A DNA stretch of 64,000 nt from a virus, in IMG/VR virus record IMGVR_UViG_3300029286_003693, positions 1 to 64,000 of that record; one strand, written 5' to 3'. This document shows positions 1 to 64,000 of this stretch, one piece after another; position 1 is the stretch's first letter, and each line of letters starts with the position of its first letter. The notes beneath the pieces are model-generated. The model was not told where the DNA came from, did no database searches, and worked only from the letters and a program-made list of their open reading frames with translations. Both the position numbers and the translations under genes were made by a program.

Positions 1-465
1 TTACGGCAAAAGGGGATTGCTGTTTCCGTCAGAACGGTATGCTATGCCCGCGGCCTGCTGCATATCCCCAACTATGCCGAGCGAAACAAAAGCGGATATG
101 AAGGCACGGCTCAATTCAGCGGTTATTTTCCACTAAACAGAGAGAATATCGCCAGGATTCCAGAGATTCCCGGCATCTATGAAATGAGCGCTGCGGCAAG
201 CTTTAATTACCCGAAGGGCAAGAGTATGACCGCATATCTGGGAGCGACCAAATGTTTGCGCAGGCGTCTGATGCATTACACAAACGGGCAAATAAAAAAT
301 ACTGCGTTGCTTCCGATCATAAGAGAATCCGGCGTTAATGTCAGGTATTTCCCGACGGATAATTACCGGGATTGCGAAAAACGACTGTTACTGAATTTCA
401 AAGCCTGTTTTGGAGAATTACCGGTGGCAAACGTGCTGGGAGGTGGTACCCATGAAAACCGGTGA
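1..465 (+). CDS. 5'-truncated protein: sigma-54 C-terminal (RpoN-box-like) segment fused to a GIY-YIG nuclease domain
   Basis: Frame 1 is open from base 1. LRQKGIAVSVRTVCYARGLLHIPNY resembles the RpoN box region (GI.VARRTVAKYRE.L.IP). It is followed by IPEIPGIYEM...AYLGATKCLRRRLMHY...E...N, the GIY-YIG pattern. Confidence 0.6.
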   Translation, partial: LRQKGIAVSVRTVCYARGLLHIPNYAERNKSGYEGTAQFSGYFPLNRENIARIPEIPGIYEMSAAASFNYPKGKSMTAYLGATKCLRRRLMHYTNGQIKNTALLPIIRESGVNVRYFPTDNYRDCEKRLLLNFKACFGELPVANVLGGGTHENR

Positions 466-2371
466 GAAGAAATTTGATGAGTTTGAGGAATTGGTTCTTG
501 AATTGGACATGGCAAGAATCATTTTTGCAGAAGAAGAAGAAGAAGAAGAAGAAGCCCGCATCGTCGTCTCCATAAAAGACATCACCGAACGCAAGCGGAC
601 GGAGGAGGCGCTGCACCGAAGCGAAGAGAACTTCCACCGTTCTCTGGATGATTCCCCGCTGGGCATCCGCATCGTGACCATAGAAGGTGAGACAGTTTAT
701 GCCAACCGGGCTATGCTGGATATTTATGGCTTCGACAGCATCGAGGAATTGAATACAACCCCTGTAAAGAAGCGATACACCCCGGAGAGCTATGCCGAGT
801 TCCAGATACGAAAGGAGAAAAGACGGAAAGGTGAGTATGACCCGTCCGAATATGAAGTAAGCATCGTAAGGAAAAATGGTGAAGTCCGCCATCTCCAGGT
901 ATTCCGCAAGGAAATACTCTGGAACGGCGGAAGGCGCTTTCAGACAATATACCAGGACATTACCGAGCGCAAACGGGCGGAGGAGGAACTGCGGACCCAA
1001 AATAAGACATTCTCGCAAGTTTTAAACGGCCTTGATGCCCTCGTTTACGTTGTTGATATGAAAACCTATGAGCTCGTATTCATCAACACATACGGGCAAA
1101 ATATATGGGGTGATGTAAAGGGTAAAATCTGTTGGCAGACGATACAGGCAGGCAAGGCCAGCCCCTGTGAATTTTGCACAAATAGTAAGCTCATTGGGCC
1201 TGATGGGAACCCGACAGAGGGTGTTGTCTGGGAATTTCAGAACACTGTCAATAAACGGTGGTACGATTGTCGGGACAGGGCCATTTATTGGCCTGATGGT
1301 CGCATTGTCCGTATGGAAATCGCCACCGACATTACCGACCGCAAGCGGACGGAGGTGGCGCTGCGGGAGAGCGAGGAGCGCCTGAAAGAGGCACAGCGGG
1401 TGGGCCACCTTGGCTCTTGGGACCTCAACGTTGTGACTGGCGACTTACAGTGGTCCGATGAGTGCTATAGCATCTATGGATTCAGGCCGCAGGAGTTCGT
1501 GCCGACATATGAGAAGTTCCGGAGTATAGTCCACCCGGAGGACCTCGGGTTCGTCCAAGAGCAGGTAGATGCTGCACTGAATAACGACAAACACTACGAT
1601 GTTGATTTCCGATTTGTGCGGCCAAACGGAGAAATAGGCTGGCTCCACTGCGAGGGCGAGGTAATGCGGGACGCGGAAGGCAAGCCACTTCGCTTCTTCG
1701 GGACGCAGAGTGACATCACAGACCGTAAGCAGGCGGAAGAACGGATTCATGCATCCCTTCGGGAGAAAGAGATCCTCCTTAGCGAAGTCCATCACCGGGT
1801 GAAGAACAACATGCAGGTGATATCCGGCCTTCTCGATCTACAGGCAAAGTCAAGCGGGAATCCGGAGCTGATCGAAAGGTTGAATGAGAGCCAGAGCCGA
1901 ATCCGATCCATGGCACTTATCCATGAAAAACTCTACGGGTCAAAGGATTTCGCAAGAGTCGATCTGGCCGGTTATGTGAGAACCCTGTCACAGGGCTTGT
2001 TTCAATCGTACAAAATCAATCCTGGGGAAATAGATCTGATCGTCCAACCCGACGGCGATGTTTATGTGGATATTAACAAGGCGATCCCCTGTGGGTTGAT
2101 TCTGAATGAATTGATTTCCAATGCGCTTAAACATGCCTTTCCCGGCGATGGACCACATGAATTACGGATCATCATCCGCGAAACGAAAAACACAGAAATA
2201 GAGATCGTCGTCCGTGATAATGGTTTGGGCCTGCCGGATGATGTTGATATTCACCAACCCCGAACTGTGGGGTTGCATCTTGTGAACGGGCTTGTAAAAA
2301 ATCAGCTTGACGGTCAAATTGAGGTAAGGCGAGACAACGGAACAGAATTCCGGATCAAATTTCCTTTATGA
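452..2371 (+). CDS. Multi-PAS/PAC sensor histidine kinase, HisKA_2 type
   Basis: Repeated PAC ends (DITERK/DITDRK), H-box EVHHRVKNNMQ, N-box NELISNALKHAF, DNGLG and GLHLV ATPase motifs. GGAGGT precedes ATG 452. Confidence 0.92.
   Translation: MKTGEKKFDEFEELVLELDMARIIFAEEEEEEEEARIVVSIKDITERKRTEEALHRSEENFHRSLDDSPLGIRIVTIEGETVYANRAMLDIYGFDSIEELNTTPVKKRYTPESYAEFQIRKEKRRKGEYDPSEYEVSIVRKNGEVRHLQVFRKEILWNGGRRFQTIYQDITERKRAEEELRTQNKTFSQVLNGLDALVYVVDMKTYELVFINTYGQNIWGDVKGKICWQTIQAGKASPCEFCTNSKLIGPDGNPTEGVVWEFQNTVNKRWYDCRDRAIYWPDGRIVRMEIATDITDRKRTEVALRESEERLKEAQRVGHLGSWDLNVVTGDLQWSDECYSIYGFRPQEFVPTYEKFRSIVHPEDLGFVQEQVDAALNNDKHYDVDFRFVRPNGEIGWLHCEGEVMRDAEGKPLRFFGTQSDITDRKQAEERIHASLREKEILLSEVHHRVKNNMQVISGLLDLQAKSSGNPELIERLNESQSRIRSMALIHEKLYGSKDFARVDLAGYVRTLSQGLFQSYKINPGEIDLIVQPDGDVYVDINKAIPCGLILNELISNALKHAFPGDGPHELRIIIRETKNTEIEIVVRDNGLGLPDDVDIHQPRTVGLHLVNGLVKNQLDGQIEVRRDNGTEFRIKFPL
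530..553 (+). repeat. (GAA)8 trinucleotide tract encoding E8
   Basis: Read directly from the sequence. Confidence 0.95.
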
Positions 2372-2392
2372 TTTGTGAGAGGGGAGGTTGTT

Positions 2393-3379
2393 ATGAACAG
2401 TGAGAAGATCATGGTCGTGGAAGACGAATGGGTCGTTGCCGATCAGCTTTGCAGGGATCTGAAAGATCTCGGGTACACGGTTTGCCAAACGGCATCCACG
2501 GGAGACGAGGCCATCAGGAAGGTGGAAGCGGATAGACCCGACCTGATCCTGATGGATATTGTTTTAAAGGGTAAAATGGACGGCATTGAAGCTGCCGAAA
2601 AGATCGCGTCAAAGTTCAATATCCCGGTGCTTTATTTGACCGCTTACACAAATCAGGAATATATCGAGCGGGCAAAACTGACAAATCCTTTCGGTTATCT
2701 GGTCAAACCTTACAATCAGAAGGAACTGTACGCAACCATCGAGATGGCTCTCCAAAAGCACAGGGTAGATAAGGAAATCAAAGACTACCTGGACCGTTTG
2801 ACAAAGTGCTACACGGGGATGATGAAAGCATTCTCGGGAGCGGTTGAATTGCGCGGACCCTATGCTCCCGGACATCACCAACGGGTCGCGTATTTTGCAC
2901 ACGCCATCGCCAAGGAAATGGGACTTCCCGAATGCTCGGTGGAGGGGCTCTGGATGGCAGCCCACGTCTATGACATCAGCCTTGTGAATATGTCCGTCGA
3001 AATACTTCTGGATGCCGAGCAGTTGACAGGAACCAAACTGACCCTATATCGCAAGTACCCACAGTTGAGTTACGACATTTTAAAAGAAGTCAATTTTCTC
3101 TGGCCCATCGCGGACATTGCCCTGCAACATCGCGAGTGTTATGATGGATCCGGATTCCCGCGGGGGATCAAGGGGGCGGATATTCTCATCGACGCCAGGA
3201 TCCTGGCTGTGGCCCATGCCCTTGAAGAATTGACCTCTCGTCGAGCTTACCGGGATGCCCTCCCTTTAAAGCAGGCCCTTGATGAAATAAAAGCCCATCG
3301 CGGATCCCAGTATGATCCCGATGTCGTGAATGCCTGTCTGAGGCTTTTCAATGAAAAGGGCTTTAAGACGGAAGGCTGA
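2393..3379 (+). CDS. Response regulator: REC + degenerate HD-GYP domain
   Basis: REC motifs VVEDE, DLILMDI, LTAY, YLVKP. HD-GYP-like C-half has YD in place of HD and HRECYDGSGFP. GGAGG precedes ATG 2393. Confidence 0.88.
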   Translation: MNSEKIMVVEDEWVVADQLCRDLKDLGYTVCQTASTGDEAIRKVEADRPDLILMDIVLKGKMDGIEAAEKIASKFNIPVLYLTAYTNQEYIERAKLTNPFGYLVKPYNQKELYATIEMALQKHRVDKEIKDYLDRLTKCYTGMMKAFSGAVELRGPYAPGHHQRVAYFAHAIAKEMGLPECSVEGLWMAAHVYDISLVNMSVEILLDAEQLTGTKLTLYRKYPQLSYDILKEVNFLWPIADIALQHRECYDGSGFPRGIKGADILIDARILAVAHALEELTSRRAYRDALPLKQALDEIKAHRGSQYDPDVVNACLRLFNEKGFKTEG

Positions 3380-3457
3380 CGCTTCTTGCGTCCTTTTAAT
3401 CAGTTCTTGGGCAACATTAAGGTCATTTATCGATACTTGGGGGTCTGGCGAAATAAC

Positions 3458-3607
3458 ATGAACGATCTGACAAAGACTGAACTCCTGGAAAAACTGCTGA
3501 AACTGCTGCAAACCGACAGAGATCTGAACTTTCTGCTGTCCCTGGAAAATGATGATCTTACGACGTTATTGATTGCTCTCAGGGAAAGAATCGAGAACAC
3601 GAAGTAG
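3458..3607 (+). CDS. Small helical hypothetical protein (49 aa)
   Basis: MNDLTKTELLEKLLKLL... amphipathic Leu-rich ORF; RBS weak. Confidence 0.55.
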   Translation: MNDLTKTELLEKLLKLLQTDRDLNFLLSLENDDLTTLLIALRERIENTK

Positions 3608-3769
3608 CTGAATATTGGAAATGAAGGATGCAAGCGAGGGCAGAAGGTTAAGATAACGCGGCTCAATGAATAAAAGGCTTCGGGTTCATCGAAAAGGACG
3701 GCGCCGGGGATATGTTCGCTGCTCAAGCCGCCATTCAGAAAACTGGCCTCAAAGGAATGGAAATCGGAA

Positions 3770-4159
3770 ATGACGGATGTATTTGAAGCAAAATGCCCTG
3801 AATGTCGTATCTCCTTCACAGTTCTCCACGGTGGCGGGGTATTCTATCACCTCATTCGCTGTGAGAATTGTGGAAAGACGAAGGGCATAGGTTTTGATGA
3901 ACTTGGCGAGCTGCACCTGCGCTACGTGAAAAGAATAGGGATGCCGTATTGTGTTGCGAGTTCAGAACATGATAGATACATGCAAGACCACGTACAAGTT
4001 GAGCCGATATCCGAAGATGAATACAACAGAGGAATTAATGCTATTGCCGGAACATGCATATGTGGCGGGAACTATTGCCTCGACGCACCCCCTCGTTGTC
4101 CGAAGTGCCGCTCAACGCGAATTGACGAAGGCGAGATTCCTATAAGGCATTATGACTGA
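3770..4159 (+). CDS. Cys-rich zinc-binding hypothetical protein, possibly a former integron cassette
   Basis: CPEC, CENC, CIC and CPKC motifs; followed by an attC-like remnant. Confidence 0.7.
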   Translation: MTDVFEAKCPECRISFTVLHGGGVFYHLIRCENCGKTKGIGFDELGELHLRYVKRIGMPYCVASSEHDRYMQDHVQVEPISEDEYNRGINAIAGTCICGGNYCLDAPPRCPKCRSTRIDEGEIPIRHYD

Positions 4160-4165
4160 AGAATG

Positions 4166-4213
4166 ACCGAACAACCGGATGCAACGGACATGCTGCTGCG
4201 CGCCGCTGAGCGC
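4166..4213 (+). other. Truncated attC-like recombination site
   Basis: ACCGAAC-AACCGG-ATGCAACGG...CCGCTGAGCGC just after the stop codon resembles R''/L''/L' boxes; the R' GTT box is missing. Confidence 0.45.
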
Positions 4214-4257
4214 ATCTTTCTGGATCAATCATTTCTCCTGCCATTAAATATCTAATA

Positions 4258-4318
4258 TCATGCCGGACTTGATCCGGCATCCAGTCCAATTCTTGATTCC
4301 CGCTTTCGCGGGAATGAC
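4258..4318. repeat. Paired REP/dRS3-like palindromes
   Basis: TCATGCCGGACTTGATCCGGCATCCA and, inverted, GATTCCCGCTTTCGCGGGAATGAC (ATTCCC-N8-GGGAAT). Confidence 0.75.
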
Positions 4319-4423
4319 GGCTTTGACATATATTGTTGCCGAAGTAATAAAAAGACAACCGACGCGATACATCACTCACACAGTGATCGGCAACGCACCC
4401 CATATTTTGTGGTAAAAATCCTC

Positions 4424-4450
4424 TTGACACAAAATTATTTTTCATATAGT
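4424..4450 (+). promoter_or_regulatory. Possible sigma-70 promoter
   Basis: TTGACA...TATAGT with a GC-rich discriminator, but the spacer is only 15 bp. Confidence 0.3.
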
Positions 4451-4491
4451 CCCGCCGTGGCAAATTGATACGGGAAATGTTTTTGTAAATT

Positions 4492-4821
4492 GAGCCTGTT
4501 CAATAATTCAGTTTTTACCATGAAAACCAACTGTACCATGTGATGTTTGCTGTTCAATACTGGTGTTCAATATTTAGAAAAGTATCTAAAATACTGATAT
4601 AGTAAAGGAATTTTAAAAATCCCTTATTTTTTAAGAGTGGCAAGCGCTGATTTCTTGGGTTAACCTACCCCCGGAATCGCCCAATTTGTGGGTTATCTTT
4701 TTTCAAAACATTGGATTTCCGAAGGCTGATCCTCCGGAAATCCAATAAAAATGGGTTATCTTCGATTTTTCGTCTTTGTAAGTAACTATATTCATTAGTA
4801 TAAACAAGTATTGAACAGGCT
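4492..4821. mobile_element. ~330-bp non-coding MITE-like element
   Basis: 13-bp perfect terminal inverted repeat AGCCTGTTCAATA (4493-4505, 4809-4821), flanked by TAAATT direct repeats (4486-4491, 4822-4827); internal hairpin at 4710-4746. Confidence 0.55.
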
Positions 4822-4839
4822 TAAATTAGCGGAGGGAAA

Positions 4840-5019
4840 ATGATGGAGGAAGATAGAGCTACCTGCCCATATTGCAGCAAGGAGTTTGTAGTCGTAGAAT
4901 ATGGATACCGCGTTAAATGTCCGCTATGTAGCGGTAGAATAGATGTGTTTCCCGAATCAAAATATTACATTGATACACCATTTGGAATGATGGGGGTTGG
5001 AATTTGTAATGGAAAATAA
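4840..5019 (+). CDS. 59-aa zinc-ribbon protein (not in the ORF track)
   Basis: GGAGGG RBS; MMGEDRATCPYCSKEFVVVEYGYRVKCPLCSGRIDVFP... with two CxxC motifs. Confidence 0.7.
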   Translation: MMEEDRATCPYCSKEFVVVEYGYRVKCPLCSGRIDVFPESKYYIDTPFGMMGVGICNGK

Positions 5020-5146
5020 ATGTCCCCGTTGCCTGAGTGTATGTGTTGGGCACCGGGTGCGACACCCATATTTCGGTGGATTGATGATCTCTCCGCAGAA
5101 TCAGGGGTATTGATAAGTAGATGAACGACAGAGAGTACGCAAGAAC

Positions 5147-5182
5147 CGGATGAGCCAAAAAACCGCCGGATGCGCGTGACCA
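5147..5182 (+). repeat. Degenerate direct repeat, copy 1
   Basis: CGGATGAGCCAAAAAACCGCC-GGATGCGCGTGACCA; matches 8763-8799. Confidence 0.8.
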
Positions 5183-5375
5183 GTTACCAGTCGCGTTGGC
5201 AGCTTTACAGCGGATCGGCCACCTTCTTTTTATGTTACGCGGTCCATCCTCCGCTTTGTACCCAGCTACATCGCATAGGGATCATGTCTTACGTTCGTAT
5301 CGGCACACACATGAAAAACATTTGCGATTTGCGCGTTGTTCAGTATAACGGTGAAGGCGTAAAGGAGGTGATTTT

Positions 5376-5618
5376 ATGCAGGCACTTAGAATTTTGGAAA
5401 CAGTAAAAAAAGACGGCGAACTCAAAATTTTCGGCCTTCCCTTAAAGAAGGGACAGCGCGTCGAGATGATCGTAATGACAGAAACTCTGATAACGGAGTC
5501 TATCGGTGCTACTGCGCAAAATCTACTGAGATCGAAGATTGTGGGTTTATGGACGGATCGCCCGATTGAAGACAGCGCCATGTATGCCCGAAAGCTGCGA
5601 GCTGAATCCCTTTCTTAA
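5376..5618 (+). CDS. Putative orphan antitoxin-like protein
   Basis: AAGGAGGTG RBS; TTGCGA-N16-TATAAC upstream. beta-rich N-terminus plus the VGLWTDR..DS..YARKLR tail recalled from proteins encoded upstream of PIN toxins. No toxin follows. Confidence 0.6.
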   Translation: MQALRILETVKKDGELKIFGLPLKKGQRVEMIVMTETLITESIGATAQNLLRSKIVGLWTDRPIEDSAMYARKLRAESLS

Positions 5619-5790
5619 ACCGGATCGGACACCCTCTTTTTATGGTAGGCCGTCCATCCGCCGCATCTCACCCCCAGCCACATGGCATACTGGACAAAGA
5701 TCCCCTTCCCTCTTTCCTGATAGCATCACCCTCACGCCTCAAGCGGCATATCGACAATCTGTAAAGTGGAAAGATGCTATCAGGGTTATA

Positions 5791-6039
5791 TTATAAAGAG
5801 GCGTGTGCTTTCGTCAATCTTTCCCGCACCCACATCCGGATCAAGCTGGAAACACCCAAACCTTTCTCGTCGGCTTCCTTCTTGAGTTCGGAAACCGTCG
5901 AATCGTCCAACCTTACTGCCACGACACGCTCCTTCCGCAAAACAAGGTGATTCGGGCCAGGCAGAAAATCCTTCACCCTGACCGCATGTTCCAGATCGAC
6001 ATCCGACGGTTCATCCTTATATACAATTTTCTTTTTCAT
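5791..6039 (-). CDS. brnA: BrnA/CopG-type RHH antitoxin
   Basis: KDFLPGP..LV and VAVRLD...LIRMWV RHH motif; overlaps the brnT 3' end. Confidence 0.8.
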   Translation of the reverse strand: MKKKIVYKDEPSDVDLEHAVRVKDFLPGPNHLVLRKERVVAVRLDDSTVSELKKEADEKGLGVSSLIRMWVRERLTKAHASL

Positions 6040-6301
6040 AACGCTTCTTTCCTTTCCGCCAAAAGGCCGCTCCGAAAATCCTGATCTTTCCATTTCGGTA
6101 TGCAAACCGGACGGTCATGATCTCGCCGCAGACTTTGCCAAGGCAAAAATACCGCTGTTCATTATCACTATGACGCGAATCTTGAAGAATAACGCGCTGC
6201 TCATCCTGGAATGCCTGCTGCGCATTTTGAAACGGCACCCCGTGTTTTGCGATATTGTCCAGGTTCTTGCTGTCGTCCCATTCAAAATCCGGCGCTTTCA
6301 T
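6017..6301 (-). CDS. brnT: BrnT family ribonuclease toxin
   Basis: FEWDDSKNLDNIAKHGVPF...HSDNEQRY...RIFGA. Confidence 0.9.
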   Translation of the reverse strand: MKAPDFEWDDSKNLDNIAKHGVPFQNAQQAFQDEQRVILQDSRHSDNEQRYFCLGKVCGEIMTVRFAYRNGKIRIFGAAFWRKGKKRYEKENCI

Positions 6302-6307
6302 AGTCCT

Positions 6308-6336
6308 AATGTACTACAAACGGCAACGTTTGTCAA
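6308..6336 (-). promoter_or_regulatory. Sigma-70 promoter of brnTA
   Basis: TTGACA-N17-TACATT ending 6 nt before the ATG, implying a leaderless or near-leaderless mRNA. Confidence 0.7.
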
Positions 6337-6369
6337 TGAGAAAATCTCCTGTGACACCCCCGCAATTCC

Positions 6370-6637
6370 GATTCGCACCCCCACCCAAGCCACTGAGATC
6401 GGCCTCACGCTCGACGCCATTGAGGTGGAGGCGGAGTCAGTCTCTTACATAGTCGCAGCGCGATTGGCCCTCGAAACATCATCCGATGCCTATCTCGCCG
6501 GCTATACCAAAAACGGGCAGATTCCCGCAGGAGTCAGTCTTGATCTCATCGCGAAGGTAGCGGGTCGAATCACCGAGATGGGGGAACACCTTCTGCCCAA
6601 ACGGAAACTCAAAGGCAAGGAATCAGAGGCAGATTGA
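6370..6637 (+). pseudogene. C-terminal remnant of an ArdC/ImmA-type zincin metallopeptidase
   Basis: EVEAESVSYIVAARLAL..SSDAYL is the post-HExxH segment; the HExxH motif and a plausible start are absent. Confidence 0.6.
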
Positions 6638-6777
6638 TACGTTTGCTGGCATCACGAGAGATGATCCTGGTACGGTATAGCTATCCAAAGGTTGAGCGTC
6701 CTCATCTGTATCGTTAGCATTTTTATATGTAATCGTTCAAATATACTTTACTCGGTAAAATATACCACGATTAAAGG

Positions 6778-6806
6778 TTGCATCGGTGGGCGGTTGCTGT
6801 TATAAT
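6778..6806 (+). promoter_or_regulatory. Sigma-70 promoter of the R-M methyltransferase
   Basis: TTGCAT-N17-TATAAT with TGn extension; ATG 6814 lies at the expected +1. Confidence 0.7.
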
Positions 6807-6813
6807 GATGACT

Positions 6814-7755
6814 ATGATCCCCATTTTGCAAACCAACCTTGGCCGTCTTTACCAGTCTGACTGCATAACTGTCCTGGATATGCTTGAGCCCGAGTCAGTG
6901 GACTTAGCATTTGCTGATCCTCCTTTTAACCTTGGCAAGAAGTACAGTTCTAATATCGATGATTCAAAGACAAATCACGAATATCTGGAGTGGTGTCAGA
7001 CGTGGCTTGACGGAATGATCCGCGTTTTAAAGCCAGGCGGGTCGCTGTTTCTCTGGAACTTGCCGAAGTGGAACCTTCCGTTGGGAGCGTTTTTAGGCAA
7101 GCGTCTAACCTTCCGGCACTGGATCGCCGTTGATATCAAGTACTCCTTGCCCATAAATGGCCGCCTTTACCCGTCACATTACTCCCTTCTCTATTTCGTG
7201 AAGGGAATTAAGCCATCGATATTCAAGCCGGATCGTTTACCAGTCCCGTGCTGCCGCCACTGCGGCGGCGAGCTTAGGGACTATGGCGGTTATAAGGACA
7301 AGATGAACCCCAATGGCGTTAACCTGTGCGACGTGTGGACCGACATTCCGCCGGTAAGACACGCCAAATACAAGAAGCGCGATGCAAATGCTCTGTCACT
7401 CAAGCTTATGGACCGCATTGTTGCTATGGCAAGTGATCCTGGATCCATTGTTCTTGATCCATTTGGTGGGTCAGGCACGACCTATGTTGCCGCCGAGTTG
7501 ACAGAACGCCGGTGGGTCGGATGCGAATTGGACTGTTCAGCAATAATGCAACGCTTCGAGTCGTTAGAGGTCGATAGGGATCATCTCTCCCAAATCCACG
7601 CAAATAAGAACATCTTGTTTAAAGGTGCCGACATTGAAAAGCGGCGCAAGGCAGGCAATCCGCTATCAAATAAATACCGCATTGCCGAGATTACTGGTAC
7701 CTGCACATGCGACATGCCCGCTCAACAACAAGCAGACATGTTTAGCGTCTCTTAG
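6814..7755 (+). CDS. M.BamHI-like beta-class amino-methyltransferase (probably N4-cytosine)
   Basis: FADPPFN, RLYPSHYSLLY, CRHCGGELRDYGGYKDKMNP and LDPFGGSGTT match M.BamHI as recalled. Confidence 0.9.
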   Translation: MIPILQTNLGRLYQSDCITVLDMLEPESVDLAFADPPFNLGKKYSSNIDDSKTNHEYLEWCQTWLDGMIRVLKPGGSLFLWNLPKWNLPLGAFLGKRLTFRHWIAVDIKYSLPINGRLYPSHYSLLYFVKGIKPSIFKPDRLPVPCCRHCGGELRDYGGYKDKMNPNGVNLCDVWTDIPPVRHAKYKKRDANALSLKLMDRIVAMASDPGSIVLDPFGGSGTTYVAAELTERRWVGCELDCSAIMQRFESLEVDRDHLSQIHANKNILFKGADIEKRRKAGNPLSNKYRIAEITGTCTCDMPAQQQADMFSVS

Positions 7756-8452
7756 CTCCACCCTCACGAGCACGGCCGTCTATGCCAGTCGGCAAGTGTG
7801 GAAATGTTGGGTCACTGGTGAGATAGTCATGTTCCACGATACTGATTGCCAAAAGCCCGCGCTCCACTCGGGTTTCCAAGTCTTTCCACATGGAAAGATA
7901 CCCCGACAGTTCGCCGATGTTACCAATGCGATCTGTTAAATGCTCATAGAGACTACGGCTGGGCACGATGAGCACACCAGCTTGTATCTTCGCCGTCGCT
8001 AATGCAATCGCGAGTTTGTTCATGCTACGATGGGAGGAGGAAATGTTGCCTGTCTCCCATTCAATCGCCATATACGTTCCTGCGGGAGTGGATGTAACAA
8101 AATCGAAACCGCCAAACTCAGACGTTATCAGTTCGCGGTGACGTTCCATACTTGGAAATATAAGCAAATCGGGCGGCACGCGATTTTTGCCAAGATCAAG
8201 ACCGGCTTCCTCGCGCCAATGTTCAGCGTTAACCATGTGATCAAAAAACCGACGCTTGAGATAGACAACGCCATTTCGGTCCCATTGACCGTCAGGGCGC
8301 TTGACCTTGCGGCGTAGTGTTAGGCTGCCAGCCCCTTCCGGGAAGTCAATGTGCTGGATTGATCGGACATAACTCTCATGGATCGCCCGCCAGTCGGTAG
8401 TAGATACGACGTCGCCACGGTCAAAAATTACCAAAGTCCGTAACCATTTCAT
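7742..8452 (-). CDS. BamHI-family type II restriction endonuclease
   Basis: D...EWETGNISSSHRSMNKL and LTDRIGN signature; ATGA-coupled to the C gene. Confidence 0.9.
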   Translation of the reverse strand: MKWLRTLVIFDRGDVVSTTDWRAIHESYVRSIQHIDFPEGAGSLTLRRKVKRPDGQWDRNGVVYLKRRFFDHMVNAEHWREEAGLDLGKNRVPPDLLIFPSMERHRELITSEFGGFDFVTSTPAGTYMAIEWETGNISSSHRSMNKLAIALATAKIQAGVLIVPSRSLYEHLTDRIGNIGELSGYLSMWKDLETRVERGLLAISIVEHDYLTSDPTFPHLPTGIDGRAREGGAKRR

Positions 8453-8679
8453 TGCTCTAACTCCGGGAGGCCTTTTGTTAATGCAGCTACGTCGGACCCA
8501 AGTGCCGAACAAATCTCACAGAGCACCGTGAATGTTAGATTCCGTTCGCCCCGCTCGACACCACCAATATACGAGCGATCAATATCAGCCTTGGCGGCAA
8601 GTTCCTCCTGCGTCCATCCATGCGCTTTCCGCTTCTCACGGATACGGTTCCCCAACTCTTCGAGTACATGCGTTTTCAT
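8449..8679 (-). CDS. R-M controller (C) protein, XRE HTH
   Basis: TQEELAAKADIDRSYIGGVERGERNLT; directly upstream of the REase. Confidence 0.88.
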   Translation of the reverse strand: MKTHVLEELGNRIREKRKAHGWTQEELAAKADIDRSYIGGVERGERNLTFTVLCEICSALGSDVAALTKGLPELEQ

Positions 8680-8701
8680 ATTTGAATAATGCTGTATTTG
8701 C

Positions 8702-8730
8702 GGACTATATGTCCACGGACTATAATACCC
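8702..8730 (-). promoter_or_regulatory. Dual C-box operator
   Basis: Minus strand GGGTATTATAGTCC-GT-GGACATATAGTCC fits the GACT-TAT-AGTC double operator with central GT. Confidence 0.8.
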
Positions 8731-8762
8731 ATTGTAAAAAATAGTTGAACGGGAAAGAAGTA

Positions 8763-8799
8763 CGGATGAACCTAAAAACCGCCTGGGTGCGCGTGACCA
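8763..8799 (+). repeat. Degenerate direct repeat, copy 2
   Basis: CGGATGAACCTAAAAACCGCCTGGGTGCGCGTGACCA. Confidence 0.8.
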
Positions 8800-8817
8800 T
8801 CTTTTCAACAATCCGGT

Positions 8818-9255
8818 TCAAAGCAAAAGTATCGCCACAACCGCCAGCAAAGCCCCCACCCCACCGGCCAGGACGTTGCTTTTAACATTTTCCATGAAGG
8901 TAGGCTTAGCCGCCTTGATCAACTGCTGGCAGTTTGCGTCCTGAGCCTCGGCCAATTTCTTCTGAGCCTCCAACGCGGCGGTCGCCACATCGACCTGTTC
9001 CTTCTGGATGTGGATAGTTTCTTTCAAGATATCCAGTTGCGCCTGCATCTCTGCCGTCCCTTGTTCCGAAAGCTCCACCTGTTTCCCAAGATTCGCTGTC
9101 CGCTCCAGCTCCATGACCATCTTCCCGGCGACGTCCTCGGAAAAGCACACTGCCCTCTGGGCGTAACCGTCAAGGCAAGGGAGGATACCCCATAGTAGAA
9201 AAGCGAGCGCGAATCTCAGAATTCGACTGAGGCGGGGCGACGTTTGCGTATTCAT
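8818..9255 (-). CDS. Lysis accessory protein (spanin-like, second component)
   Basis: Signal peptide, coiled coil and C-terminal hydrophobic helix; starts inside the preceding gene as in Rz/Rz1. Confidence 0.55.
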   Translation of the reverse strand: MNTQTSPRLSRILRFALAFLLWGILPCLDGYAQRAVCFSEDVAGKMVMELERTANLGKQVELSEQGTAEMQAQLDILKETIHIQKEQVDVATAALEAQKKLAEAQDANCQQLIKAAKPTFMENVKSNVLAGGVGALLAVVAILLL

Positions 9256-9523
9256 CTTTCAACTCCTGTAATTTCTTTACGATGACCTTATATTTCTGGT
9301 CTGATACGGTCAGCCGGTTCGTCAGTTCCTTGATTTTGGAATCTCGGGTCTTGATCTCCTGCTCGTATTGCGCCATCAACTGCTCCCGCATGTCCGCTAT
9401 GATATGCTGGGAATTGTCCGGCTTGTTCTGGGTGTAACTTAGGATCAGGATCGCTACGAGGCTGACCACAAGGAGCACAATCACCGTATTCCGCCAGCCC
9501 CAGCTACCAATAAAAGTAACCAT
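9170..9523 (-). CDS. Putative i-spanin (Rz-like)
   Basis: N-terminal TM segment plus coiled coil, downstream of the endolysin; AAGGA precedes ATG 9523. Confidence 0.6.
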   Translation of the reverse strand: MVTFIGSWGWRNTVIVLLVVSLVAILILSYTQNKPDNSQHIIADMREQLMAQYEQEIKTRDSKIKELTNRLTVSDQKYKVIVKKLQELKDEYANVAPPQSNSEIRARFSTMGYPPLP

Positions 9524-10085
9524 CTTTTCCTTTGCGGTATTGATTCCCATATTTTTCCACCTTCTTGGAATATTCGTAATTGACGGTGCAGAGGTCCAGG
9601 ATGCCCCATTTCATCTGGATTTTCTTACGGTGGCATGACAGCTTCATCAGCTCCCAATCCACCAGACCGGCCCGTTGATATTCTTTGTACAAGGTCCCCC
9701 TTCCCCCGTTATAAATCTGATATGAAACCCATAGCCTGTCAGTCCAGTTTTCCTTTCGGTGAATCTGGTTCATGTAAAACGCCTGCATCCGGATCGCATG
9801 GCGCGGATTGTACGGATCGAGAGCTTCCCCCATCAGCGATTGAATATACTGAGAGGTCTTCGGCATGAACTGAGCAATCCCCTGGCCAGCATCGAAAGCG
9901 GTAATGTTTGTCCGACATGCCGACTCTGCCTTGAGCTGTCCGATGCCATACCAGTACGGAAACTGAATCCCGAAATACTTCGTGTGCTCGACCCGGACAT
10001 CTTTGATGTGCGCCTCACACCGATCAAGGGCGTGCGCGGGTACGGCGACAAGGAGAAGGATCAGCCACCAACAGCGAAAGCCCAT
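9504..10085 (-). CDS. Signal-peptide endolysin, SLT lytic transglycosylase
   Basis: AES (catalytic Glu), GIAQFMPKT and YNGGRG motifs; signal ending ...PAHA. Confidence 0.88.
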   Translation of the reverse strand: MGFRCWWLILLLVAVPAHALDRCEAHIKDVRVEHTKYFGIQFPYWYGIGQLKAESACRTNITAFDAGQGIAQFMPKTSQYIQSLMGEALDPYNPRHAIRMQAFYMNQIHRKENWTDRLWVSYQIYNGGRGTLYKEYQRAGLVDWELMKLSCHRKKIQMKWGILDLCTVNYEYSKKVEKYGNQYRKGKDGYFYW

Positions 10086-10354
10086 ATCACCACTCCGTAA
10101 TAGGCAGTCAAGAACGCCACGCCCCCCCAGTGATGCTCTGTGATGAGGCCCTCCATGTCAAGATAGGGGAACAGGAACTTCCGGGAGGCATGAGCATAAA
10201 GAACGCCCATCGTCACAAACATCCCCTTCGTGATGAAGAGCCCCAAGAGCCCAAGCCGGGCCTCCGAGGGGATGAATGCAATCGCGATTGCCAGCACCAA
10301 AAGCAGGGTCAGCTCCGTCCTGATCCGCTTTACCTTTCCCAAAAAGGTTGTCAT
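10061..10354 (-). CDS. Putative holin
   Basis: 97 aa with about 3 hydrophobic segments, directly upstream of the endolysin. Confidence 0.65.
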   Translation of the reverse strand: MTTFLGKVKRIRTELTLLLVLAIAIAFIPSEARLGLLGLFITKGMFVTMGVLYAHASRKFLFPYLDMEGLITEHHWGGVAFLTAYYGVVIWAFAVGG

Positions 10355-10683
10355 ACGTCCTCCTTTCGCCGTCCACGTAACATCTTATCCGGTTGATCGC
10401 AGCCCCTTAGCTGGTGGATCATTTCGATCTCGCCGAGTCGCGTTGTGTGATCGTTCTTTGACGTTATCAGTTCCTTGTTGGTCTTATCCTGCTTGTCGAT
10501 GTACCTTTTCCCGACAAATGCGAGGATCGCTCCTGGCGCAATTCCATTGAACAGAAGAGGCCACGTTAAATCCGGTGCAGCTTGGGCAATCCCGCTAATC
10601 GCCGCAGCATACACAGCCGATGCCGCAAAGACGAAGATCAGGAGCACCGCAGATTTCATCCAATTAGCTCTCTTCACAGCCAT
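10351..10683 (-). CDS. Membrane protein of the lysis cassette
   Basis: Two hydrophobic segments plus a charged tail. Confidence 0.55.
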   Translation of the reverse strand: MAVKRANWMKSAVLLIFVFAASAVYAAAISGIAQAAPDLTWPLLFNGIAPGAILAFVGKRYIDKQDKTNKELITSKNDHTTRLGEIEMIHQLRGCDQPDKMLRGRRKEDV

Positions 10684-10689
10684 TCTCCT

Positions 10690-13600
10690 TCACAGTGTAT
10701 TTGGCATAGCATTCAAGCATGTCCTTTGTTCTCTGTAAGTATCGACATAATGTTTCTTGTACCAGGCGGTGGCCACGGATAGCGTCTCCTGCTGCTCCGG
10801 CGACAGGGACGCCTTGAACTTATACCGGTCGGCCAACCTCAAAGACGCCAGTGGGTGAACCCGCCTGATGCTCCCTTGGACATCGTGCAACTTCCCGCCC
10901 ATGTCCTGGTACTTCTTGAGATACTTCTCCGCTGCGCCAAAATCACCGAATTTCAACGCCTGCTTGTAATAGTAGAGGGAATTGCTCCGGTTTGTCGGCA
11001 TGGCCGCGGGCTTTTCCTTCCCCTGCTTGTCCAGCCAGTCAAAGATATATTTCCGGCTGGTGTAGTATGCCTGCTCACCTGGATCTGCTTCGGTGAGGGC
11101 CAGGCTTTGGATGTCTCGATACATCTGAGTCGCCCAGGTGCCGCCCTGCTTTGGCTTCCCCGACGCCTGATTGTAGATCCGGTCCAGGGAGAAAGTCCGA
11201 AGGATATGCTCCGCCGTGTCGCGGATCGGTCGCGGGTGCATCGGATCCGGGAAGAAACTCTGCCCGGACAGGGTCTCGTATAGCAGCTTCGGCTCCGGCC
11301 TGAATCCCTGGAAGAGCCTTAGAGGCGCGGCTTTGACTACTTCCTTCGCCAGGTCGCCGGCGCCCTTTGTCCCGCTGACAACCTTCTTGGCCTGCTCGAC
11401 GGGGTTGCCCATCCCGAACCACGAGAGGGCATCCGATAGGGCGCCCTGGAATCTGAGGGTGATGATGGAGCCATCAGCCCGCCGCCCCAGGATCATGTGA
11501 AGCTGTTCTCGCCCGGCCTCTTGCAGCTCATCCTCTTCATCGGGGAAGAACGCCGCGTTCCACAACATGACCAGCCCCATGAGGGCGGAGGCTTTGACGG
11601 CAAGTTTTGTCGTCTTCCAGGCCAGGACGCCGCCCATGGCGCCGATACCACCGCCGCCTTCATCCTTCAGGCTTCTGAATAACCGGACGTACCGGGGCGC
11701 GTTTATCTCAAGCCAGGAGTAGAAGGGGATCATCCGCTCCCGGATATACTGTCCGGCATGGCTGATATTGCCGTAGTCGCCGATCAGTTCTCGCGCCAGC
11801 TTTGCGGCCTTGTCGTCTCGGTTCTCAATGGCGTCAACCTCTTCCTTGCGCGAGGCTCCATAGACGATATCTCCTTTCGCCAGTCGGTCCAGGAAATACC
11901 GATTCGCCGCCAGCCGCAGGATGTTTTCCCGCAAGGTCGAGAGCTTCTTGCTCATCGTCCACCACCGGGACAGGGCGTTCTTGCTCTTGCCGTCGAAGAA
12001 GTCCACGAGGCCCTTGACAGATTTGACATCCCCCAGTTCGGGGATATCCATCGCCGTCATGCCGGACCCGACAACACCGCGCTTGGTCAGCCCAGACAGC
12101 TCGTCCATCAAAGCCTCGGATGCCTTCCCCTGGGACGCCGCCCATAGGTCCTTGAAGGCTTGCGAGAAATAACCCGTGATGATCTTCGGGTCGTAGGCGA
12201 GGGCGATGTCGAGGTCGCCCGACATATTGTTGATGTTGTATTTGATGACCCGGAAAGGGTTCATAAGAATCCACTGTTTCCAGGCCGTCAGCATACTTTT
12301 CGACATCTTCGCCGGGAGCGAATCCGACATGGCCGGCCTGAATTCGTTCAGGGTCTTGGAGATCCCTTCCTTCACAACCCATTCTTCATCGCGGCCCCTC
12401 GCCAGGACTTGCCGCACGGCTTCCGGAAGGTTCTTGTGTCCGGCCAACACCTGGTTAAGCGCCTGGTCTGCAATGCTGTTTGTGAAATAGAACGTGCTCC
12501 CGGTTTCAGGTTTATGGGCGACGTACCCCTCGGGGATCATATCGCGGTACGTGACCCAATCCTTGCCGACGATCTGCTTGATGAAGGCGTTCCTCGCTGC
12601 GATCGCCTTGAAAATCATGGCCGCCGGCATAGAACCCGGCCCCTCATGGTTGATCAAGTAGTTCAGCAGGGCGAACATCCGGGGGTGAGGAACGGGGTCA
12701 AATTCGATCTCGTCTTCCTTTGCCGCCCGGCGCTGCTCCTCCTGGTCAACGATGTGCTCGATGACATCGTCAAACTCCATCGGCAGGGAGCCCATGTCGT
12801 TCTCGGAAGTGAACAGTTTCGCGAGTTTCTGGAATCCCATCGCAATCTTCACCCGGAAGGGCAGAAGCGGGTCCGGATGGTCCGCCAGTGGGTCTCCGCC
12901 CTCCTCGTTGGTCTTCCGGTAGAAGGTCGCCATGTTCTGGTCTTTGGCTTCGGCCTCCAGTTGCGGCTTGATATCTGCCAGGCGCTCGATCTCCTTTAGA
13001 GACTTGACCGTCTCGATCTGAGTCAATGCCTGAGAAATAATCTCGAACTCGGATTCGACATACTCAGTGTTGTAATCAAGCTGGGAGCCCTTCCGTCCAA
13101 CCTGCCAGCCCTTTCGGTGGGTACGAACGTCCTGTGAAGACATCCCCCAATTCGGATTCTCCTTGTAGTTCATGTAGGCGAGGACCTGGTGATGGAAGTA
13201 GGCTGCCGGGTCGTTGGCGGCCTCCTCCTTCAGCAGCTTGTGCTGGATGAGTTGGTCGGTCAGCGAGCCCATGAAGGCGTTCCGCCTGTCAAGGGCTTCC
13301 ATTATCGCGGTGCTCCCCTCGGCGATGGCCCGGAAGTGGTCGTAATCCTGCTGTACCTGATCCCTGTTTTTGTACCCGAACGGAAGCCCGGCTTCATCTT
13401 CAACGGTCAGGGTGCCATCTTCGATGTCCCGGATCATGTCCGGCAGAAGAATGTTCATCGTGAACACATCCCGGCCCTGGGGAGAGAGTCGTCCGATGAA
13501 GCCGGAGAGCTGCCGAACGGTTTCATCCTTCGCCCACGCGGGAACGTCCTGGAACTTGCGGAAGACATCGATGACCGCGCCGTCTGTTTCCGGTTCAAGG

Positions 13601-16600
13601 TGCTGGAAGTGCCGGGTGAAATGTTCCCAGCCGGTGACGAGGGCATCCTTCGCCCTGTCCTTCAGGGAGGCATACTGGATCCCCTTGGCCGCCTTCAGGC
13701 GTTCGTTGACTTCGGGGAAAATGGAAGCGTTGTCGATGGCGTCCTTCTGGACGGAATAAAAAACCCTTTTGGTCCTAATATTTTTTTCAGACTCAAATAC
13801 CTCCTTAATCTTTTCGTAGTGGTCTCCGTCCTTATCCCGAACAGTCGTGAATGAAAGTTGTGTGTTTTTCGCGAAATAAAGCAGGTTATCAATATCCTCT
13901 TTCGTCAATGTCTTTTTGGCATCGTAGATCATAAAGTCTACGGCGTTTCTCTTTTCCGCTTCTCGCAGGATTTCCGTGTGAAGGGGACGGAGTTTCGAGT
14001 AGTCGTCGATAGAGATTAATGCTACGGGTTGACGCTGAGCGGAAACCAGAACCATCCCGCCCTCTTTCATATATAAACGGCCAAACTCCTCAAATTCATT
14101 TTGGCTTCCTATACTTTCGAGACCTTCCGGAGACTGGTCAAATTTTCTTCCCAGTATGGGCAGTTTGTAAATCGCAGGTTCTTTCGGCGGAAGGGGTTCG
14201 CTGGACCACCTGTTATCGGAATATCTCGACGGCGTGATCGCAATGATCGACATACTTTCGATCCCGGCGTCCGCGATAAGATCGCCAATGTTGGCGCTTA
14301 CGCTCAGGTCTGCATCGGACAATTTTGCTTGTCCGGAAGGATGGTTATGGACAAGCCATACCTTAGAAGCGCCTGTAATATTTAATATCTGCCCGGCAGC
14401 AAAATAGGGATATACGGCGCTCTGGTCAGGAGCTCCTATGGTGTGTTGATTGACGGCCAGAATCTTTCCGTTTTTGTCGGTGACAATAGAGACAAGGGTT
14501 TCCTGTGCATCACGCAATAGGTTATCACGGGCAATAACGGCGGCGTCTTCAGAAGTGGTTATTGTTCGGCGTGAGGATTTCCAGGTTCCGATGGGTTCAC
14601 TTTTGACGGTGGGGAGAGTACCCCGTTCGGGTACATAGGGAAGCACCCTTCCTCCAGGGGCGGGTATTTTCCGCTTATCATCGACCCCCTGTCCGGCGGC
14701 AGAGGCATTGTCAGCCAGCACCACCGCGGTTCCGGATACTTCTTGTCCATTGGATACCTCTTGATTATTGTTAAGCGCTCTGCGTGGCTTTCTTGTCAAC
14801 CCCTTTTCCGTAATTGCGAAAACCGGGAGATGTTCGTAGACGGCAATTCCTTGCTTCTCGCGGGGCTCCCCGTATGCTTCGTCCTGGGCCAGCTCCTTCT
14901 CTAATGCGGCTGCCAGCTTCTTCTCGGTTGCAGCATCCTGCGGAACGTCTTCGCTCTGGACCTCCCCCTCGGTAATCCGATACGGCCTGTCGAGACTCTC
15001 GTTCTTTGCGAAACGTTTCGCCCATGCCTCGCGAGATGCCGCATACCCGCCACCGTCGATCATGCCCCCGTCCAGCTCCAGTCCATAGTGCTCGGCCTGC
15101 CACGTCCCGTCTTTGAGCTGCCCTTCGATGGTGATGATCTTGCCGCTCGGCTCGATCCTCTTCAAGGCCCTGGCAAGCACCCTGCAGCCGCCGTCGAGCG
15201 GACCGGATTGGATAGGTCCGGCATCGGTGAGAATCGAGGCGACCGCATCCTTCCTGAAAGCCTGCTTGATCTTGTCGCCGAGCCACTTTGGTAATTCCAG
15301 GTCCGCGGTTCCAATGGCATACTTTTCACCTTTTGGATTAGATTTTGCGTAGACCAGCCCCTTGCCGCCGCCTACCGCATCACGCGCTGCCCGGATCGTT
15401 GCTCCCGAAGAAATCACATTATCAACGAAAAAGACGTTATCTCCGTCGAGTGTTTCCGTACTGACCATGCCGAACTCGACGGGTTTCATGGTCCGCCGCC
15501 CGGCTACGCGAGCATCCCGCTGACTTTGTCCAGCCGCCCGCTTGAGTACGTCTGCCAACCTGCCACCCGTGATGGCTGCGATCCGTTCCGCGAGGGCGAC
15601 GTTCGCTGCCGTATCCCCGGTATGTCCGGGTATCGGGACCAGTATCGCCGTTTTTCTCGCCTCTTCGGGGATGAGTGCCGCCATTTCTTTGGCGACGCTA
15701 TCCAACACGACCGGGTCCATTCCTTTGACTCCATAGGCATTTTCCCGGATGGTCTTTTCTTGGGCGCTCAGGGATGGCTTCACCCGCGGAGAGATGTATG
15801 CGTGGGCGGAAAGTGCCTCGTCATACGCCTTTACAGAGGACTTTTCCTCACCGGCGCGTATCCAGTCAACGGGGACTGCTCCCCTCACCTTCGCGCCGTG
15901 GCCGATTGCAATGCTTTCGGCCAAGGTATCGCCGAGGTCCGTCCGGCCTCCAAAGTGCCGCTTGTTCCTGAGCTGGTCATTGTCAGGAACAAGGTTTTTC
16001 ACCAGGACATCGACCGGGTAAATCGCGATCTCCTTCCCAGCATAGGCCAGCCTACCGAACTGATGGGCCATGCCGGGGAAGAGCGAGAGAGAGACGGTCC
16101 CGTGAGACGATTGCAGAGACTTGGCAGTCCTGGCGCTGGTCGGCTTCAGACCTTCCTTCATGACCGGGATGCCGGCGTCGGTCCCGTGGTACATCCTGAT
16201 CGTGGCGTATCGATTGTCCTTCAGCCAGGCATTGAGACGGGCAATAGCCTTCTTTGTAGGCTCCCGGTAGGCGATGTCATGCCATGCCTCGTCTTCGCTG
16301 AAGTCAGTGACGGCGGTGTCCCCGAAATTGTCATATTTCCCAGTGCCGTACGCCTCCTCTCCCTGGCTTGTTTCCTGGGTTTCCCTCTCGAATATCTTCC
16401 CGGACTGGAGTTCCCGCCCGATCATGCCTGCCGTCCTGATTCCCACGATCCGATTGATGAAGTCCTGGATCTTCTGCCAAATCTGCGCGAGGACCGTCTG
16501 ATTCGGCTGTGGCCCCTTTGCGAAATCCGCAAGCCACTTTGCCCGGTTCTCCTCGTGGCTCAGGTCCTTGTTCCATTTCCCTTCTTTCTGGATGCGGGCA

Positions 16601-19600
16601 TTCAAGGTCGCCTTGTCCGATTCGGAAATGACACCCAGCTTTTCAAGCCAGTGGACGGATTCGTGGGAAACGGTCCATGGGACTTTCGCGTTTTCCCGGA
16701 CGATCCGGATGACTCCCCTACCCTGCGCGTCAAGACCGTCGAACGCTCCGGCGATAAACTGGCCGGCGGCCAACCCCTTTTTGTATCCCGCGTTCAGGGA
16801 AACGGTATTCGGGGTGATCTCGGCGACGCCGTAGATAGTCGCCTGTGCCCCGTTCTTCAGAGTGACAGTGAAGTTGTCGCCGTCTTGCGCGACCTGCTGT
16901 CCAGGGAAGAGGGACTGAACCGTCTTGAGGTCCATTCTGCCGCCCCCGGTTGCGCCTTCCTCTCCGACAGCGTACTGGGGTCCCCCCGTCGCAGAGACCG
17001 CCTTCATGGCCTTTTCATCGATGTCCTTGACGCCCTGGGGCACATAGGATTCCTGTTTCGCGTTGATAAATGCGTCCCTCTCCCCCGTCTCGGTAACGTG
17101 GATCAGGAACCTCTCGCCCATACCCCTAGCCTCATAATGCCACGCCCCCTCCTTCCCGATTATCCTTTGCAGGAGGTTCCACTCAACCGGATCAACGGTC
17201 ACAAAGGTTGCTCCGGCGGGCACCCAAAACTTCGTTACGTTGTCGATCACGGTATAGGCTATTGGCTTCGTTACGGGCGACCGGGGTTTCCCTCCGTCCA
17301 GAGCATTCAGGGCGTCGGGAGCGTTGTAGCTGGATGCTATGCTGGGTTTGAGCTTACCGCTTTTTAGAAAACGGCTGAGGTCGGTCTTGGCACGGACGCC
17401 AATCGTCGTATTCTGGTGAGGGTACACGATCCCGTCATGAAACGACCACCCGTCTTTATCCGCCACATCTTCAAGGACGGGGACAACACCCTTATACTTA
17501 TCGATTGGAATCCCGGTGGTGGGATCTCCGACGGAAACCCCTCGTGCGGCCATTTGCGCCTCGACTTCGCGCAGTTCTTTGTCGTTGGTCGCGAGCTCGT
17601 CCACTTTTGCCCAGGGGGTGTCTATGACACTCTGTAATTTCGGCGCGTTGGCATTGAGTTCCGCGATGGCGTCCTTTGCCGACTCCTCACTGTGGTTCAG
17701 GTAGGAAAGGTATTCTGTCACAGTCCGGGAGACATTAGCCTTGATATCGGCTGTGGTAACGATTCCCTCTTTCCCTTGTTTTGCCTGGATGTCGGCCAAA
17801 TTCCGGTCGCTGCTGAGGATGCTTCCGGATATCAAGAGCCGTCGCCCATAGGGGTCTCTTTCTTTTCCCGTGATATCGGCCTTGGCTGGGAGCGGGACAA
17901 AGGTGTATTTTTTAACCTTCTTTTCCTTTTTCTCCCCGTCTTTCCCTTCTACCTCTTCGGTAACTTCCGTCTCCGTGTGGCTGCCGAATACCAACAAGGC
18001 AGCCTTTTTGTTCTCCGTCCACGAATGGGTGTCCACCATGACTGCCTTTTCAAGCGCCTCGGAGATCTCCTTCCCGTGCTTCTCCAGCACCAGGGTCCGG
18101 TCGTCGCCGATGAACCGTACCGCCGTCACCTTGCCCATAACGCTGCGACTGCGCTGGTAATCGGTGATACATTTCTCCAGTGCTTCAATCCGCCCGGGGA
18201 TAGCGGCCAGATCCATTCTCGATCGACGGACAACGTCGAGATGGGCGGCCTGCTCGAACCGAAGCCCCTGCACCTTCTGAAGAAGTGTCGCCTGGGTGGA
18301 CATGAGCGGATCGCCGGATGCTTCAGCCGCCATCATCTTCGCGCTCATGGTCTCGTCGCTGATGTCCTCGATCACGTCGAGGTTGACGTCTCCACCCAGC
18401 ACGGCATTCAGGACCTTACCCTTGGCAAATACCTTGTCCCAGCGGGTAGCGTCCACCGTTGTCTCGGTGACGTAATTCCAGATGTAGGTCCCCGGCATCC
18501 CGTCTCTGGCATAAAGATTCCCTGCCCGGATGCCACGCCCGTTGCGCTGCTCCCACGCCGAGTAGTTCCACCATACGTCAAGGTGATGGATGTCCGACAC
18601 GCGGCCCTGGATGTTGACCCCCGTGCCCGCCTTGCTCGTGGACCCGATCAGAACGCGAATGTCGCCGGCGTTGACCTTCTTGAAGAGGGATCGCAGGTTG
18701 GCCGCCTTCTTTTCCTTGTTGCTATGGTCGGCGTCGTGAATGAAGGCGATCTGATTTTCAGGAATCCCCAGTTTGACCAGTTCCTTCTTCAGGCCCTCGT
18801 ATGTATTGAACCCGGTAGACGCGCTTTCGTGCTCAAACATCTCTTCATTGTAAATCGCCAGATCTTCCGGGGCCAACTGAGAGGTTTCATCTTCAGTCTT
18901 ATACTTGAATTTGTCCGAGTATTTGCCGGGGATCCCCAGGTCTGCGAAGACAAGCTGGACGCCCTTGTGCTTTGCCTCTTCTTGCCACCGCCGATACATG
19001 ATCTTCGACGCCGTGGCGATCTTTGAATCCTGCTGCATCTCCGTGTTGGCATAGTGGTGATCAAGACGCTGATCGATAGCCACCTTGCTCATATTGGAGA
19101 TGATCCGGAGCATGTTGTCGGGGACGCCCTCGTATTCGGCATTTTTCGGATCCGCCTCGATTGCGGCACATCGCTCCAGAACGATCTGCTTATAATCCTC
19201 GACATACTGGTTGGGCTGCACCTTTACCCGTTGCGGTTCACCCCCACGGATGATCGGCCTTTTGACAGGCGTATCCTTCGCCCGGACGCTATCGACATTC
19301 TGATATGCCGTCGCCAGGAGCCGCCCGGCATTGACGATCCGGCGGTTCGTTGTGATGACCTTGTACTGCCCGCGGGCGCCGTCCCATTCCAACTGTGACC
19401 CCATGTCGCCAAAGTTGGCAATCCAGCGGTCGAAAGACCACACCCCTTGCCTCTTTACCTCCTGGGGCTGAAGCATCCGCTGAATGTTGTACATCTCCGC
19501 GATGGAGTTCGACAAAGCCGTTCCGGACGCCAGGACGATCCCATCCTTTTTGGGGAACTGGGCATTCAGGTACTGCGTCTTGCGGAAGAAGTCCTTCGCG

Positions 19601-22600
19601 GTCGGGCTTCCCGTCGGGTTCAAGCCGGTAATGCGGGTCAGCCGGGTGGCATACGGGATGTTCTTGTATTTGTGGGCTTCGTCCACGATCATGAGGTCGA
19701 TCCCCAGGTCGTCGAAGAAAAGGTTCTTTCTCTTCGCTTCGTCATGGACACCCGGCGCACTGAGCTTCGCCTCCAAGGCGTGAATTTGGACCTGGATGTC
19801 CTGCTCCAGAATTCGCGCCCCCTCCTTCTTGGCCTCTTCGAGAATTTCCCGCAGCTCCAGGAGCTCCTCTTCGATGAACACCCGCTCCGACTCCGGCGAC
19901 AGGCCGATCCGGTCAAGGTCCTGCTGCCTCATGATCGCTATGTCGAAATCATTCAGGGCGATCTTCTGAAGCGACCGCTGCTTGCGCTGTTCATTGGTAG
20001 AAACGCGCACAGGCAAGATGTTTGCCATCGGGTAGAGGTTCTTGATTTCCTGAACCGCCTGCCCCATAGTGGAATCATTTAGGGTGACGTAAAGAACCTT
20101 TTTCTTGCCCCGAAGCCTTTTCGCCTCCATGGCGATCAGGGCCATTGTCACAGTCTTGCCCGTCCCGACTTCATGCCCCAGATACAGGTTCCCGTTTTTC
20201 AAGTATTTCCATGCCGCATTCATCTGATGCGGGTAAAACGTCAGCGCGTCAGTGACCCCAAGGGCTTCCTTTTCTTTTGGCGTCAACATCCACATTCCCT
20301 TGCCCGGGAAGGTAAGGTGGGAGCCGTCTGCATTCATGGGAACGGAGGTATTGATCAGATCATTGAAACGCTTGACGGCCTCATCCGACCGTCCTGCTTC
20401 AGCAAACAGCCATCGCCCAAATTCCGACTGGATGTCCTGGAGCTTTACTTCGGCGGCCTGGGTCGCAACCTCGTCAAGGTACTGTTTTCTATCGACGGTA
20501 AAGGTGACTTGCGGACGCTTCCCCATCAAGGCGCACTTCATGAGCTCAAAGAAATCCATGCGCTGGGTGCCCCACACCGTCGTCGCCTCAACGCTCCGCT
20601 TTGCCGCGGCTATCTGCCGCTGCACTTCGGCCTTATTTTCTCCAACCCCCTTGCCGCGTCCCCGGTAATGCTCTTCCCCGCCGAACGACATGGACCACTC
20701 GTTGCTTACCGGGCTGAAATTAAAGATTGCATGGAGACCGTGCCTCAGTGCCATCTTGTCTCGTACAAACTCCGCCAGGTGCGCGGGGTCAATCCACGAC
20801 GCGCCGATGCGCGCGGTGATTCTGTGCTGGGAAATCTCCGCCGGCTGCGCCGCCTCAAGCAGTGCCACGTTGCGGGCATATTCAGGGCTGGACGCCACCA
20901 TCTCCCGGGCGACGGTCAGCTTCCGCTTCACGTTGCCGGACAGGTATTCGTCTATCGTTTCAAGGAAGCCGGTTTCGGGGTTTTCGACGATCTTGTCGGC
21001 AACCCCGGCCCTGACAGAATCGACATCCGAGCTCCGCAGCCTCGCCATGTATTCGAGGTTGGGATACCCGAATTCGTCGAGGGCCATCGCCAGGGCGTCA
21101 TGATCGGTGTCCGCCCTGTCAGGCCGGGCGGCAAAAGCTGTTATGTTTTTGGTGAATATGTCCGCAAGCTTGGTGACTTTATTTGTGTCTGGGTCGTGCT
21201 CTTCCAGTGCCAAAACCCACGCGGAATCCGTATAGTCAACATACACGCCACGGTTCTTGGGATCGTTGACCGGGCCGAACTTCTTAACAAACAGGTCGTA
21301 CCACTTTTTGAGTTTGACCTGCTCTTCCTTGATGACCTTGGCGTCCGTCTCGGTCTTTTGCGCCCTCAGCAATGTCCGGATTTGATCCAGAACACGAACA
21401 TAGAGGCGTACAACCTCGGCCTTTTTCTGTTCGCTGGCCGTTGCGACAGGCAGTTTTAATTCCTCGGAATCTTCCTTGACACAAACCTCGCCCTTATCAT
21501 TGATGTATGCTCCCCCCTCTTTGATGGTTCCGGGCGCGGAGATAATGTCATCGATCGACTTGGCTTCCTTGACGGCCTCCCGCTCGACGATCTTGTCCGG
21601 GAATGCGGCGGCAAGCCTTTCCAGGTTGGACTGCAAATCGCCCTCGGGAGCTACCCGAAGCCCCTCGTTCCCATACCTGCCGGTGATTTTTTCCAGTTTT
21701 CCCGCAACCATCTCCGGGTGCTTGAGGAAATAATTATTGATGGTCAACCCGGTTGATTCGTCTGTCCCCGCGGTCGTCCATTCCTCGGCGGGGACTCCCA
21801 CGAACTTCCCCCCCTCGATATTCTTGCGGAACACCAGGATATCGGTCGCTACTTGCGTGGCGCTGTAAATCCCGGAAGGAAGCCGGATCGCCCCCACGAG
21901 TTGAGCCTTCCCCGCGAATTCTGTCAGGTGGGCGCCGACGGCATCCAGGGTATTTGAAGTGGTGATCATCATGCTCAACGCGCCCGGTGCGGTCAGGTTG
22001 AGCATCTTGTTGATGAAATAGTTATGGAGCCGATACCCGCCCTTGTTGTGTTTCAGATCCGAAGGGGAGAAATTCTCGAACGGGACATTGGTGATGGTCA
22101 GATCGAACCGATTGTTTGGTTTCTTCACGTCCTGGAATGACTTGGTTTCGATGGAGGCCAGCCCGTAGAGTTGCGTTGCAATGCGGGCGCTCACCCCGTC
22201 CATTTCGATCCCCTGCAACGCCGTCCCCTGGGCGAGGTCGCTCGGCATGGTCCCCAGAAAGAGACCGTTCGCTCCAGTGGCAGGATCAAGCACGACACCA
22301 TTCGTGAAACCAAGGCGCTGCGCCAGCTTCCACATAAATGTGCCAACGGGTACGGGGGTATAGTAGGCTGATGTTGAAGACGACGCTGCGTCACGGACCT
22401 CGTCATCGTTGAGTTCCGCCTTGAGCAGTTCGGCCTTGCCCGCCCATGCCGCGGTGGGTTCGTAGGCAAACAGCTCCGACATGCCGCCCCAGCCGCTATA
22501 CTGAGCCAGGATATCTTTTTCAGCATCCGTCGGAGTGCGGTTTTCAGATTCTACGAGGTTGAGTACTTTGACAGCAGATAAATTCAGGCCGAACCGAACG

Positions 22601-25600
22601 GGTACTGATTTCGGATCGTTTAAGGTGAGATCGGTTATTCGGTAGTTTCCGGCGGGAGAAGGATGTACTCCTTCAGTACTATCTCCTTCGACGCTTCCAT
22701 CTGCGCCCCTCTGCTTACCAGATTCCCGAGTTCCAGGCAAGCCGCTTCCGCCGCTGCCTCGGTCTCCTGATCGAACGTCCCCTCCTTCATTAGGGCTGCT
22801 GTCAGGGCGGGCAGGTACTTCTTCCAGTGCCTCTGTGCCATCCTCTTGAATACCAACATCGATGCCACCCCTTTCTTTGGCAATATAAACCGGGTTTTCA
22901 CCCTCATACTGGATGTTTGACAGCTTATAGTCTAATATATCATCGGGATGGAGCTGTGTCAAGTAGGCGACCGCCCCCGTTCCGTTCTGCCCTTCCGATG
23001 TATATCCCTTATCATGACCAGCATACCCGTCCGGCTGCATCATCGGTCCGAAAGATGTATCGTCATAGCGATACCAGTAATAGCCGTCCTTGGATGGTTC
23101 GGACGCCCAGATCGCCGTATATCGCGCCTCTACTTGGTCCAGAAGGTATCTCAACTGGAGCTGAAGCATCAATTCATTGGCTTTTTCGATGGAGATGTAA
23201 TCATCCTTGAGGGACGGCTTTCCGGATTCATCCCACACCAGACCATTAAGGAGATGCTTGATGGTCGCATTGAACGTCTCGCGCTCCTTCCCCGCGGGAT
23301 AAACCAGTCTTGTCCCGACGCCGGCCTTGCCACCTACCCTGCCGGCGGCGACGAAATCGTTGACCAGGTAATTGTTCTTGCCTTGCAATGTATCGTAGAT
23401 GTATGCCTCGAATGCCCTTGCCCACATCTCTTGCGCCCGTGCGGTATAGTCAGGGTCCATCTGCTGCGCGGTGCTGTAATAATCAGTGTCTTTCCTGACC
23501 GTATCCTCAAATCTGCTGGTAACTTCGTTCTTTACTGCCTCGATCCGCTGCTGCTTTTTCGACGACACCATCCGCTTGAGAAACATGGAATCCTTCGCAA
23601 GCAGGTCGTCAATCAGGCGGGTCCCAGCCTCGAAGTCATAGACATGGTGGAATGTATTGACAACTTTTTCTATTTCGGTTTTTGCATCCTCAGCGGCCAG
23701 GTCCTGCAATCCATGCCCCCATTCGTGAGCCATGGTCCCGTCGCCATTATCACGGGTGAAATTGATCGTTTGGACAGTGGGGAAGTATGCCGCCGCCGCG
23801 CCCTTCGCCTTGTGTCCCAGGTTGGCAAACTGCACGGCAAGTTCACCGCCCAGGCTCATGCCGTTATCGGGTGCGCCGATAGTCGCGGCCAGATCCTTGA
23901 AGGCATCATACGCTGCTGGGATGACGCGGTTACGCTCCTCCTGGTTGATCCACCCCTCTTCTCCGAAGCCGACGCCCTTGAATCCGAACGGAGCCTGAAA
24001 GTCCTCCGTCTTTTTCAGTTCAACGCCCTCCCGGTAATCGGACAAGCCGGAGCGAACCACTGTCTTGTTGCGCCCGCGCTTGTTGATGTCGATCTCCGAC
24101 AGCAGGATATCGTTCTCGTCGGCAAGGAGGCTCTGCCAGGAGTCAGTCAGGAAATTGTAAAGAGAATTGGGCCGCTGGACATAATCACGGGTACTCAGAA
24201 GGCCGGAGAGGCGTGTTCTCGCTTCCGAATAATCGGGAAATGTTCCATCTTCTTTTCGGGCTCCGAACAGCACGGTCTCCTGTAACCGACCGATGATATT
24301 CGTGATGCTGGTCTGCCCGTTAAAAACATCCACGACCGGCTGCATGGTCTTCCCATACTCAGTTGCCCACTGCTTGAGCATGTCGATAGATCCGCCGCGA
24401 TAATTGAGCCAGTGCTCGATCTTATCGTCTATGCTCTTCCCCGATGAGTAACGCAGCCGATCCCGGCTCTCGGTAAGGTATTCCTTGAACGTCAAGAAAT
24501 ACTTCTGAATTTGCGTCATCAGGCGCACAGTCCCAGGGGTCGCTTCTTCTGCGAAAGCGGCTGTCCATATCTTCCCAGGGACCATCTCGTCGAGGATGAT
24601 CTTCGCCGCGGACTTGGGCGTTTTATCCTTTGTCTTCTGGTTCAGCTTCTCGGGATCATAGACATAGCCGACGTTCTTGAACTCGCCCATCGCGGACTTC
24701 CGGGCCTTCTTTTCGGCGGCCGCCTCTTCCTTAGCTTTTTTCTCCGCCTTCTCCTGCTCGGTCAACTTCCGGCGCGTCCGGGCTCCCCCCTCACCTTCCC
24801 CGGTGTTTTCGTCGAGGTTGATCACTTCACCATCTTCCGCTATGTCTTCCGGAAGGATATTTCCTTCGTGCCTTACAGACCCCACACCCTCCCATGAGTA
24901 TTTCCAGCCTCCTTCCGGGATAGACACCGTCCCGCTTTCTTCCCATTCCGGGTGCTCGCTTGCAGCCTTGTTCCATGCGGCGTTCCGAGATTGCTGATCT
25001 GCTTTAACGGGTTCGTCCATAGACGCCCGGTCATATCTGAGAGAAGATTCCGGCACACTCACTCTGAGGACAACAGGCTCCCCCCCGTGCTCGTCAACAG
25101 CCTCTTTTGCATAGTATTGGGCAAGCTCTCTCGTTTTTGCGAGGTAAGGGTTATTCAACCCGTTCTTCCTTATGTCATCTAATAGTTTAGAACTCGTCCC
25201 GTGATAGGCTTCGCGGATGGGGTGATCTATCTCTTTTTTATCCCTCTTTTCCTGAATGAACTGCTTGATGTAAGGCCGGATCGCATCGCCGAATTGTTTC
25301 ACAATGGTGGCGGCAAATTCCCGGAGCCCCTTGCCGACCTGGATGAAGTGCTCCAGCGCCGCCTCGAAATGGGGCTTCGCTTTTGCGTAGGTGTCCTCAT
25401 CAAACCCGCCGGGGAAAGACTTCAGGGACGACCCGCCGAAAAGTTCATAAAGACCCTTCAGGGCTTCTCCTGCACCCTCGATACCTTCCTTGGCAACGTC
25501 GGCCAGGATATCATCGAGGGCCTTGGCTGGTTTTGCCGAGGGGATCTTTCCCGCAGCGCGATCCCTGGCGGCAGCAAATATGTTCTTGACAGCTTCGTTT

Positions 25601-28600
25601 GTCGTCTTTGGGGCGGTTTCTTTCTTTTCCGGCATGTCAAGCATGGCGTCGAGGTCTTCATCGGAAATCTCGGAGATCTCCTTCATGATGTCGGCCTTGG
25701 CGGCTTCTGGTTTCGTCAATTCTGTCAGTTCGGGATATTTGTCGAGTATGGCCTGTCGTGCTTTTGGATCATCGCCGGGGGCAGCATCGAGGTCGGATAG
25801 AAATCTCTTGGCATCCTCCAATGAAAAATTTTCAGCCTGCGAAACCTTGTCCGCACCCTCCAATAGGGCTGTGCGCTTTTTCTGGTATTCAAATTCTGCT
25901 TCTCGCGCATTCTGCGCCCTGAGCCGGTCGCTTATTTCGGCCTGTTCGTTGCCAGAAGCGGTGCTCTCTTTTTCCTCCTTCGGCCCCCTCTTCCCGCCCG
26001 TGCCAGCGGCTTTGATCTTTTCCGGGGCCTTGGCCTCTTCCGTGGCCTTCCCCTCGAACATCTCTTTCGCGAGGCCGGGGTAAAATTCTCTGATGCGTGC
26101 CTGCAGGTTCGGAATCCTCTCCCGTAAGGATTTTATTTCTTTCTCGATTTCTTTGATCCGGCCCGTCAGGTCAGCGTAAGTCGGGGTCTTCCCGAACCAT
26201 GAATCTCTCCATGCTTCAGTACCCGCCGATTCTTTACTTGCGGCTGCCTTTGCATCCTCCCCGAGCTGCTTCAGGGTGATCTCTTTGGCATCAACCTTGC
26301 GCTGGATCTCGTAGTAGCGTTCGAGACGGGCCTGGGCAGCTTCGATCTCTGCCGGGACCCCTTCATACCGGGTCTTGAACTCATTCCTTTTCGTCCAGTA
26401 ATCAGCGACCTCCGCCTCTGCCTCCTTGGTGATCAGATCCGTGGACTTGCCCACAGGTTTGCCGGAGTGCTGCGGGAGTTTATTCAGCGCCGCCGTTACC
26501 TTCATTCCCGCCACTTTCTTTTTGAACTTCTCCAGGTTCTCTTTCGTGTTCAATATCCTGAACTTTCCGTCCATGGGAACATCGATGATGACGTGGATGG
26601 GTCCGGCGTCCTCGGTCTTGTTGTTCTCGTAAGCGGTCCGGGCAGCTATGGCCTCGTCAAGGTGTTCGAGCAGATACTTCTTGATGATCCGGGACTTACC
26701 CTCTTCCTCCTTGGACTTTACCTCTGCCGCGGTAGGAACTGGCTTTGCTGCCTTCCCAGCTTCGGGGGCCTTGACGATTTCCGGTTTCGGGCCTCTCGCG
26801 CCGCCGGTACCAGCCGCTTTGATCTCCGCGGGTTGCTGAGAAAGACCGGGATGTCTCTCCTCCTGCTCTCCCTTCAGTAGGTTTTTCCAATGTGGTTCCG
26901 CTGCGTCTATGTCCGCAATCAGAGACATTAACCTCTGTCCCAGCGCCTTGTCTTTTTCAGTTACCCGCTTCAGAATGTCGCTCTTCTCTGCCGGCCTGAG
27001 CGTGCTATACCCGCGTGAGCCTAAGCCGCCGCCACCTTTCCCGATCGAATGCTTGAGGCCAGCTTTCCGTTCGATAGATGCAAATTCTTCTTGATATTGA
27101 GAAATCAGCGATCTGCCCTCGTCGGCAGACTTTGCGTTCTTCATCCTTTCCGCATAAGACGGTACCGTCTCCGTGATTACGGGTGCCGGTCCTCTTGCGC
27201 CGCCCGTGCCCGCGGCTTTGATCTCGGTGGATTGCTCTTTCTCGAACTTTGCCAATTCTGCCAAGGCGGCTTTCCCTTTGGGGTCGTCTGCTTTTGTACG
27301 GCTCCTTATTATGTCAATGCCGGCTTTGATCGCCTCGGCTCGCGTATCGTATTGCGTGCCGTCGATACCTGGGGCATTTCCGCTCCCCTCGTAGTCGCCA
27401 TATTTTTTCGAGATATTGACGCCAATGCGGAATTTCCCGTCAGGGCCTTCCGCTATGCGGATGCTGCCCTCCCTTCCGGATGACTTACTGAATGGGATTG
27501 AGATCTTTTCCGGTTCATTATAGACGCCGTTATCGTTGATATTATGTCCTGCATCCCGGTATTGTTTGACCTCTTCATCCGATTTTTCTCGTGCCGACTT
27601 TGGTGCGGGTGCTTCCTCTCCTTTTACCGAATCAATCACTTGTTGCAGTAAAGGCCGCTGCCAACCCTGTTCATTCATACGTCCGTCCGCCAAGGTAGCG
27701 ATGGCGTCATAGACCGAATCCTGGTCGGCCTCAATTCCTTCTGCTTTCAACTTTGCTACGACTTTCCGGGCCAGATCCTCCTGTGCATACTGCCAGGCAA
27801 TTTCCGCATGGCGGGTGACAATCTGCGATTCCACCCGAAGATTCCCGATCTCTTCATCGATCTGCTTCTTCCGGGCAACCGCTTCTTTACTGCGGTCCGA
27901 TTTCAGTACGTCCCGTTCCTTGGCAAGGGCGTCGATGGTTGGTTTATTCTTGGCCGTAATATCCTCGCTTACCGTATAAAGTTCATCCCAAAGCCCACCC
28001 AGGTCCATAGGAGAATAATGTTCGGGAAACGTAAAGTCTTCCACCAAATTGCCGGTTGCGATCTGGTTCGCTAAGCCTGTTTCTTGCGCTGCACCTTGGG
28101 CCGCGGGCTCTTCGGCGGCCTTCTTATCCACGACGGTTTTCTCCAACATCCCGAGCCGATACCGGGCGTAAGCGCTGACAGTATCTTCGCCCCGGTATTC
28201 ATCAAGGACCGCCGCAGTGCCGCCTTCCGCGAATAGGCTCGCCACCTTCGTCCGAACGAAAGGCGGGGTCCCGGTTTCCTGGGTGTCCCAGAGATCGAAC
28301 GTCTTTTTATCCTGGGTCTTGACCTCTTTCGTGATGTCCAGGATCTTTCCCGGAGTTTCCCCGGTCACATTCAGCGGTCCTCTCGCGCCGCCCGTGCCCG
28401 CGATCTTCAATTTTTTGTCGATTTCAGCCAGCGTCTCGGGGGTGATATCCTCTTCGGTCTGGATGTTGACATCTCCCTCCATCAAGATATCCGTCGCCGT
28501 CAGGTTCTTCCGCTTGGCTTTCGGCTCACCTTCCAGGAGAATGTCCCTCGCAGCGCCCTTGGCTGGCCCCATGGGCTTACTGACCACACCACCCTTCCCG

Positions 28601-30210
28601 ACACCGGCAGTATCGAGAACTTCTTCTGGAAACCCGAACGTAGTGGCCTTGGCGGCTATTGCATCTGTCAGCCGGTTGAACTCTTTCCGCTGGGGTTCTC
28701 TCGCCTTGCCGGTCGAGATGAGTTTCGTCAGTCCGTAGGCTTTATTGATGTCCGACTGGTAGGCCAAATACTGCTGGTAGAGATCCGGGCTGATGTTTTT
28801 TTCCTTGAATTCGTCCCGCAGAGAGGCCCATCTTGCGACGTCCTCGCCGGTGGCCTCCTCCGATTTCACCACGGCGTCAAGCTTAAAGTATTCCTTGAAC
28901 TTACTTGTCATATCGAAGTCTATGCCGCGCTTTTCCATCTCGGTCGCGAAGGCGTCTCTTGCCGTGGCCAGGGACTTATCCGTTGGTCTTTTATCCGACA
29001 ATTCCTGGGCGTGCTCGTACATGGCCGGGAGGAATTCATTGGGGATCGAGTCGAATCTGTTCTCGGCGACAACGTCCTTAACAAGCTGGGCCGATGCCTT
29101 CGTGTCCATCTTTTCCTTGACGTGCTCGCCCGTGAGCGCCGCGCCGCCCATGACCGTAGTGAGCAGGAGGATGTCGGCGAAAACTTCCTTATTGGACTGT
29201 CTCAGGTCGTCGAAGCTGGTCCATGAGCGCTTTGTCGCGCCGGGATTCAGGCCCATCTCCACGTCGATGTTGTGCTGCCACTGCTGGGTCCAGGTCTCCG
29301 TGGTCTGCTCGGTCGCCTGTTCTGCCAACATCTTTCCGGCAGCCCCCGCACCGTATTTGTCGAGGGCCTTCCCGATAGTCGTCTTCGCGAGCTGCTTGCC
29401 GAAGGCATTCTTGGCCGCTCCGAAAAACAGCTCGAATCCGATCAGGTTCCCGATGGCTTCCGGGATTGCTTCAGAGATGCCCTGCTCGATCAGGGATCCC
29501 TCATTTTTGTCATAGGCTGTCTTCCATTCTTCCGGGGTCAGAACCCGACCAGCCGTTTTCATGCTGGTTTCATTGAGTTTATCGTAAAGGTCTTTCGTTG
29601 AGTTATCCTTCTGCATCCGGTACGCAGCTCCACCCGATGCCGCCATGCCTGCCGCCCGACCCGCGACAAACGAGCCCACGGGGCTGGTAGGCGCCGCTGC
29701 AGTTGCTGCTGCTACGCCCGCACCGAGGCCGGCGCCTGCGCTTACCACCGAAAATGCCGCCTGCTGGGGAAATCTCGTGATCGTCCCCGTGGTGATGTCG
29801 TCAGGAAGGCCGAGTTTCGTGAGCGGTGCGATGACCACCTTGTTATCGGCGTATTTCTTCTGGAAATCCTCGGCGTCCTTGTTGGCCCTGTCGATGATCC
29901 TCGTCAGGAAAGAGTCTTTGTCGGCCACAGCCTCTCGTGATCCGCCCCGGATCGCGCTCGCGGTTGCCCCGGCAATCTGCAAGGGGGTTCTGATCACCGC
30001 CTCGCCGACCGCGCCGACAGTCTCGGCGATCTCCCCCGGTGACGCCAGCTCGTAGCGGGCCGGGGCCGCTGGTGCCTGCTTTACCTCTGCCGGTTTTGAG
30101 ACAGCGTCATAGAAATCCTTCGAGACAGGAGAAGGAATATCCTTCGTGATGTCATCGTAGAAGGACTGGGACAGCGACAGTGGACTTCTTGCGGACGGAT
30201 TCAGCTCCAT
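10690..30210 (-). CDS. 6506-aa polyvalent DarB-like internal virion protein (ART x2, zincin x2/LPD1-like, N6-MTase, SNF2 helicase, PRTase, papain-like, JAB/RadC)
   Basis: AYHGT and MYHGT (ART); AHEWGH, EMWARAFEAY and SHESVH (zincin/LPD1); VLDPATG and NVPF (MTase); GHEVGTGKT, DEAH and EQRNGRGIR (SF2); VDNVISSGAT (PRTase); GGC..H..D (papain-like); HNHPSG...SDAD (JAB). Confidence 0.9.
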   Translation of the reverse strand: MELNPSARSPLSLSQSFYDDITKDIPSPVSKDFYDAVSKPAEVKQAPAAPARYELASPGEIAETVGAVGEAVIRTPLQIAGATASAIRGGSREAVADKDSFLTRIIDRANKDAEDFQKKYADNKVVIAPLTKLGLPDDITTGTITRFPQQAAFSVVSAGAGLGAGVAAATAAAPTSPVGSFVAGRAAGMAASGGAAYRMQKDNSTKDLYDKLNETSMKTAGRVLTPEEWKTAYDKNEGSLIEQGISEAIPEAIGNLIGFELFFGAAKNAFGKQLAKTTIGKALDKYGAGAAGKMLAEQATEQTTETWTQQWQHNIDVEMGLNPGATKRSWTSFDDLRQSNKEVFADILLLTTVMGGAALTGEHVKEKMDTKASAQLVKDVVAENRFDSIPNEFLPAMYEHAQELSDKRPTDKSLATARDAFATEMEKRGIDFDMTSKFKEYFKLDAVVKSEEATGEDVARWASLRDEFKEKNISPDLYQQYLAYQSDINKAYGLTKLISTGKAREPQRKEFNRLTDAIAAKATTFGFPEEVLDTAGVGKGGVVSKPMGPAKGAARDILLEGEPKAKRKNLTATDILMEGDVNIQTEEDITPETLAEIDKKLKIAGTGGARGPLNVTGETPGKILDITKEVKTQDKKTFDLWDTQETGTPPFVRTKVASLFAEGGTAAVLDEYRGEDTVSAYARYRLGMLEKTVVDKKAAEEPAAQGAAQETGLANQIATGNLVEDFTFPEHYSPMDLGGLWDELYTVSEDITAKNKPTIDALAKERDVLKSDRSKEAVARKKQIDEEIGNLRVESQIVTRHAEIAWQYAQEDLARKVVAKLKAEGIEADQDSVYDAIATLADGRMNEQGWQRPLLQQVIDSVKGEEAPAPKSAREKSDEEVKQYRDAGHNINDNGVYNEPEKISIPFSKSSGREGSIRIAEGPDGKFRIGVNISKKYGDYEGSGNAPGIDGTQYDTRAEAIKAGIDIIRSRTKADDPKGKAALAELAKFEKEQSTEIKAAGTGGARGPAPVITETVPSYAERMKNAKSADEGRSLISQYQEEFASIERKAGLKHSIGKGGGGLGSRGYSTLRPAEKSDILKRVTEKDKALGQRLMSLIADIDAAEPHWKNLLKGEQEERHPGLSQQPAEIKAAGTGGARGPKPEIVKAPEAGKAAKPVPTAAEVKSKEEEGKSRIIKKYLLEHLDEAIAARTAYENNKTEDAGPIHVIIDVPMDGKFRILNTKENLEKFKKKVAGMKVTAALNKLPQHSGKPVGKSTDLITKEAEAEVADYWTKRNEFKTRYEGVPAEIEAAQARLERYYEIQRKVDAKEITLKQLGEDAKAAASKESAGTEAWRDSWFGKTPTYADLTGRIKEIEKEIKSLRERIPNLQARIREFYPGLAKEMFEGKATEEAKAPEKIKAAGTGGKRGPKEEKESTASGNEQAEISDRLRAQNAREAEFEYQKKRTALLEGADKVSQAENFSLEDAKRFLSDLDAAPGDDPKARQAILDKYPELTELTKPEAAKADIMKEISEISDEDLDAMLDMPEKKETAPKTTNEAVKNIFAAARDRAAGKIPSAKPAKALDDILADVAKEGIEGAGEALKGLYELFGGSSLKSFPGGFDEDTYAKAKPHFEAALEHFIQVGKGLREFAATIVKQFGDAIRPYIKQFIQEKRDKKEIDHPIREAYHGTSSKLLDDIRKNGLNNPYLAKTRELAQYYAKEAVDEHGGEPVVLRVSVPESSLRYDRASMDEPVKADQQSRNAAWNKAASEHPEWEESGTVSIPEGGWKYSWEGVGSVRHEGNILPEDIAEDGEVINLDENTGEGEGGARTRRKLTEQEKAEKKAKEEAAAEKKARKSAMGEFKNVGYVYDPEKLNQKTKDKTPKSAAKIILDEMVPGKIWTAAFAEEATPGTVRLMTQIQKYFLTFKEYLTESRDRLRYSSGKSIDDKIEHWLNYRGGSIDMLKQWATEYGKTMQPVVDVFNGQTSITNIIGRLQETVLFGARKEDGTFPDYSEARTRLSGLLSTRDYVQRPNSLYNFLTDSWQSLLADENDILLSEIDINKRGRNKTVVRSGLSDYREGVELKKTEDFQAPFGFKGVGFGEEGWINQEERNRVIPAAYDAFKDLAATIGAPDNGMSLGGELAVQFANLGHKAKGAAAAYFPTVQTINFTRDNGDGTMAHEWGHGLQDLAAEDAKTEIEKVVNTFHHVYDFEAGTRLIDDLLAKDSMFLKRMVSSKKQQRIEAVKNEVTSRFEDTVRKDTDYYSTAQQMDPDYTARAQEMWARAFEAYIYDTLQGKNNYLVNDFVAAGRVGGKAGVGTRLVYPAGKERETFNATIKHLLNGLVWDESGKPSLKDDYISIEKANELMLQLQLRYLLDQVEARYTAIWASEPSKDGYYWYRYDDTSFGPMMQPDGYAGHDKGYTSEGQNGTGAVAYLTQLHPDDILDYKLSNIQYEGENPVYIAKERGGIDVGIQEDGTEALEEVPARPDSSPNEGGDVRSGDRGSGGSGLPGTRESGKQRGADGSVEGDSTEGVHPSPAGNYRITDLTLNDPKSVPVRFGLNLSAVKVLNLVESENRTPTDAEKDILAQYSGWGGMSELFAYEPTAAWAGKAELLKAELNDDEVRDAASSSTSAYYTPVPVGTFMWKLAQRLGFTNGVVLDPATGANGLFLGTMPSDLAQGTALQGIEMDGVSARIATQLYGLASIETKSFQDVKKPNNRFDLTITNVPFENFSPSDLKHNKGGYRLHNYFINKMLNLTAPGALSMMITTSNTLDAVGAHLTEFAGKAQLVGAIRLPSGIYSATQVATDILVFRKNIEGGKFVGVPAEEWTTAGTDESTGLTINNYFLKHPEMVAGKLEKITGRYGNEGLRVAPEGDLQSNLERLAAAFPDKIVEREAVKEAKSIDDIISAPGTIKEGGAYINDKGEVCVKEDSEELKLPVATASEQKKAEVVRLYVRVLDQIRTLLRAQKTETDAKVIKEEQVKLKKWYDLFVKKFGPVNDPKNRGVYVDYTDSAWVLALEEHDPDTNKVTKLADIFTKNITAFAARPDRADTDHDALAMALDEFGYPNLEYMARLRSSDVDSVRAGVADKIVENPETGFLETIDEYLSGNVKRKLTVAREMVASSPEYARNVALLEAAQPAEISQHRITARIGASWIDPAHLAEFVRDKMALRHGLHAIFNFSPVSNEWSMSFGGEEHYRGRGKGVGENKAEVQRQIAAAKRSVEATTVWGTQRMDFFELMKCALMGKRPQVTFTVDRKQYLDEVATQAAEVKLQDIQSEFGRWLFAEAGRSDEAVKRFNDLINTSVPMNADGSHLTFPGKGMWMLTPKEKEALGVTDALTFYPHQMNAAWKYLKNGNLYLGHEVGTGKTVTMALIAMEAKRLRGKKKVLYVTLNDSTMGQAVQEIKNLYPMANILPVRVSTNEQRKQRSLQKIALNDFDIAIMRQQDLDRIGLSPESERVFIEEELLELREILEEAKKEGARILEQDIQVQIHALEAKLSAPGVHDEAKRKNLFFDDLGIDLMIVDEAHKYKNIPYATRLTRITGLNPTGSPTAKDFFRKTQYLNAQFPKKDGIVLASGTALSNSIAEMYNIQRMLQPQEVKRQGVWSFDRWIANFGDMGSQLEWDGARGQYKVITTNRRIVNAGRLLATAYQNVDSVRAKDTPVKRPIIRGGEPQRVKVQPNQYVEDYKQIVLERCAAIEADPKNAEYEGVPDNMLRIISNMSKVAIDQRLDHHYANTEMQQDSKIATASKIMYRRWQEEAKHKGVQLVFADLGIPGKYSDKFKYKTEDETSQLAPEDLAIYNEEMFEHESASTGFNTYEGLKKELVKLGIPENQIAFIHDADHSNKEKKAANLRSLFKKVNAGDIRVLIGSTSKAGTGVNIQGRVSDIHHLDVWWNYSAWEQRNGRGIRAGNLYARDGMPGTYIWNYVTETTVDATRWDKVFAKGKVLNAVLGGDVNLDVIEDISDETMSAKMMAAEASGDPLMSTQATLLQKVQGLRFEQAAHLDVVRRSRMDLAAIPGRIEALEKCITDYQRSRSVMGKVTAVRFIGDDRTLVLEKHGKEISEALEKAVMVDTHSWTENKKAALLVFGSHTETEVTEEVEGKDGEKKEKKVKKYTFVPLPAKADITGKERDPYGRRLLISGSILSSDRNLADIQAKQGKEGIVTTADIKANVSRTVTEYLSYLNHSEESAKDAIAELNANAPKLQSVIDTPWAKVDELATNDKELREVEAQMAARGVSVGDPTTGIPIDKYKGVVPVLEDVADKDGWSFHDGIVYPHQNTTIGVRAKTDLSRFLKSGKLKPSIASSYNAPDALNALDGGKPRSPVTKPIAYTVIDNVTKFWVPAGATFVTVDPVEWNLLQRIIGKEGAWHYEARGMGERFLIHVTETGERDAFINAKQESYVPQGVKDIDEKAMKAVSATGGPQYAVGEEGATGGGRMDLKTVQSLFPGQQVAQDGDNFTVTLKNGAQATIYGVAEITPNTVSLNAGYKKGLAAGQFIAGAFDGLDAQGRGVIRIVRENAKVPWTVSHESVHWLEKLGVISESDKATLNARIQKEGKWNKDLSHEENRAKWLADFAKGPQPNQTVLAQIWQKIQDFINRIVGIRTAGMIGRELQSGKIFERETQETSQGEEAYGTGKYDNFGDTAVTDFSEDEAWHDIAYREPTKKAIARLNAWLKDNRYATIRMYHGTDAGIPVMKEGLKPTSARTAKSLQSSHGTVSLSLFPGMAHQFGRLAYAGKEIAIYPVDVLVKNLVPDNDQLRNKRHFGGRTDLGDTLAESIAIGHGAKVRGAVPVDWIRAGEEKSSVKAYDEALSAHAYISPRVKPSLSAQEKTIRENAYGVKGMDPVVLDSVAKEMAALIPEEARKTAILVPIPGHTGDTAANVALAERIAAITGGRLADVLKRAAGQSQRDARVAGRRTMKPVEFGMVSTETLDGDNVFFVDNVISSGATIRAARDAVGGGKGLVYAKSNPKGEKYAIGTADLELPKWLGDKIKQAFRKDAVASILTDAGPIQSGPLDGGCRVLARALKRIEPSGKIITIEGQLKDGTWQAEHYGLELDGGMIDGGGYAASREAWAKRFAKNESLDRPYRITEGEVQSEDVPQDAATEKKLAAALEKELAQDEAYGEPREKQGIAVYEHLPVFAITEKGLTRKPRRALNNNQEVSNGQEVSGTAVVLADNASAAGQGVDDKRKIPAPGGRVLPYVPERGTLPTVKSEPIGTWKSSRRTITTSEDAAVIARDNLLRDAQETLVSIVTDKNGKILAVNQHTIGAPDQSAVYPYFAAGQILNITGASKVWLVHNHPSGQAKLSDADLSVSANIGDLIADAGIESMSIIAITPSRYSDNRWSSEPLPPKEPAIYKLPILGRKFDQSPEGLESIGSQNEFEEFGRLYMKEGGMVLVSAQRQPVALISIDDYSKLRPLHTEILREAEKRNAVDFMIYDAKKTLTKEDIDNLLYFAKNTQLSFTTVRDKDGDHYEKIKEVFESEKNIRTKRVFYSVQKDAIDNASIFPEVNERLKAAKGIQYASLKDRAKDALVTGWEHFTRHFQHLEPETDGAVIDVFRKFQDVPAWAKDETVRQLSGFIGRLSPQGRDVFTMNILLPDMIRDIEDGTLTVEDEAGLPFGYKNRDQVQQDYDHFRAIAEGSTAIMEALDRRNAFMGSLTDQLIQHKLLKEEAANDPAAYFHHQVLAYMNYKENPNWGMSSQDVRTHRKGWQVGRKGSQLDYNTEYVESEFEIISQALTQIETVKSLKEIERLADIKPQLEAEAKDQNMATFYRKTNEEGGDPLADHPDPLLPFRVKIAMGFQKLAKLFTSENDMGSLPMEFDDVIEHIVDQEEQRRAAKEDEIEFDPVPHPRMFALLNYLINHEGPGSMPAAMIFKAIAARNAFIKQIVGKDWVTYRDMIPEGYVAHKPETGSTFYFTNSIADQALNQVLAGHKNLPEAVRQVLARGRDEEWVVKEGISKTLNEFRPAMSDSLPAKMSKSMLTAWKQWILMNPFRVIKYNINNMSGDLDIALAYDPKIITGYFSQAFKDLWAASQGKASEALMDELSGLTKRGVVGSGMTAMDIPELGDVKSVKGLVDFFDGKSKNALSRWWTMSKKLSTLRENILRLAANRYFLDRLAKGDIVYGASRKEEVDAIENRDDKAAKLARELIGDYGNISHAGQYIRERMIPFYSWLEINAPRYVRLFRSLKDEGGGGIGAMGGVLAWKTTKLAVKASALMGLVMLWNAAFFPDEEDELQEAGREQLHMILGRRADGSIITLRFQGALSDALSWFGMGNPVEQAKKVVSGTKGAGDLAKEVVKAAPLRLFQGFRPEPKLLYETLSGQSFFPDPMHPRPIRDTAEHILRTFSLDRIYNQASGKPKQGGTWATQMYRDIQSLALTEADPGEQAYYTSRKYIFDWLDKQGKEKPAAMPTNRSNSLYYYKQALKFGDFGAAEKYLKKYQDMGGKLHDVQGSIRRVHPLASLRLADRYKFKASLSPEQQETLSVATAWYKKHYVDTYREQRTCLNAMPNTL
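22635..22859 (-). CDS. Nested out-of-frame 74-aa TnpV-like protein inside the giant gene
   Basis: AAGGGGTG SD 6 nt before the ATG; FKRMAQRHWKKYLPAL...GTF and KEIVLKEYILLPPE resemble TnpV. The host frame here is a low-complexity linker. Confidence 0.65.
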   Translation of the reverse strand: MLVFKRMAQRHWKKYLPALTAALMKEGTFDQETEAAAEAACLELGNLVSRGAQMEASKEIVLKEYILLPPETTE

Positions 30211-30241
30211 TTACACTACCTCTTGCCGATGTTAATTGGCG

Positions 30242-31354
30242 TTAAAACCCTATGGAAGTAAGCCCCCTTGCTTGCCGGACTGCGACGCGACGTTTCCGTG
30301 CCTCCTCGTCGGCATCGGCTTGCTTCTGGATCGCGACGGCCCTTGCCGGATCATTCGCCTGCGCTACCTGCGCTGGGGTATTGAAAACCCCCAATGCTCT
30401 TTGCCCCATCGCACTCGGGGACATCAGGTTTGATGTCAGGGGTCCTCGCTCGGCGACCGTAGCCCCCACGATCGGAGAACCAGGGAATGGATTCGGTCCA
30501 CCCAGGGGGTTGTCACGGTTATGCCGGTCCACGACTTCCATTTCTGGCCTTACTGGTGGAGCCTGGGCGGCGGGCTGAACCTGCGAGACGAGCGGTCTTA
30601 CGCCGGGGGCCGGAGTGACGGGCGCTACTCCCGCCGCCGGAGTAGCTGCGGCCCCTGGGTTCAGGAGCGCCAGTGCCGCCTGTCTGGTGTCAGCGGGAAG
30701 GGCATTCAAATAGTTCCGTGCTGCGTCAGGGGTCCCAGCCTTTTCGTGTTCTCTGAGAACCCCGACAGCGAATTCCGCTTCGCCGGCCACATTCCTGCTC
30801 TGGGGCGTTGCGGCTGGCCTCGCGAGCCCGGTTTGCTCCATGAGCGACCTTGCCGCGTTCCCGACCTCTGTTGTCGGCTTGCTCGTTTTCGTAACCCCGT
30901 CAACGCCCGTTTGGCTGACCTCCTGTGCGTGCCCGAGGATCGTGCCCAGGGTCGTCAAGTATGCCTTGGTCGTCTCGGTCTCGGCATTGAGTTTCGTCTT
31001 GTTCGTCTCGGTGTCGGCGCTGAGCTTCGCCCTGCTGTTTGCGCCTTCCTCCATGATCTTCTGTTTGTCTTTCGCGTCGAGCCCTTCAAGGCGCTTCTGA
31101 TCAAGCATCCCGCTATTTTTGAGCGTCTGAAGATCATAATCGCCCTTGATCGCGGTCGTCAGCTTTTCCTTCTCCCATTTCAGTTTGTCCTTGTCTCCCG
31201 TGATCTGAGCTTCGAGTTTCCGGTACTCAAGATCCGTCTTATTCGCCTCATTCTTTTCTTCGAGCGACATGGCCCGTTTGCTCATCTCCATGTTGAAGGC
31301 CATCTTCTGCTCGAACAGCGGCATCAGTTTTCCTAAAATGTCATCGAAGTTCAT
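30242..31354 (-). CDS. Putative internal virion (ejection) protein
   Basis: Coiled-coil N-half and Ala/Pro-rich C-half; GGAGG RBS; lies just before the giant protein. Confidence 0.6.
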   Translation of the reverse strand: MNFDDILGKLMPLFEQKMAFNMEMSKRAMSLEEKNEANKTDLEYRKLEAQITGDKDKLKWEKEKLTTAIKGDYDLQTLKNSGMLDQKRLEGLDAKDKQKIMEEGANSRAKLSADTETNKTKLNAETETTKAYLTTLGTILGHAQEVSQTGVDGVTKTSKPTTEVGNAARSLMEQTGLARPAATPQSRNVAGEAEFAVGVLREHEKAGTPDAARNYLNALPADTRQAALALLNPGAAATPAAGVAPVTPAPGVRPLVSQVQPAAQAPPVRPEMEVVDRHNRDNPLGGPNPFPGSPIVGATVAERGPLTSNLMSPSAMGQRALGVFNTPAQVAQANDPARAVAIQKQADADEEARKRRVAVRQARGLTSIGF

Positions 31355-31372
31355 GGTCGCGCCTCCTATCGG

Positions 31373-32755
31373 TTACGGTTTATAAAACGACATTGGTAAA
31401 ATCAGCATTTTCGGATTGACCACGTATGCCTGATTGGATGGGGTCTCCTTCTCCATCTTCTCGCGGGCGATCAGGTCCTCCATCTCTTTCCACTTGAAGT
31501 TCCCCTTCGTCTGATCCAGGAATCGGTCAAGATCGTTGATCCGCAAGATCGACACGCGGTCCCCCACGCGGTACTCGTAAAAATCAGAGGCTGAGACGCA
31601 GACCTCCACCCCTCTTACAACGCACCTATAAGCCAGCCCGAACGAACCTTCGGGGGGTTGTAGGATCTCCGTGACGACCCCGGATGTATAGTGGTTGGTC
31701 TCGAACCAGTTGCCCGAGTAGAGGAGGGGGGATGTTTTCTGGAACCACCACACATGGGCTGGCCACGGCTTTGCCAGCAGTCCAATGAACTCGCCCGGCA
31801 GCGGCCACTTTGCGTCCCGGCGCAGGTAGTATCGAAACGAATGGAACGGGAGTATCTTGTCGTACCCCGCAAACGGCTCCGCGGGGTATTCGGCATCACG
31901 GCTCTCTATGAGATAGCCCTTGTTGACGAGATGCACCCCCGGACAATCTCCCTTTACGTCCGTCATGGGGGACATGAGCCCATCGAGAGGCTGGTCCGTT
32001 ACGCATTTCCACCCTTCCGGGTTTTCAATCCTTACTGTTCCGTCCGGGGTGAAAGGGACCTCGTTCGTCAGCATGTCGTCCATGCTTTCGGAGAAGACGG
32101 ACAGGACCTCCATGACACCCAGCGGCCCCACGGGAAACGACAAGAGCCCGCTATAAAGCTGTCCCAGGCTTGCTTCCGATTTACTTTTGACGCCTTCCTC
32201 GACCGATGCTTTCGGACCCTTAGACGGGAACTCGGTATTGCGGTTGAGCATCCACGTCTCAAACCGCATCTCCCGGATGACCGGGGGAGCATGATCCGCA
32301 TCAAAGCCGGTTCGCATCTCATGCGCGTTGAAATAGGCATGGATGTCTTCGTAGCTCTGGAGGCTCTTTAATGGTTTGATGTTGTCGAGCCGGGTCAGAT
32401 ACTTTGCAAGGAAGCCGAGGATCTTCTCCGCGTTTCCCTGATAGTTCTCCCCTCGGAACGGGAGGATCGATGCACCGATGGCCAGATACCAGATGTCGGA
32501 CGCGACCGGGAGGGAGAGCTTCACGTCGTACCCGGTATCCGGGCCGGTTCGGGTTCGGTCCCCAACATCCATGACCAACAACCGGCTGAAATCATACTCG
32601 GGCAAGACCGCAGCAAACATATCATGGAGGCGTCTCTGCATCCCCTGGCCGGGAGACCCCACCGCGGAGCCGACCTGGTTCCCTGCAAGTGTGCGCTCAC
32701 GGGTGCTCCGCTTCGCGAGTTCCTGTATTCGCTCTTGAACTTCCGTTAAATCCAT
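31373..32755 (-). CDS. Phage hypothetical/virion protein
   Basis: TAATG-coupled start at 32755; long ORF within the operon. Confidence 0.65.
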   Translation of the reverse strand: MDLTEVQERIQELAKRSTRERTLAGNQVGSAVGSPGQGMQRRLHDMFAAVLPEYDFSRLLVMDVGDRTRTGPDTGYDVKLSLPVASDIWYLAIGASILPFRGENYQGNAEKILGFLAKYLTRLDNIKPLKSLQSYEDIHAYFNAHEMRTGFDADHAPPVIREMRFETWMLNRNTEFPSKGPKASVEEGVKSKSEASLGQLYSGLLSFPVGPLGVMEVLSVFSESMDDMLTNEVPFTPDGTVRIENPEGWKCVTDQPLDGLMSPMTDVKGDCPGVHLVNKGYLIESRDAEYPAEPFAGYDKILPFHSFRYYLRRDAKWPLPGEFIGLLAKPWPAHVWWFQKTSPLLYSGNWFETNHYTSGVVTEILQPPEGSFGLAYRCVVRGVEVCVSASDFYEYRVGDRVSILRINDLDRFLDQTKGNFKWKEMEDLIAREKMEKETPSNQAYVVNPKMLILPMSFYKP

Positions 32756-34359
32756 TACTTGGCTGCCCCTATCTGGTGCGTCAGGGTATTCACGATATTC
32801 GCCTTTCTCATGATCTCTGCCGCCTTTTCCGCTCCGGCGATCTTCTCCGCATTTGCCCATACACGAGCCTCGTCGTAAGCCGCTCTGTTGTCTGCATTCT
32901 TCTCGATCATGTTCGCTTCAATGATATGGTTGGCCGTTTCCAGGGCCGTGATGGCGTCCGACGTTTTCGCCTTTTCGTCGTAACTCAGGTGACGGTTTTC
33001 GTACTCGGCAACAGCGTGCTGATTCCTCATCTCCTGGCTTGCGAGATCGGCGTTCTTCTCACCCTCGATGGCCTGTGCGAGTTTCGGGATCGTATCGGTA
33101 ATCTCGACTTCGGCGGCTTCAATCCGCTGATCGATAAGGGGGCCTTTCTCTTTCAGGAGTTCTGTTTCCTGGGCATAGGCGGTGGTCTCGGCCTGGGCGA
33201 CCGCAAGCTCCGACTCGACAAGGGACTCGGCTTCTTTTTGGGCCTTCAGCCGGGCGGTGTCCGCCTCTGTCTGTGCCACCCTGATAGGGACCTCCGCAGT
33301 GTCCAGGGCAATCCTACCGATGTCTGCCTCCAAGCCAGTCTTGCGGACATCGACCTCCTGGCAGTCGAAATCGAGGCGGCCAATATCGGATTCCAGCATG
33401 GTCTTCTTGACTTCAACCTCGCTGATATCGAAGTCGGTACGAACGATGTCAGATTCAAGCAGGATCTTTTTGACATCGACTTCCGCGGTGTCCAAGCCCA
33501 GCCGGCTGATATCCGAATTCAAACCCGCCTTTTTGATATCAACTTCCGCCGTTTCCAGCTCAAGGCGGTCAATGTCTGAATCCAACCCCGCCAACTGAAC
33601 GTCCACTTCTGCGGTATCGAATTCAATGCGTCCAATGTCTGACTGGAGTGTAGCCTTCCGGGCCTCTACCTCCGCGATGTCCAGGGTAATCCGGCCAATA
33701 TCGGCTTCCAGTTCTGTTTTCCGGACGCCAACAGCGGCCAGTCTGTAGGCGGCATCTGCAATCTGCGCCTGGATCTCCAGCGCCCGGATGCCGGTCTCGA
33801 TGACATCGAGTTCGGCCTTCTGCGTGATCAACTGCTGTCGGGTGATCTCGGCTTCGACATGGGCACTGTCCAGCGTCTGCTCCTCTATCTTTGCCTCCAA
33901 CTCCTTGATAAGGGTGTTGGCCTTGCTCTGGGCCACTTCAAGTTCCGTGATCTTGGTTGCGAGCGCCTGCCGGTCAGACTCCAGGGCCTCAATCTTCGCA
34001 TCGACTTCAGATACTTTCTGCGCAACCTTTCGTTCCTGATTGGCCAACGCCGCATCCTTCGCGGCAAGGCTCTGATCTTCGATGTATCGTTTCGCTGTGA
34101 TATCGATAACCGAGCGCCGCTCGTCGGCAGTCAATTCCGCCATGGCCTGGTCGTAAGCAAGAACCATTTGTGCGAGGGTCTCGTAGGTGATCTCTTTTAG
34201 GTAGTTGTACCCGTGAAGGTACGCCCCGGAATAGACCCCAAAGACAACAGCCCGGTCTGAAATATGCATGGCCAGTAACCCAGGGACTTGATATTGAAAG
34301 GCAGGCCATATCGACCGACCCCGAACCAAACCTCTATCCAGCACAGCCTGTACCGTCAT
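32755..34359 (-). CDS. Coiled-coil virion protein with about 7 x 21-aa repeats
   Basis: DIGR..LDTAEVDV.K..LES repeats; AAGGAG RBS. Confidence 0.7.
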   Translation of the reverse strand: MTVQAVLDRGLVRGRSIWPAFQYQVPGLLAMHISDRAVVFGVYSGAYLHGYNYLKEITYETLAQMVLAYDQAMAELTADERRSVIDITAKRYIEDQSLAAKDAALANQERKVAQKVSEVDAKIEALESDRQALATKITELEVAQSKANTLIKELEAKIEEQTLDSAHVEAEITRQQLITQKAELDVIETGIRALEIQAQIADAAYRLAAVGVRKTELEADIGRITLDIAEVEARKATLQSDIGRIEFDTAEVDVQLAGLDSDIDRLELETAEVDIKKAGLNSDISRLGLDTAEVDVKKILLESDIVRTDFDISEVEVKKTMLESDIGRLDFDCQEVDVRKTGLEADIGRIALDTAEVPIRVAQTEADTARLKAQKEAESLVESELAVAQAETTAYAQETELLKEKGPLIDQRIEAAEVEITDTIPKLAQAIEGEKNADLASQEMRNQHAVAEYENRHLSYDEKAKTSDAITALETANHIIEANMIEKNADNRAAYDEARVWANAEKIAGAEKAAEIMRKANIVNTLTHQIGAAK

Positions 34360-34371
34360 CTCGATTCTCCT

Positions 34372-36021
34372 TTACGCAAGCAAGTGGATCAGCTTCTCGG
34401 TTATTTCCGCGCTTGCCGTCGCATTCGCCATCGCAATGCTATGTTCCCTGTCGGCAGCAGCCATCCTTCTTACTGCGGATGTCTGGCTGGCCAATTCGCT
34501 CGCCTGAGCGGCATACCGGGCTGCCTCAACAACCTCAAGCTGTGACTTTTTGAGAGCCACCTCATTTGACCCCTGCGTGGTGATATAGACAATTTCCGCT
34601 GCCGACTCGGCAGTCATCGCCGTCTGGATCTCTCCGAGCTGGGGACGGAGAGCATCGACAACAGCCAGTCTCGCCTCTGCTCTTCTAAGCTCCAGAACTG
34701 CTCGATCTCTCTCGATGATGATTTTCTGCCCTTCCAGGGTTAATTCCTTGCCCATGAGCGCGAGTTCTTCGTTAAGCCTGATCACCTTCTCCTCAGCCAG
34801 TTTCACCTTCTCGACAGCAAGGAGTCGGTGATTTTCGAGTTGTGCCGTCATCTCCGCGGCAAGTTCGATGTTGGCCTGCGCCTTGAGAAGCAGGGGGTTG
34901 AAGAGGGTGCTTAGTTCCCCAGTCAGGGTTTCGATCGCGGCGGACTTGCGGGTCATGGGGTCCAGGAGTTCGGTCTGCTTGTTTGTCAGCAGCATGGTCT
35001 TGTCTGCTCTGCGGGTCATGGGCTCCAGCAATTCAGTCTGTTTCGCCGTAAGTTCGGAAGTTTTGTTGGCCTTTCTGGTCATTGGGTCGAGCAGTTCATA
35101 CTCCTTCGCAGTCAGGGTTTCCGTCGCGGCGACCTTCTGGCTCATTGGATCGAGGAGTTCGCGCTGTTTGGTTGTCAACGCGGTCATCGCTGCGGCCTTG
35201 TCAGCCATCGGTGGCAGCAACTCGGCCCGCTTCCCGGTCAGAGCCAGGGTCTTTTCCGCTTTCTCGATCGTGGGGTCCAGCAGTTCGGTCTGTTCCACGG
35301 TGAGGGCCGCCGTGGCCGTGGCCTTGGCCTCCATCAGGGGAAGGATCTCGGCAGTCGTCAGATCCGAGACCTGCTTGTCATAATTCGCCTTCTCTTCCCG
35401 AGCGGGCATGATGATCGATTCTTCTGTGTCGAGTGCGGCACTTTGCGCTGCCAGGGCTGCCAGGATGTAGGGGATCACATCAAGTTTCCGACGAGCCGCC
35501 GCCAGTTTTGCCGTCGCCAACTGCTCTTCCAGCGGGAGAGGAAGAAGCTCGACCTCTTCCTTCTGCCGTTTTATGTCTTCAATCTGAAGCTCGATAGCGA
35601 CCTTGGACACGAGCACGGCTATTTCCCGGAACTCCTGATCGATCATCAGTCCGTCGATTTCTTCTCCCCGGAGCGACCGGATCAACTCCTTGTCGGCAAA
35701 TTCCGTTTGCAGATCCGCAAAGAGCTGCATCTTTTCGAGTTCCCACGCAATCGTAGCCTGTTTCAGGGCGATGTCATTCTCCAGACCAAGGGCCTTCAGC
35801 TCGCGGTCGATCGCATCGCTCATGATCTTCTGGTTGTACTCCGTCAGCTTAATCTTGCTGTCGATCTCGACATCCGTGAAAGCCTCGATTGCAAAACCCG
35901 GCAGTGATGAGAAATTCCGGGAGGCGACGGCGGACAGGATCGCCGCAGTGTTCTTTTTGAATTCCCGGAAGACCTCGCCCTTTCCCTTGTACCAAAGGCT
36001 GTTTTCCGTCGCGGTTCCCAT
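34372..36021 (-). CDS. Coiled-coil virion protein with about 8 x 21-aa Pro-punctuated repeats
   Basis: ELLDPM..KA.....LT.KQT repeats. Confidence 0.7.
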   Translation of the reverse strand: MGTATENSLWYKGKGEVFREFKKNTAAILSAVASRNFSSLPGFAIEAFTDVEIDSKIKLTEYNQKIMSDAIDRELKALGLENDIALKQATIAWELEKMQLFADLQTEFADKELIRSLRGEEIDGLMIDQEFREIAVLVSKVAIELQIEDIKRQKEEVELLPLPLEEQLATAKLAAARRKLDVIPYILAALAAQSAALDTEESIIMPAREEKANYDKQVSDLTTAEILPLMEAKATATAALTVEQTELLDPTIEKAEKTLALTGKRAELLPPMADKAAAMTALTTKQRELLDPMSQKVAATETLTAKEYELLDPMTRKANKTSELTAKQTELLEPMTRRADKTMLLTNKQTELLDPMTRKSAAIETLTGELSTLFNPLLLKAQANIELAAEMTAQLENHRLLAVEKVKLAEEKVIRLNEELALMGKELTLEGQKIIIERDRAVLELRRAEARLAVVDALRPQLGEIQTAMTAESAAEIVYITTQGSNEVALKKSQLEVVEAARYAAQASELASQTSAVRRMAAADREHSIAMANATASAEITEKLIHLLA

Positions 36022-36025
36022 ATTC

Positions 36026-36568
36026 TTACCTCGTCAATACGACTGGGAAGAGTTCCACCTGCCCCAGCTCGTCAAAATCGGCCACCAGGAAAGTCCATTT
36101 ATTCCCTACCAATGTCCGTGGAAATATCACCTTGGAATGCAGAATAGGGATGCTGGCCCCTACTCCGCCGACCTCGCCCCGGACCACCGGCGCTGCCCCC
36201 TCGACATCGAAGAATCCCGCCCGGAAGCGTTTCCGGTTATTCGTCCCGAACATGGACGGGGAAAGAATGACGCCGCTGTGAATCGCCGCCCCGGCGTCCG
36301 TTGTCCCATCCAGGACGTAGATCCCCTCTTCCCGTGCCGCATAAGTCACCCCGTCCTCAACGGCATAGGAATTGAACGCAAAACCGCTGTAAACGGACGG
36401 CTCGAAGGTCTGCCCGTTGAACGCCCACGCCTCCCACACATCGCCGCTGACCGCGCTCAGATCCTCCAGGGACAGAACATCGGGGATCATGGAATGAAGA
36501 ATGCTCTTCAGAATCGCCTCGTCTGCGGGAGTCAAGAAAGAGATCAGGGTTTCGTTGATTACTAACAT
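36026..36568 (-). CDS. Phage tail-associated protein
   Basis: FAFNSY...GIYVLDGTTDAG motif recalled from podoviral tail modules; operon context. Confidence 0.6.
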   Translation of the reverse strand: MLVINETLISFLTPADEAILKSILHSMIPDVLSLEDLSAVSGDVWEAWAFNGQTFEPSVYSGFAFNSYAVEDGVTYAAREEGIYVLDGTTDAGAAIHSGVILSPSMFGTNNRKRFRAGFFDVEGAAPVVRGEVGGVGASIPILHSKVIFPRTLVGNKWTFLVADFDELGQVELFPVVLTR

Positions 36569-36575
36569 GCGTCAC

Positions 36576-37814
36576 CTATCCTATGATGTCTGCGATATCG
36601 CAGCCGCTTTCGACCAGTACGTTGAACGCCCATCGCGTCAGCTCCACATCACCAAGGTCGAGCCCTTCCTGGATGATGATCCCCTGGATGTACGAGTCGA
36701 TATCCCTGAAGGTCAGGGACTCGCTGGCGAGCCCTATGAAAGTCCCCACCGGGACCGCCGTAGCGCTGGCGTTGAATGTCTCAAGAGCCGTATTGTTGAG
36801 TGACAGGAATGTTACCGCACCGTCCACCAGCTCCACCGTGTCGTCTGCGAGACAAAGGTAATAGCGCTCGGATTCTGAAATATCGCCTGCATTGAAAGAG
36901 TCCTCGGAGGAGCAATACCGGGAGACCCCGCTCGCCTGTGCCTCTTGGAGTATCAAGAACTCATGGATAAGGTGCCCCAGGAACTCCGAAACGGCATCGT
37001 TGAAATCGAAAGTGTCTGTAGCCGTAAGCAGGAAAAATCGCTCATGCCCCGCTGAATCAAAGACGAACATCTTTTCGGCAATGACATGCAGGACTATGAT
37101 CCAAGGCGCCGGCGTGTCTTCAAGGAAGAGATAGTCATCGGCAATCTTCCCGATGATTTCTTCGATGGTATCGGTATTGACCAGGGAGTCGGCAATCAGG
37201 TGGTCCCATCCTTGTAGAATACCGTCCCACACAAAGATCTCCTCGCGGCAGGTAGAAGTGAAAAGGTATTCCTGGGCAACATCATGTCGCATGTTCACAA
37301 GGTCGGAAACTGAAAGATAAAGTCGCAGATAAACCGGCAGGTATGGCTGCGGTTCCGCCATCTCGATGTTGAAGGACTCAAAGAGCTGCTCCCAGTAATA
37401 CGGGACTGCGTTCGCGTAAGTGGAGTGAATCTGAAGCTCGCTGGAGACCTCTTCCTGGAACGAGTCGCTGCCGCTCATGACAACATCCAAATGCATGTGA
37501 GCGACACTGATCGGCGCGACAGGCTTCGTGTAAACGATATTCAGAACCGATTGTTTTACCCGAGTTTGAGATCCGCCGAGAAGGTCAAAGAAGGCAATGT
37601 TATCAGCAGCAAACGCTTGGTGATAAGGCGTGAAGGCTTCGGCCATACCGAGAGTCTCCTCGATCTGGTCGTTCCAGACGACATACGCCTCGTGGCCCAG
37701 GTCGAAAGACTCCTCAACCAGGTCATCGAAAATCAAACCAGCGACATTCACGTTGCCCTGCTGATATTCGGTGAACCAGAGGTATTCTTCAATTTCCAAG
37801 TATGCGTTTGCCAT
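36576..37814 (-). CDS. Acidic virion structural protein
   Basis: Strongly D/E-rich with few Lys; tail module context. Confidence 0.6.
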   Translation of the reverse strand: MANAYLEIEEYLWFTEYQQGNVNVAGLIFDDLVEESFDLGHEAYVVWNDQIEETLGMAEAFTPYHQAFAADNIAFFDLLGGSQTRVKQSVLNIVYTKPVAPISVAHMHLDVVMSGSDSFQEEVSSELQIHSTYANAVPYYWEQLFESFNIEMAEPQPYLPVYLRLYLSVSDLVNMRHDVAQEYLFTSTCREEIFVWDGILQGWDHLIADSLVNTDTIEEIIGKIADDYLFLEDTPAPWIIVLHVIAEKMFVFDSAGHERFFLLTATDTFDFNDAVSEFLGHLIHEFLILQEAQASGVSRYCSSEDSFNAGDISESERYYLCLADDTVELVDGAVTFLSLNNTALETFNASATAVPVGTFIGLASESLTFRDIDSYIQGIIIQEGLDLGDVELTRWAFNVLVESGCDIADIIG

Positions 37815-39001
37815 TATGTGTCCACGACCTCATCCGCGAAACCGGCCTCTTCCAAAATCACGCCGGTCCAGACAGGCTCTCTCAGCATGAAGCCGAACTG
37901 AGACCCTTCCAGCAGCAACTTGGTCCAGTCCACGGTAAGAACGGGGACCAAGTTGTAATAGACATCAAGAAATTGGTATGTCCACCCGGTGAGCCTCTTT
38001 GCCAGAGAGTTTGTGACAACGATCTCATTCCCCGATGACTTATATAGCGGTATCAAGGTATTAGGCGGGGGATTCCCCGGAGAAGCGACGCTTCGCACTG
38101 CGGTCCGGTGATTGATTGCGACTATCGTGGCTTCCGCAGACAATTCCGCTACCCCGGGAAACCACATTGTTTCTTGAGCCAGGTCTTGAGCGCACAGGAT
38201 AAATTCCGCCTCAATCGCCGGGTCGAACACCGGGTCGTCAATCAGTCCCGTCCGTACTGTATTATCGGGAGCAGGAAGACCATTGATGTAGGGTTCCCAG
38301 TCTACCCGGTCGCCATCGCCCAGGGGGTATATCGTTTTAACAAGGAAGTCCCCCAGAAAATCATTGTGGTAGCCACCCTCGTCGTCGCAGATATAAAGGG
38401 AGTCCAGCCTCATCGTATGGTTAAATTGGACCCTGTTTATTTTTGCCCGTGGGTCGAAAGGGTTGCTTCCGAAACCGGTATATGCTGCGGTCGCGATCCC
38501 TGTTACATCATGGACCACCTTCCCGTTGACACCGCACTTTACTCGTCCATTCATGAAATCCGCGACATCGACCAGGATCTCTACAAAGGTGAATGCGTTT
38601 GTCTGCACGAAAGGGACCGACACATAAGCTGAACTCGGGATCGCCGGGTATCCGGTCCCACTGCCCGTCCAGAAATTGAAAGTCAATCCGCTGGCTGATA
38701 ACGCTACCTGAACGCGGAAATTCTCATAATCCCCATAACAAAATTGAATATAAAAGTTGGGATTCCCGAAGTAGTCTGCCTTCCGTGTAAAGGCGAAACC
38801 AACAACAATCCGACTGCACAATCTTGGAAGAGTAAAATATGATGGACCGACATTATAAGTGAGGGTAACATTGAGATCCAGAAGGCTACTCCCTCCCCGT
38901 CCTACCCCGCCAAGAATCTGCCTATTGGTGTCACCCCCCCAGCCAAGGGCCACCAAAGATGCTGCCGTTATGTGGTCAAACGACTCACAGTATTTCAACA
39001 T
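37814..39001 (-). CDS. Virion structural protein, paralogous to the N-half of 39004-41130
   Basis: MLKYCESFDH start and LDSLYICDDEGGYHNDFLGD. Confidence 0.65.
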   Translation of the reverse strand: MLKYCESFDHITAASLVALGWGGDTNRQILGGVGRGGSSLLDLNVTLTYNVGPSYFTLPRLCSRIVVGFAFTRKADYFGNPNFYIQFCYGDYENFRVQVALSASGLTFNFWTGSGTGYPAIPSSAYVSVPFVQTNAFTFVEILVDVADFMNGRVKCGVNGKVVHDVTGIATAAYTGFGSNPFDPRAKINRVQFNHTMRLDSLYICDDEGGYHNDFLGDFLVKTIYPLGDGDRVDWEPYINGLPAPDNTVRTGLIDDPVFDPAIEAEFILCAQDLAQETMWFPGVAELSAEATIVAINHRTAVRSVASPGNPPPNTLIPLYKSSGNEIVVTNSLAKRLTGWTYQFLDVYYNLVPVLTVDWTKLLLEGSQFGFMLREPVWTGVILEEAGFADEVVDT

Positions 39002-39003
39002 AA

Positions 39004-41130
39004 CTAAGCTCCCCAGGGGTTATCGCCGGTGTGGTTCCCGTCAGTTCCAGCCTGCTCAATCGGTGCTTCCTGCCAGCTATTCACAACCATCCCGAACATG
39101 GTTTCGTACCGCCAATGCTGGGTAAGAATGCTGTCTGCGATCGTGGGGCCGTCCATAAACAATTCCACCCAGAACCCATAGCCAGTCTCTTCCAGGCCAA
39201 ATCCATCTGCGATGTCAAGGCCAATGCCGTTCATGGCTTCATCGGCAGAGCCAAGATATTCTTCCAGTAGCTCGTGATTATCCCACGGCTCGTCTGCGTC
39301 GATGGAGAGTTCCTCCTCAATCAGTTCATGGCCGTCCCAGAGATAAGGTTCTTCAAGGCCGAACATCTCTTCCAGGGTTTCAATAATAGAAATGGCCGTC
39401 TCGTCTGTTACCTCAATGGCATCCGTAAAGACTTCTTCCCAGAACCCGTCCGCCCAGTCATAGACGTCAATGGCCTCGTCAATCGTGTCGAGGAACTGTA
39501 CAGACACGGTCTCATCGAACCCGATGAACTCCCCGGCGAAGAGATATGTCCAGGGGATCACGTCCTCAAATTCAATGGTCTCATTCAGGAAACGATTTCC
39601 ACCACGGTTCCCCTCAGTAAATGACTCAAGCACGAGGGAGTCGTAGATTGCCCATACAAACTCGTAGCCGGTGTCATCACCGGCAGCAAAAGTCTCATCA
39701 ACAAACTCCTCAAAATACCTGTGCATCAATTCCGAAAGATCAATTTCTTCGGCAACCGTATCGTAAATGATCAAATTCACACGAGCGATGGCTGGGTCGT
39801 ATGTCTCGGGCGCTATTGCTACCGGTGTCAATTCAAGACCCCACTCGGAGGCATCAACCGCAGTCGGAGCCCACCGAAGGTACGGTGATCCGGGATCTAC
39901 CGTCTCTTCGTTTTCCCAAATGAAGTGACGGCTTTCAAATTCCGTCTTCATAATCAGAGGCGCGTCCATCGGCTTACTTTCGACCAGTTCTTCAGTCCCG
40001 AATCTCCTTACAGCCTTGAGGGTGTTCGGGGTGTCCCGATATCGAGGTTTCAATAGCGTATGAAGGATGGCCCCGTAGACCTTGGAGGTAGATCCTTGGG
40101 CGCCAAGAGAAGTGAAGCGCATCAACTGCCGATCTCCGCTCTCTTCCAATTCGAGGTAGTCATTGGCAAATGTTTCCCACGGTATGAAGAGCGGGGTCGT
40201 TTCATGGCTGGGAATCGGAACAGGGAGACTGTTGACGGTATCAATGTAGTCCTCGTCTACCGTTCGGAATCTATAAGTATCTCCGTAAGGAACGCTGTTG
40301 TTTTCTGTTCCGTCGCCAGAAACCGATGCACGCCGGACACTGACGTTCCCCAAGAAGGTGTTGTTAAACTCACCCTCGTCATTGCAGATATAGACATCAT
40401 CCAGACCAATCACGGCTCCGGTGTATATGGAATAATAGCTCGGCACTCCTGGTACGATCTTCACAGCATTCATAAGAAATGACGAATTCGACCCCGATTC
40501 ATCCGCCGTCATAATGTTGCTGAACACAAGGTTGTCGCCCCGGCTTCCCAGTCGGACCTCCGCCCATGCCTGCGGCTGCGCGACAACATTCCCCGTGAGC
40601 GTCATCCCGGCCTGGATATAACGCCAATCGCCGTTCAGAAGGTTTGCGCTTGTATTGATGCGGCCCGTCTTTATCGTCGTGTTGGTCCCCACGAAAGACC
40701 ATGTAACATCAATATACGATGCAGAAATGGCGAGGGTGCAGGTGGCGACAATCGTACCCGGAGTGGTAAAATCTCCGATTTCGTTCTGGTTGGCAAAAGC
40801 GGGCACCTTGTCGTAAGGGCACCCCTTCACAAAGGTTAGCGTGATTGTGACAGGTCCCGAAAGTGAGGCCCTGCGGAACGCGAAACCCGTAAAGACCGTC
40901 CTGGACGGCTTTATAGGGGTCAAAAGTGAATACTTCGTCCCCTGTATCGCCCTGCCACCCGCTCTCCTTGCGTATGGCTTGGCCGGAGAAAATGTCGTGT
41001 CGTCCCCGTGTACGATTGCCGCCCGGATTATACCTGACGATGTCCCAGGCCCGTACCAGGAGCAATATCCCCATTTTCGCCAGAGGTCGTAAGGGCTGAA
41101 TGTTTCAAACCCATCTGCAAATAACAGCAT
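39004..41130 (-). CDS. Virion structural protein with acidic C-terminal region
   Basis: MLLFADGFET start, LDDVYICNDEGEFNNTFLGN, acidic tail. Confidence 0.65.
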   Translation of the reverse strand: MLLFADGFETFSPYDLWRKWGYCSWYGPGTSSGIIRAAIVHGDDTTFSPAKPYARRAGGRAIQGTKYSLLTPIKPSRTVFTGFAFRRASLSGPVTITLTFVKGCPYDKVPAFANQNEIGDFTTPGTIVATCTLAISASYIDVTWSFVGTNTTIKTGRINTSANLLNGDWRYIQAGMTLTGNVVAQPQAWAEVRLGSRGDNLVFSNIMTADESGSNSSFLMNAVKIVPGVPSYYSIYTGAVIGLDDVYICNDEGEFNNTFLGNVSVRRASVSGDGTENNSVPYGDTYRFRTVDEDYIDTVNSLPVPIPSHETTPLFIPWETFANDYLELEESGDRQLMRFTSLGAQGSTSKVYGAILHTLLKPRYRDTPNTLKAVRRFGTEELVESKPMDAPLIMKTEFESRHFIWENEETVDPGSPYLRWAPTAVDASEWGLELTPVAIAPETYDPAIARVNLIIYDTVAEEIDLSELMHRYFEEFVDETFAAGDDTGYEFVWAIYDSLVLESFTEGNRGGNRFLNETIEFEDVIPWTYLFAGEFIGFDETVSVQFLDTIDEAIDVYDWADGFWEEVFTDAIEVTDETAISIIETLEEMFGLEEPYLWDGHELIEEELSIDADEPWDNHELLEEYLGSADEAMNGIGLDIADGFGLEETGYGFWVELFMDGPTIADSILTQHWRYETMFGMVVNSWQEAPIEQAGTDGNHTGDNPWGA

Positions 41131-43586
41131 TACACGATCCTCGCTTCAAGGTTGAACACTGAGAAGTCCTTCAGGCCGAGACCAAGACCGGTATAATGAC
41201 GAGCGATGAGCTTCTGGATCTCGTATTCAAGGAGACCATTCCGGGTCTGTTTGCTCGGGTTACACTGCCCAAAGTTCGTCTTCAGGGTCGAATACAAGTC
41301 ACAGGCCGCCATGATCTCCACTTCGTTTCGGTTCGACCGGAGGGCGGAAGGCGGATTGTATCCGACCTCTCCTGGATACTGAGACCGGAGATAGACACGA
41401 TCCGAGACCGCGGCCTTTTTCTGTTCCGGCGCCATGGCGTCATAATCGACTCCGCCCACGTATTTGATCGATGCCGGGTCAAGGTGGTCATAGATCCCCT
41501 TGTTTGCTTCCTGCCTCACAGAGGTCAATGCAGGGTTCTCAAACATAGTCACGGCCTGCCTCTGCACGATGTAAATCTGGCTGATGACGCGCCGGGTGTG
41601 CTTTGTCTGCCTGGTAAAGTGAGTGTTTACGGGGAGGTCTCTTCTTGCCGTTATATTGCCTGGGCTGAAACTGAGCCCGCTCATGTACCAAATCGCTGCT
41701 TCCCATCCCGGAGCCGCATGCCACATGCTGCCGATCGGCGTGTCAATGAAGGTGGCTCTAATCCTCCACTGCTCGGCGTTGCTCTTGAACCACCAGGTCC
41801 TGTCCACGCCCCATGTTGCGCACGAGTATTGGAAGCTGTTCATCCAGTTGTCGTACCTGTGCCAAACGTCGATGTGCTCTAAGCGGGAGTTCATCGCCGT
41901 AATGAATGTCGGCTCCGTGGGAGAGAGGGGAATTGGATTTTGCAATAACCGAAACGATCCAATGCCCGCCGTCTTCAGCGCCGGGTGGGTTGTCCGGTGA
42001 AAGCCGCCGTCGTTGATCCGTTTCAAGGTGCCGTAACTGAAGATGTTGTTGTCGCCCGCTTGTGTGATGTCAGAGGCAACCATAAGGGATATGTCGCTCA
42101 TGGATAGCGCCCCCACCAGGGCTTGCCCCCCTACTCCAAACCAGGAGGTCCCGGCCAGGCGTTCTGCCGCTGTATTCCCAATGGGAATAACCGGAGGAAG
42201 ATTGGTAAGCCGCACGAATTTCCACATCGCATCGCAGGCGTCTACAACGAGCCCGCCATAGACGTTCTTCGCGCACACCCATATTTCATCTTCTCCGTAG
42301 GCGTTCTGCATGTGATAGGAACTTCCCTTCAGTGGGTTCCCGTCCTTGTCGTTAGCGATCTCCCAAGGGGTAAAGGCACTCGTCCCGAGGATGGTGTCCA
42401 CCTCCGTCTGCGCGGCATCACGTATGCTCTTATAGGCCCGGTATTTGACGATTACCTGGCCTGCTGAAAGCGCGACGAATTCGGCCTGAAGGGCGGGGTA
42501 TGTCAGGGGGATCATCACAGACAGCTCTTCCCACCTGGAAATCTTAGTAGAGTCAAGAGTCCCGATCAGATCATTCATCTGGCCGATCTTCGTTTGGAGT
42601 TCTTGCAGCCGGGCCTGGGTCTTGGGAGGCATTTCTTGTGTCTCGCCGGATCCCTTCACGTCAAAGCTGCGGGTGTCGTCGTTGAAGGCCAGGGGGCTTG
42701 CGGCCTTCCACTTCAGGATGTTTTCCTTCCCGGCGTTGAACTTCTCCATCGTCTTCGCAAAGGTTCCATCGCTCGCACCGGCGCTGTCGGTGAAAAGGGC
42801 CAGCGATGTATTCGCCAGCAAGTTGAAGATGGGGTTCGCATAGATGTCATAAGAGGTCCACCACGCGCTCGGCTGCGCTCCGTCCCGGATCTTGTTGCCC
42901 TGGAAATCAGAGAGCCAGTCCGGCGTAAACCCCGCCTCCTGGCTCTGGTCATCGCCCTGCGAGCCAAGCGTGAAGAGTTCTTCGTCCGCGAATTTGTAGT
43001 AATCGAGGGCCGGTTTGAAGTCTTCTATGGACACAGGGAAGACGTAGGGCACACCTGATATAGGATTATAGACGGTGGCCGCGGTTCCCTTCGCCGTGTC
43101 CCAGACGGTGCAGTATTCACACGGATGATCATTCACTTCATTGATTTGGTACAGCCCCCCCTCAAGCCATCTGCCGAATGGTGGAGCCAGAGGCACCAGG
43201 GCGGCAACCCCAATCCGGATGAAGAGGTAGTTGTAGGCGCACGGGAGAGCGCCGTCGCGGTGAGCGATGACGTACACCTTCTCGTACTCCTCGCCTTTGC
43301 CCGGAGTCGTCCCGATCTTCGCCATTAGGATCACCTTGTCGCCCACGCCGAACCCCTTGGCCCCATCGACGATTGCCCCATTGGCACGATCAATGCCGGT
43401 CTTCTGGCAGTGATAACGGACAGGCGCGTTGTAGAAGATCTTCTTGTTCTCGTACTCCACGTCCGCCGTATCCCACTTCGCCGCGACAACCCCGGCGGTT
43501 TCAAGATAGACGGCTTTGATCACCCCTTCGAGGTAAACGTAGCTTTGGAGATCGCCGAGGTTTATGTGGTTGAATAGACCCATCAT
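41130..43586 (-). CDS. Phage virion/tail protein (818 aa), function unknown
   Basis: Long ORF coupled to its neighbours; AAGGA RBS. Confidence 0.6.
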   Translation of the reverse strand: MMGLFNHINLGDLQSYVYLEGVIKAVYLETAGVVAAKWDTADVEYENKKIFYNAPVRYHCQKTGIDRANGAIVDGAKGFGVGDKVILMAKIGTTPGKGEEYEKVYVIAHRDGALPCAYNYLFIRIGVAALVPLAPPFGRWLEGGLYQINEVNDHPCEYCTVWDTAKGTAATVYNPISGVPYVFPVSIEDFKPALDYYKFADEELFTLGSQGDDQSQEAGFTPDWLSDFQGNKIRDGAQPSAWWTSYDIYANPIFNLLANTSLALFTDSAGASDGTFAKTMEKFNAGKENILKWKAASPLAFNDDTRSFDVKGSGETQEMPPKTQARLQELQTKIGQMNDLIGTLDSTKISRWEELSVMIPLTYPALQAEFVALSAGQVIVKYRAYKSIRDAAQTEVDTILGTSAFTPWEIANDKDGNPLKGSSYHMQNAYGEDEIWVCAKNVYGGLVVDACDAMWKFVRLTNLPPVIPIGNTAAERLAGTSWFGVGGQALVGALSMSDISLMVASDITQAGDNNIFSYGTLKRINDGGFHRTTHPALKTAGIGSFRLLQNPIPLSPTEPTFITAMNSRLEHIDVWHRYDNWMNSFQYSCATWGVDRTWWFKSNAEQWRIRATFIDTPIGSMWHAAPGWEAAIWYMSGLSFSPGNITARRDLPVNTHFTRQTKHTRRVISQIYIVQRQAVTMFENPALTSVRQEANKGIYDHLDPASIKYVGGVDYDAMAPEQKKAAVSDRVYLRSQYPGEVGYNPPSALRSNRNEVEIMAACDLYSTLKTNFGQCNPSKQTRNGLLEYEIQKLIARHYTGLGLGLKDFSVFNLEARIV

Positions 43587-43599
43587 ATTTCCTTAAATA

Positions 43600-43806
43600 T
43601 TAAGCCACCCACGCCGCCGCGCCACCGGGAGCACCGCCCACTTCCCCGCCCTTGTCAAACAGATCCAGTGGTTCGGCAGGATAATAGTTGATAAGATCCC
43701 ATGCCCAGTCACGAATGACGAGCGTTGAATAATCACTAAAAAGCCCAAATAGTCCTTCCCAGCTTGTTTCCGGGAGTGTTGTATGCTGAACAACGGCGAA
43801 AGCCAT
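43600..43806 (-). CDS. Small hypothetical protein
   Basis: GAGGA RBS; fills the gap between neighbouring genes. Confidence 0.5.
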   Translation of the reverse strand: MAFAVVQHTTLPETSWEGLFGLFSDYSTLVIRDWAWDLINYYPAEPLDLFDKGGEVGGAPGGAAAWVA

Positions 43807-43816
43807 ATCTTCCTCG

Positions 43817-45430
43817 CTATGTCGGGACGTTCGTGTGGGTTATCAACATTCCGTTAGCGGCGAATGGGAATGTCGTGAGATATCGGTAAACCCTGTCATA
43901 CACACGGAACGTCGTGGTCGTGTCCGGGTTAGTGTACCAAGCATAGTCAATGGTGATCGTTGTTCCGTCGTTCCCGGAGATTCTTCTGACCTGGCCTATT
44001 CCGGTCCCTCCGACCAGGACCACGTATTTGTCCTTGAACTGATCCGTGATCCAACTTTTCGTATTGTCTGTTATGCTAAGATTCGTCGCGGCTGTTGCCA
44101 AGACATTGGCTATTACGATTGACCCGTCGTCATTCGCAACTGAGACATCATGGTGCGTAGGGCAGGAGTTGTAGAAAATGCCCTTGTCAATCCACCCGAT
44201 AGCTGGCTGTCCATTCGAGAGGAAGTAGAAAGGTGTCATGACCTGCTTCCCGTAAAACGCATTGGTGCTTCTCATGTCGATGACGGCGAAGGCATTGCGT
44301 CCAGTACCGACAGTCAGTCCGGCATCTGCGAAATGTGAAGTGGGGAAAGGAGTTTGATAGCCATTATTCGTATAGCCATGACACGAGAAGAACGTAGACG
44401 CTGGGAGACCAATCGTAGCCCCGGAAGCATAATTTCGAGGGAGGGTTTCAACGATAATATGCGTAGCGTCTGGAAGCGAAGCAACCTTCAACTTGTCGCA
44501 TCCTTCTCCGGCAACACCCAGGATTTGGAAGAACCCACCAGTTGAAGGGACTTTCGAGGAGTCCGTCACAGGGATGCTTACGTTGTTACCCGCAACGATG
44601 GCATCAGTCGTCTGGATAAGATCCGGGAAAAATCTCTTTGGAAAGTGCCCCCAGGCCGCACAAAACATCTCGACAGTAGAGGCATTTACAGTCCGACAGT
44701 TTATGTAGATCATGTCTTTATCGCCAGCGATATGGCATTCATACGTGGCGTTGAACTGGTTGAGATACCAAAAAGAAGAGGGGTCATATTGTTTTCTCGT
44801 CCCGGTGTGCGCCGTTGCATCCCAATACTGATATGCGTCATAACGCAGGACGGTTGGCTCCACTCTTAGATGAACATACCCGTATGGTTCAAGTCCGGAT
44901 TCCCCCCTCGATTTCCAGACAGTATTGGCCTCTGTCCCCCATACTTGGATTCCACTCCATGCAGACCAAGAGTTTGTGTCGTTATTGTTCGCGACATTTC
45001 CCGCACAACTCCCTGTTCCGGCTCTCCATTCGACTACAACAGTGGTGCTGGTGTAGGATGTGCATTCAAAAGTTGGGTGAGCAGCCGCACATTTGTACTT
45101 GACCCCATTGTTAGTGACGGGATCTGTACGATTAATGGCCAATGCAAAATTTGCTAAAGAGGCGGCAAGATTGGCGCCAATCAGTACCTCCATGTCGGCT
45201 CCCGTAAGGGTCGCTTTCATTGTGTACACAATGCCGTCTAATGTTATTGTCTCGTTTGTCGAGAATATATTTCCGCCTGTGAACGTGTATTTGCACCTTT
45301 GCGCCCCATACGAATCATGGAGCTCCCAGCCTTGGGCCGCAAGAAACGTCTTGAGATATTCGTAGAACTGGTGTGCGACACTTCCGTTTAATGACGGCGT
45401 CTTGAAGTGGTATGATTTCCAGACGGACAT
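43817..45430 (-). CDS. Tail/receptor-binding-like protein
   Basis: Thr/Gly/aromatic-rich; GGTGIGQVRRISGNDGTT motif; more AT-rich codons than the flanking genes. Confidence 0.6.
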   Translation of the reverse strand: MSVWKSYHFKTPSLNGSVAHQFYEYLKTFLAAQGWELHDSYGAQRCKYTFTGGNIFSTNETITLDGIVYTMKATLTGADMEVLIGANLAASLANFALAINRTDPVTNNGVKYKCAAAHPTFECTSYTSTTVVVEWRAGTGSCAGNVANNNDTNSWSAWSGIQVWGTEANTVWKSRGESGLEPYGYVHLRVEPTVLRYDAYQYWDATAHTGTRKQYDPSSFWYLNQFNATYECHIAGDKDMIYINCRTVNASTVEMFCAAWGHFPKRFFPDLIQTTDAIVAGNNVSIPVTDSSKVPSTGGFFQILGVAGEGCDKLKVASLPDATHIIVETLPRNYASGATIGLPASTFFSCHGYTNNGYQTPFPTSHFADAGLTVGTGRNAFAVIDMRSTNAFYGKQVMTPFYFLSNGQPAIGWIDKGIFYNSCPTHHDVSVANDDGSIVIANVLATAATNLSITDNTKSWITDQFKDKYVVLVGGTGIGQVRRISGNDGTTITIDYAWYTNPDTTTTFRVYDRVYRYLTTFPFAANGMLITHTNVPT

Positions 45431-45443
45431 AATGATAACCTTC

Positions 45444-46664
45444 CTATTTTGTCGCCGCTATCGTCAGGGTGAGTTTCTGGCAACCCGCGCACGAATCGAC
45501 ATTGAAAGCGATAACGTCACCAGCCACGACACTCGTTGTCCACGTAGACAGAGTGGTGTCGCTATTCATCTCCGCCACAGAAAGAGACGGCTTTTCCGTT
45601 CCAGTAATGGAGTCGGCTACCGTGGGAACAGCGCCGGCCTTTTTCCAAACGTCCAGGACGACGGTTCCTTGCGGACTGCCGACAAGATGCCATCCGGTAA
45701 TCGTGCAGGCGAAAGGCATGATCAGGTATTGCTTAACCCCGACGGTAATCACCTGTCCCGCTCCGTCTATCGAAACCCCGAAACTGCCGGCGACGCTGCC
45801 CGTATCGCCTTTGTCGCCCTTGTCCCCTTGTGGTCCGGGAACGGTTGAGTCCGCCCCAGCCGGACCGACTTCACCCTGCGGTCCGGGAACGGTCGAATCC
45901 GCACCCGGGGGGCCGGTATCGCCCTTGTCGCCCTTTGGCCCAGGGACGGTCGAGTCCGCGCCCGCGGGACCGACCAGACTCGTCGGAGATCCCCAGGCCC
46001 CTCCCGTCTTCGGGCCGTAGATATCGGAATTGCTGGTGTCGATATAGAAGTCGCCATTGACGCCAAGTCCTGCGCCGGGAGCTCCGCTTCCGCTCAGGAC
46101 GGTTTTCCCGTCAGTCCCCGTTAGGCCAATCAGCGATACTCCTGCCCCCCAATCCGCGCCATTCTTGGGGCCGTAAATCCTGGTAACGGCTGTGTCCAAG
46201 TAGAAATCGCCAGTCAACCCGAGATCGCTGGCAGGGGCGCCGACCCCATTGAGAACGGTCTTTCCGTCTGCGCCGTCTTCGCCGGGGAGGCCCGGAGCAC
46301 CGTCGAGGTAGTCAATCCCCTTGACCGGCGTGTATCCGTCGGTTCCGGGCGCCCCGCCGTTCCCGGTGAAACCGATATCGCCTTGGTCCCCCTTGTCGCC
46401 CTTGTCGCCTTTCGGCCCTGGGACGGTCGAGACAGCGCCCATCGCGCCTGTGTCGCCTTTATCGCCCTTATCACCCTTCAGGCCACGCTGGGCATACGGT
46501 AGAGCATTCCAGGCAGTTATGCCGTTGCCTATCTTGAACAGATCGCTGTCAAGCTCAGCCCCGATTTCACCTTCCGCAAGGATAGGGTTCTCGGCTGTCC
46601 AGTCTGCGGCATTGTCCCGCCTAAATTGAATAACGACTGCCATCGGCTGCTCCTCCGCCATCAA
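45444..46664 (-). CDS. Collagen-like tail fibre with an Mtd/hyaluronidase-type N-terminal domain
   Basis: IQFRRDNAADWTAENPILAEGEIG...FKIGNGITAWNALPY, G-X-Y runs and repeated STVPGP. Start may be a few codons later. Confidence 0.85.
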   Translation of the reverse strand: MMAEEQPMAVVIQFRRDNAADWTAENPILAEGEIGAELDSDLFKIGNGITAWNALPYAQRGLKGDKGDKGDTGAMGAVSTVPGPKGDKGDKGDQGDIGFTGNGGAPGTDGYTPVKGIDYLDGAPGLPGEDGADGKTVLNGVGAPASDLGLTGDFYLDTAVTRIYGPKNGADWGAGVSLIGLTGTDGKTVLSGSGAPGAGLGVNGDFYIDTSNSDIYGPKTGGAWGSPTSLVGPAGADSTVPGPKGDKGDTGPPGADSTVPGPQGEVGPAGADSTVPGPQGDKGDKGDTGSVAGSFGVSIDGAGQVITVGVKQYLIMPFACTITGWHLVGSPQGTVVLDVWKKAGAVPTVADSITGTEKPSLSVAEMNSDTTLSTWTTSVVAGDVIAFNVDSCAGCQKLTLTIAATK

Positions 46665-46839
46665 GGTGTATCAGGTCGCCGTAGTGCGTGTTCGCGTGGC
46701 CCCCATCATAGTTGATGATGCCTCGGTACTGACGACCCGCTCCTGCCCCGCCTGGGCTGGTGATGATCGTGACATCGTCCGCCTCGCAGACGGTAACGAC
46801 GCTGTCATCTTCTTCGTGGATTATGAACGGGTTGTCCAT
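46621..46839 (-). CDS. Small virion-associated hypothetical protein
   Basis: YDGGHA...LDGGGA motif often seen before Mtd-N fibres; GAGTGA upstream. Confidence 0.5.
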   Translation of the reverse strand: MDNPFIIHEEDDSVVTVCEADDVTIITSPGGAGAGRQYRGIINYDGGHANTHYGDLIHLDGGGAADGSRYSI

Positions 46840-46840
46840 T

Positions 46841-47059
46841 TCACTCGATGTCCTCTGACCGCACTGTTATGTCTTCATCGCGGTCTGCCCGAGCTTTGTA
46901 ACCCGGCAGATGAACAGCCTGCAGGTACTCGGCACGGTACGCATCAATTTTCTCCGTCACTGCCATCTCGCCCACCACCGCAATCGCGTTTGCAACCCAC
47001 TCGTCCACGTTCACAACAACATGGGCAAGCACAGCTCGGTCTTCTTCAGATAGTTCCAT
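46841..47059 (-). CDS. Small hypothetical protein (fibre chaperone-like position)
   Basis: AGGAGTGA RBS; follows the C1q fibre gene. Confidence 0.55.
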   Translation of the reverse strand: MELSEEDRAVLAHVVVNVDEWVANAIAVVGEMAVTEKIDAYRAEYLQAVHLPGYKARADRDEDITVRSEDIE

Positions 47060-47068
47060 CCGTCACTC

Positions 47069-47854
47069 CTAATCCACCTTGCAGACAAGATGTCCCATGA
47101 TCCTTGTGTAGATATTCACCGCCTCTCCATACACATCAACAACTTGAGTGCTGGGGGAAACCTTGCAAAGCCAGTACGCCGTATCTCCAGCGTCCATCGG
47201 CACGCTCAGCACGTTTTCATGCAGCGCATACGTGCGCCAATGCTGTTGACTTGCAAGAACGGTATCTTGGATGTAATTTTTTTGGGTTGTCATGAGGTAC
47301 AAATAAAACCCGACGTGCGTGGCCAAAATGCCGAGGAGCTGCACGGTGATTGCAAAGTCATAAAGCCCCTTCACAGGCGCCGTAAACAGCCCCGTAACCA
47401 GCGAGTAACAGCCCCCATTGTTGACCAGAACCGAATTGGGCTCGACCTTCCAGGTTACAGACGCGCCCAGTTTATCGGTATATTGCCAGGTGCTATGGAC
47501 ATGGTACGCAGGCCACGGGGCGGGGACTTTGTTATCAAGGACGTGTTTTAGGCCAGCCGGAGTGAGTGCCCTGACCGCATCGATTCCAAGCAAAGCCTCA
47601 CTGAGCGTCGCGATCTCGATTTTTCCTTTGACTGTTTCGGAAGCATCGGGGACGGTGCCCCCACTCCATGCGGAAGAGTGCGCTGCGATCTTGCTTGAAG
47701 CCGCCGCGGCCTTTAGCGCTGCAGCAGACGCGGCATCACTCGCTCCGGAAGCATACCCGATGGCCCTTGACGCAGCATCAGACGCACTTGAAGCAAGGTC
47801 GCTTGCCGCCGCGGCCTCGTTCGGGTCAAAGCTCGTGCTGAGATAGCCGGGCAT
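47069..47854 (-). CDS. Ser/Ala-rich fibre protein with a C-terminal C1q-like domain
   Basis: DASETVKGKIEIAT...ALTPAGL fibre repeat; NNGGCYSLVTGLFTAPVKGLYDF (C1q). Confidence 0.75.
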   Translation of the reverse strand: MPGYLSTSFDPNEAAAASDLASSASDAASRAIGYASGASDAASAAALKAAAASSKIAAHSSAWSGGTVPDASETVKGKIEIATLSEALLGIDAVRALTPAGLKHVLDNKVPAPWPAYHVHSTWQYTDKLGASVTWKVEPNSVLVNNGGCYSLVTGLFTAPVKGLYDFAITVQLLGILATHVGFYLYLMTTQKNYIQDTVLASQQHWRTYALHENVLSVPMDAGDTAYWLCKVSPSTQVVDVYGEAVNIYTRIMGHLVCKVD

Positions 47855-47855
47855 C

Positions 47856-48017
47856 TTACTCTTCCTTGCTTTCCACCTTCAGGACCTTAAAGTCCGGGTC
47901 TTTTTTTATCGCCTCTTTGATCGTGGATCTGACTGCCCTCACCTTCCTGCGCCAGTCTCCACCGTCTCCGAAGGACACGGCAGTGGTGACTACAAACGTG
48001 ATCGGTTTCGTATCCAT
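47856..48017 (-). CDS. Small hypothetical protein
   Basis: AGGAG RBS before ATG 48017. Confidence 0.5.
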   Translation of the reverse strand: MDTKPITFVVTTAVSFGDGGDWRRKVRAVRSTIKEAIKKDPDFKVLKVESKEE

Positions 48018-48027
48018 GTTCGCGCTC

Positions 48028-49062
48028 CTACTTCTTGGCAAGTAGCTCATTATAAAGCTCAATATACGTTTCAACATGCTTCCCCCTATCGAAGTTCTCC
48101 CTGGCATACTGCATGGTTTCTTCCCTCAGCGTACTCCCAGGGGCCTTCAGGTCATTCCAGCATCTCTCGATCTGTTCTGCGATGGAATGAAGGTCAAACG
48201 GCTTTGCATGGTACTTCGTGTATTCCCCGTTGTAGCTGACGACAGGGACGCCGAAGGCCATCATCTCCATCGTCACCCGGCTGGCAATGCCGGAATAGTT
48301 GTTGTTGAACCCGATGTCGGCCCCCGCCTGGAACGGCTTCAGGTTGTTGTTTGCCAGTTGGATGTTCTCGCAGGCTGTTTCCAGGGCTCTTTTGTGGCTC
48401 CGGACGAAGACGTTTCTCCACATCCCGATCGGCTCAAGCAGCAGGGAAAATACGTTCAGTCTTGCCTCCGGGATCTTCTCCATCACGTATGGCATTGCCC
48501 AGATGATATGAAGGGGTAGCTTTTCCACCCTCGGAGTATCGCAGGAGAGAATCGCCGGATGGTCCTCATACTGCCACGGCGCCGTCCCTTCCAGGTCTTC
48601 CAGATCAATGCTGTTCGGGATATACCGGCAGCGCCCCACTTTCTCGTCGTACAGCTTCATGACGTCGTACTCGTGGGTGTTGATGCAGACCGTGGCGTCC
48701 ATCTTCCAGAGAAGGTTCACATGCAGGTTGAACGAGTCGCTCACCTTCTCCCATTCTTTGAACACCATATGCTCAGTCGGCCCGTGCAGAACTGCCACCG
48801 TGACCTTCTTCACCTGCTCCTTCTTCATTTCCGCATCATCGGGAAAGGCGGAATGCAGGACCCAAACGTCGGCTTTTTTCGCCTCTTCCCAGGTGATCGG
48901 GCGGAAACCCTTGTCGTTCCTCTCTGCCGTTGGGATGGCTTCGTAGGAAATGGCAAGCTCCGATCGAATGCCGGCGCGGGTCTCATATTTGCACTGATTC
49001 TTACAGGATTCGTACATCCCGCTGATCCGTGGACCCCAGTTGCTCCAGTGAACTACGAACAT
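48028..49062 (-). CDS. GT-B (GT4-like) glycosyltransferase
   Basis: VAVLHG, RYIPNSIDL, RVEKLP and TMEMMAFGVPVVS motifs. True start is probably 49062, not 49416. Confidence 0.82.
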   Translation of the reverse strand: MFVVHWSNWGPRISGMYESCKNQCKYETRAGIRSELAISYEAIPTAERNDKGFRPITWEEAKKADVWVLHSAFPDDAEMKKEQVKKVTVAVLHGPTEHMVFKEWEKVSDSFNLHVNLLWKMDATVCINTHEYDVMKLYDEKVGRCRYIPNSIDLEDLEGTAPWQYEDHPAILSCDTPRVEKLPLHIIWAMPYVMEKIPEARLNVFSLLLEPIGMWRNVFVRSHKRALETACENIQLANNNLKPFQAGADIGFNNNYSGIASRVTMEMMAFGVPVVSYNGEYTKYHAKPFDLHSIAEQIERCWNDLKAPGSTLREETMQYARENFDRGKHVETYIELYNELLAKK

Positions 49063-49082
49063 TTTGCCATCCCTTTTTGGGT

Positions 49083-49110
49083 GGAGAAGGGAGCCTTCGC
49101 CCCCCTCTCC
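49083..49110 (-). other. Intergenic stem-loop
   Basis: GGAGAGGGGGGC-GAAG-GCTCCCTTCTCC on the minus strand; no U-tract. Confidence 0.55.
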
Positions 49111-49124
49111 GGGTGATGATACTG

Positions 49125-49580
49125 CTACGCCTGAGCGACCGAGCTGTACCGCAGTTTGATGAGCCCTGCCGACGTGTAAACGATGTTCTTGACAGCCCTC
49201 GAATTGACACCGGGATCTGTGAAGACCGCGCTCGACAGACGGCCCTTTGCCGCCAGTCCTGCCGACGCTCCGGCAGCCAACGCCGCTGCCGCACTCTGAG
49301 CATCGCTTGCCGCAGACTGCGCAATAACGACCTGAGAAGCCGCCGCATTGGCCACGGAATGCGCGTGAACCGCAGCAGCCGAAGCCACTGCCGCTTTGGA
49401 CGCGCCAACACCCCACGACGAGGAATGTGCCGCTATCGCGCTCACGGCACTCGCCGCTGCAGCCATCGCTGCCGACGCGTTGCTATGGGCATCACTTGCC
49501 GCTGCAAGAGCTGCCGTCGCAGCGCTGTGGGCATCGCTGATCTGCGCGGGATCGAAACTCACACTTAGAAATCCAGCCAT
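49125..49580 (-). CDS. Ala/Ser-rich small virion protein
   Basis: GAGGAGG RBS; N-terminus is shared with 47069-47854. Confidence 0.75.
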   Translation of the reverse strand: MAGFLSVSFDPAQISDAHSAATAALAAASDAHSNASAAMAAAASAVSAIAAHSSSWGVGASKAAVASAAAVHAHSVANAAASQVVIAQSAASDAQSAAAALAAGASAGLAAKGRLSSAVFTDPGVNSRAVKNIVYTSAGLIKLRYSSVAQA

Positions 49581-49618
49581 TTTCTTGTCCTCCTCTCTTA
49601 GAGTCGGGCACCTACGGT

Positions 49619-50170
49619 CTATTCGTCATTCCGGCAGACGGCCACCATAGGGTTTTCGTAGCCTGAAACCAGCGGTTCCAGTGTATATGTTCGCAGGCTG
49701 ACACTTACGAAAGCCGTCTTGAGTATCCCCTCGAATTCTTTCGGGGCGTACTCTCGGACGTGGGTATCCGCCTTCCGATACCTGCTCAGCCGGTTAGGTG
49801 TAGAAAGGATCAGAGAACCGTTCTTGGCCATCATCCTCTTGACGTTCAAAAGGGCCTGCTTGTCGTGTTTGATATGCTCAATGATGTCGATCATGACGAT
49901 GAAATCGTATGGGCCTTCGTCGATCCCCTTTGAGATATCCCCGTATTTGAAGCGAAGTTTCGGAATGGGGAAAACCTTCTGTGCGAACCTTATGCCGCAC
50001 TCGTCTAATTCATATCCAGTCACGGCCTGCGCGTTCGTGGTCAACAGGTGCGCCCCGAACCCTGTCCCAAAGCCCACGTCGGCGACATTGCCCCGAACAA
50101 CCTTGGCTACCTGCTCATAAAGGTCAAATTGAGGGCTCAACACATATCGAAGTCGGTTCCAGAGTTCCAT
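49619..50170 (-). CDS. Class I SAM-dependent methyltransferase (small-molecule/glycan type)
   Basis: VADVGFGTGFG, DIIEHI, ILSTPN; no DPPY/NPPY motif. Confidence 0.85.
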   Translation of the reverse strand: MELWNRLRYVLSPQFDLYEQVAKVVRGNVADVGFGTGFGAHLLTTNAQAVTGYELDECGIRFAQKVFPIPKLRFKYGDISKGIDEGPYDFIVMIDIIEHIKHDKQALLNVKRMMAKNGSLILSTPNRLSRYRKADTHVREYAPKEFEGILKTAFVSVSLRTYTLEPLVSGYENPMVAVCRNDE

Positions 50171-50179
50171 GTCGTCTCC

Positions 50180-50473
50180 TTATGGCACTGGGGTTGAATC
50201 ATATGTTATTACTACTTTTTTATCGGACCCCATCCGGATGTTCGTTATCTTGTACCCACCGGGCGGGGATACGCTCCTTATCGCGCCAGGGGTGCCAGGG
50301 TCCCGAATAACGACCGGCACGGGCGCCCCTTTGACAACGGTAGGAACTGGAGTGGTTGTCGCAACCGCTGCTCCCGTTACCGAAGCCGAGGCGTTTGTAA
50401 CAACGGTCGGCACCGGCGCTCCCCTTACAACGGTTGGAACCTGGATGGTCGTGACGATCGTTGTTCTCATCAA
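50180..50473 (-). CDS. Thr/Val/Pro-rich repeat protein
   Basis: VPTVV(R/K)GAPVP occurs twice; ATGA-coupled to the upstream gene. Confidence 0.65.
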   Translation of the reverse strand: MMRTTIVTTIQVPTVVRGAPVPTVVTNASASVTGAAVATTTPVPTVVKGAPVPVVIRDPGTPGAIRSVSPPGGYKITNIRMGSDKKVVITYDSTPVP

Positions 50474-50856
50474 TCGGCCCTCGTGACTGCGGGGTTGAAC
50501 GTAAATTTTCCTCTTTGCTGCATGCCCGTATCGTTGTCGATCCCGTGGTCAAAGAATAGATCGTAGACGAGGGATCGCTTTTCGTGGTCCGGGCATATTC
50601 CCAAAGTCTGCGCGGGGGTGAGAAATATGGCGTACTTTCCATCGGTCGGTGGAGACAGAATGATGATCCCGCCGTTTTCGGTCGTGAGATCGAAGACAGG
50701 ATCATCGTCCGCAACATCCGCCCTCACCTGCATCCTGGCAGTTACGTCAGTCAGATCCACGGGTTCAGCCGGGTCTCCCGTTTCCCAGGTGAATTCCTGA
50801 TAGAAGGTCGCGCCTTCCCACCCCTCCAGGTTGATTACGGCATGTGAGCTGAACAT
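50470..50856 (-). CDS. Ig-like virion adaptor (BppU/LtfC-like)
   Basis: GATF...PVDLT..TARMQVR...YDL...GKF..NPAVTR. Confidence 0.75.
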   Translation of the reverse strand: MFSSHAVINLEGWEGATFYQEFTWETGDPAEPVDLTDVTARMQVRADVADDDPVFDLTTENGGIIILSPPTDGKYAIFLTPAQTLGICPDHEKRSLVYDLFFDHGIDNDTGMQQRGKFTFNPAVTRAD

Positions 50857-50865
50857 ATTCGGTCC

Positions 50866-51033
50866 CTAATCTTTAGGCTTCATCGGGGTCCGGTCAGGTG
50901 TCCACCCGTGATCAATCGCATTCAGGAGTCGCCTCTGGGCCTCAGCCTTTTCTTTCGTGGTGCCTTTGGCATGAACGGCATTCGGAGTCTTGACCTGATA
51001 CTTTTTGCCCCTTTTTATAACTGTTACTGGCAT
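50866..51033 (-). CDS. 55-aa basic phage protein (not in the ORF track)
   Basis: AAGGAG RBS; MPVTVIKRGKKYQVKTPNAVHAKGTTKEKAEAQRRLLNAIDHGWTP... Confidence 0.65.
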   Translation of the reverse strand: MPVTVIKRGKKYQVKTPNAVHAKGTTKEKAEAQRRLLNAIDHGWTPDRTPMKPKD

Positions 51034-51100
51034 GACAAACTCCTTGGTGCTCCCCTACCCCGAGATCATTCCCTCGGGGCAGGGGTCAGGTGGCGAGCGC

Positions 51101-51697
51101 TTAGCTCGTGGTACAGGTGATCTGGTACGTTACATAGATTTCATCATCGGCGATGACGGCACGGGGGGTCCCGAACCGTTTGGCGCACATCAGGGTGCCC
51201 GCCGCGCTGGTCTTCGCCGCCGTGTCAACGAGGAAGGCCCCGTAGACGGTAATCGACGCATTCATGACGAAGTGCGCCTTGGCGTTGACGTTCGTGATGA
51301 CCGCGGTGGTCGTATCTTCCGTGGTGTACGCGGGCCGGTTGGTCAGCGGGTTGTCATAGTCCGCATCCTGGCACTCGCCGTAGGCATTGCCGGAGCCCAG
51401 CTTCGCTCCCGTGTCGGCCAGGGCCGGGGTAATGTTGTTTTTGAAGATACCGACGTACCAGATGTGCGACGCGGCCTTGGAGATGTCATGGAACATGATG
51501 TTCAGGAGCTTGGCCATACCCTCCGTCGTGAAGGTATTTGTCCCGGTTTCCGTAAAGAGCAGGACGCCATTGCGCCAGTGCTCAAACGTCACCTTGCCTT
51601 CGAAGATGATGTCATCCCATGCCCCTTTTTTCAGTCTCAAAAAGAGTGCCGTGACCATCAACCAGACCATCGCGATAAAACCCTTAATTCTGTCCAT
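51101..51697 (-). CDS. Virion structural protein
   Basis: AAGGAGG RBS; NTFTTEG..LL, TVYGAFL and VTYQIT patterns of podoviral tail-associated proteins. Confidence 0.7.
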   Translation of the reverse strand: MDRIKGFIAMVWLMVTALFLRLKKGAWDDIIFEGKVTFEHWRNGVLLFTETGTNTFTTEGMAKLLNIMFHDISKAASHIWYVGIFKNNITPALADTGAKLGSGNAYGECQDADYDNPLTNRPAYTTEDTTTAVITNVNAKAHFVMNASITVYGAFLVDTAAKTSAAGTLMCAKRFGTPRAVIADDEIYVTYQITCTTS

Positions 51698-51720
51698 TGT
51701 GTGTTCCTCCTTGTTGTGTG

Positions 51721-51831
51721 GTTGTTCGGGGCAAAGAAAAAGGGCGACAACGCTGATGTGCTGGCACCAGCATGCCGCCCTTGTTTCTCTCTTGCGTTCC
51801 CGTCCGGGTGGCCACCCTTCAGGGAAACCCC
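51721..51831 (-). ncRNA. Candidate structured cis-regulatory RNA with terminator-like hairpin, copy A
   Basis: Covarying homolog of 57060-57167. Confidence 0.6.
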
Positions 51832-51843
51832 AACTACTAATGA

Positions 51844-53085
51844 TTAAAGAACTTTCCCGTTTCTTACGACCTCACAAGTCGCAGAGTCACCAAAGCCGAC
51901 CCCACTCCCGCGAGGGCGTTCCTGCTTGAAGCTGGTCAAAAACTGCTCCCGCCCGTTCACAGTCCGGGACACCGCTGCCCCTTCCTGGCCGGCTGGGAAC
52001 TGGACCCGGTCCTTTGTGAACTTGGCGAGCACACCGCTATGCCCGCCCGCCATCAGGCCGTCTTTTGATACCCAAACCGGGACGTTGTTGCCCATATCCG
52101 GCACGTTGTTGCAGTAGGCGAGGATATTTTGCGCCACCCCTGCCCCGACATGGACCTCCCGCATCGCGCTCGGTTCTGTTCCGGGAAGGAAAATAGTCCG
52201 GTCATCGAACCCGACGAAGATTCCACCGTCCACAAACGCAACTAGAAGGATGTCATTGGGGAACGAGAACATGTTCGTCGATTTATAGAGGTCGTAACGA
52301 TAGGGTTCACTGTAACGTAGGGTGCTGTCCACCGCTCCCCAGAGGCGACCGAACGCCCGTCGGATGAACTTCATGGGGTTTGGCGGGCCGCAAAGAAAGG
52401 TCGGAAGGGGCTCCATGGTCTCGATCCCCGTGATCAAAGCCTGCTCTTCCGCAGCTCTGTAAAAGGTGCTTCCGTCCGGGTCTGTCGCCCATGCGATGAC
52501 GCCGGATGGTTTGTTGAGAAGTGAAATCGTAGAGTTGTCGGCCATGATGTCAATCTCGGCAATCATCCCGTTGCCGCCAACCTGCCCCCCGACGACGTTT
52601 GTGTAGCAGACCTGGTAGCGTCCGGCGGTCAGCGCCCCGGTGCCATTCACCGCTGCGAGAACCGGCTGCTCCGAAATCGGTATCCCCCAGGTGCTCACCA
52701 TGTTTTGTGCTGGATCGAGGATTCCCATCCAGTGGCGGCTTGAGATATAGATATTGTCGTCCACCGCGGCATAGAAGAGTTTCTCCTCGAAGGGGCCGGA
52801 CAGGGCGCAAAGGTTGACCTTTGACCCATCAGGATAGAATCGGTAGAGTCTGCCTTCCGCCGCAGCCAGCAAGACATGCCTGGTGCCCCAGGCGCTATGT
52901 GCGTTTGGCAAACTGGCCAGAAGTCGATATCCGCCCCGCTTCTTCAGCCGCTCCTCTGCCGTGACATCGGCGTTCAGAATGACCTTCGGGATCGCTGTCA
53001 TCGTCCCATCGTCATGGCCCGAAAATCCGCCCTCTTCGAGTACGTTATTCATGCCTTTGAATCCCCTGATCGTTAAAGGTTTCAT
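51844..53085 (-). CDS. Podoviral tail/stabilisation protein (beta-propeller-like)
   Basis: FKGMNN...NADVT..RLKKRGGY; follows the adaptor. Confidence 0.7.
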   Translation of the reverse strand: MKPLTIRGFKGMNNVLEEGGFSGHDDGTMTAIPKVILNADVTAEERLKKRGGYRLLASLPNAHSAWGTRHVLLAAAEGRLYRFYPDGSKVNLCALSGPFEEKLFYAAVDDNIYISSRHWMGILDPAQNMVSTWGIPISEQPVLAAVNGTGALTAGRYQVCYTNVVGGQVGGNGMIAEIDIMADNSTISLLNKPSGVIAWATDPDGSTFYRAAEEQALITGIETMEPLPTFLCGPPNPMKFIRRAFGRLWGAVDSTLRYSEPYRYDLYKSTNMFSFPNDILLVAFVDGGIFVGFDDRTIFLPGTEPSAMREVHVGAGVAQNILAYCNNVPDMGNNVPVWVSKDGLMAGGHSGVLAKFTKDRVQFPAGQEGAAVSRTVNGREQFLTSFKQERPRGSGVGFGDSATCEVVRNGKVL

Positions 53086-53723
53086 CAGAAATCCAGCCTT
53101 GTCCGTTGGACATCCGCTCTTGCCTTGGGCGCGTTCGGGTAGAAAGCGACCAGAGAGGCAATCCCGTTTGCGGCCAGACCGCTGTATTTCTGCGTGTTCG
53201 GCATCACTCCGTCGAGCCCGTCCTCGATCTGGATGTATGCCTCTTTGAGAGTGTAATTCTGGAAGATCTCCTTGTGAAGAATCTCCGGGATGTAGTCGGG
53301 AAACACGTCCCCGACTGCCAACTCCTTCGGTTTTCCGTAGAAATGAAGCGTCATATTCTCGGCATCTTCCGGGATGGGCCTGAAGTTCAGGATCTTCCCA
53401 TCAAGGCAGATGATCTGCACGGGGCCGGTCTGTGTATCATTGGAATTCGCCTTCAATTCCTTAATGTTCGGGGCAATCAGAATGCCCTGTGGGTACGTCG
53501 GTGTCGTCACGAGGTAGAGGTCATGCAGGTAGGTCTTCGGAAGGGCCGCTGTTAGTGCCGCTGCTGCCGCCTCTACCACTGCGGTCGTCTGAAGGCCAGG
53601 GATTCGGCACATCGTAGCCAATAGGAGCAGGGCCTCGTTGAACTTTCCGATGATCCAGGTCTCGTCGTAAGTCGCGTCCTGGACTATTTTCTCAACCTCT
53701 GTCACGATTGCATCTACTTCCAT
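53085..53723 (-). CDS. Head-tail adaptor
   Basis: Helical N-terminus, FRPIP, IPEILH; position after the capsid genes. Confidence 0.7.
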   Translation of the reverse strand: MEVDAIVTEVEKIVQDATYDETWIIGKFNEALLLLATMCRIPGLQTTAVVEAAAAALTAALPKTYLHDLYLVTTPTYPQGILIAPNIKELKANSNDTQTGPVQIICLDGKILNFRPIPEDAENMTLHFYGKPKELAVGDVFPDYIPEILHKEIFQNYTLKEAYIQIEDGLDGVMPNTQKYSGLAANGIASLVAFYPNAPKARADVQRTRLDF

Positions 53724-54145
53724 CAGTTTTTCCTCTTCTGCGGTCTCTTTGATCCTTTTTTGGGATAGGCCGGGCGATCCGGTTCATCACTCTTGTCTAT
53801 CTGCCCAACATGGGGCGCGTAAGCATCCTTACCGACCTGCTCATGCACGGGCATCTCGTTCCCGAAATGCGCCGACATGCGGCTCTCGGCAGTCTCCGGG
53901 ACAGCTTCGGCTGAGTCCGCAACAGGCGCCACTTCATCCACCACTTCTTCGGTAATCTTCTTCAGGACGTTGTATTCCTTGAACGCGGTGTTGTGGAACG
54001 GGTCCGAGATCCTTTTGATGTGCTCCTGGTCCGTGATATCACTGACAAGGTGCCCATGATCGTTTCGCTTGAACTTATAGGCCGTCCCCGCCAGGTTGAC
54101 GATGCACTCGTTCTGGTCTCTCTCGACCAACAATTGAACCTGCAT
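53723..54145 (-). CDS. Phage hypothetical protein
   Basis: GGAGGAG RBS before ATG 54145. Confidence 0.6.
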   Translation of the reverse strand: MQVQLLVERDQNECIVNLAGTAYKFKRNDHGHLVSDITDQEHIKRISDPFHNTAFKEYNVLKKITEEVVDEVAPVADSAEAVPETAESRMSAHFGNEMPVHEQVGKDAYAPHVGQIDKSDEPDRPAYPKKGSKRPQKRKN

Positions 54146-54233
54146 AACTCCTCCAATGTTTGTAGGCCGTGACGGTGGAGCGAGAAGAGGGGGCACCCCC
54201 ACCGCCACGCCTACGGGGTTGTGTGGACCCTTT

Positions 54234-54680
54234 TTAGCCGCCGTACTCCGCGGCGCGGTACGTCAGAATCCCACGAATAGTCCCTGCTGCGGCTGTTCCC
54301 GCTGCCGTGGTGATGTGCATCCCAAACAGGGTCTCCGTCTCGACGGGGGCCACCATCGAAAACAGAGTCGAACGGGCAACCCCACCCGCCTGGGCCACGG
54401 TAGACGCGGGAACCATGATCTGATCAACCGCGTCCTCCGCTGCATTGATTCCGCCGCCATCCACGACGATTGCAGGGCTGCCGGCGGAATCCAGATCGTC
54501 AACGATGAGGGTGAAATCCAGGGGGATGCACCCAGCCGGGAGCGAGCACAGCGCGATGGTCTGCTCGTCCACGTTCAGAGCGGCGGTGATTTCATACGAG
54601 CCGTCGCTCACCAGAACCTTGCCAGCCTCGTCCGGGTAAACCGCAGGACGGGCGCCTGCTACATTTGCCGATTTCAACAT
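54234..54680 (-). CDS. Capsid decoration/cement protein
   Basis: LPAG...DDLDS...TAAAGTIR..LTY; directly after the MCP. Confidence 0.7.
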   Translation of the reverse strand: MLKSANVAGARPAVYPDEAGKVLVSDGSYEITAALNVDEQTIALCSLPAGCIPLDFTLIVDDLDSAGSPAIVVDGGGINAAEDAVDQIMVPASTVAQAGGVARSTLFSMVAPVETETLFGMHITTAAGTAAAGTIRGILTYRAAEYGG

Positions 54681-54706
54681 AGTCGTGTCTCCTTTTCCTT
54701 TACTGA

Positions 54707-54740
54707 AGGGGGAGATCCGTCTCCCCCGCTGTCATTCCTG
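54707..54740 (-). other. Stem-loop after the major capsid gene
   Basis: GGGGGAGA-CGGA-TCTCCCCC followed by only TT. Confidence 0.5.
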
Positions 54741-54750
54741 CGATCCCCTG

Positions 54751-55854
54751 TTACCCGACCGGCTGCTTGGCTGCCGTGTCGATTGCCATGATCCCGAAGT
54801 CCTTGGCGTTGAACTGCACCTTGGAGATTCCGAAGATCGAGTGCGTGCTGATCACGACCTGGTTTCCGCTGTCTCTCTCCTCTTCGTACCAGCCGAAGCG
54901 GAGACCGTTGCCCTTGGAACCGAAGGCGATCACTGCCGCCTGGACGCCCATGAACAGAGCCCGCGCCGCCTCAACGGTCGCGGGGTTGCCGTAGTCGGCC
55001 ATACGGATTACGGCCTGGTGCTCATGCAGGACCACGTTGTTATACATGCCGAGCCCGCCCTGGAAGATCGGGTTCTTACGGCCCTCTGCCGCTGCCGCCG
55101 CCTTCTGTATGTCCAGCCAGCCAGAGCCGCCCGTGGTCTGCCGAAGGTCGTACACCTGCCACGGGTTCATCAAGAGGACGAAGTGCTTCTCGCCGTTGAT
55201 GAGGATCGGCTGAATCTTGGGGGTTCCCCCCGTTCCGCCTCCCATCATCGAGGCCATAGCCACAGCCTTGTCGATGAGTCCCAGGGTGATCGTGTCGCCC
55301 GCGGCAATGGTCGTCTTGATCTTCGTGCCCGGCATGAGCAAGTGCTCGGTGTCGGGGGCGTTGAAGGCGTTCCCTGCAAATCCCGCGTAACTGGTCGGGA
55401 AGATGTAGTCCGCATTGGACCCGCGGAGCCCGGACAGATACATGAAGAAGAGCTCGTCGAATACCCGGCTCCACCATTCCGACTGCCGTACCCGTGCGAT
55501 CTCCCGAAGCTGGTGGATCGTCCGCTTCTGGGTCATCCTGCCGCCCGTGTTCACCCCGCCGCGCATCTGATTGATCAGGATGTCGTCGGAGTAGAACTTC
55601 AGGTCCTCTTCTTTCCCGGTCAAAGGGGTGTCCCCTTCCACAGGTTGCATTTTCAACTGCATGACGAGGTCGAAGGAAACCTTGTCTCCCGCCGTGCTTT
55701 CGAGGTCTTTTACGACCTGGATGGGCATACTGGAGCCTTCAGCGCCCATGAACTTGCGGGAGAAATAGGAATCCCGCGCCACGTCTACCGCAAGGAATGC
55801 CGAATACTTCTTGACGGCCTTGGGGTCGTTTACACCGATGATTGTCTGTCCCAT
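54751..55854 (-). CDS. Major capsid protein, N4-gp56/DUF4043 family
   Basis: MGQTIIGVNDPKAVKKYS, GGRMTQKRTIH, KNPIFQGGLGMYNNVVLHEH. Confidence 0.92.
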   Translation of the reverse strand: MGQTIIGVNDPKAVKKYSAFLAVDVARDSYFSRKFMGAEGSSMPIQVVKDLESTAGDKVSFDLVMQLKMQPVEGDTPLTGKEEDLKFYSDDILINQMRGGVNTGGRMTQKRTIHQLREIARVRQSEWWSRVFDELFFMYLSGLRGSNADYIFPTSYAGFAGNAFNAPDTEHLLMPGTKIKTTIAAGDTITLGLIDKAVAMASMMGGGTGGTPKIQPILINGEKHFVLLMNPWQVYDLRQTTGGSGWLDIQKAAAAAEGRKNPIFQGGLGMYNNVVLHEHQAVIRMADYGNPATVEAARALFMGVQAAVIAFGSKGNGLRFGWYEEERDSGNQVVISTHSIFGISKVQFNAKDFGIMAIDTAAKQPVG

Positions 55855-55974
55855 TGCGTATCCTCCTAAAAGTGATAGAAAATGTTTTTGTGTTTCACCA
55901 TCTCTCCATTTCCCCCATCACTTCCCGGTCATCGGGCTGGCTATGTTTGAACCAGAACGTGGGATGTACTGTCT

Positions 55975-57033
55975 TTATGAGCGGGCTGCGTAGATCGCCC
56001 GTTCCGTATCGCTCATCTTGGCGACTGCGTTCTCGTAGGCTTCCCCTGTGAGCTTATCAATCGCGTCATACTTGTCGTCTCCCTGATTCCCTTCCGATAC
56101 CGGGACCTTGGCAAGCGTCTTGACACCCGCGGCCCTCTCGGCCTCCGCCTTCTTTGCGGCTTCGATAGCCTTGCGCTTCTCCTCGGCGGCCTCAATAGCC
56201 GTGCGCTTCTCTTCGATGGACACGACATTGCCATCGTCCGCCTTGGGCGGTCCTTCCGGGTGGAAAACCGCGTCGCATTCTTTCTTTGCGGCTGCGAAAA
56301 TCTGGGCGTCGGTCATCTTCTTCGACTCGTCGGTGGCCAGGAGCCGGTTGACGGCGTCCACAAAAGCCACATTCTTGATCCGCTCTGCGGAATACTCTGG
56401 GTTGCTGCTAAAAAAATCGGCTTGGGCGTCCTTCCATCCCTTTTCAGCTGCAGCCTTCTGGACCTGGGCGTTGATCTTGTCGAACATCTTCATCTCGGTG
56501 AGCGATTCGACGTACTCGGCGCGTTCCTTGTTGTAAGCGGCCAGGGTGATGTCCCCATCCTCGAACTTCGTGTCGAGCGCCGTCATCTTGGCTTCGATTT
56601 CCTCCCTGGTTCCGTGCTTTTTCTCGGCCTCCAGGATGAAAACAGGTTCGTTTTTGGGTACAATGACGGTCGCTGCCGCAGCTGACTTTTCCGCCTTCTG
56701 CGCTGCCTCCAGGTCTGCCGCCTCTTTGGCTGCCTGGACTGCCGCTGCCGCCTCTGCGTCTGCCGCCGCCTTGGCTTTGGCCTCTTCTTCGAGCTTCTCT
56801 GCTTCCGCTTCCGCTTCCTCCGCCGCCTTCTCCTCTTCAGTCTTCTCCTCCACCGCCTTCTTCTCGACCGTCCGCTTGGCTTCCCCTGCCCCCTCTTCCT
56901 TCGCCTTGGCGGCTGCGGCGGCCTCTTCCTCGGCTTTGATCTCCTCCGTGCTCTTGTTTTCCGTTTCCCCATCAAGGGCCTCTCGCTCTTCGGGGCTCAG
57001 CATCGCCAGCTCGTCTTCCGTGATCTTTCCCAT
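55975..57033 (-). CDS. Capsid scaffolding protein
   Basis: E/A/K-rich helical protein between portal and MCP. Confidence 0.75.
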   Translation of the reverse strand: MGKITEDELAMLSPEEREALDGETENKSTEEIKAEEEAAAAAKAKEEGAGEAKRTVEKKAVEEKTEEEKAAEEAEAEAEKLEEEAKAKAAADAEAAAAVQAAKEAADLEAAQKAEKSAAAATVIVPKNEPVFILEAEKKHGTREEIEAKMTALDTKFEDGDITLAAYNKERAEYVESLTEMKMFDKINAQVQKAAAEKGWKDAQADFFSSNPEYSAERIKNVAFVDAVNRLLATDESKKMTDAQIFAAAKKECDAVFHPEGPPKADDGNVVSIEEKRTAIEAAEEKRKAIEAAKKAEAERAAGVKTLAKVPVSEGNQGDDKYDAIDKLTGEAYENAVAKMSDTERAIYAARS

Positions 57034-57059
57034 AATGTCGTCCTCCCTCTCTGTCCCGG

Positions 57060-57167
57060 GTTGATTCGGGCAACAAAAAAGGACGGCTGTAGAAGTGTAG
57101 GCTCCTACAAGCCGTCCTCGTTTGTTCTTGCGTCCCCTTTCGGTATGCCTACCGTCTGGGGAACCCT
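57060..57167 (-). ncRNA. Candidate structured cis-regulatory RNA with terminator-like hairpin, copy B
   Basis: Covarying homolog of 51721-51831; AGGACGGC...GCCGTCCT followed by a T-tract. Confidence 0.6.
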
Positions 57168-57186
57168 TATTTTCTAATAACTACCC

Positions 57187-59622
57187 TTACTCCTTATGGT
57201 TGTTGCTCTTCAGTCCCCTTTCGACTGACCCGTTCGGCTTGTCCTTCGCCTTGACCAATTTCTCGTCGAGGGCCAGGCGCTTTACATCCATGATCCGGGT
57301 ATGCTCGCCCGCCTTTTCTGTGTTCTCAGCGTTCCGCTCGGTCATCATCAGACCATGCGCCGCCGACTCCTCTTTGACGTTCTGATCCCGCGTCTGCATG
57401 GTCCTCTGGTGCTCGCCCTGCTCGATGGTATTCAGCGTGCTGGCCTTCTCCATCCGGAGCTTTTCCTTGTCATAATCGACACCCGCGGCGCTCACCTGCT
57501 GGTTAACCGACTCAGTCTTGATCTTCGCGGCGATAAGCTGGGCTTCTTGTTCAAGCTTCTTGACCTTCGCCTGTTCGGCTGCGAGCTGCGTCTGAAGGAT
57601 CTGGTTTTGTGTCTCTGCCGCCTGCGTCGCTGCATCTGCCTTGGCCTGATCTGCAGCCTGATCTTCGGGAGTGGCCGCACCCTCAGTTCCCCGTTGGCCG
57701 GTGATTGCCCTGAACCGATCGACAAACTTTTCTTTACCGGGTAAATCGGACAACTCGAACCATAGATCAATAACTTGTATTGCTGCTTCGGGCTGCAAGG
57801 TCTTGAGGATCTCAGTCATTGACTCGAACATGGCCTCGCGGATCGTCGCGGAGTAATCCTGCTCGGAAATGACGAAATCGGCCTGACTTGCCGTGATGTC
57901 GCCGATGATCTCATCCGTCTCCGGGTCATATTTGTTGATCTCAAGGAACTCGGGCGTCTTGCCGTTCTCGCCCCCGGTGATCCGGATCTTTTTTTCCTCG
58001 GTGTAGAGCTGCTCGATCATCGACAAAATGATTTCACCAGACAGCTTGAAGGCCAGCCGGTTGTTATCGAAGAATGCCGTCGTTACAACACCGCCCTGCT
58101 CCTGCCGCGCCCTGATCGCCTTCCCCGACACAGCATTCGTGTCCCGCCCCATCAGTTCGTCCGTCACGCCTGACGCGCTCTGGATGTACTTCTCGTCCTG
58201 GGTCATCAGCATGACGTGCTCTTCAGCCATCTTGTTCTCGTTCTGGATCTCGACCCCGCGTTGACTCTTTGGGTTGACCTTGATCAATCCGTCCGGGCGA
58301 TTCGCCTCCTGGACGATGTCGCTCCAACTCTGGTCGGTGTTGTCGATCGCGTCGTCATCCGCCATTACCCGGTTGGCTGACAACAGGTAGAGAGCCTTTG
58401 ACCGGCGCTTGTTCAGGTCTTTCTGCGGGTCTCTGAGATTCCGGACAATGCCGTAGGGCGTCCCGTCCTTCTTCCGTTTGAAGCCCCAGATCGGCACCAG
58501 ACTGAAGCGCTTGTGTCGGTACGGGCTCTCCCCGTCCTGCAATACCGAGTCGCCGGTGAAGATTATCTGACGCATCTCCATCACGGTTGACTCGACCGGC
58601 TGACCGATTCCCAGCTCCACCAGTTTCTGGTGCTTCCCCTCATCGAACGTGATCCCCTGAAGCGTTCCCAGTTCCTTGCCGCGCAACAGCTTCTTTCTTG
58701 CCGGGGTCCGATACTGACACTCGACCAGGAACACACGATCCCGCGGCTCAACAGAGGTCTGGGTGCCGATGTACCCGAAAAACCCGGTGTACTGCGGCAT
58801 AAAGCCTGTACTGCTGTGCGGCATCCCGCCCGCCATCTTTGGATCGAAGGCAGGATCAAGCATTTCCGCAAAGGTCTCGTACCCGAATCCCTGATCCCCG
58901 CTGATAACAGAAGCATGGATAACGTCCGCCCTGTCCGGGAACATGGCACAGGCAACGTCTTCATCCACCCACTTGCCCCTGAAAACGTAACGGGCGTCGG
59001 AGAGGTCGTCCTCGACGGCCAGCGTGTCCCACCAGATGTATCGCCAATCCTCGTAAGAGACGACAAGGGGCTCGTTGTCCGGGTCCGCGTTGATCCCGTG
59101 ATCGATCCACCCTACCCCGGCCAGCACGGCATCGGCGAATGACTTCGACCGCTTGAATCCCGCGTTGTTCGCGTCGGAGACGTATTTGAAGAGCTTCGTC
59201 TTCATCTCCGCGCTCTTCGCGTCCTCTTCACCCCTGGGTAGAACGCGATAGTCAACCCGGATCTTCTTTTCAGTCCCGAGCACCCAATCGACCGTTGGCT
59301 TGACCTGGTTGAAGGTGATCGGCACCTGGGTCCGTTTGGCCAGGATCGCCTTCTCTTCCTGCGTCCACTGCCCCGGTCCGTCGTAAAACTCATGGTCTAC
59401 CATCGACTCACAACGGAAATCGGCCTGTCGCACCCTCTCTTGGGCGAACCATGACGACACCTTCGTGAACCGCTTGCGGACATCCTCCCTGTCGAGCGGA
59501 TGAACTCCTTCGGGCGGCTTTTCAAGCCCCAGATCATCCAGGTGTTCATCAACGTCGAACTCGCGAGGGGTGTATTCCTCGATGCTCCTTACGTTTTCGG
59601 CTCTTTGAGTTCGCTCGCTCAT
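57187..59622 (-). CDS. P22-like portal protein
   Basis: FYDG..QW, ITFNQVKP.VD.VLGTE, YGIVRNLRDPQKDLNKRRSK, SGKAIRARQEQG. Confidence 0.92.
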   Translation of the reverse strand: MSERTQRAENVRSIEEYTPREFDVDEHLDDLGLEKPPEGVHPLDREDVRKRFTKVSSWFAQERVRQADFRCESMVDHEFYDGPGQWTQEEKAILAKRTQVPITFNQVKPTVDWVLGTEKKIRVDYRVLPRGEEDAKSAEMKTKLFKYVSDANNAGFKRSKSFADAVLAGVGWIDHGINADPDNEPLVVSYEDWRYIWWDTLAVEDDLSDARYVFRGKWVDEDVACAMFPDRADVIHASVISGDQGFGYETFAEMLDPAFDPKMAGGMPHSSTGFMPQYTGFFGYIGTQTSVEPRDRVFLVECQYRTPARKKLLRGKELGTLQGITFDEGKHQKLVELGIGQPVESTVMEMRQIIFTGDSVLQDGESPYRHKRFSLVPIWGFKRKKDGTPYGIVRNLRDPQKDLNKRRSKALYLLSANRVMADDDAIDNTDQSWSDIVQEANRPDGLIKVNPKSQRGVEIQNENKMAEEHVMLMTQDEKYIQSASGVTDELMGRDTNAVSGKAIRARQEQGGVVTTAFFDNNRLAFKLSGEIILSMIEQLYTEEKKIRITGGENGKTPEFLEINKYDPETDEIIGDITASQADFVISEQDYSATIREAMFESMTEILKTLQPEAAIQVIDLWFELSDLPGKEKFVDRFRAITGQRGTEGAATPEDQAADQAKADAATQAAETQNQILQTQLAAEQAKVKKLEQEAQLIAAKIKTESVNQQVSAAGVDYDKEKLRMEKASTLNTIEQGEHQRTMQTRDQNVKEESAAHGLMMTERNAENTEKAGEHTRIMDVKRLALDEKLVKAKDKPNGSVERGLKSNNHKE

Positions 59623-59629
59623 GACTACA

Positions 59630-60919
59630 TCAACCCTCTGCCACCGTTATCAAAAGAGGTTGCACGCTGTTGATCCGTTTGTCGGCTATCTCAACATATT
59701 CAGGATTCAGTTCGATCCCGATGAACCCAAATCCCTCCGCTGCCGCTGCTTTCCCTGTTGAACCGCTACCCATGAAGGGATCAAGAATCACGCCGCCGGG
59801 AGGCGTAACAAGGCGGCAGAGGTAGCGCATCAGGGCGGTTGGTTTGACTGTGGGGTGGAAATTACCCTTCGTGTCTGTGTTCTCAACCTTTCGGAGTGTG
59901 GTACCGTGGTGGAACTGGGGGCCAGGATTATTCAGCCCTTCATTACGATCTTCCCGGCTCGCCTTTGCGCAGTAGAAGAACCGGGCGGTTGAACCGGAGT
60001 CGCCGGGGGTGTCGCGCTTTGTAATGTCTGGGTCCATGTATCCGTAGGTATTCCGGTTAGGTCCTTCAGAATTAAGCCTTCTTTGTCCTGCAGACATCTT
60101 CCCGCTCGTCGTCACCGGAAACAGCCCCACCACTTGATCGCTGCCGTCATATATAAGGTTGGCAGGCCAGCGTCCGTTTGCACTCACGACCTCTGGCGTG
60201 TCGCTCCCTGTCTGATTCATCCCCCATCCATTTTTCTCGCTTTTCTTCGAGCGGTTCATTGTCCTCAATTGTGATGCGTCGGCCTTCGGGTCAATTCCCA
60301 CCCTGCACCCATCGATATTCAATCCCCCCGTCCCATACTTCAGGACGTTGGCGGCCACGGTACCGATTAAGGGCTTCCGGCAAACCAAGACCGGCTCCCA
60401 TGCTGGCTTGAGGGCAGTGCCCCAGCCTTCCCATTGACGGGCGGTATCAGTTGCGGGGGCGGTGATGTCAAAAACCTTTCCACTTCCATCCATGTACCCA
60501 ATTCCAGTATCCCCTTTACCGTGATTGTCGAGCTTTATCCTGTGCGGCCCACTGCCGTTTTCGTTGACGCCCACCACTTGCCGTTCTGCCCCCGCCGCCT
60601 TGTCGATCGCCTTACTCACATCTAGCGACTTAGGGAACCCTGAACCATACACCCACATCACGGTATCCCGAATCTCCCACCCCGCATCCTCTATCGCAAC
60701 AGCCAGCCGGTGAAAGGTTCGTGTCCCACCAAAGGCCAGCATATACGCACCCGGCTTCGCTACCCTCAATGCCGCTTCCCAAAACGGAACACCCGGCACA
60801 CCGTGATCCCAATCCTTACCCATGAAGGAAAGGCCATAAGGAGGATCACAGACGATGGAGTCAACCGATTCGGTTTCAAGCGTTGGCATAATGTTCAGGC
60901 AATCGCCCTCATAAATCAT
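59630..60919 (-). CDS. Orphan beta-class DNA amino-methyltransferase (DPPY)
   Basis: CDPPYG, HPTVKP, LDPFMGSGSTG. Confidence 0.92.
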   Translation of the reverse strand: MIYEGDCLNIMPTLETESVDSIVCDPPYGLSFMGKDWDHGVPGVPFWEAALRVAKPGAYMLAFGGTRTFHRLAVAIEDAGWEIRDTVMWVYGSGFPKSLDVSKAIDKAAGAERQVVGVNENGSGPHRIKLDNHGKGDTGIGYMDGSGKVFDITAPATDTARQWEGWGTALKPAWEPVLVCRKPLIGTVAANVLKYGTGGLNIDGCRVGIDPKADASQLRTMNRSKKSEKNGWGMNQTGSDTPEVVSANGRWPANLIYDGSDQVVGLFPVTTSGKMSAGQRRLNSEGPNRNTYGYMDPDITKRDTPGDSGSTARFFYCAKASREDRNEGLNNPGPQFHHGTTLRKVENTDTKGNFHPTVKPTALMRYLCRLVTPPGGVILDPFMGSGSTGKAAAAEGFGFIGIELNPEYVEIADKRINSVQPLLITVAEG

Positions 60920-61299
60920 GACTGCATCATCCCCACTTTAATATCGGGCCTGTTACTCGCCGGCTGCATGTCGATCACCGTGTTCGGGTCGTCGTACCCT
61001 GCCCTGAACGGCGGCATCTTCACGAGGTCGTCTATCCCATCCATGATCGTGTCTGTTATTGAAGACATCACCTGCACGAACTGACGCTTGCGCGTCGGCA
61101 CCTCAATGTCAAACAACTTGCAGATTTGCAGCACCTTACCTGTTATGAACCCCCCGAACTCATCATTGTGCGTGTCGCTGTATTTCCAGAGGTCATCCAG
61201 TGTGATGATGAAGCGCTTCTTATTGTCCCGTTGCGCCCCGTTCAGGATCATGACTGGTTTACCCTTGAAGTATCCGTAGTCCCTCTCGATTACTCTCAT
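60916..61299 (-). CDS. Phage hypothetical protein
   Basis: ATGA-coupled on both sides. Confidence 0.7.
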   Translation of the reverse strand: MRVIERDYGYFKGKPVMILNGAQRDNKKRFIITLDDLWKYSDTHNDEFGGFITGKVLQICKLFDIEVPTRKRQFVQVMSSITDTIMDGIDDLVKMPPFRAGYDDPNTVIDMQPASNRPDIKVGMMQS

Positions 61300-62489
61300 G
61301 CTGTCACCGCGAATAAGAGAGGCTGCACGTTGTTAATCCGCTTCTCTGCCATTTTTGCATACTCAGGATTTAACTCGATACCGACGAAATTACGGCCTAA
61401 CTTCTCGGCCACCAGCCCCGTTGTTCCGGCGCCGGAGAAGGGATCAAGGACGACGCAGGGAGTAGGTTCGTGGTTGTGGGTGCAGGTCGGTCGCCAATCG
61501 TTTGTTGCTATCCGTTGTGGCGTATATGTTGCGCCACTGAGCGACCTAATCCCTGAAGGATTTCCACCCTTATCTGGGAAATAATCTCCAACATCTTTTC
61601 GCGCCCTATCGTTCGTAGCACCCGTTTTCTCCACCATCCTCACCCACGGACTCCCGCACTCGGGGCAGCACCCCTTCTCACTCGTTCCGGCCTTAATACA
61701 TGGCGTCACAAGGGCTTCGGGGAATGTGGCAAAATGGGCTCCAGGGAATGGCTGGGTGGGAATAGTCCAGACAGAACGGCAGTTGCGGCCAGTAGGATGG
61801 CCAACGCTGCGTTTCCGGCCGATTTTAGTTGCAGAGCTGGCTTTACTAAATGGGTCTATTAAATCCTTATGTTTTCCACCGATACGGTCTCGGCTTTCCT
61901 CCATTTTCTTAATATCAGATGGTCCGCTTTGACAAGCTTCCTTGATTGCCTCCGCGTCATAGTAATACCGCTGACTCTTAACCAGTAGGAACAAATACTC
62001 ATGACTCTTTGTCGGTCTGTCCGTTACACTCTCTGGCATGGGGTTCGGCTTGTGCCAGATAATGTCGGAACGTAACCACCATCCGTCAGCTTGAAGGGCG
62101 AAGGCCACGTGCCAGGGGATCCCAATCAGGTCTTTGGGCTTCAATGTCTTAATATTGGTAGGCATACCAAAACGTGATTTTTCTGTTGATGGCTTACCAA
62201 ACTCAGTATGTTTTGCTTGATATTCTGGGTTGCTTCCTGCTTTCCCGCTGCCATTATACGAATCTCCCAAATTCAACCACACCGTCCCGTCATCCCGCAG
62301 CACCCTCCGCACTTCCCGGAACACGGCTACGAGCTTGGCTACATAGGCGTCTGGCGAATCCTCCAGCCCGATCTGGCCATCCACCCCATAATCCCGAAGG
62401 CCGTAATATGGCGGCGATGTCACAACACACTGAACAGAATCGGGTTCAAGCGCAGGCATAATGTCCAGGCAATCACCTTGATAAATCAT
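61296..62489 (-). CDS. Orphan beta-class DNA methyltransferase (SPPY, probably N4-cytosine)
   Basis: TSPPYYGLRDY, HFATFP, LDPFSGAGTTG. Confidence 0.92.
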   Translation of the reverse strand: MIYQGDCLDIMPALEPDSVQCVVTSPPYYGLRDYGVDGQIGLEDSPDAYVAKLVAVFREVRRVLRDDGTVWLNLGDSYNGSGKAGSNPEYQAKHTEFGKPSTEKSRFGMPTNIKTLKPKDLIGIPWHVAFALQADGWWLRSDIIWHKPNPMPESVTDRPTKSHEYLFLLVKSQRYYYDAEAIKEACQSGPSDIKKMEESRDRIGGKHKDLIDPFSKASSATKIGRKRSVGHPTGRNCRSVWTIPTQPFPGAHFATFPEALVTPCIKAGTSEKGCCPECGSPWVRMVEKTGATNDRARKDVGDYFPDKGGNPSGIRSLSGATYTPQRIATNDWRPTCTHNHEPTPCVVLDPFSGAGTTGLVAEKLGRNFVGIELNPEYAKMAEKRINNVQPLLFAVTA

Positions 62490-63823
62490 GCGGCCCACCC
62501 CGATAGCACCTGCCTGGTTCCTTGTTTCTGAATCCTCTTTGCCTTATACCCAACGGCAAATGTCCTGAAAGAATCCGCCCCGTGAGAGCAGTGGTCATGC
62601 AGCGGTGTCCGCTTGAGAATCTTTTTTTCTTCGTCGTATTCGGCCCTGTAGCCTTCCAAAGCCGATATGCCGGGTGAACACTTGCGTTCGTCAAACCAAC
62701 ACGAGCCAAGGGCGTTTCTGACGGCCTCGATGCCGTTCATGACGGCGTCCGTGTTCCGGGGGCGCTCAACGACGATGATGGGCTTGATCCCCAGCTCCTC
62801 GGCTACCTCAACCCTGGACTTCGCGTGCTCCCCGGCGGACATTTCTCGTACCGCTGCGTCGTGGGGCATATAGTGATCACCGTAAACATAGGGCTTCTCT
62901 TTCAGGATCTTGGCGTAGTGAGCCAGGCCCATGCCACTGTTCTCGTAATAATCGATGCACCTGGTCTCCTTGCCGATGAACTGCGCGAACCAGATCGTCA
63001 TGCTGTCGTCCACACCCAGATCCCAGAACGTGTAGACCTCGGCGCCAGTCTCGTAGGGCACGCGGGTGATGCGGCCCTCCTTGTGAGCCAGCGCCATCTG
63101 CTTGCCGTAGTACGCGCCCATCACTGCGCCCTGGAACGAGCAGAAATACTCCTGCTGAAACATAGCCTCGCCCATCTCTTCGCCGAACGTTCCAACCAGC
63201 TCGGCACGGATCTCCTCCAATTTCACCTTGGTGAAGACAGGGGTGTCATCTGCGGTCAGGACTTGAGCGAACCAACCGGGTGTGATGCGGGCGAAATCCA
63301 ACATTGTTTTCAGATGATTGTCGCCGCGGGATGTGCTGATGAACGCGGCCCAGCCGCCATTTTCTTCGAGTATCGGGGAAAGGTAAGCCCATGACTGCGG
63401 GTTTGATAGCGCGTATTCGGAGAAGACGATGCCGATCGGTGGGCTGCCGACCAAGGCATTGTAATTGTCGGAGCCCACAAGCTGCCAGGAAGAGCCGCCA
63501 ACGAGGCCAATGTACATATCGGTGCTTCTCGTACTGGTCCTCATCTCCATCGGAAACGCCTCGTCGATCCTCTTCATGCCTGTGCGGGGGTTGACGGCTT
63601 CCCAAATCGCCTTACGGCACTGATTGAACTGTGGGAGCATGTGCCAGTAGTTTCCGACACGCTCCTGCGATGCCGTGGCGGTGAAGTGAAGGGCAATATC
63701 ATCCTTCCCCCAGCGACGATGGGCGACCTCGACGGCACGCTTCCCACCATTCTCCAGGTAATCCCAGAGGGCGATCTGATCGTCGCGGGGTTCCCACCCG
63801 TTATGAGGTAGCTCGACTCCCAT
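62486..63823 (-). CDS. terL: Terminase large subunit
   Basis: Walker A HRRWGKD, FSEY, FISTSRG; nuclease motifs WDLGVDD, HYMPHDA, SHGADSFR. Probable start is ATG 63823. Confidence 0.92.
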   Translation of the reverse strand: MGVELPHNGWEPRDDQIALWDYLENGGKRAVEVAHRRWGKDDIALHFTATASQERVGNYWHMLPQFNQCRKAIWEAVNPRTGMKRIDEAFPMEMRTSTRSTDMYIGLVGGSSWQLVGSDNYNALVGSPPIGIVFSEYALSNPQSWAYLSPILEENGGWAAFISTSRGDNHLKTMLDFARITPGWFAQVLTADDTPVFTKVKLEEIRAELVGTFGEEMGEAMFQQEYFCSFQGAVMGAYYGKQMALAHKEGRITRVPYETGAEVYTFWDLGVDDSMTIWFAQFIGKETRCIDYYENSGMGLAHYAKILKEKPYVYGDHYMPHDAAVREMSAGEHAKSRVEVAEELGIKPIIVVERPRNTDAVMNGIEAVRNALGSCWFDERKCSPGISALEGYRAEYDEEKKILKRTPLHDHCSHGADSFRTFAVGYKAKRIQKQGTRQVLSGWAA

Positions 63824-63998
63824 CGGTATCCTTCGCCGTCTTCCGGCTGCAGAACTTCTTGATCGTGATCTGGACCGGCTGTTTGAGGTCAACCTCGGTT
63901 TTGTCGTGCAGGAGCCCCAGGTGCCGGGCCAACAGCTCCAGGGATTTCACCTTGTCGCAGAGCTCGAACTCGAACGTCGCGTCGAGGATCTGATCACC
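63801..63998 (-). CDS. terS: Terminase small subunit, 3' part (5' end outside the window)
   Basis: ...ELCDKVKSLELLARHLGLLHDKTEV... is a typical TerS C-terminus; overlaps the terL start. Confidence 0.7.
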   Translation of the reverse strand, partial: GDQILDATFEFELCDKVKSLELLARHLGLLHDKTEVDLKQPVQITIKKFCSRKTAKDTDGSRATS

Positions 63999-64000
63999 AT

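What the first reader, a model, noticed from the sequence alone, without database searches (positions are those of the whole stretch)
51721..57167. Two-copy covarying structured RNA with a switchable terminator in the late operon (51721-51831 and 57060-57167)
Seen on the minus strand. Copy A: GGGT-TTCCC-TGAA-GGGT[GGCC]ACCC-GGAC-GGGAA-CGCAAGA..AGGGCGGCA-TGCTG[GTGC]CAGCA-CAT-CAGCG-TTGTCGCCCT-TTTTCTTTGCCCCGAA. Copy B: GGGT-TCCCC-AGA-CGGTA[GGCA]TACCG-AAA-GGGGA-CGCAAGA..AGGACGGCT-TGTAG[GAGC]CTACA-CTT-CTACA-GCCGTCCT-TTTTTGTTGCCCGAA. The stems differ in sequence yet keep their pairing. CGCAAGA and TTGCCC are conserved and can pair (GCAA/TTGC). In both copies the inner pentamer has two alternative partners, giving two exclusive folds. 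Each copy lies immediately upstream of a strong RBS (scaffold-capsid block; tail-appendage block). Inference: a cis-acting attenuator, antitermination or processing element that sets structural-protein stoichiometry.
Basis: partly seen in the sequence, partly recalled or inferred. Interest (0 to 1): 0.78.

Follow-up and report, generated by a model that had tools for sequence, protein, structure and literature searches.

The report
Clamped terminator RNA before capsid genes
Two copies of a roughly 110-base folded RNA, built around a transcription stop signal, sit between late genes of a prophage, and the same element turns up in many unrelated phages just ahead of their most abundant capsid and tail genes.

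Summary
Both copies (minus strand, 51719-51833 and 57058-57169) fold into one architecture. A closing helix P1 (GGGU/GCCC) encloses a hairpin P2, an almost invariant junction CGCAAG, and a long arm P3. P3 looks like an intrinsic terminator: A-tract, GC stem, U6-7.

Covariation is strong in 21 distinct sequences from related prophages and in 70 from IMG/VR. No Rfam family matches. One exact pattern found 105 viral stretches, against 0 for its reversed control.

The two alternative pairings of the inner pentamer are both kept by covariation. The minor fold leaves the terminator base intact, so a terminator on/off switch is not supported.

The element sits tightly between co-directional genes. 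Of 36 annotated downstream genes, 22 encode major head, major tail or scaffolding proteins. That argues against a simple attenuator.

Best reading (about 0.4): a mobile intercistronic cassette. It stops unmodified polymerase. When read through, it closes into a three-way junction that marks and protects the start of a high-expression segment. Function is untested. It is a new variant of a known kind.

The parts
57058..57169 (-). Copy B, whole element as matched by the covariance model; lies between the portal gene and the scaffold-like gene
   Evidence: 126.7 bits
57163..57166 (-). Copy B, P1 5' strand (GGGT)
57133..57162 (-). Copy B, hairpin P2 (TCCCC..GGGGA, with a purine-rich internal loop and a GGCA apical loop)
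57127..57132 (-). Copy B, junction strand CGCAAG (a GNRA-like GCAA flanked by C and G)
57072..57126 (-). Copy B, P3. The A-tract pairs with the U-tract; then come a 9-bp GC stem and a bistable top. This arm has intrinsic-terminator anatomy
57088..57109 (-). Copy B, bistable top: TGTAGGAG / CCTACA / CTTCTACA. It forms either a short 5-bp hairpin or a long 8-bp hairpin
57068..57071 (-). Copy B, P1 3' strand (GCCC), directly after the U-tract TTTTTTGTT (57072-57080)
57031..57047 (-). Ribosome-binding site GGGAGGA and ATG of the 352-aa scaffold-like gene (55975-57033)
51719..51833 (-). Copy A, whole element; lies between the head-closure (Hc3-like) gene and the 198-aa gene
   Evidence: 134.2 bits
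51827..51833 (-). Copy A, P1 5' strand (TTGGGGT; 7 pairs possible)
51797..51826 (-). Copy A, hairpin P2 (TTCCC..GGGAA, GGCC apical loop)
51791..51796 (-). Copy A, junction strand CGCAAG
51733..51790 (-). Copy A, P3: A-rich tract, GC stem and bistable top (51751-51772), followed by the U-tract TTTTTCTTT (51733-51741)
51726..51732 (-). Copy A, P1 3' strand (GCCCCGA)
51695..51712 (-). Ribosome-binding site AAGGAGG and ATG of the 198-aa gene (51101-51697; phrog_8123, function unknown)
57187..59622 (-). Portal gene, upstream of copy B. Its stop codon lies 20 nt before the first paired base of P1 (17 nt before the model match)
   Evidence: phrog_156, E 2.7e-159
54751..55854 (-). Major head protein gene, second gene after copy B
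   Evidence: phrog_334, E 9.9e-108
51844..53085 (-). Head closure (Hc3-like) gene, upstream of copy A. Its stop codon lies 10 nt before P1
   Evidence: phrog_8040, E 2e-38

Best explanation
The element is a self-contained, horizontally mobile intercistronic RNA cassette of phage late operons, and I propose that it works in two states.

**State 1, termination.** The 3' two-thirds (P3) is a factor-independent terminator: an A-tract, a GC-rich stem and a run of 6-7 U. RNA polymerase that has not been made terminator-resistant stops there. This would include spurious or prophage-state transcription, and part of ordinary transcription.

**State 2, read-through.** In the late phase polymerase reads on, either because it is antiterminated or as a leaky fraction. 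The next 4-7 bases (GCCC...) then pair with GGGU at the 5' edge. This clamps P2, the conserved CGCAAG junction and the whole terminator arm into a closed three-way junction.

**What the closed form does.**
- It hides the U- and A-tracts.
- It loops out about 100 nt, so the upstream stop codon and the downstream ribosome-binding site stay close together.
- It leaves the short leader and Shine-Dalgarno sequence largely unpaired.
- It gives the downstream cistron a compact, nuclease-resistant boundary.

The element would thus mark the start of a high-expression mRNA segment (scaffold plus capsid, or major tail).

**The two pairings at the top of P3.** I read these as a co-transcriptional folding path. 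The short hairpin forms first. The second copy of its 3' arm then displaces the first and completes a continuous stem of about 17 bp.

**Shown versus inferred.** The structure, the covariation, the terminator anatomy, the positional bias and the spread across phages are shown. Actual termination, read-through, and the stabilising or insulating effect are inferred.
For: **Structure and covariation**
- Among 21 distinct sequences from related prophages, 96.7% of cells are paired against 77.3% in shuffles, and 22 of 30 pairs show changes on both sides. No shuffle of 500 reaches these values, and slid controls give 45-57% paired.
- Among 70 distinct IMG/VR sequences, 95.8% are paired against 69.4%, and 24 of 30 pairs show double changes.
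- G-U pairs such as UG 65 and CG 5 at the inner P1 pair fix the strand as the coding strand.

**Terminator anatomy**
- The helix at the base of P3 is always A on the 5' side and U on the 3' side. Only one position covaries (CG 9, UA 7, GU 3, AU 2).
- A run of at least 5-6 U follows the GC stem in every member found without forcing that feature.
- This polarity is what a terminator needs and what a merely structural helix does not need.

**P1 forms only after read-through**
- Its 3' strand begins right after the U-tract.
- Its outer pairs covary: TCCGGGT/GCCCGGA in L180, and A-U, G-U and C-G variants elsewhere, giving runs of 4-7 pairs.
- One distant member has a compensatory core change, CCGGC/GCCGG.

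**Predicted folds**
- The terminated product keeps P2 and P3.
- The read-through RNA closes P1. The last 30 nt before the start codon have a mean unpaired probability of 0.64 and 0.76 for the two copies.

**Position**
- A same-strand ORF ends just upstream in 74 of 76 members.
- An ORF preceded by a ribosome-binding site starts downstream in 70 of 76, with a median of about 16 nt after the model's end.
- Of 36 downstream fragments with a PHROG hit (70 were scanned), 8 are major head, 7 major tail, 7 scaffolding, 5 head-tail adaptor, 2 portal, 1 large terminase, 1 fibre and 1 virion protein.
- Full maps of three other genomes agree. In one the element lies between glycosyltransferase-like genes and the major tail gene. 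In another it lies before a 310-aa gene followed by the major head gene.

**Autonomy and mobility**
- The element occurs with different capsid families (phrog_10, 29, 334, 371, 1005, 1357), and in phages whose downstream gene is a major tail protein as well as in this Bcep22/PEp14-like group.
- Five near-complete virus records carry one copy each.
- It is absent from more distant relatives of this phage, where portal and scaffold genes abut. In all 4 such loci that my ORF script resolved, the gap is 3-15 nt.

**Other support**
- An RNA-library contig of 356 nt spans copy A entirely, 51695-52002. This is a weak hint of read-through RNA.
- Passages of PMC8022706 state that terminators inside single-promoter late operons exist in P22-like phages and that their roles are not known. 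The authors suggest partial termination, or stopping transcription that began without antitermination.
Against: - No experiment or raw-read end mapping shows termination, read-through or stabilisation. The RNA runs were available only as assembled contigs, and DNA carry-over cannot be excluded.
- No antiterminator was recognised in this provirus. Pfam scans of 23 ORFs and PHROG scans of 15 ORFs in the early region found a repressor-like S24 peptidase, an integrase and a replisome organiser, but no Q- or N-like family.
- A terminator placed just before the genes needed in largest amount is paradoxical unless read-through is efficient.
- The near-invariant junction (C-GNRA-G) and the conserved bistable top are more elaborate than a stabiliser or terminator would seem to need. 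This suggests an unrecognised partner or activity.
- Most genomes carry one copy. A role in silencing the whole late operon of a prophage is therefore unlikely.
- The large alignment A7 was collected with a pattern that forces the junction, the U-tract and GCCC. Their conservation can be judged only from the smaller unforced sets.
- The alignments were fitted by the covariance model, which leans toward the modelled structure.
Confidence: 0.4

Rival explanations
1. A regulated switch or antitermination target. A protein, a small molecule or the polymerase itself recognises the junction core or the short-hairpin state, in the manner of lambda N with boxB or of HK022 put RNA. This sets how much transcription passes into the capsid or tail genes.
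For: - Two mutually exclusive pairings at the top of P3 are each kept by compensatory change. The short hairpin is 99.0% paired against 58.0% in shuffles, and all 5 of its pairs covary.
- Both states lie within 7 kcal/mol in 66 of 71 distinct tops.
- The short hairpin carries a recurrent G-N-R-C type loop.
- The junction strand is nearly invariant as C-G(C/U/A)AA-G in sequences found without forcing it.
- The window's phage has two copies, which recalls nutL/nutR or putL/putR. That comparison is from memory.
Against: - The alternative fold keeps the GC stem next to the U-tract. The energies are -25.1 against -31.6 kcal/mol for copy B and -26.2 against -33.7 for copy A. No antiterminator pairing that opens the terminator is evident.
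- The 3' strand of P1 is made only after the release point, so the junction cannot form before the termination decision.
- The cassette occurs in unrelated phages, usually as a single copy. A shared phage-encoded factor is therefore unlikely.
- No antitermination family was recognised in this provirus.
- No riboswitch family matches.
Confidence: 0.2
2. An RNA processing module. The three-way junction is a self-cleaving RNA, or a substrate for a host nuclease. Candidates are RNase III on the roughly 25-bp arm P3, RNase P on a tRNA-like stack, and RNase E at the junction. Cleavage would cut the long late transcript into module-sized mRNAs with different lifetimes.
For: - The junction has invariant nucleotides, and there is strong covariation in all the arms that vary.
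- In its long state P3 is a nearly continuous helix of A/U extension, GC stem and top.
- The element sits at module starts: scaffold plus capsid, major tail, adaptor, portal.
- It works in many phage backgrounds, as a host-dependent or self-acting element would.
Against: - No ribozyme or other Rfam family matches, even at permissive thresholds.
- Only one junction strand is conserved, unlike the hammerhead core. That comparison is from memory.
- One RNA-library contig spans copy A uncut. This is weak evidence.
- Processing alone does not explain the strict 5'-A / 3'-U polarity and the U run right after the GC stem.
Confidence: 0.15
3. A plain constitutive terminator or attenuator, possibly the terminator of inserted accessory genes (morons). 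It would spread as a selfish or hitch-hiking cassette. P1, P2 and the junction would add nothing beyond hairpin stability.
For: - The terminator anatomy is canonical.
- In 4 of the 19 upstream fragments with a PHROG hit, the preceding gene is a glycosyltransferase-like accessory gene. The map of G160 shows two such genes right before the element.
- In L018 an extra 203-aa gene is flanked by a full copy and a degenerate copy.
- Related phages carry simpler cassettes of hairpin, A-rich spacer and terminator at similar places (L007, L008, L011).
Against: - P2, P1 and the junction strand are maintained across 70 distinct sequences of 40-63% GC, with compensatory changes. A bare terminator needs none of these parts, and neutral hitch-hiking would not keep them.
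- The position just before major head, major tail or scaffolding genes (22 of 36) is the wrong place for an attenuator.
- The host MAGs carry the element only in the prophage. It is therefore not the host's general terminator style.
Confidence: 0.15
4. The terminated product, or a piece cut from the 3' end of the upstream mRNA, acts in trans as a small RNA. It would consist of a 5' hairpin, an A-rich single strand, and a terminator with a U tail.
For: The terminated form is predicted to be hairpin P2, then CGCAAG plus an A-rich stretch, then the terminator hairpin and U tail. This resembles the layout of Hfq-type small RNAs (from memory). The junction strand is conserved.
Against: - The A-rich stretch pairs in cis with the U-tract, with covariation, so little free seed remains.
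- The covariation of P1 shows selection on the read-through form.
- A common target across hosts of 40-63% GC is not apparent.
- No promoter-like site lies in front of either copy.
Confidence: 0.05

Closest known systems
Canonical intrinsic (Rho-independent) terminators, including A-tract/U-tract 'extended' or bidirectional ones
   Same: A GC-rich stem is followed at once by 6-7 U, with an A-tract upstream that can pair with the U-tract. The element is co-directional with the genes and lies a few bases after a stop codon.
   Different: The terminator is one arm of a three-way junction. The junction is closed by a helix whose 3' strand lies beyond the release point. It also has a conserved second hairpin, an invariant junction strand and a conserved bistable top. 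The element lies upstream of the most highly expressed genes, not at operon ends.
Intra-operon terminators of P22-like and lambdoid late operons
   Same: These are terminators inside a late operon that probably has a single promoter. Passages of PMC8022706 say their roles are not known and suggest partial termination, or blocking transcription that started without antitermination.
   Different: Those are described as ordinary predicted hairpins at module ends. Here there is a conserved multi-helix RNA family shared by unrelated phages. No Q-type protein was recognised in this provirus.
lambda nut (boxA/boxB) and HK022 put antitermination RNAs (recalled, not tested)
   Same: They are cis-acting nascent RNA structures, two per genome, that govern passage through terminators. 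The hairpins covary between copies.
   Different: nut and put sites lie in early operons just after promoters and do not themselves contain the terminator. The junction CGCAAG is not boxA.
Phage T7 RNase III processing sites, and intercistronic repeats such as REP/BIME, ERIC and Correia elements (recalled)
   Same: They are structured elements transcribed within polycistronic mRNA that set the stability of segments. Some are mobile and occur between genes.
   Different: Those are simple or bulged hairpins, often in many copies per genome. This element has 1-2 copies per phage genome, a three-way junction and a U-tract.
Candidate structured RNAs catalogued from IMG/VR (PMC10690425)
   Same: That catalogue uses the same data source. 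It reports 8,495 candidates from IMG/VR, 1,241 of them overlapping predicted terminators, 879 lying within 25 bp upstream of genes with known domains, and five typically upstream of a major capsid domain (passages).
   Different: I could not establish whether this motif is among them. Six contig names carrying the element were not found in the three supplementary files that were searched. A fourth file is a blastx table, of which only part 1 was read. The two zip archives with the alignments could not be read. The main-text passages describe no three-way-junction terminator.
Promoter/stem-loop mobile regulatory cassettes of T4-type phages (recalled)
   Same: They are short regulatory cassettes that flank and travel with genes, and they mark places of modular exchange. 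In L018 an inserted gene is flanked by two copies.
   Different: Those combine an early promoter with a simple stem-loop. Here no promoter-like site is present, and the RNA fold is far more elaborate.

Membership tests
Intrinsic (Rho-independent) terminator | GC-rich hairpin followed immediately by a U-rich tract of about 6-9 nt | tested here: met
   The stems are GC-rich, of 6-9 pairs plus a top of 8-9 pairs. They are followed by TTTTTCTTT or TTTTTTGTT in both copies. The same holds in all 21 related sequences and in 4 distant ones found without forcing the U-tract.
Intrinsic (Rho-independent) terminator | Same orientation as the upstream gene, placed after its stop codon | tested here: met
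   A same-strand ORF ends within 150 nt upstream in 74 of 76 members, with a median gap of about 13 nt. In the window the gaps from the stop codon to P1 are 10 nt (copy A) and 20 nt (copy B; 17 nt to the start of the model match).
Intrinsic (Rho-independent) terminator | RNA 3' ends are actually formed at the U-tract | not testable with these tools
   Only assembled contigs of the RNA runs were available, and these cannot show ends.
Any Rfam 15 family | Covariance-model score at or above the family's gathering threshold | tested here: not met
   There were 0 matches in the 64 kb at gathering thresholds. Around the copies, only sub-threshold chance matches appeared at E up to 10; the best on the element strand were aspS at 18.4 bits against 42.5 and ctRNA_p42d at 13.8 against 50. 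There were 0 matches at E up to 0.01 in 20 other members.
Transcriptional attenuator or riboswitch expression platform | An alternative pairing that competes with, and opens, the terminator stem next to the U-tract | tested here: not met
   The only conserved alternative (5' arm with the loop repeat) leaves the lower GC stem and the A/U extension intact in constrained folds of both copies. P1 cannot compete, because its 3' strand lies downstream of the U-tract.
Small self-cleaving ribozymes (hammerhead, twister, twister-sister, pistol, hatchet, HDV-like) | Match to the family's conserved core and structure | tested here: not met
   No such family appears even at E up to 10 around the two copies, or at E up to 0.01 in 20 members. 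Cleavage activity itself cannot be tested here.
Sigma-70 type promoter inside or in front of the element | -35 and -10 hexamers with 16-18 nt spacing | tested here: not met
   The consensus scan of 44500-64000 reports no promoter-like site at either copy. In most members the space between GCCC and the start codon is too short to hold a -10 element, a leader and a ribosome-binding site.
New RNA family (this element) | P1 GGGU/GCCC, then hairpin P2, then junction C-GNRA-G, then P3 with an A/U base, a GC stem and a top whose loop repeats the 3' arm; located between co-directional late genes | tested here: met
   Both window copies and 19 further distinct sequences from related prophages fit. So do 76 of the 80 fetched loci, out of 105 pattern matches, and 4 further genomes among 150 sampled from one phylum.

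The most novel reading that the evidence does not exclude
The element is a new class of autonomous RNA device that phages exchange. It is an intrinsic terminator that, once read through, refolds into a clamped three-way junction with its own activity. That activity could be factor-independent antitermination or pause control acting on the polymerase, precise self-cleavage or host-nuclease cleavage, or ribosome recruitment. Through it, unrelated phages would set the high output of capsid, scaffold and tail-tube proteins. The conserved bistable top would then be the moving part of the device, not a folding by-product.
Probability: 0.25. Interest if true: 0.85.

Novelty: new variant of a known kind. 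Interest (0 to 1): 0.7.

Why it matters
How tailed phages make hundreds of capsid and tail-tube subunits but only a dozen portal subunits from one long late transcript is only partly understood. The role of terminators found inside late operons is stated to be unknown (PMC8022706, passages).

This element offers a defined, compact and widely shared RNA with which to test that question. It is a terminator embedded in a covarying three-way junction, and it sits exactly where expression has to rise.

If it proves to be an insulator, stabiliser or antitermination device that works without phage-specific factors, it would be useful in two ways:
- as a part for synthetic operons;
- as an annotation landmark for the start of the scaffold-capsid and tail-tube modules in metagenomic phage contigs.

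If it proves to be only a terminator, the positional bias still needs explaining.

Tried and rejected
- **Near-identical DNA search.** A search of 8.7 kb of the late operon against the phage isolate collection gave no match.
- **Earlier findings.** Look-ups by place and by sequence returned nothing.
- **Promoter and terminator consensus scans.** These were uninformative. The scan of the early region showed nothing resembling a late promoter plus terminator unit.
- **Possible link to phage JC1.** A predicted JC1 terminator ends in TTTTTATTGCCC (Table 4, PMC9144972). It abuts the end of a coding sequence and leaves no room for P2, so it is an ordinary terminator. I rejected it as a relative.
- **Loop-loop pairing between P2 and P3.** I rejected this by eye on the A7 alignment. 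When the P2 loop changes from GGCC to GATC or GACG, the P3 loop does not follow.
- **Sigma-54 and sigma-70 promoter readings of TTGCCC.** I rejected these on spacing, by inspecting the sequences.
- **Intergenic gaps in distant relatives.** My crude ORF script resolved portal plus scaffold in only 7 of 40 loci. The statement that distant relatives lack the spacer rests on 4 loci.
- **RNA runs.** Four RNA-library runs hold parts of the region as contigs. Depth, contig ends and uncovered parts there carry no weight. A joint in X19 that skips 51726-51826, with unknown letters between, probably reflects a relative with a different version of the element.
- **The IMG/VR catalogue.** The supplementary alignments of PMC10690425 could not be read: the zip archives were over the size limit, and a fourth file was only sampled. 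Whether the motif is already listed there remains open.
- **tRNA scan of the window.** It found none.

Full report
**1. The observation**

The window is part of an 82.7 kb provirus record. Its late genes run on the minus strand:
- large terminase, 62486-63892;
- two DNA methyltransferases;
- portal, 57187-59622;
- a 352-aa scaffold-like gene, 55975-57033;
- major head protein, 54751-55854;
- four small genes;
- an Hc3-like head-closure gene, 51844-53085;
- a 198-aa gene of unknown function, 51101-51697.

Copy B (57058-57169) lies between the portal and scaffold-like genes. Copy A (51719-51833) lies between the head-closure gene and the 198-aa gene. Each copy starts 10-20 nt after a stop codon and ends about 25-35 nt before a start codon with a strong Shine-Dalgarno sequence.

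The two copies are 78% identical per column. Each folds much better than shuffles: z -4.41 and -7.47, with 0 of 200 shuffles as good. A covariance model built from the two finds only them in the window with filters off, and only them in the whole record.

**2. The structure**

The minimum-energy folds and the consensus fold agree on a three-way junction with these parts:
- P1, where GGGU pairs with GCCC (4-7 pairs);
- P2, a hairpin of 5-6 pairs, a purine-rich internal loop, 3-5 more pairs and an apical loop that is often GGCC, GGCA, GATC or GACG;
- a junction strand, CGCAAG;
- P3, in which an A-rich tract pairs with the U-tract, followed by a GC stem of 6-9 pairs and a top.

P3 followed by TTTTTTGTT or TTTTTCTTT has the anatomy of an intrinsic terminator. 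The 3' strand of P1 begins right after that U-tract. P1 can therefore form only in RNA that has been read through.

**3. Relatives and covariation**

I used the major head protein as a handle to fetch 80 viral, 20 genome and 80 metagenome loci.
- Of the 16 viral loci whose capsid protein is at least 74% identical, 13 hold the element. L007 and L008 lack it, and L016 is cut short.
- None of the 64 loci at 68% identity or less has a strong match.
- Further copies lie in MAG contigs titled Syntrophorhabdus, Syntrophus, Deltaproteobacteria and Pseudomonadota, and in metagenome contigs.
- The copies occupy the same two slots. L180 is the exception: there the element precedes a small gene and the portal gene.
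- The hits comprise 22 distinct sequences.

On the model-fitted alignment of 21 distinct sequences, the results were as follows.
- 96.7% of cells pair, against 77.3% in shuffles.
- 22 of 30 pairs have changes on both sides.
- No shuffle of 500 reaches the observed values, and slid partners give 45-57% pairing.
- The four core pairs of P1 do not vary, but its outer pairs do. The fifth pair is G-C, A-U, G-U or C-G in 16 of 21 sequences, and runs of up to 7 pairs occur, such as TCCGGGT/GCCCGGA in L180.
- A distant member has the compensatory core CCGGC/GCCGG.
- The A/U extension of P3 is supported by one covarying pair (CG 9, UA 7, GU 3, AU 2).

That last pair fixes the register as AAYAA:UURUU. 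It leaves CGCAAG unpaired.

P2 and P3 types are shuffled between slots and between phages. Copies evidently recombine, so counts of cells overstate the number of independent events.

**4. The bistable top**

In every type, the hexaloop of the long hairpin repeats its 3' arm. The 5' arm can therefore pair with either repeat.
- The short hairpin is 99.0% paired, against 58.0% in shuffles, and all 5 of its pairs show double changes.
- The long hairpin is part of the structure tested.
- Among 71 distinct tops, 66 have both states within 7 kcal/mol. The long state is favoured by a median of 3.8 kcal/mol.
- Constrained folds of both window copies show that the short state keeps the lower GC stem and the A/U extension: -25.1 against -31.6, and -26.2 against -33.7 kcal/mol.

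The two folds are thus real and conserved, but they do not switch the terminator off in any way that thermodynamic prediction can see. I treat the top as a conserved feature that is only partly explained. It could be a co-transcriptional folding path, a pause hairpin or a binding site.

**5. A widespread family**

An exact pattern made from the junction and the U-tract/GCCC motifs found 105 stretches in IMG/VR. The same letters in reverse order found none.
- Of the 80 loci whose DNA was fetched, 76 match the full model, including P1 and P2, which the pattern did not specify. E-values are 1e-10 or better and GC ranges from 0.40 to 0.63.
- These give 70 distinct sequences.
- On them, 95.8% of cells pair against 69.4% in shuffles, and 24 of 30 pairs have double changes.
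- In this set the conservation of the junction, the U-tract and GCCC is forced by the pattern.
- Five near-complete virus records carry one copy each.
- Five host MAGs carry the element only at their prophage.
- In a sample of 151 genomes from one phylum, 5 matched, including the starting genome.
- No Rfam family matches the window, the two copies, or 20 other members.

**6. Context**

Among the 76 members, a same-strand ORF ends just upstream in 74. An ORF preceded by a ribosome-binding site starts downstream in 70, at a median of about 16 nt after the end of the model match.

I scanned the 70 downstream fragments of about 120 aa against PHROGs without removing duplicates. Thirty-six gave a hit:

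| Downstream gene | Count |
|---|---|
| major head | 8 |
| major tail | 7 |
| head scaffolding | 7 |
| head-tail adaptor | 5 |
| portal | 2 |
| large terminase | 1 |
| tail fibre | 1 |
| virion protein | 1 |
| unknown | 3 |
| other | 1 |

For the upstream fragments I scanned 62 of the 74, dropping 12 that I judged redundant. Nineteen gave a hit, and they are mixed:

| Upstream gene | Count |
|---|---|
| head morphogenesis (phrog_241) | 4 |
| glycosyltransferase-like | 4 |
| tail terminator | 2 |
| unknown | 3 |
| Neck1, small terminase, large terminase, head decoration, holin, portal-like | 1 each |

Maps of three other genomes agree:
- glycosyltransferase-like genes, then the element, then the major tail gene;
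- the element, then a 310-aa gene, then the major head gene;
- one case in which the element is followed by opposite-strand ORFs.

In more distant relatives of this phage, portal and scaffold genes abut, with gaps of 3-15 nt in the 4 loci resolved. The element is therefore an acquired insertion. In L018 an extra gene is flanked by a full copy and a degenerate copy.

**7. What kind of phage**

The capsid protein is about 50-53% identical to those of Pseudomonas phage Itty13, Erwinia phages PEp14 and Pavtok, and the Burkholderia Bcep22-like phages. Stx-converting phages are among the 417 matching records, all of which are under 60% identical. The record also encodes an S24-type repressor-like protein, a replisome organiser and an integrase, so the phage is temperate. 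No antiterminator family was recognised.

**8. Mechanism**

The strict polarity of the P3 base helix (A on the 5' side, U on the 3' side), with a U run directly after a GC stem in every member, is the signature of a terminator. I hold that part with high confidence, although termination itself is untested.

The covariation of P1 shows selection on the read-through RNA.

The position before the most abundant virion proteins argues that read-through is the productive state, and that the closed junction helps the downstream cistron and does not throttle it.

My best reading (0.4) is therefore the two-state cassette described under Best explanation. The rivals are:
- a factor- or ligand-controlled switch (0.2);
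- a processing module (0.15);
- a plain terminator or moron terminator (0.15);
- a trans-acting small RNA (0.05).

One 356-nt contig from an RNA library spans copy A completely. This is only a weak hint that read-through RNA exists.

**9. Comparison with what is known, and novelty**

Terminators inside late operons are known, and their roles are stated to be unknown (PMC8022706, passages). A large catalogue of candidate structured RNAs from IMG/VR exists (PMC10690425, passages). I could not determine whether this motif is in it.

The searches brought up no paper describing a terminator clamped in a three-way junction upstream of capsid or tail genes. That covers only the held library and those search terms.

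I rate the element a new variant of a known kind: an intrinsic terminator or intercistronic structured RNA with an architecture, a positional rule and a spread across phages that have not been described.

Noticed in passing
window 10690-30210 (-): A single open reading frame of 6,506 aa lies downstream of the structural genes. I recall giant virion-associated proteins in Bcep22-like phages, but this ORF was not analysed here.
   Followed up: no
window about 55912-55963 (-), between the scaffold-like gene and the major head gene: A second conserved structured leader lies here: two small hairpins closed by a CCC..GGG helix. It is shared with five related loci. There are 18 predicted pairs, 3 of them with compensatory changes. 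It has no Rfam match in the window-wide scan.
   Followed up: partly
L007:4600-4900 and L008:4600-4900: In two close relatives the gap between the scaffold and capsid genes holds an extra small ORF with two CxxC pairs. It is followed by a small hairpin, an A-rich spacer and a terminator. This cassette is simpler than the element and has no P1 clamp.
   Followed up: partly
L018:9019-9124 and L018:9798-9896: An extra 203-aa gene is inserted at slot A. It is flanked by a full copy and a degenerate copy of the element that share the same 3' flank. This suggests the element serves as a junction for gene insertion.
   Followed up: partly
L011:3682-3910: At the portal-scaffold slot this 74%-identity relative carries a different cassette of two hairpins plus a terminator. 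It ends in TTTTTTATTACC and has no P1. The standard element sits at its downstream slot.
   Followed up: no
window 59630-60919 and 61296-62498 (-): Two paralogous DNA methyltransferase genes lie between the terminase and portal genes. Their 5' ends are 84% identical over 58 nt (60863-60920 against 62433-62490).
   Followed up: no
window 33277-33717, 34920-35303 and 45786-46485: Tandem 63-nt coding repeats occur in two large structural genes. Collagen-like 9-nt periodic repeats occur in the 406-aa fibre-like gene.
   Followed up: no
window 5205-5263 and 5615-5673: A pair of 59-nt direct repeats, 80% identical and 410 nt apart, lies in the gene-poor region at the left end of the window, which has lower GC.
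   Followed up: no
window 578-1378 (+): A motif of about 51 nt repeats three times inside a 653-aa ORF at the window's left edge. By eye it resembles the linkers between PAS domains of sensor kinases, which would make it probably host DNA flanking the prophage. This was not tested.
   Followed up: no
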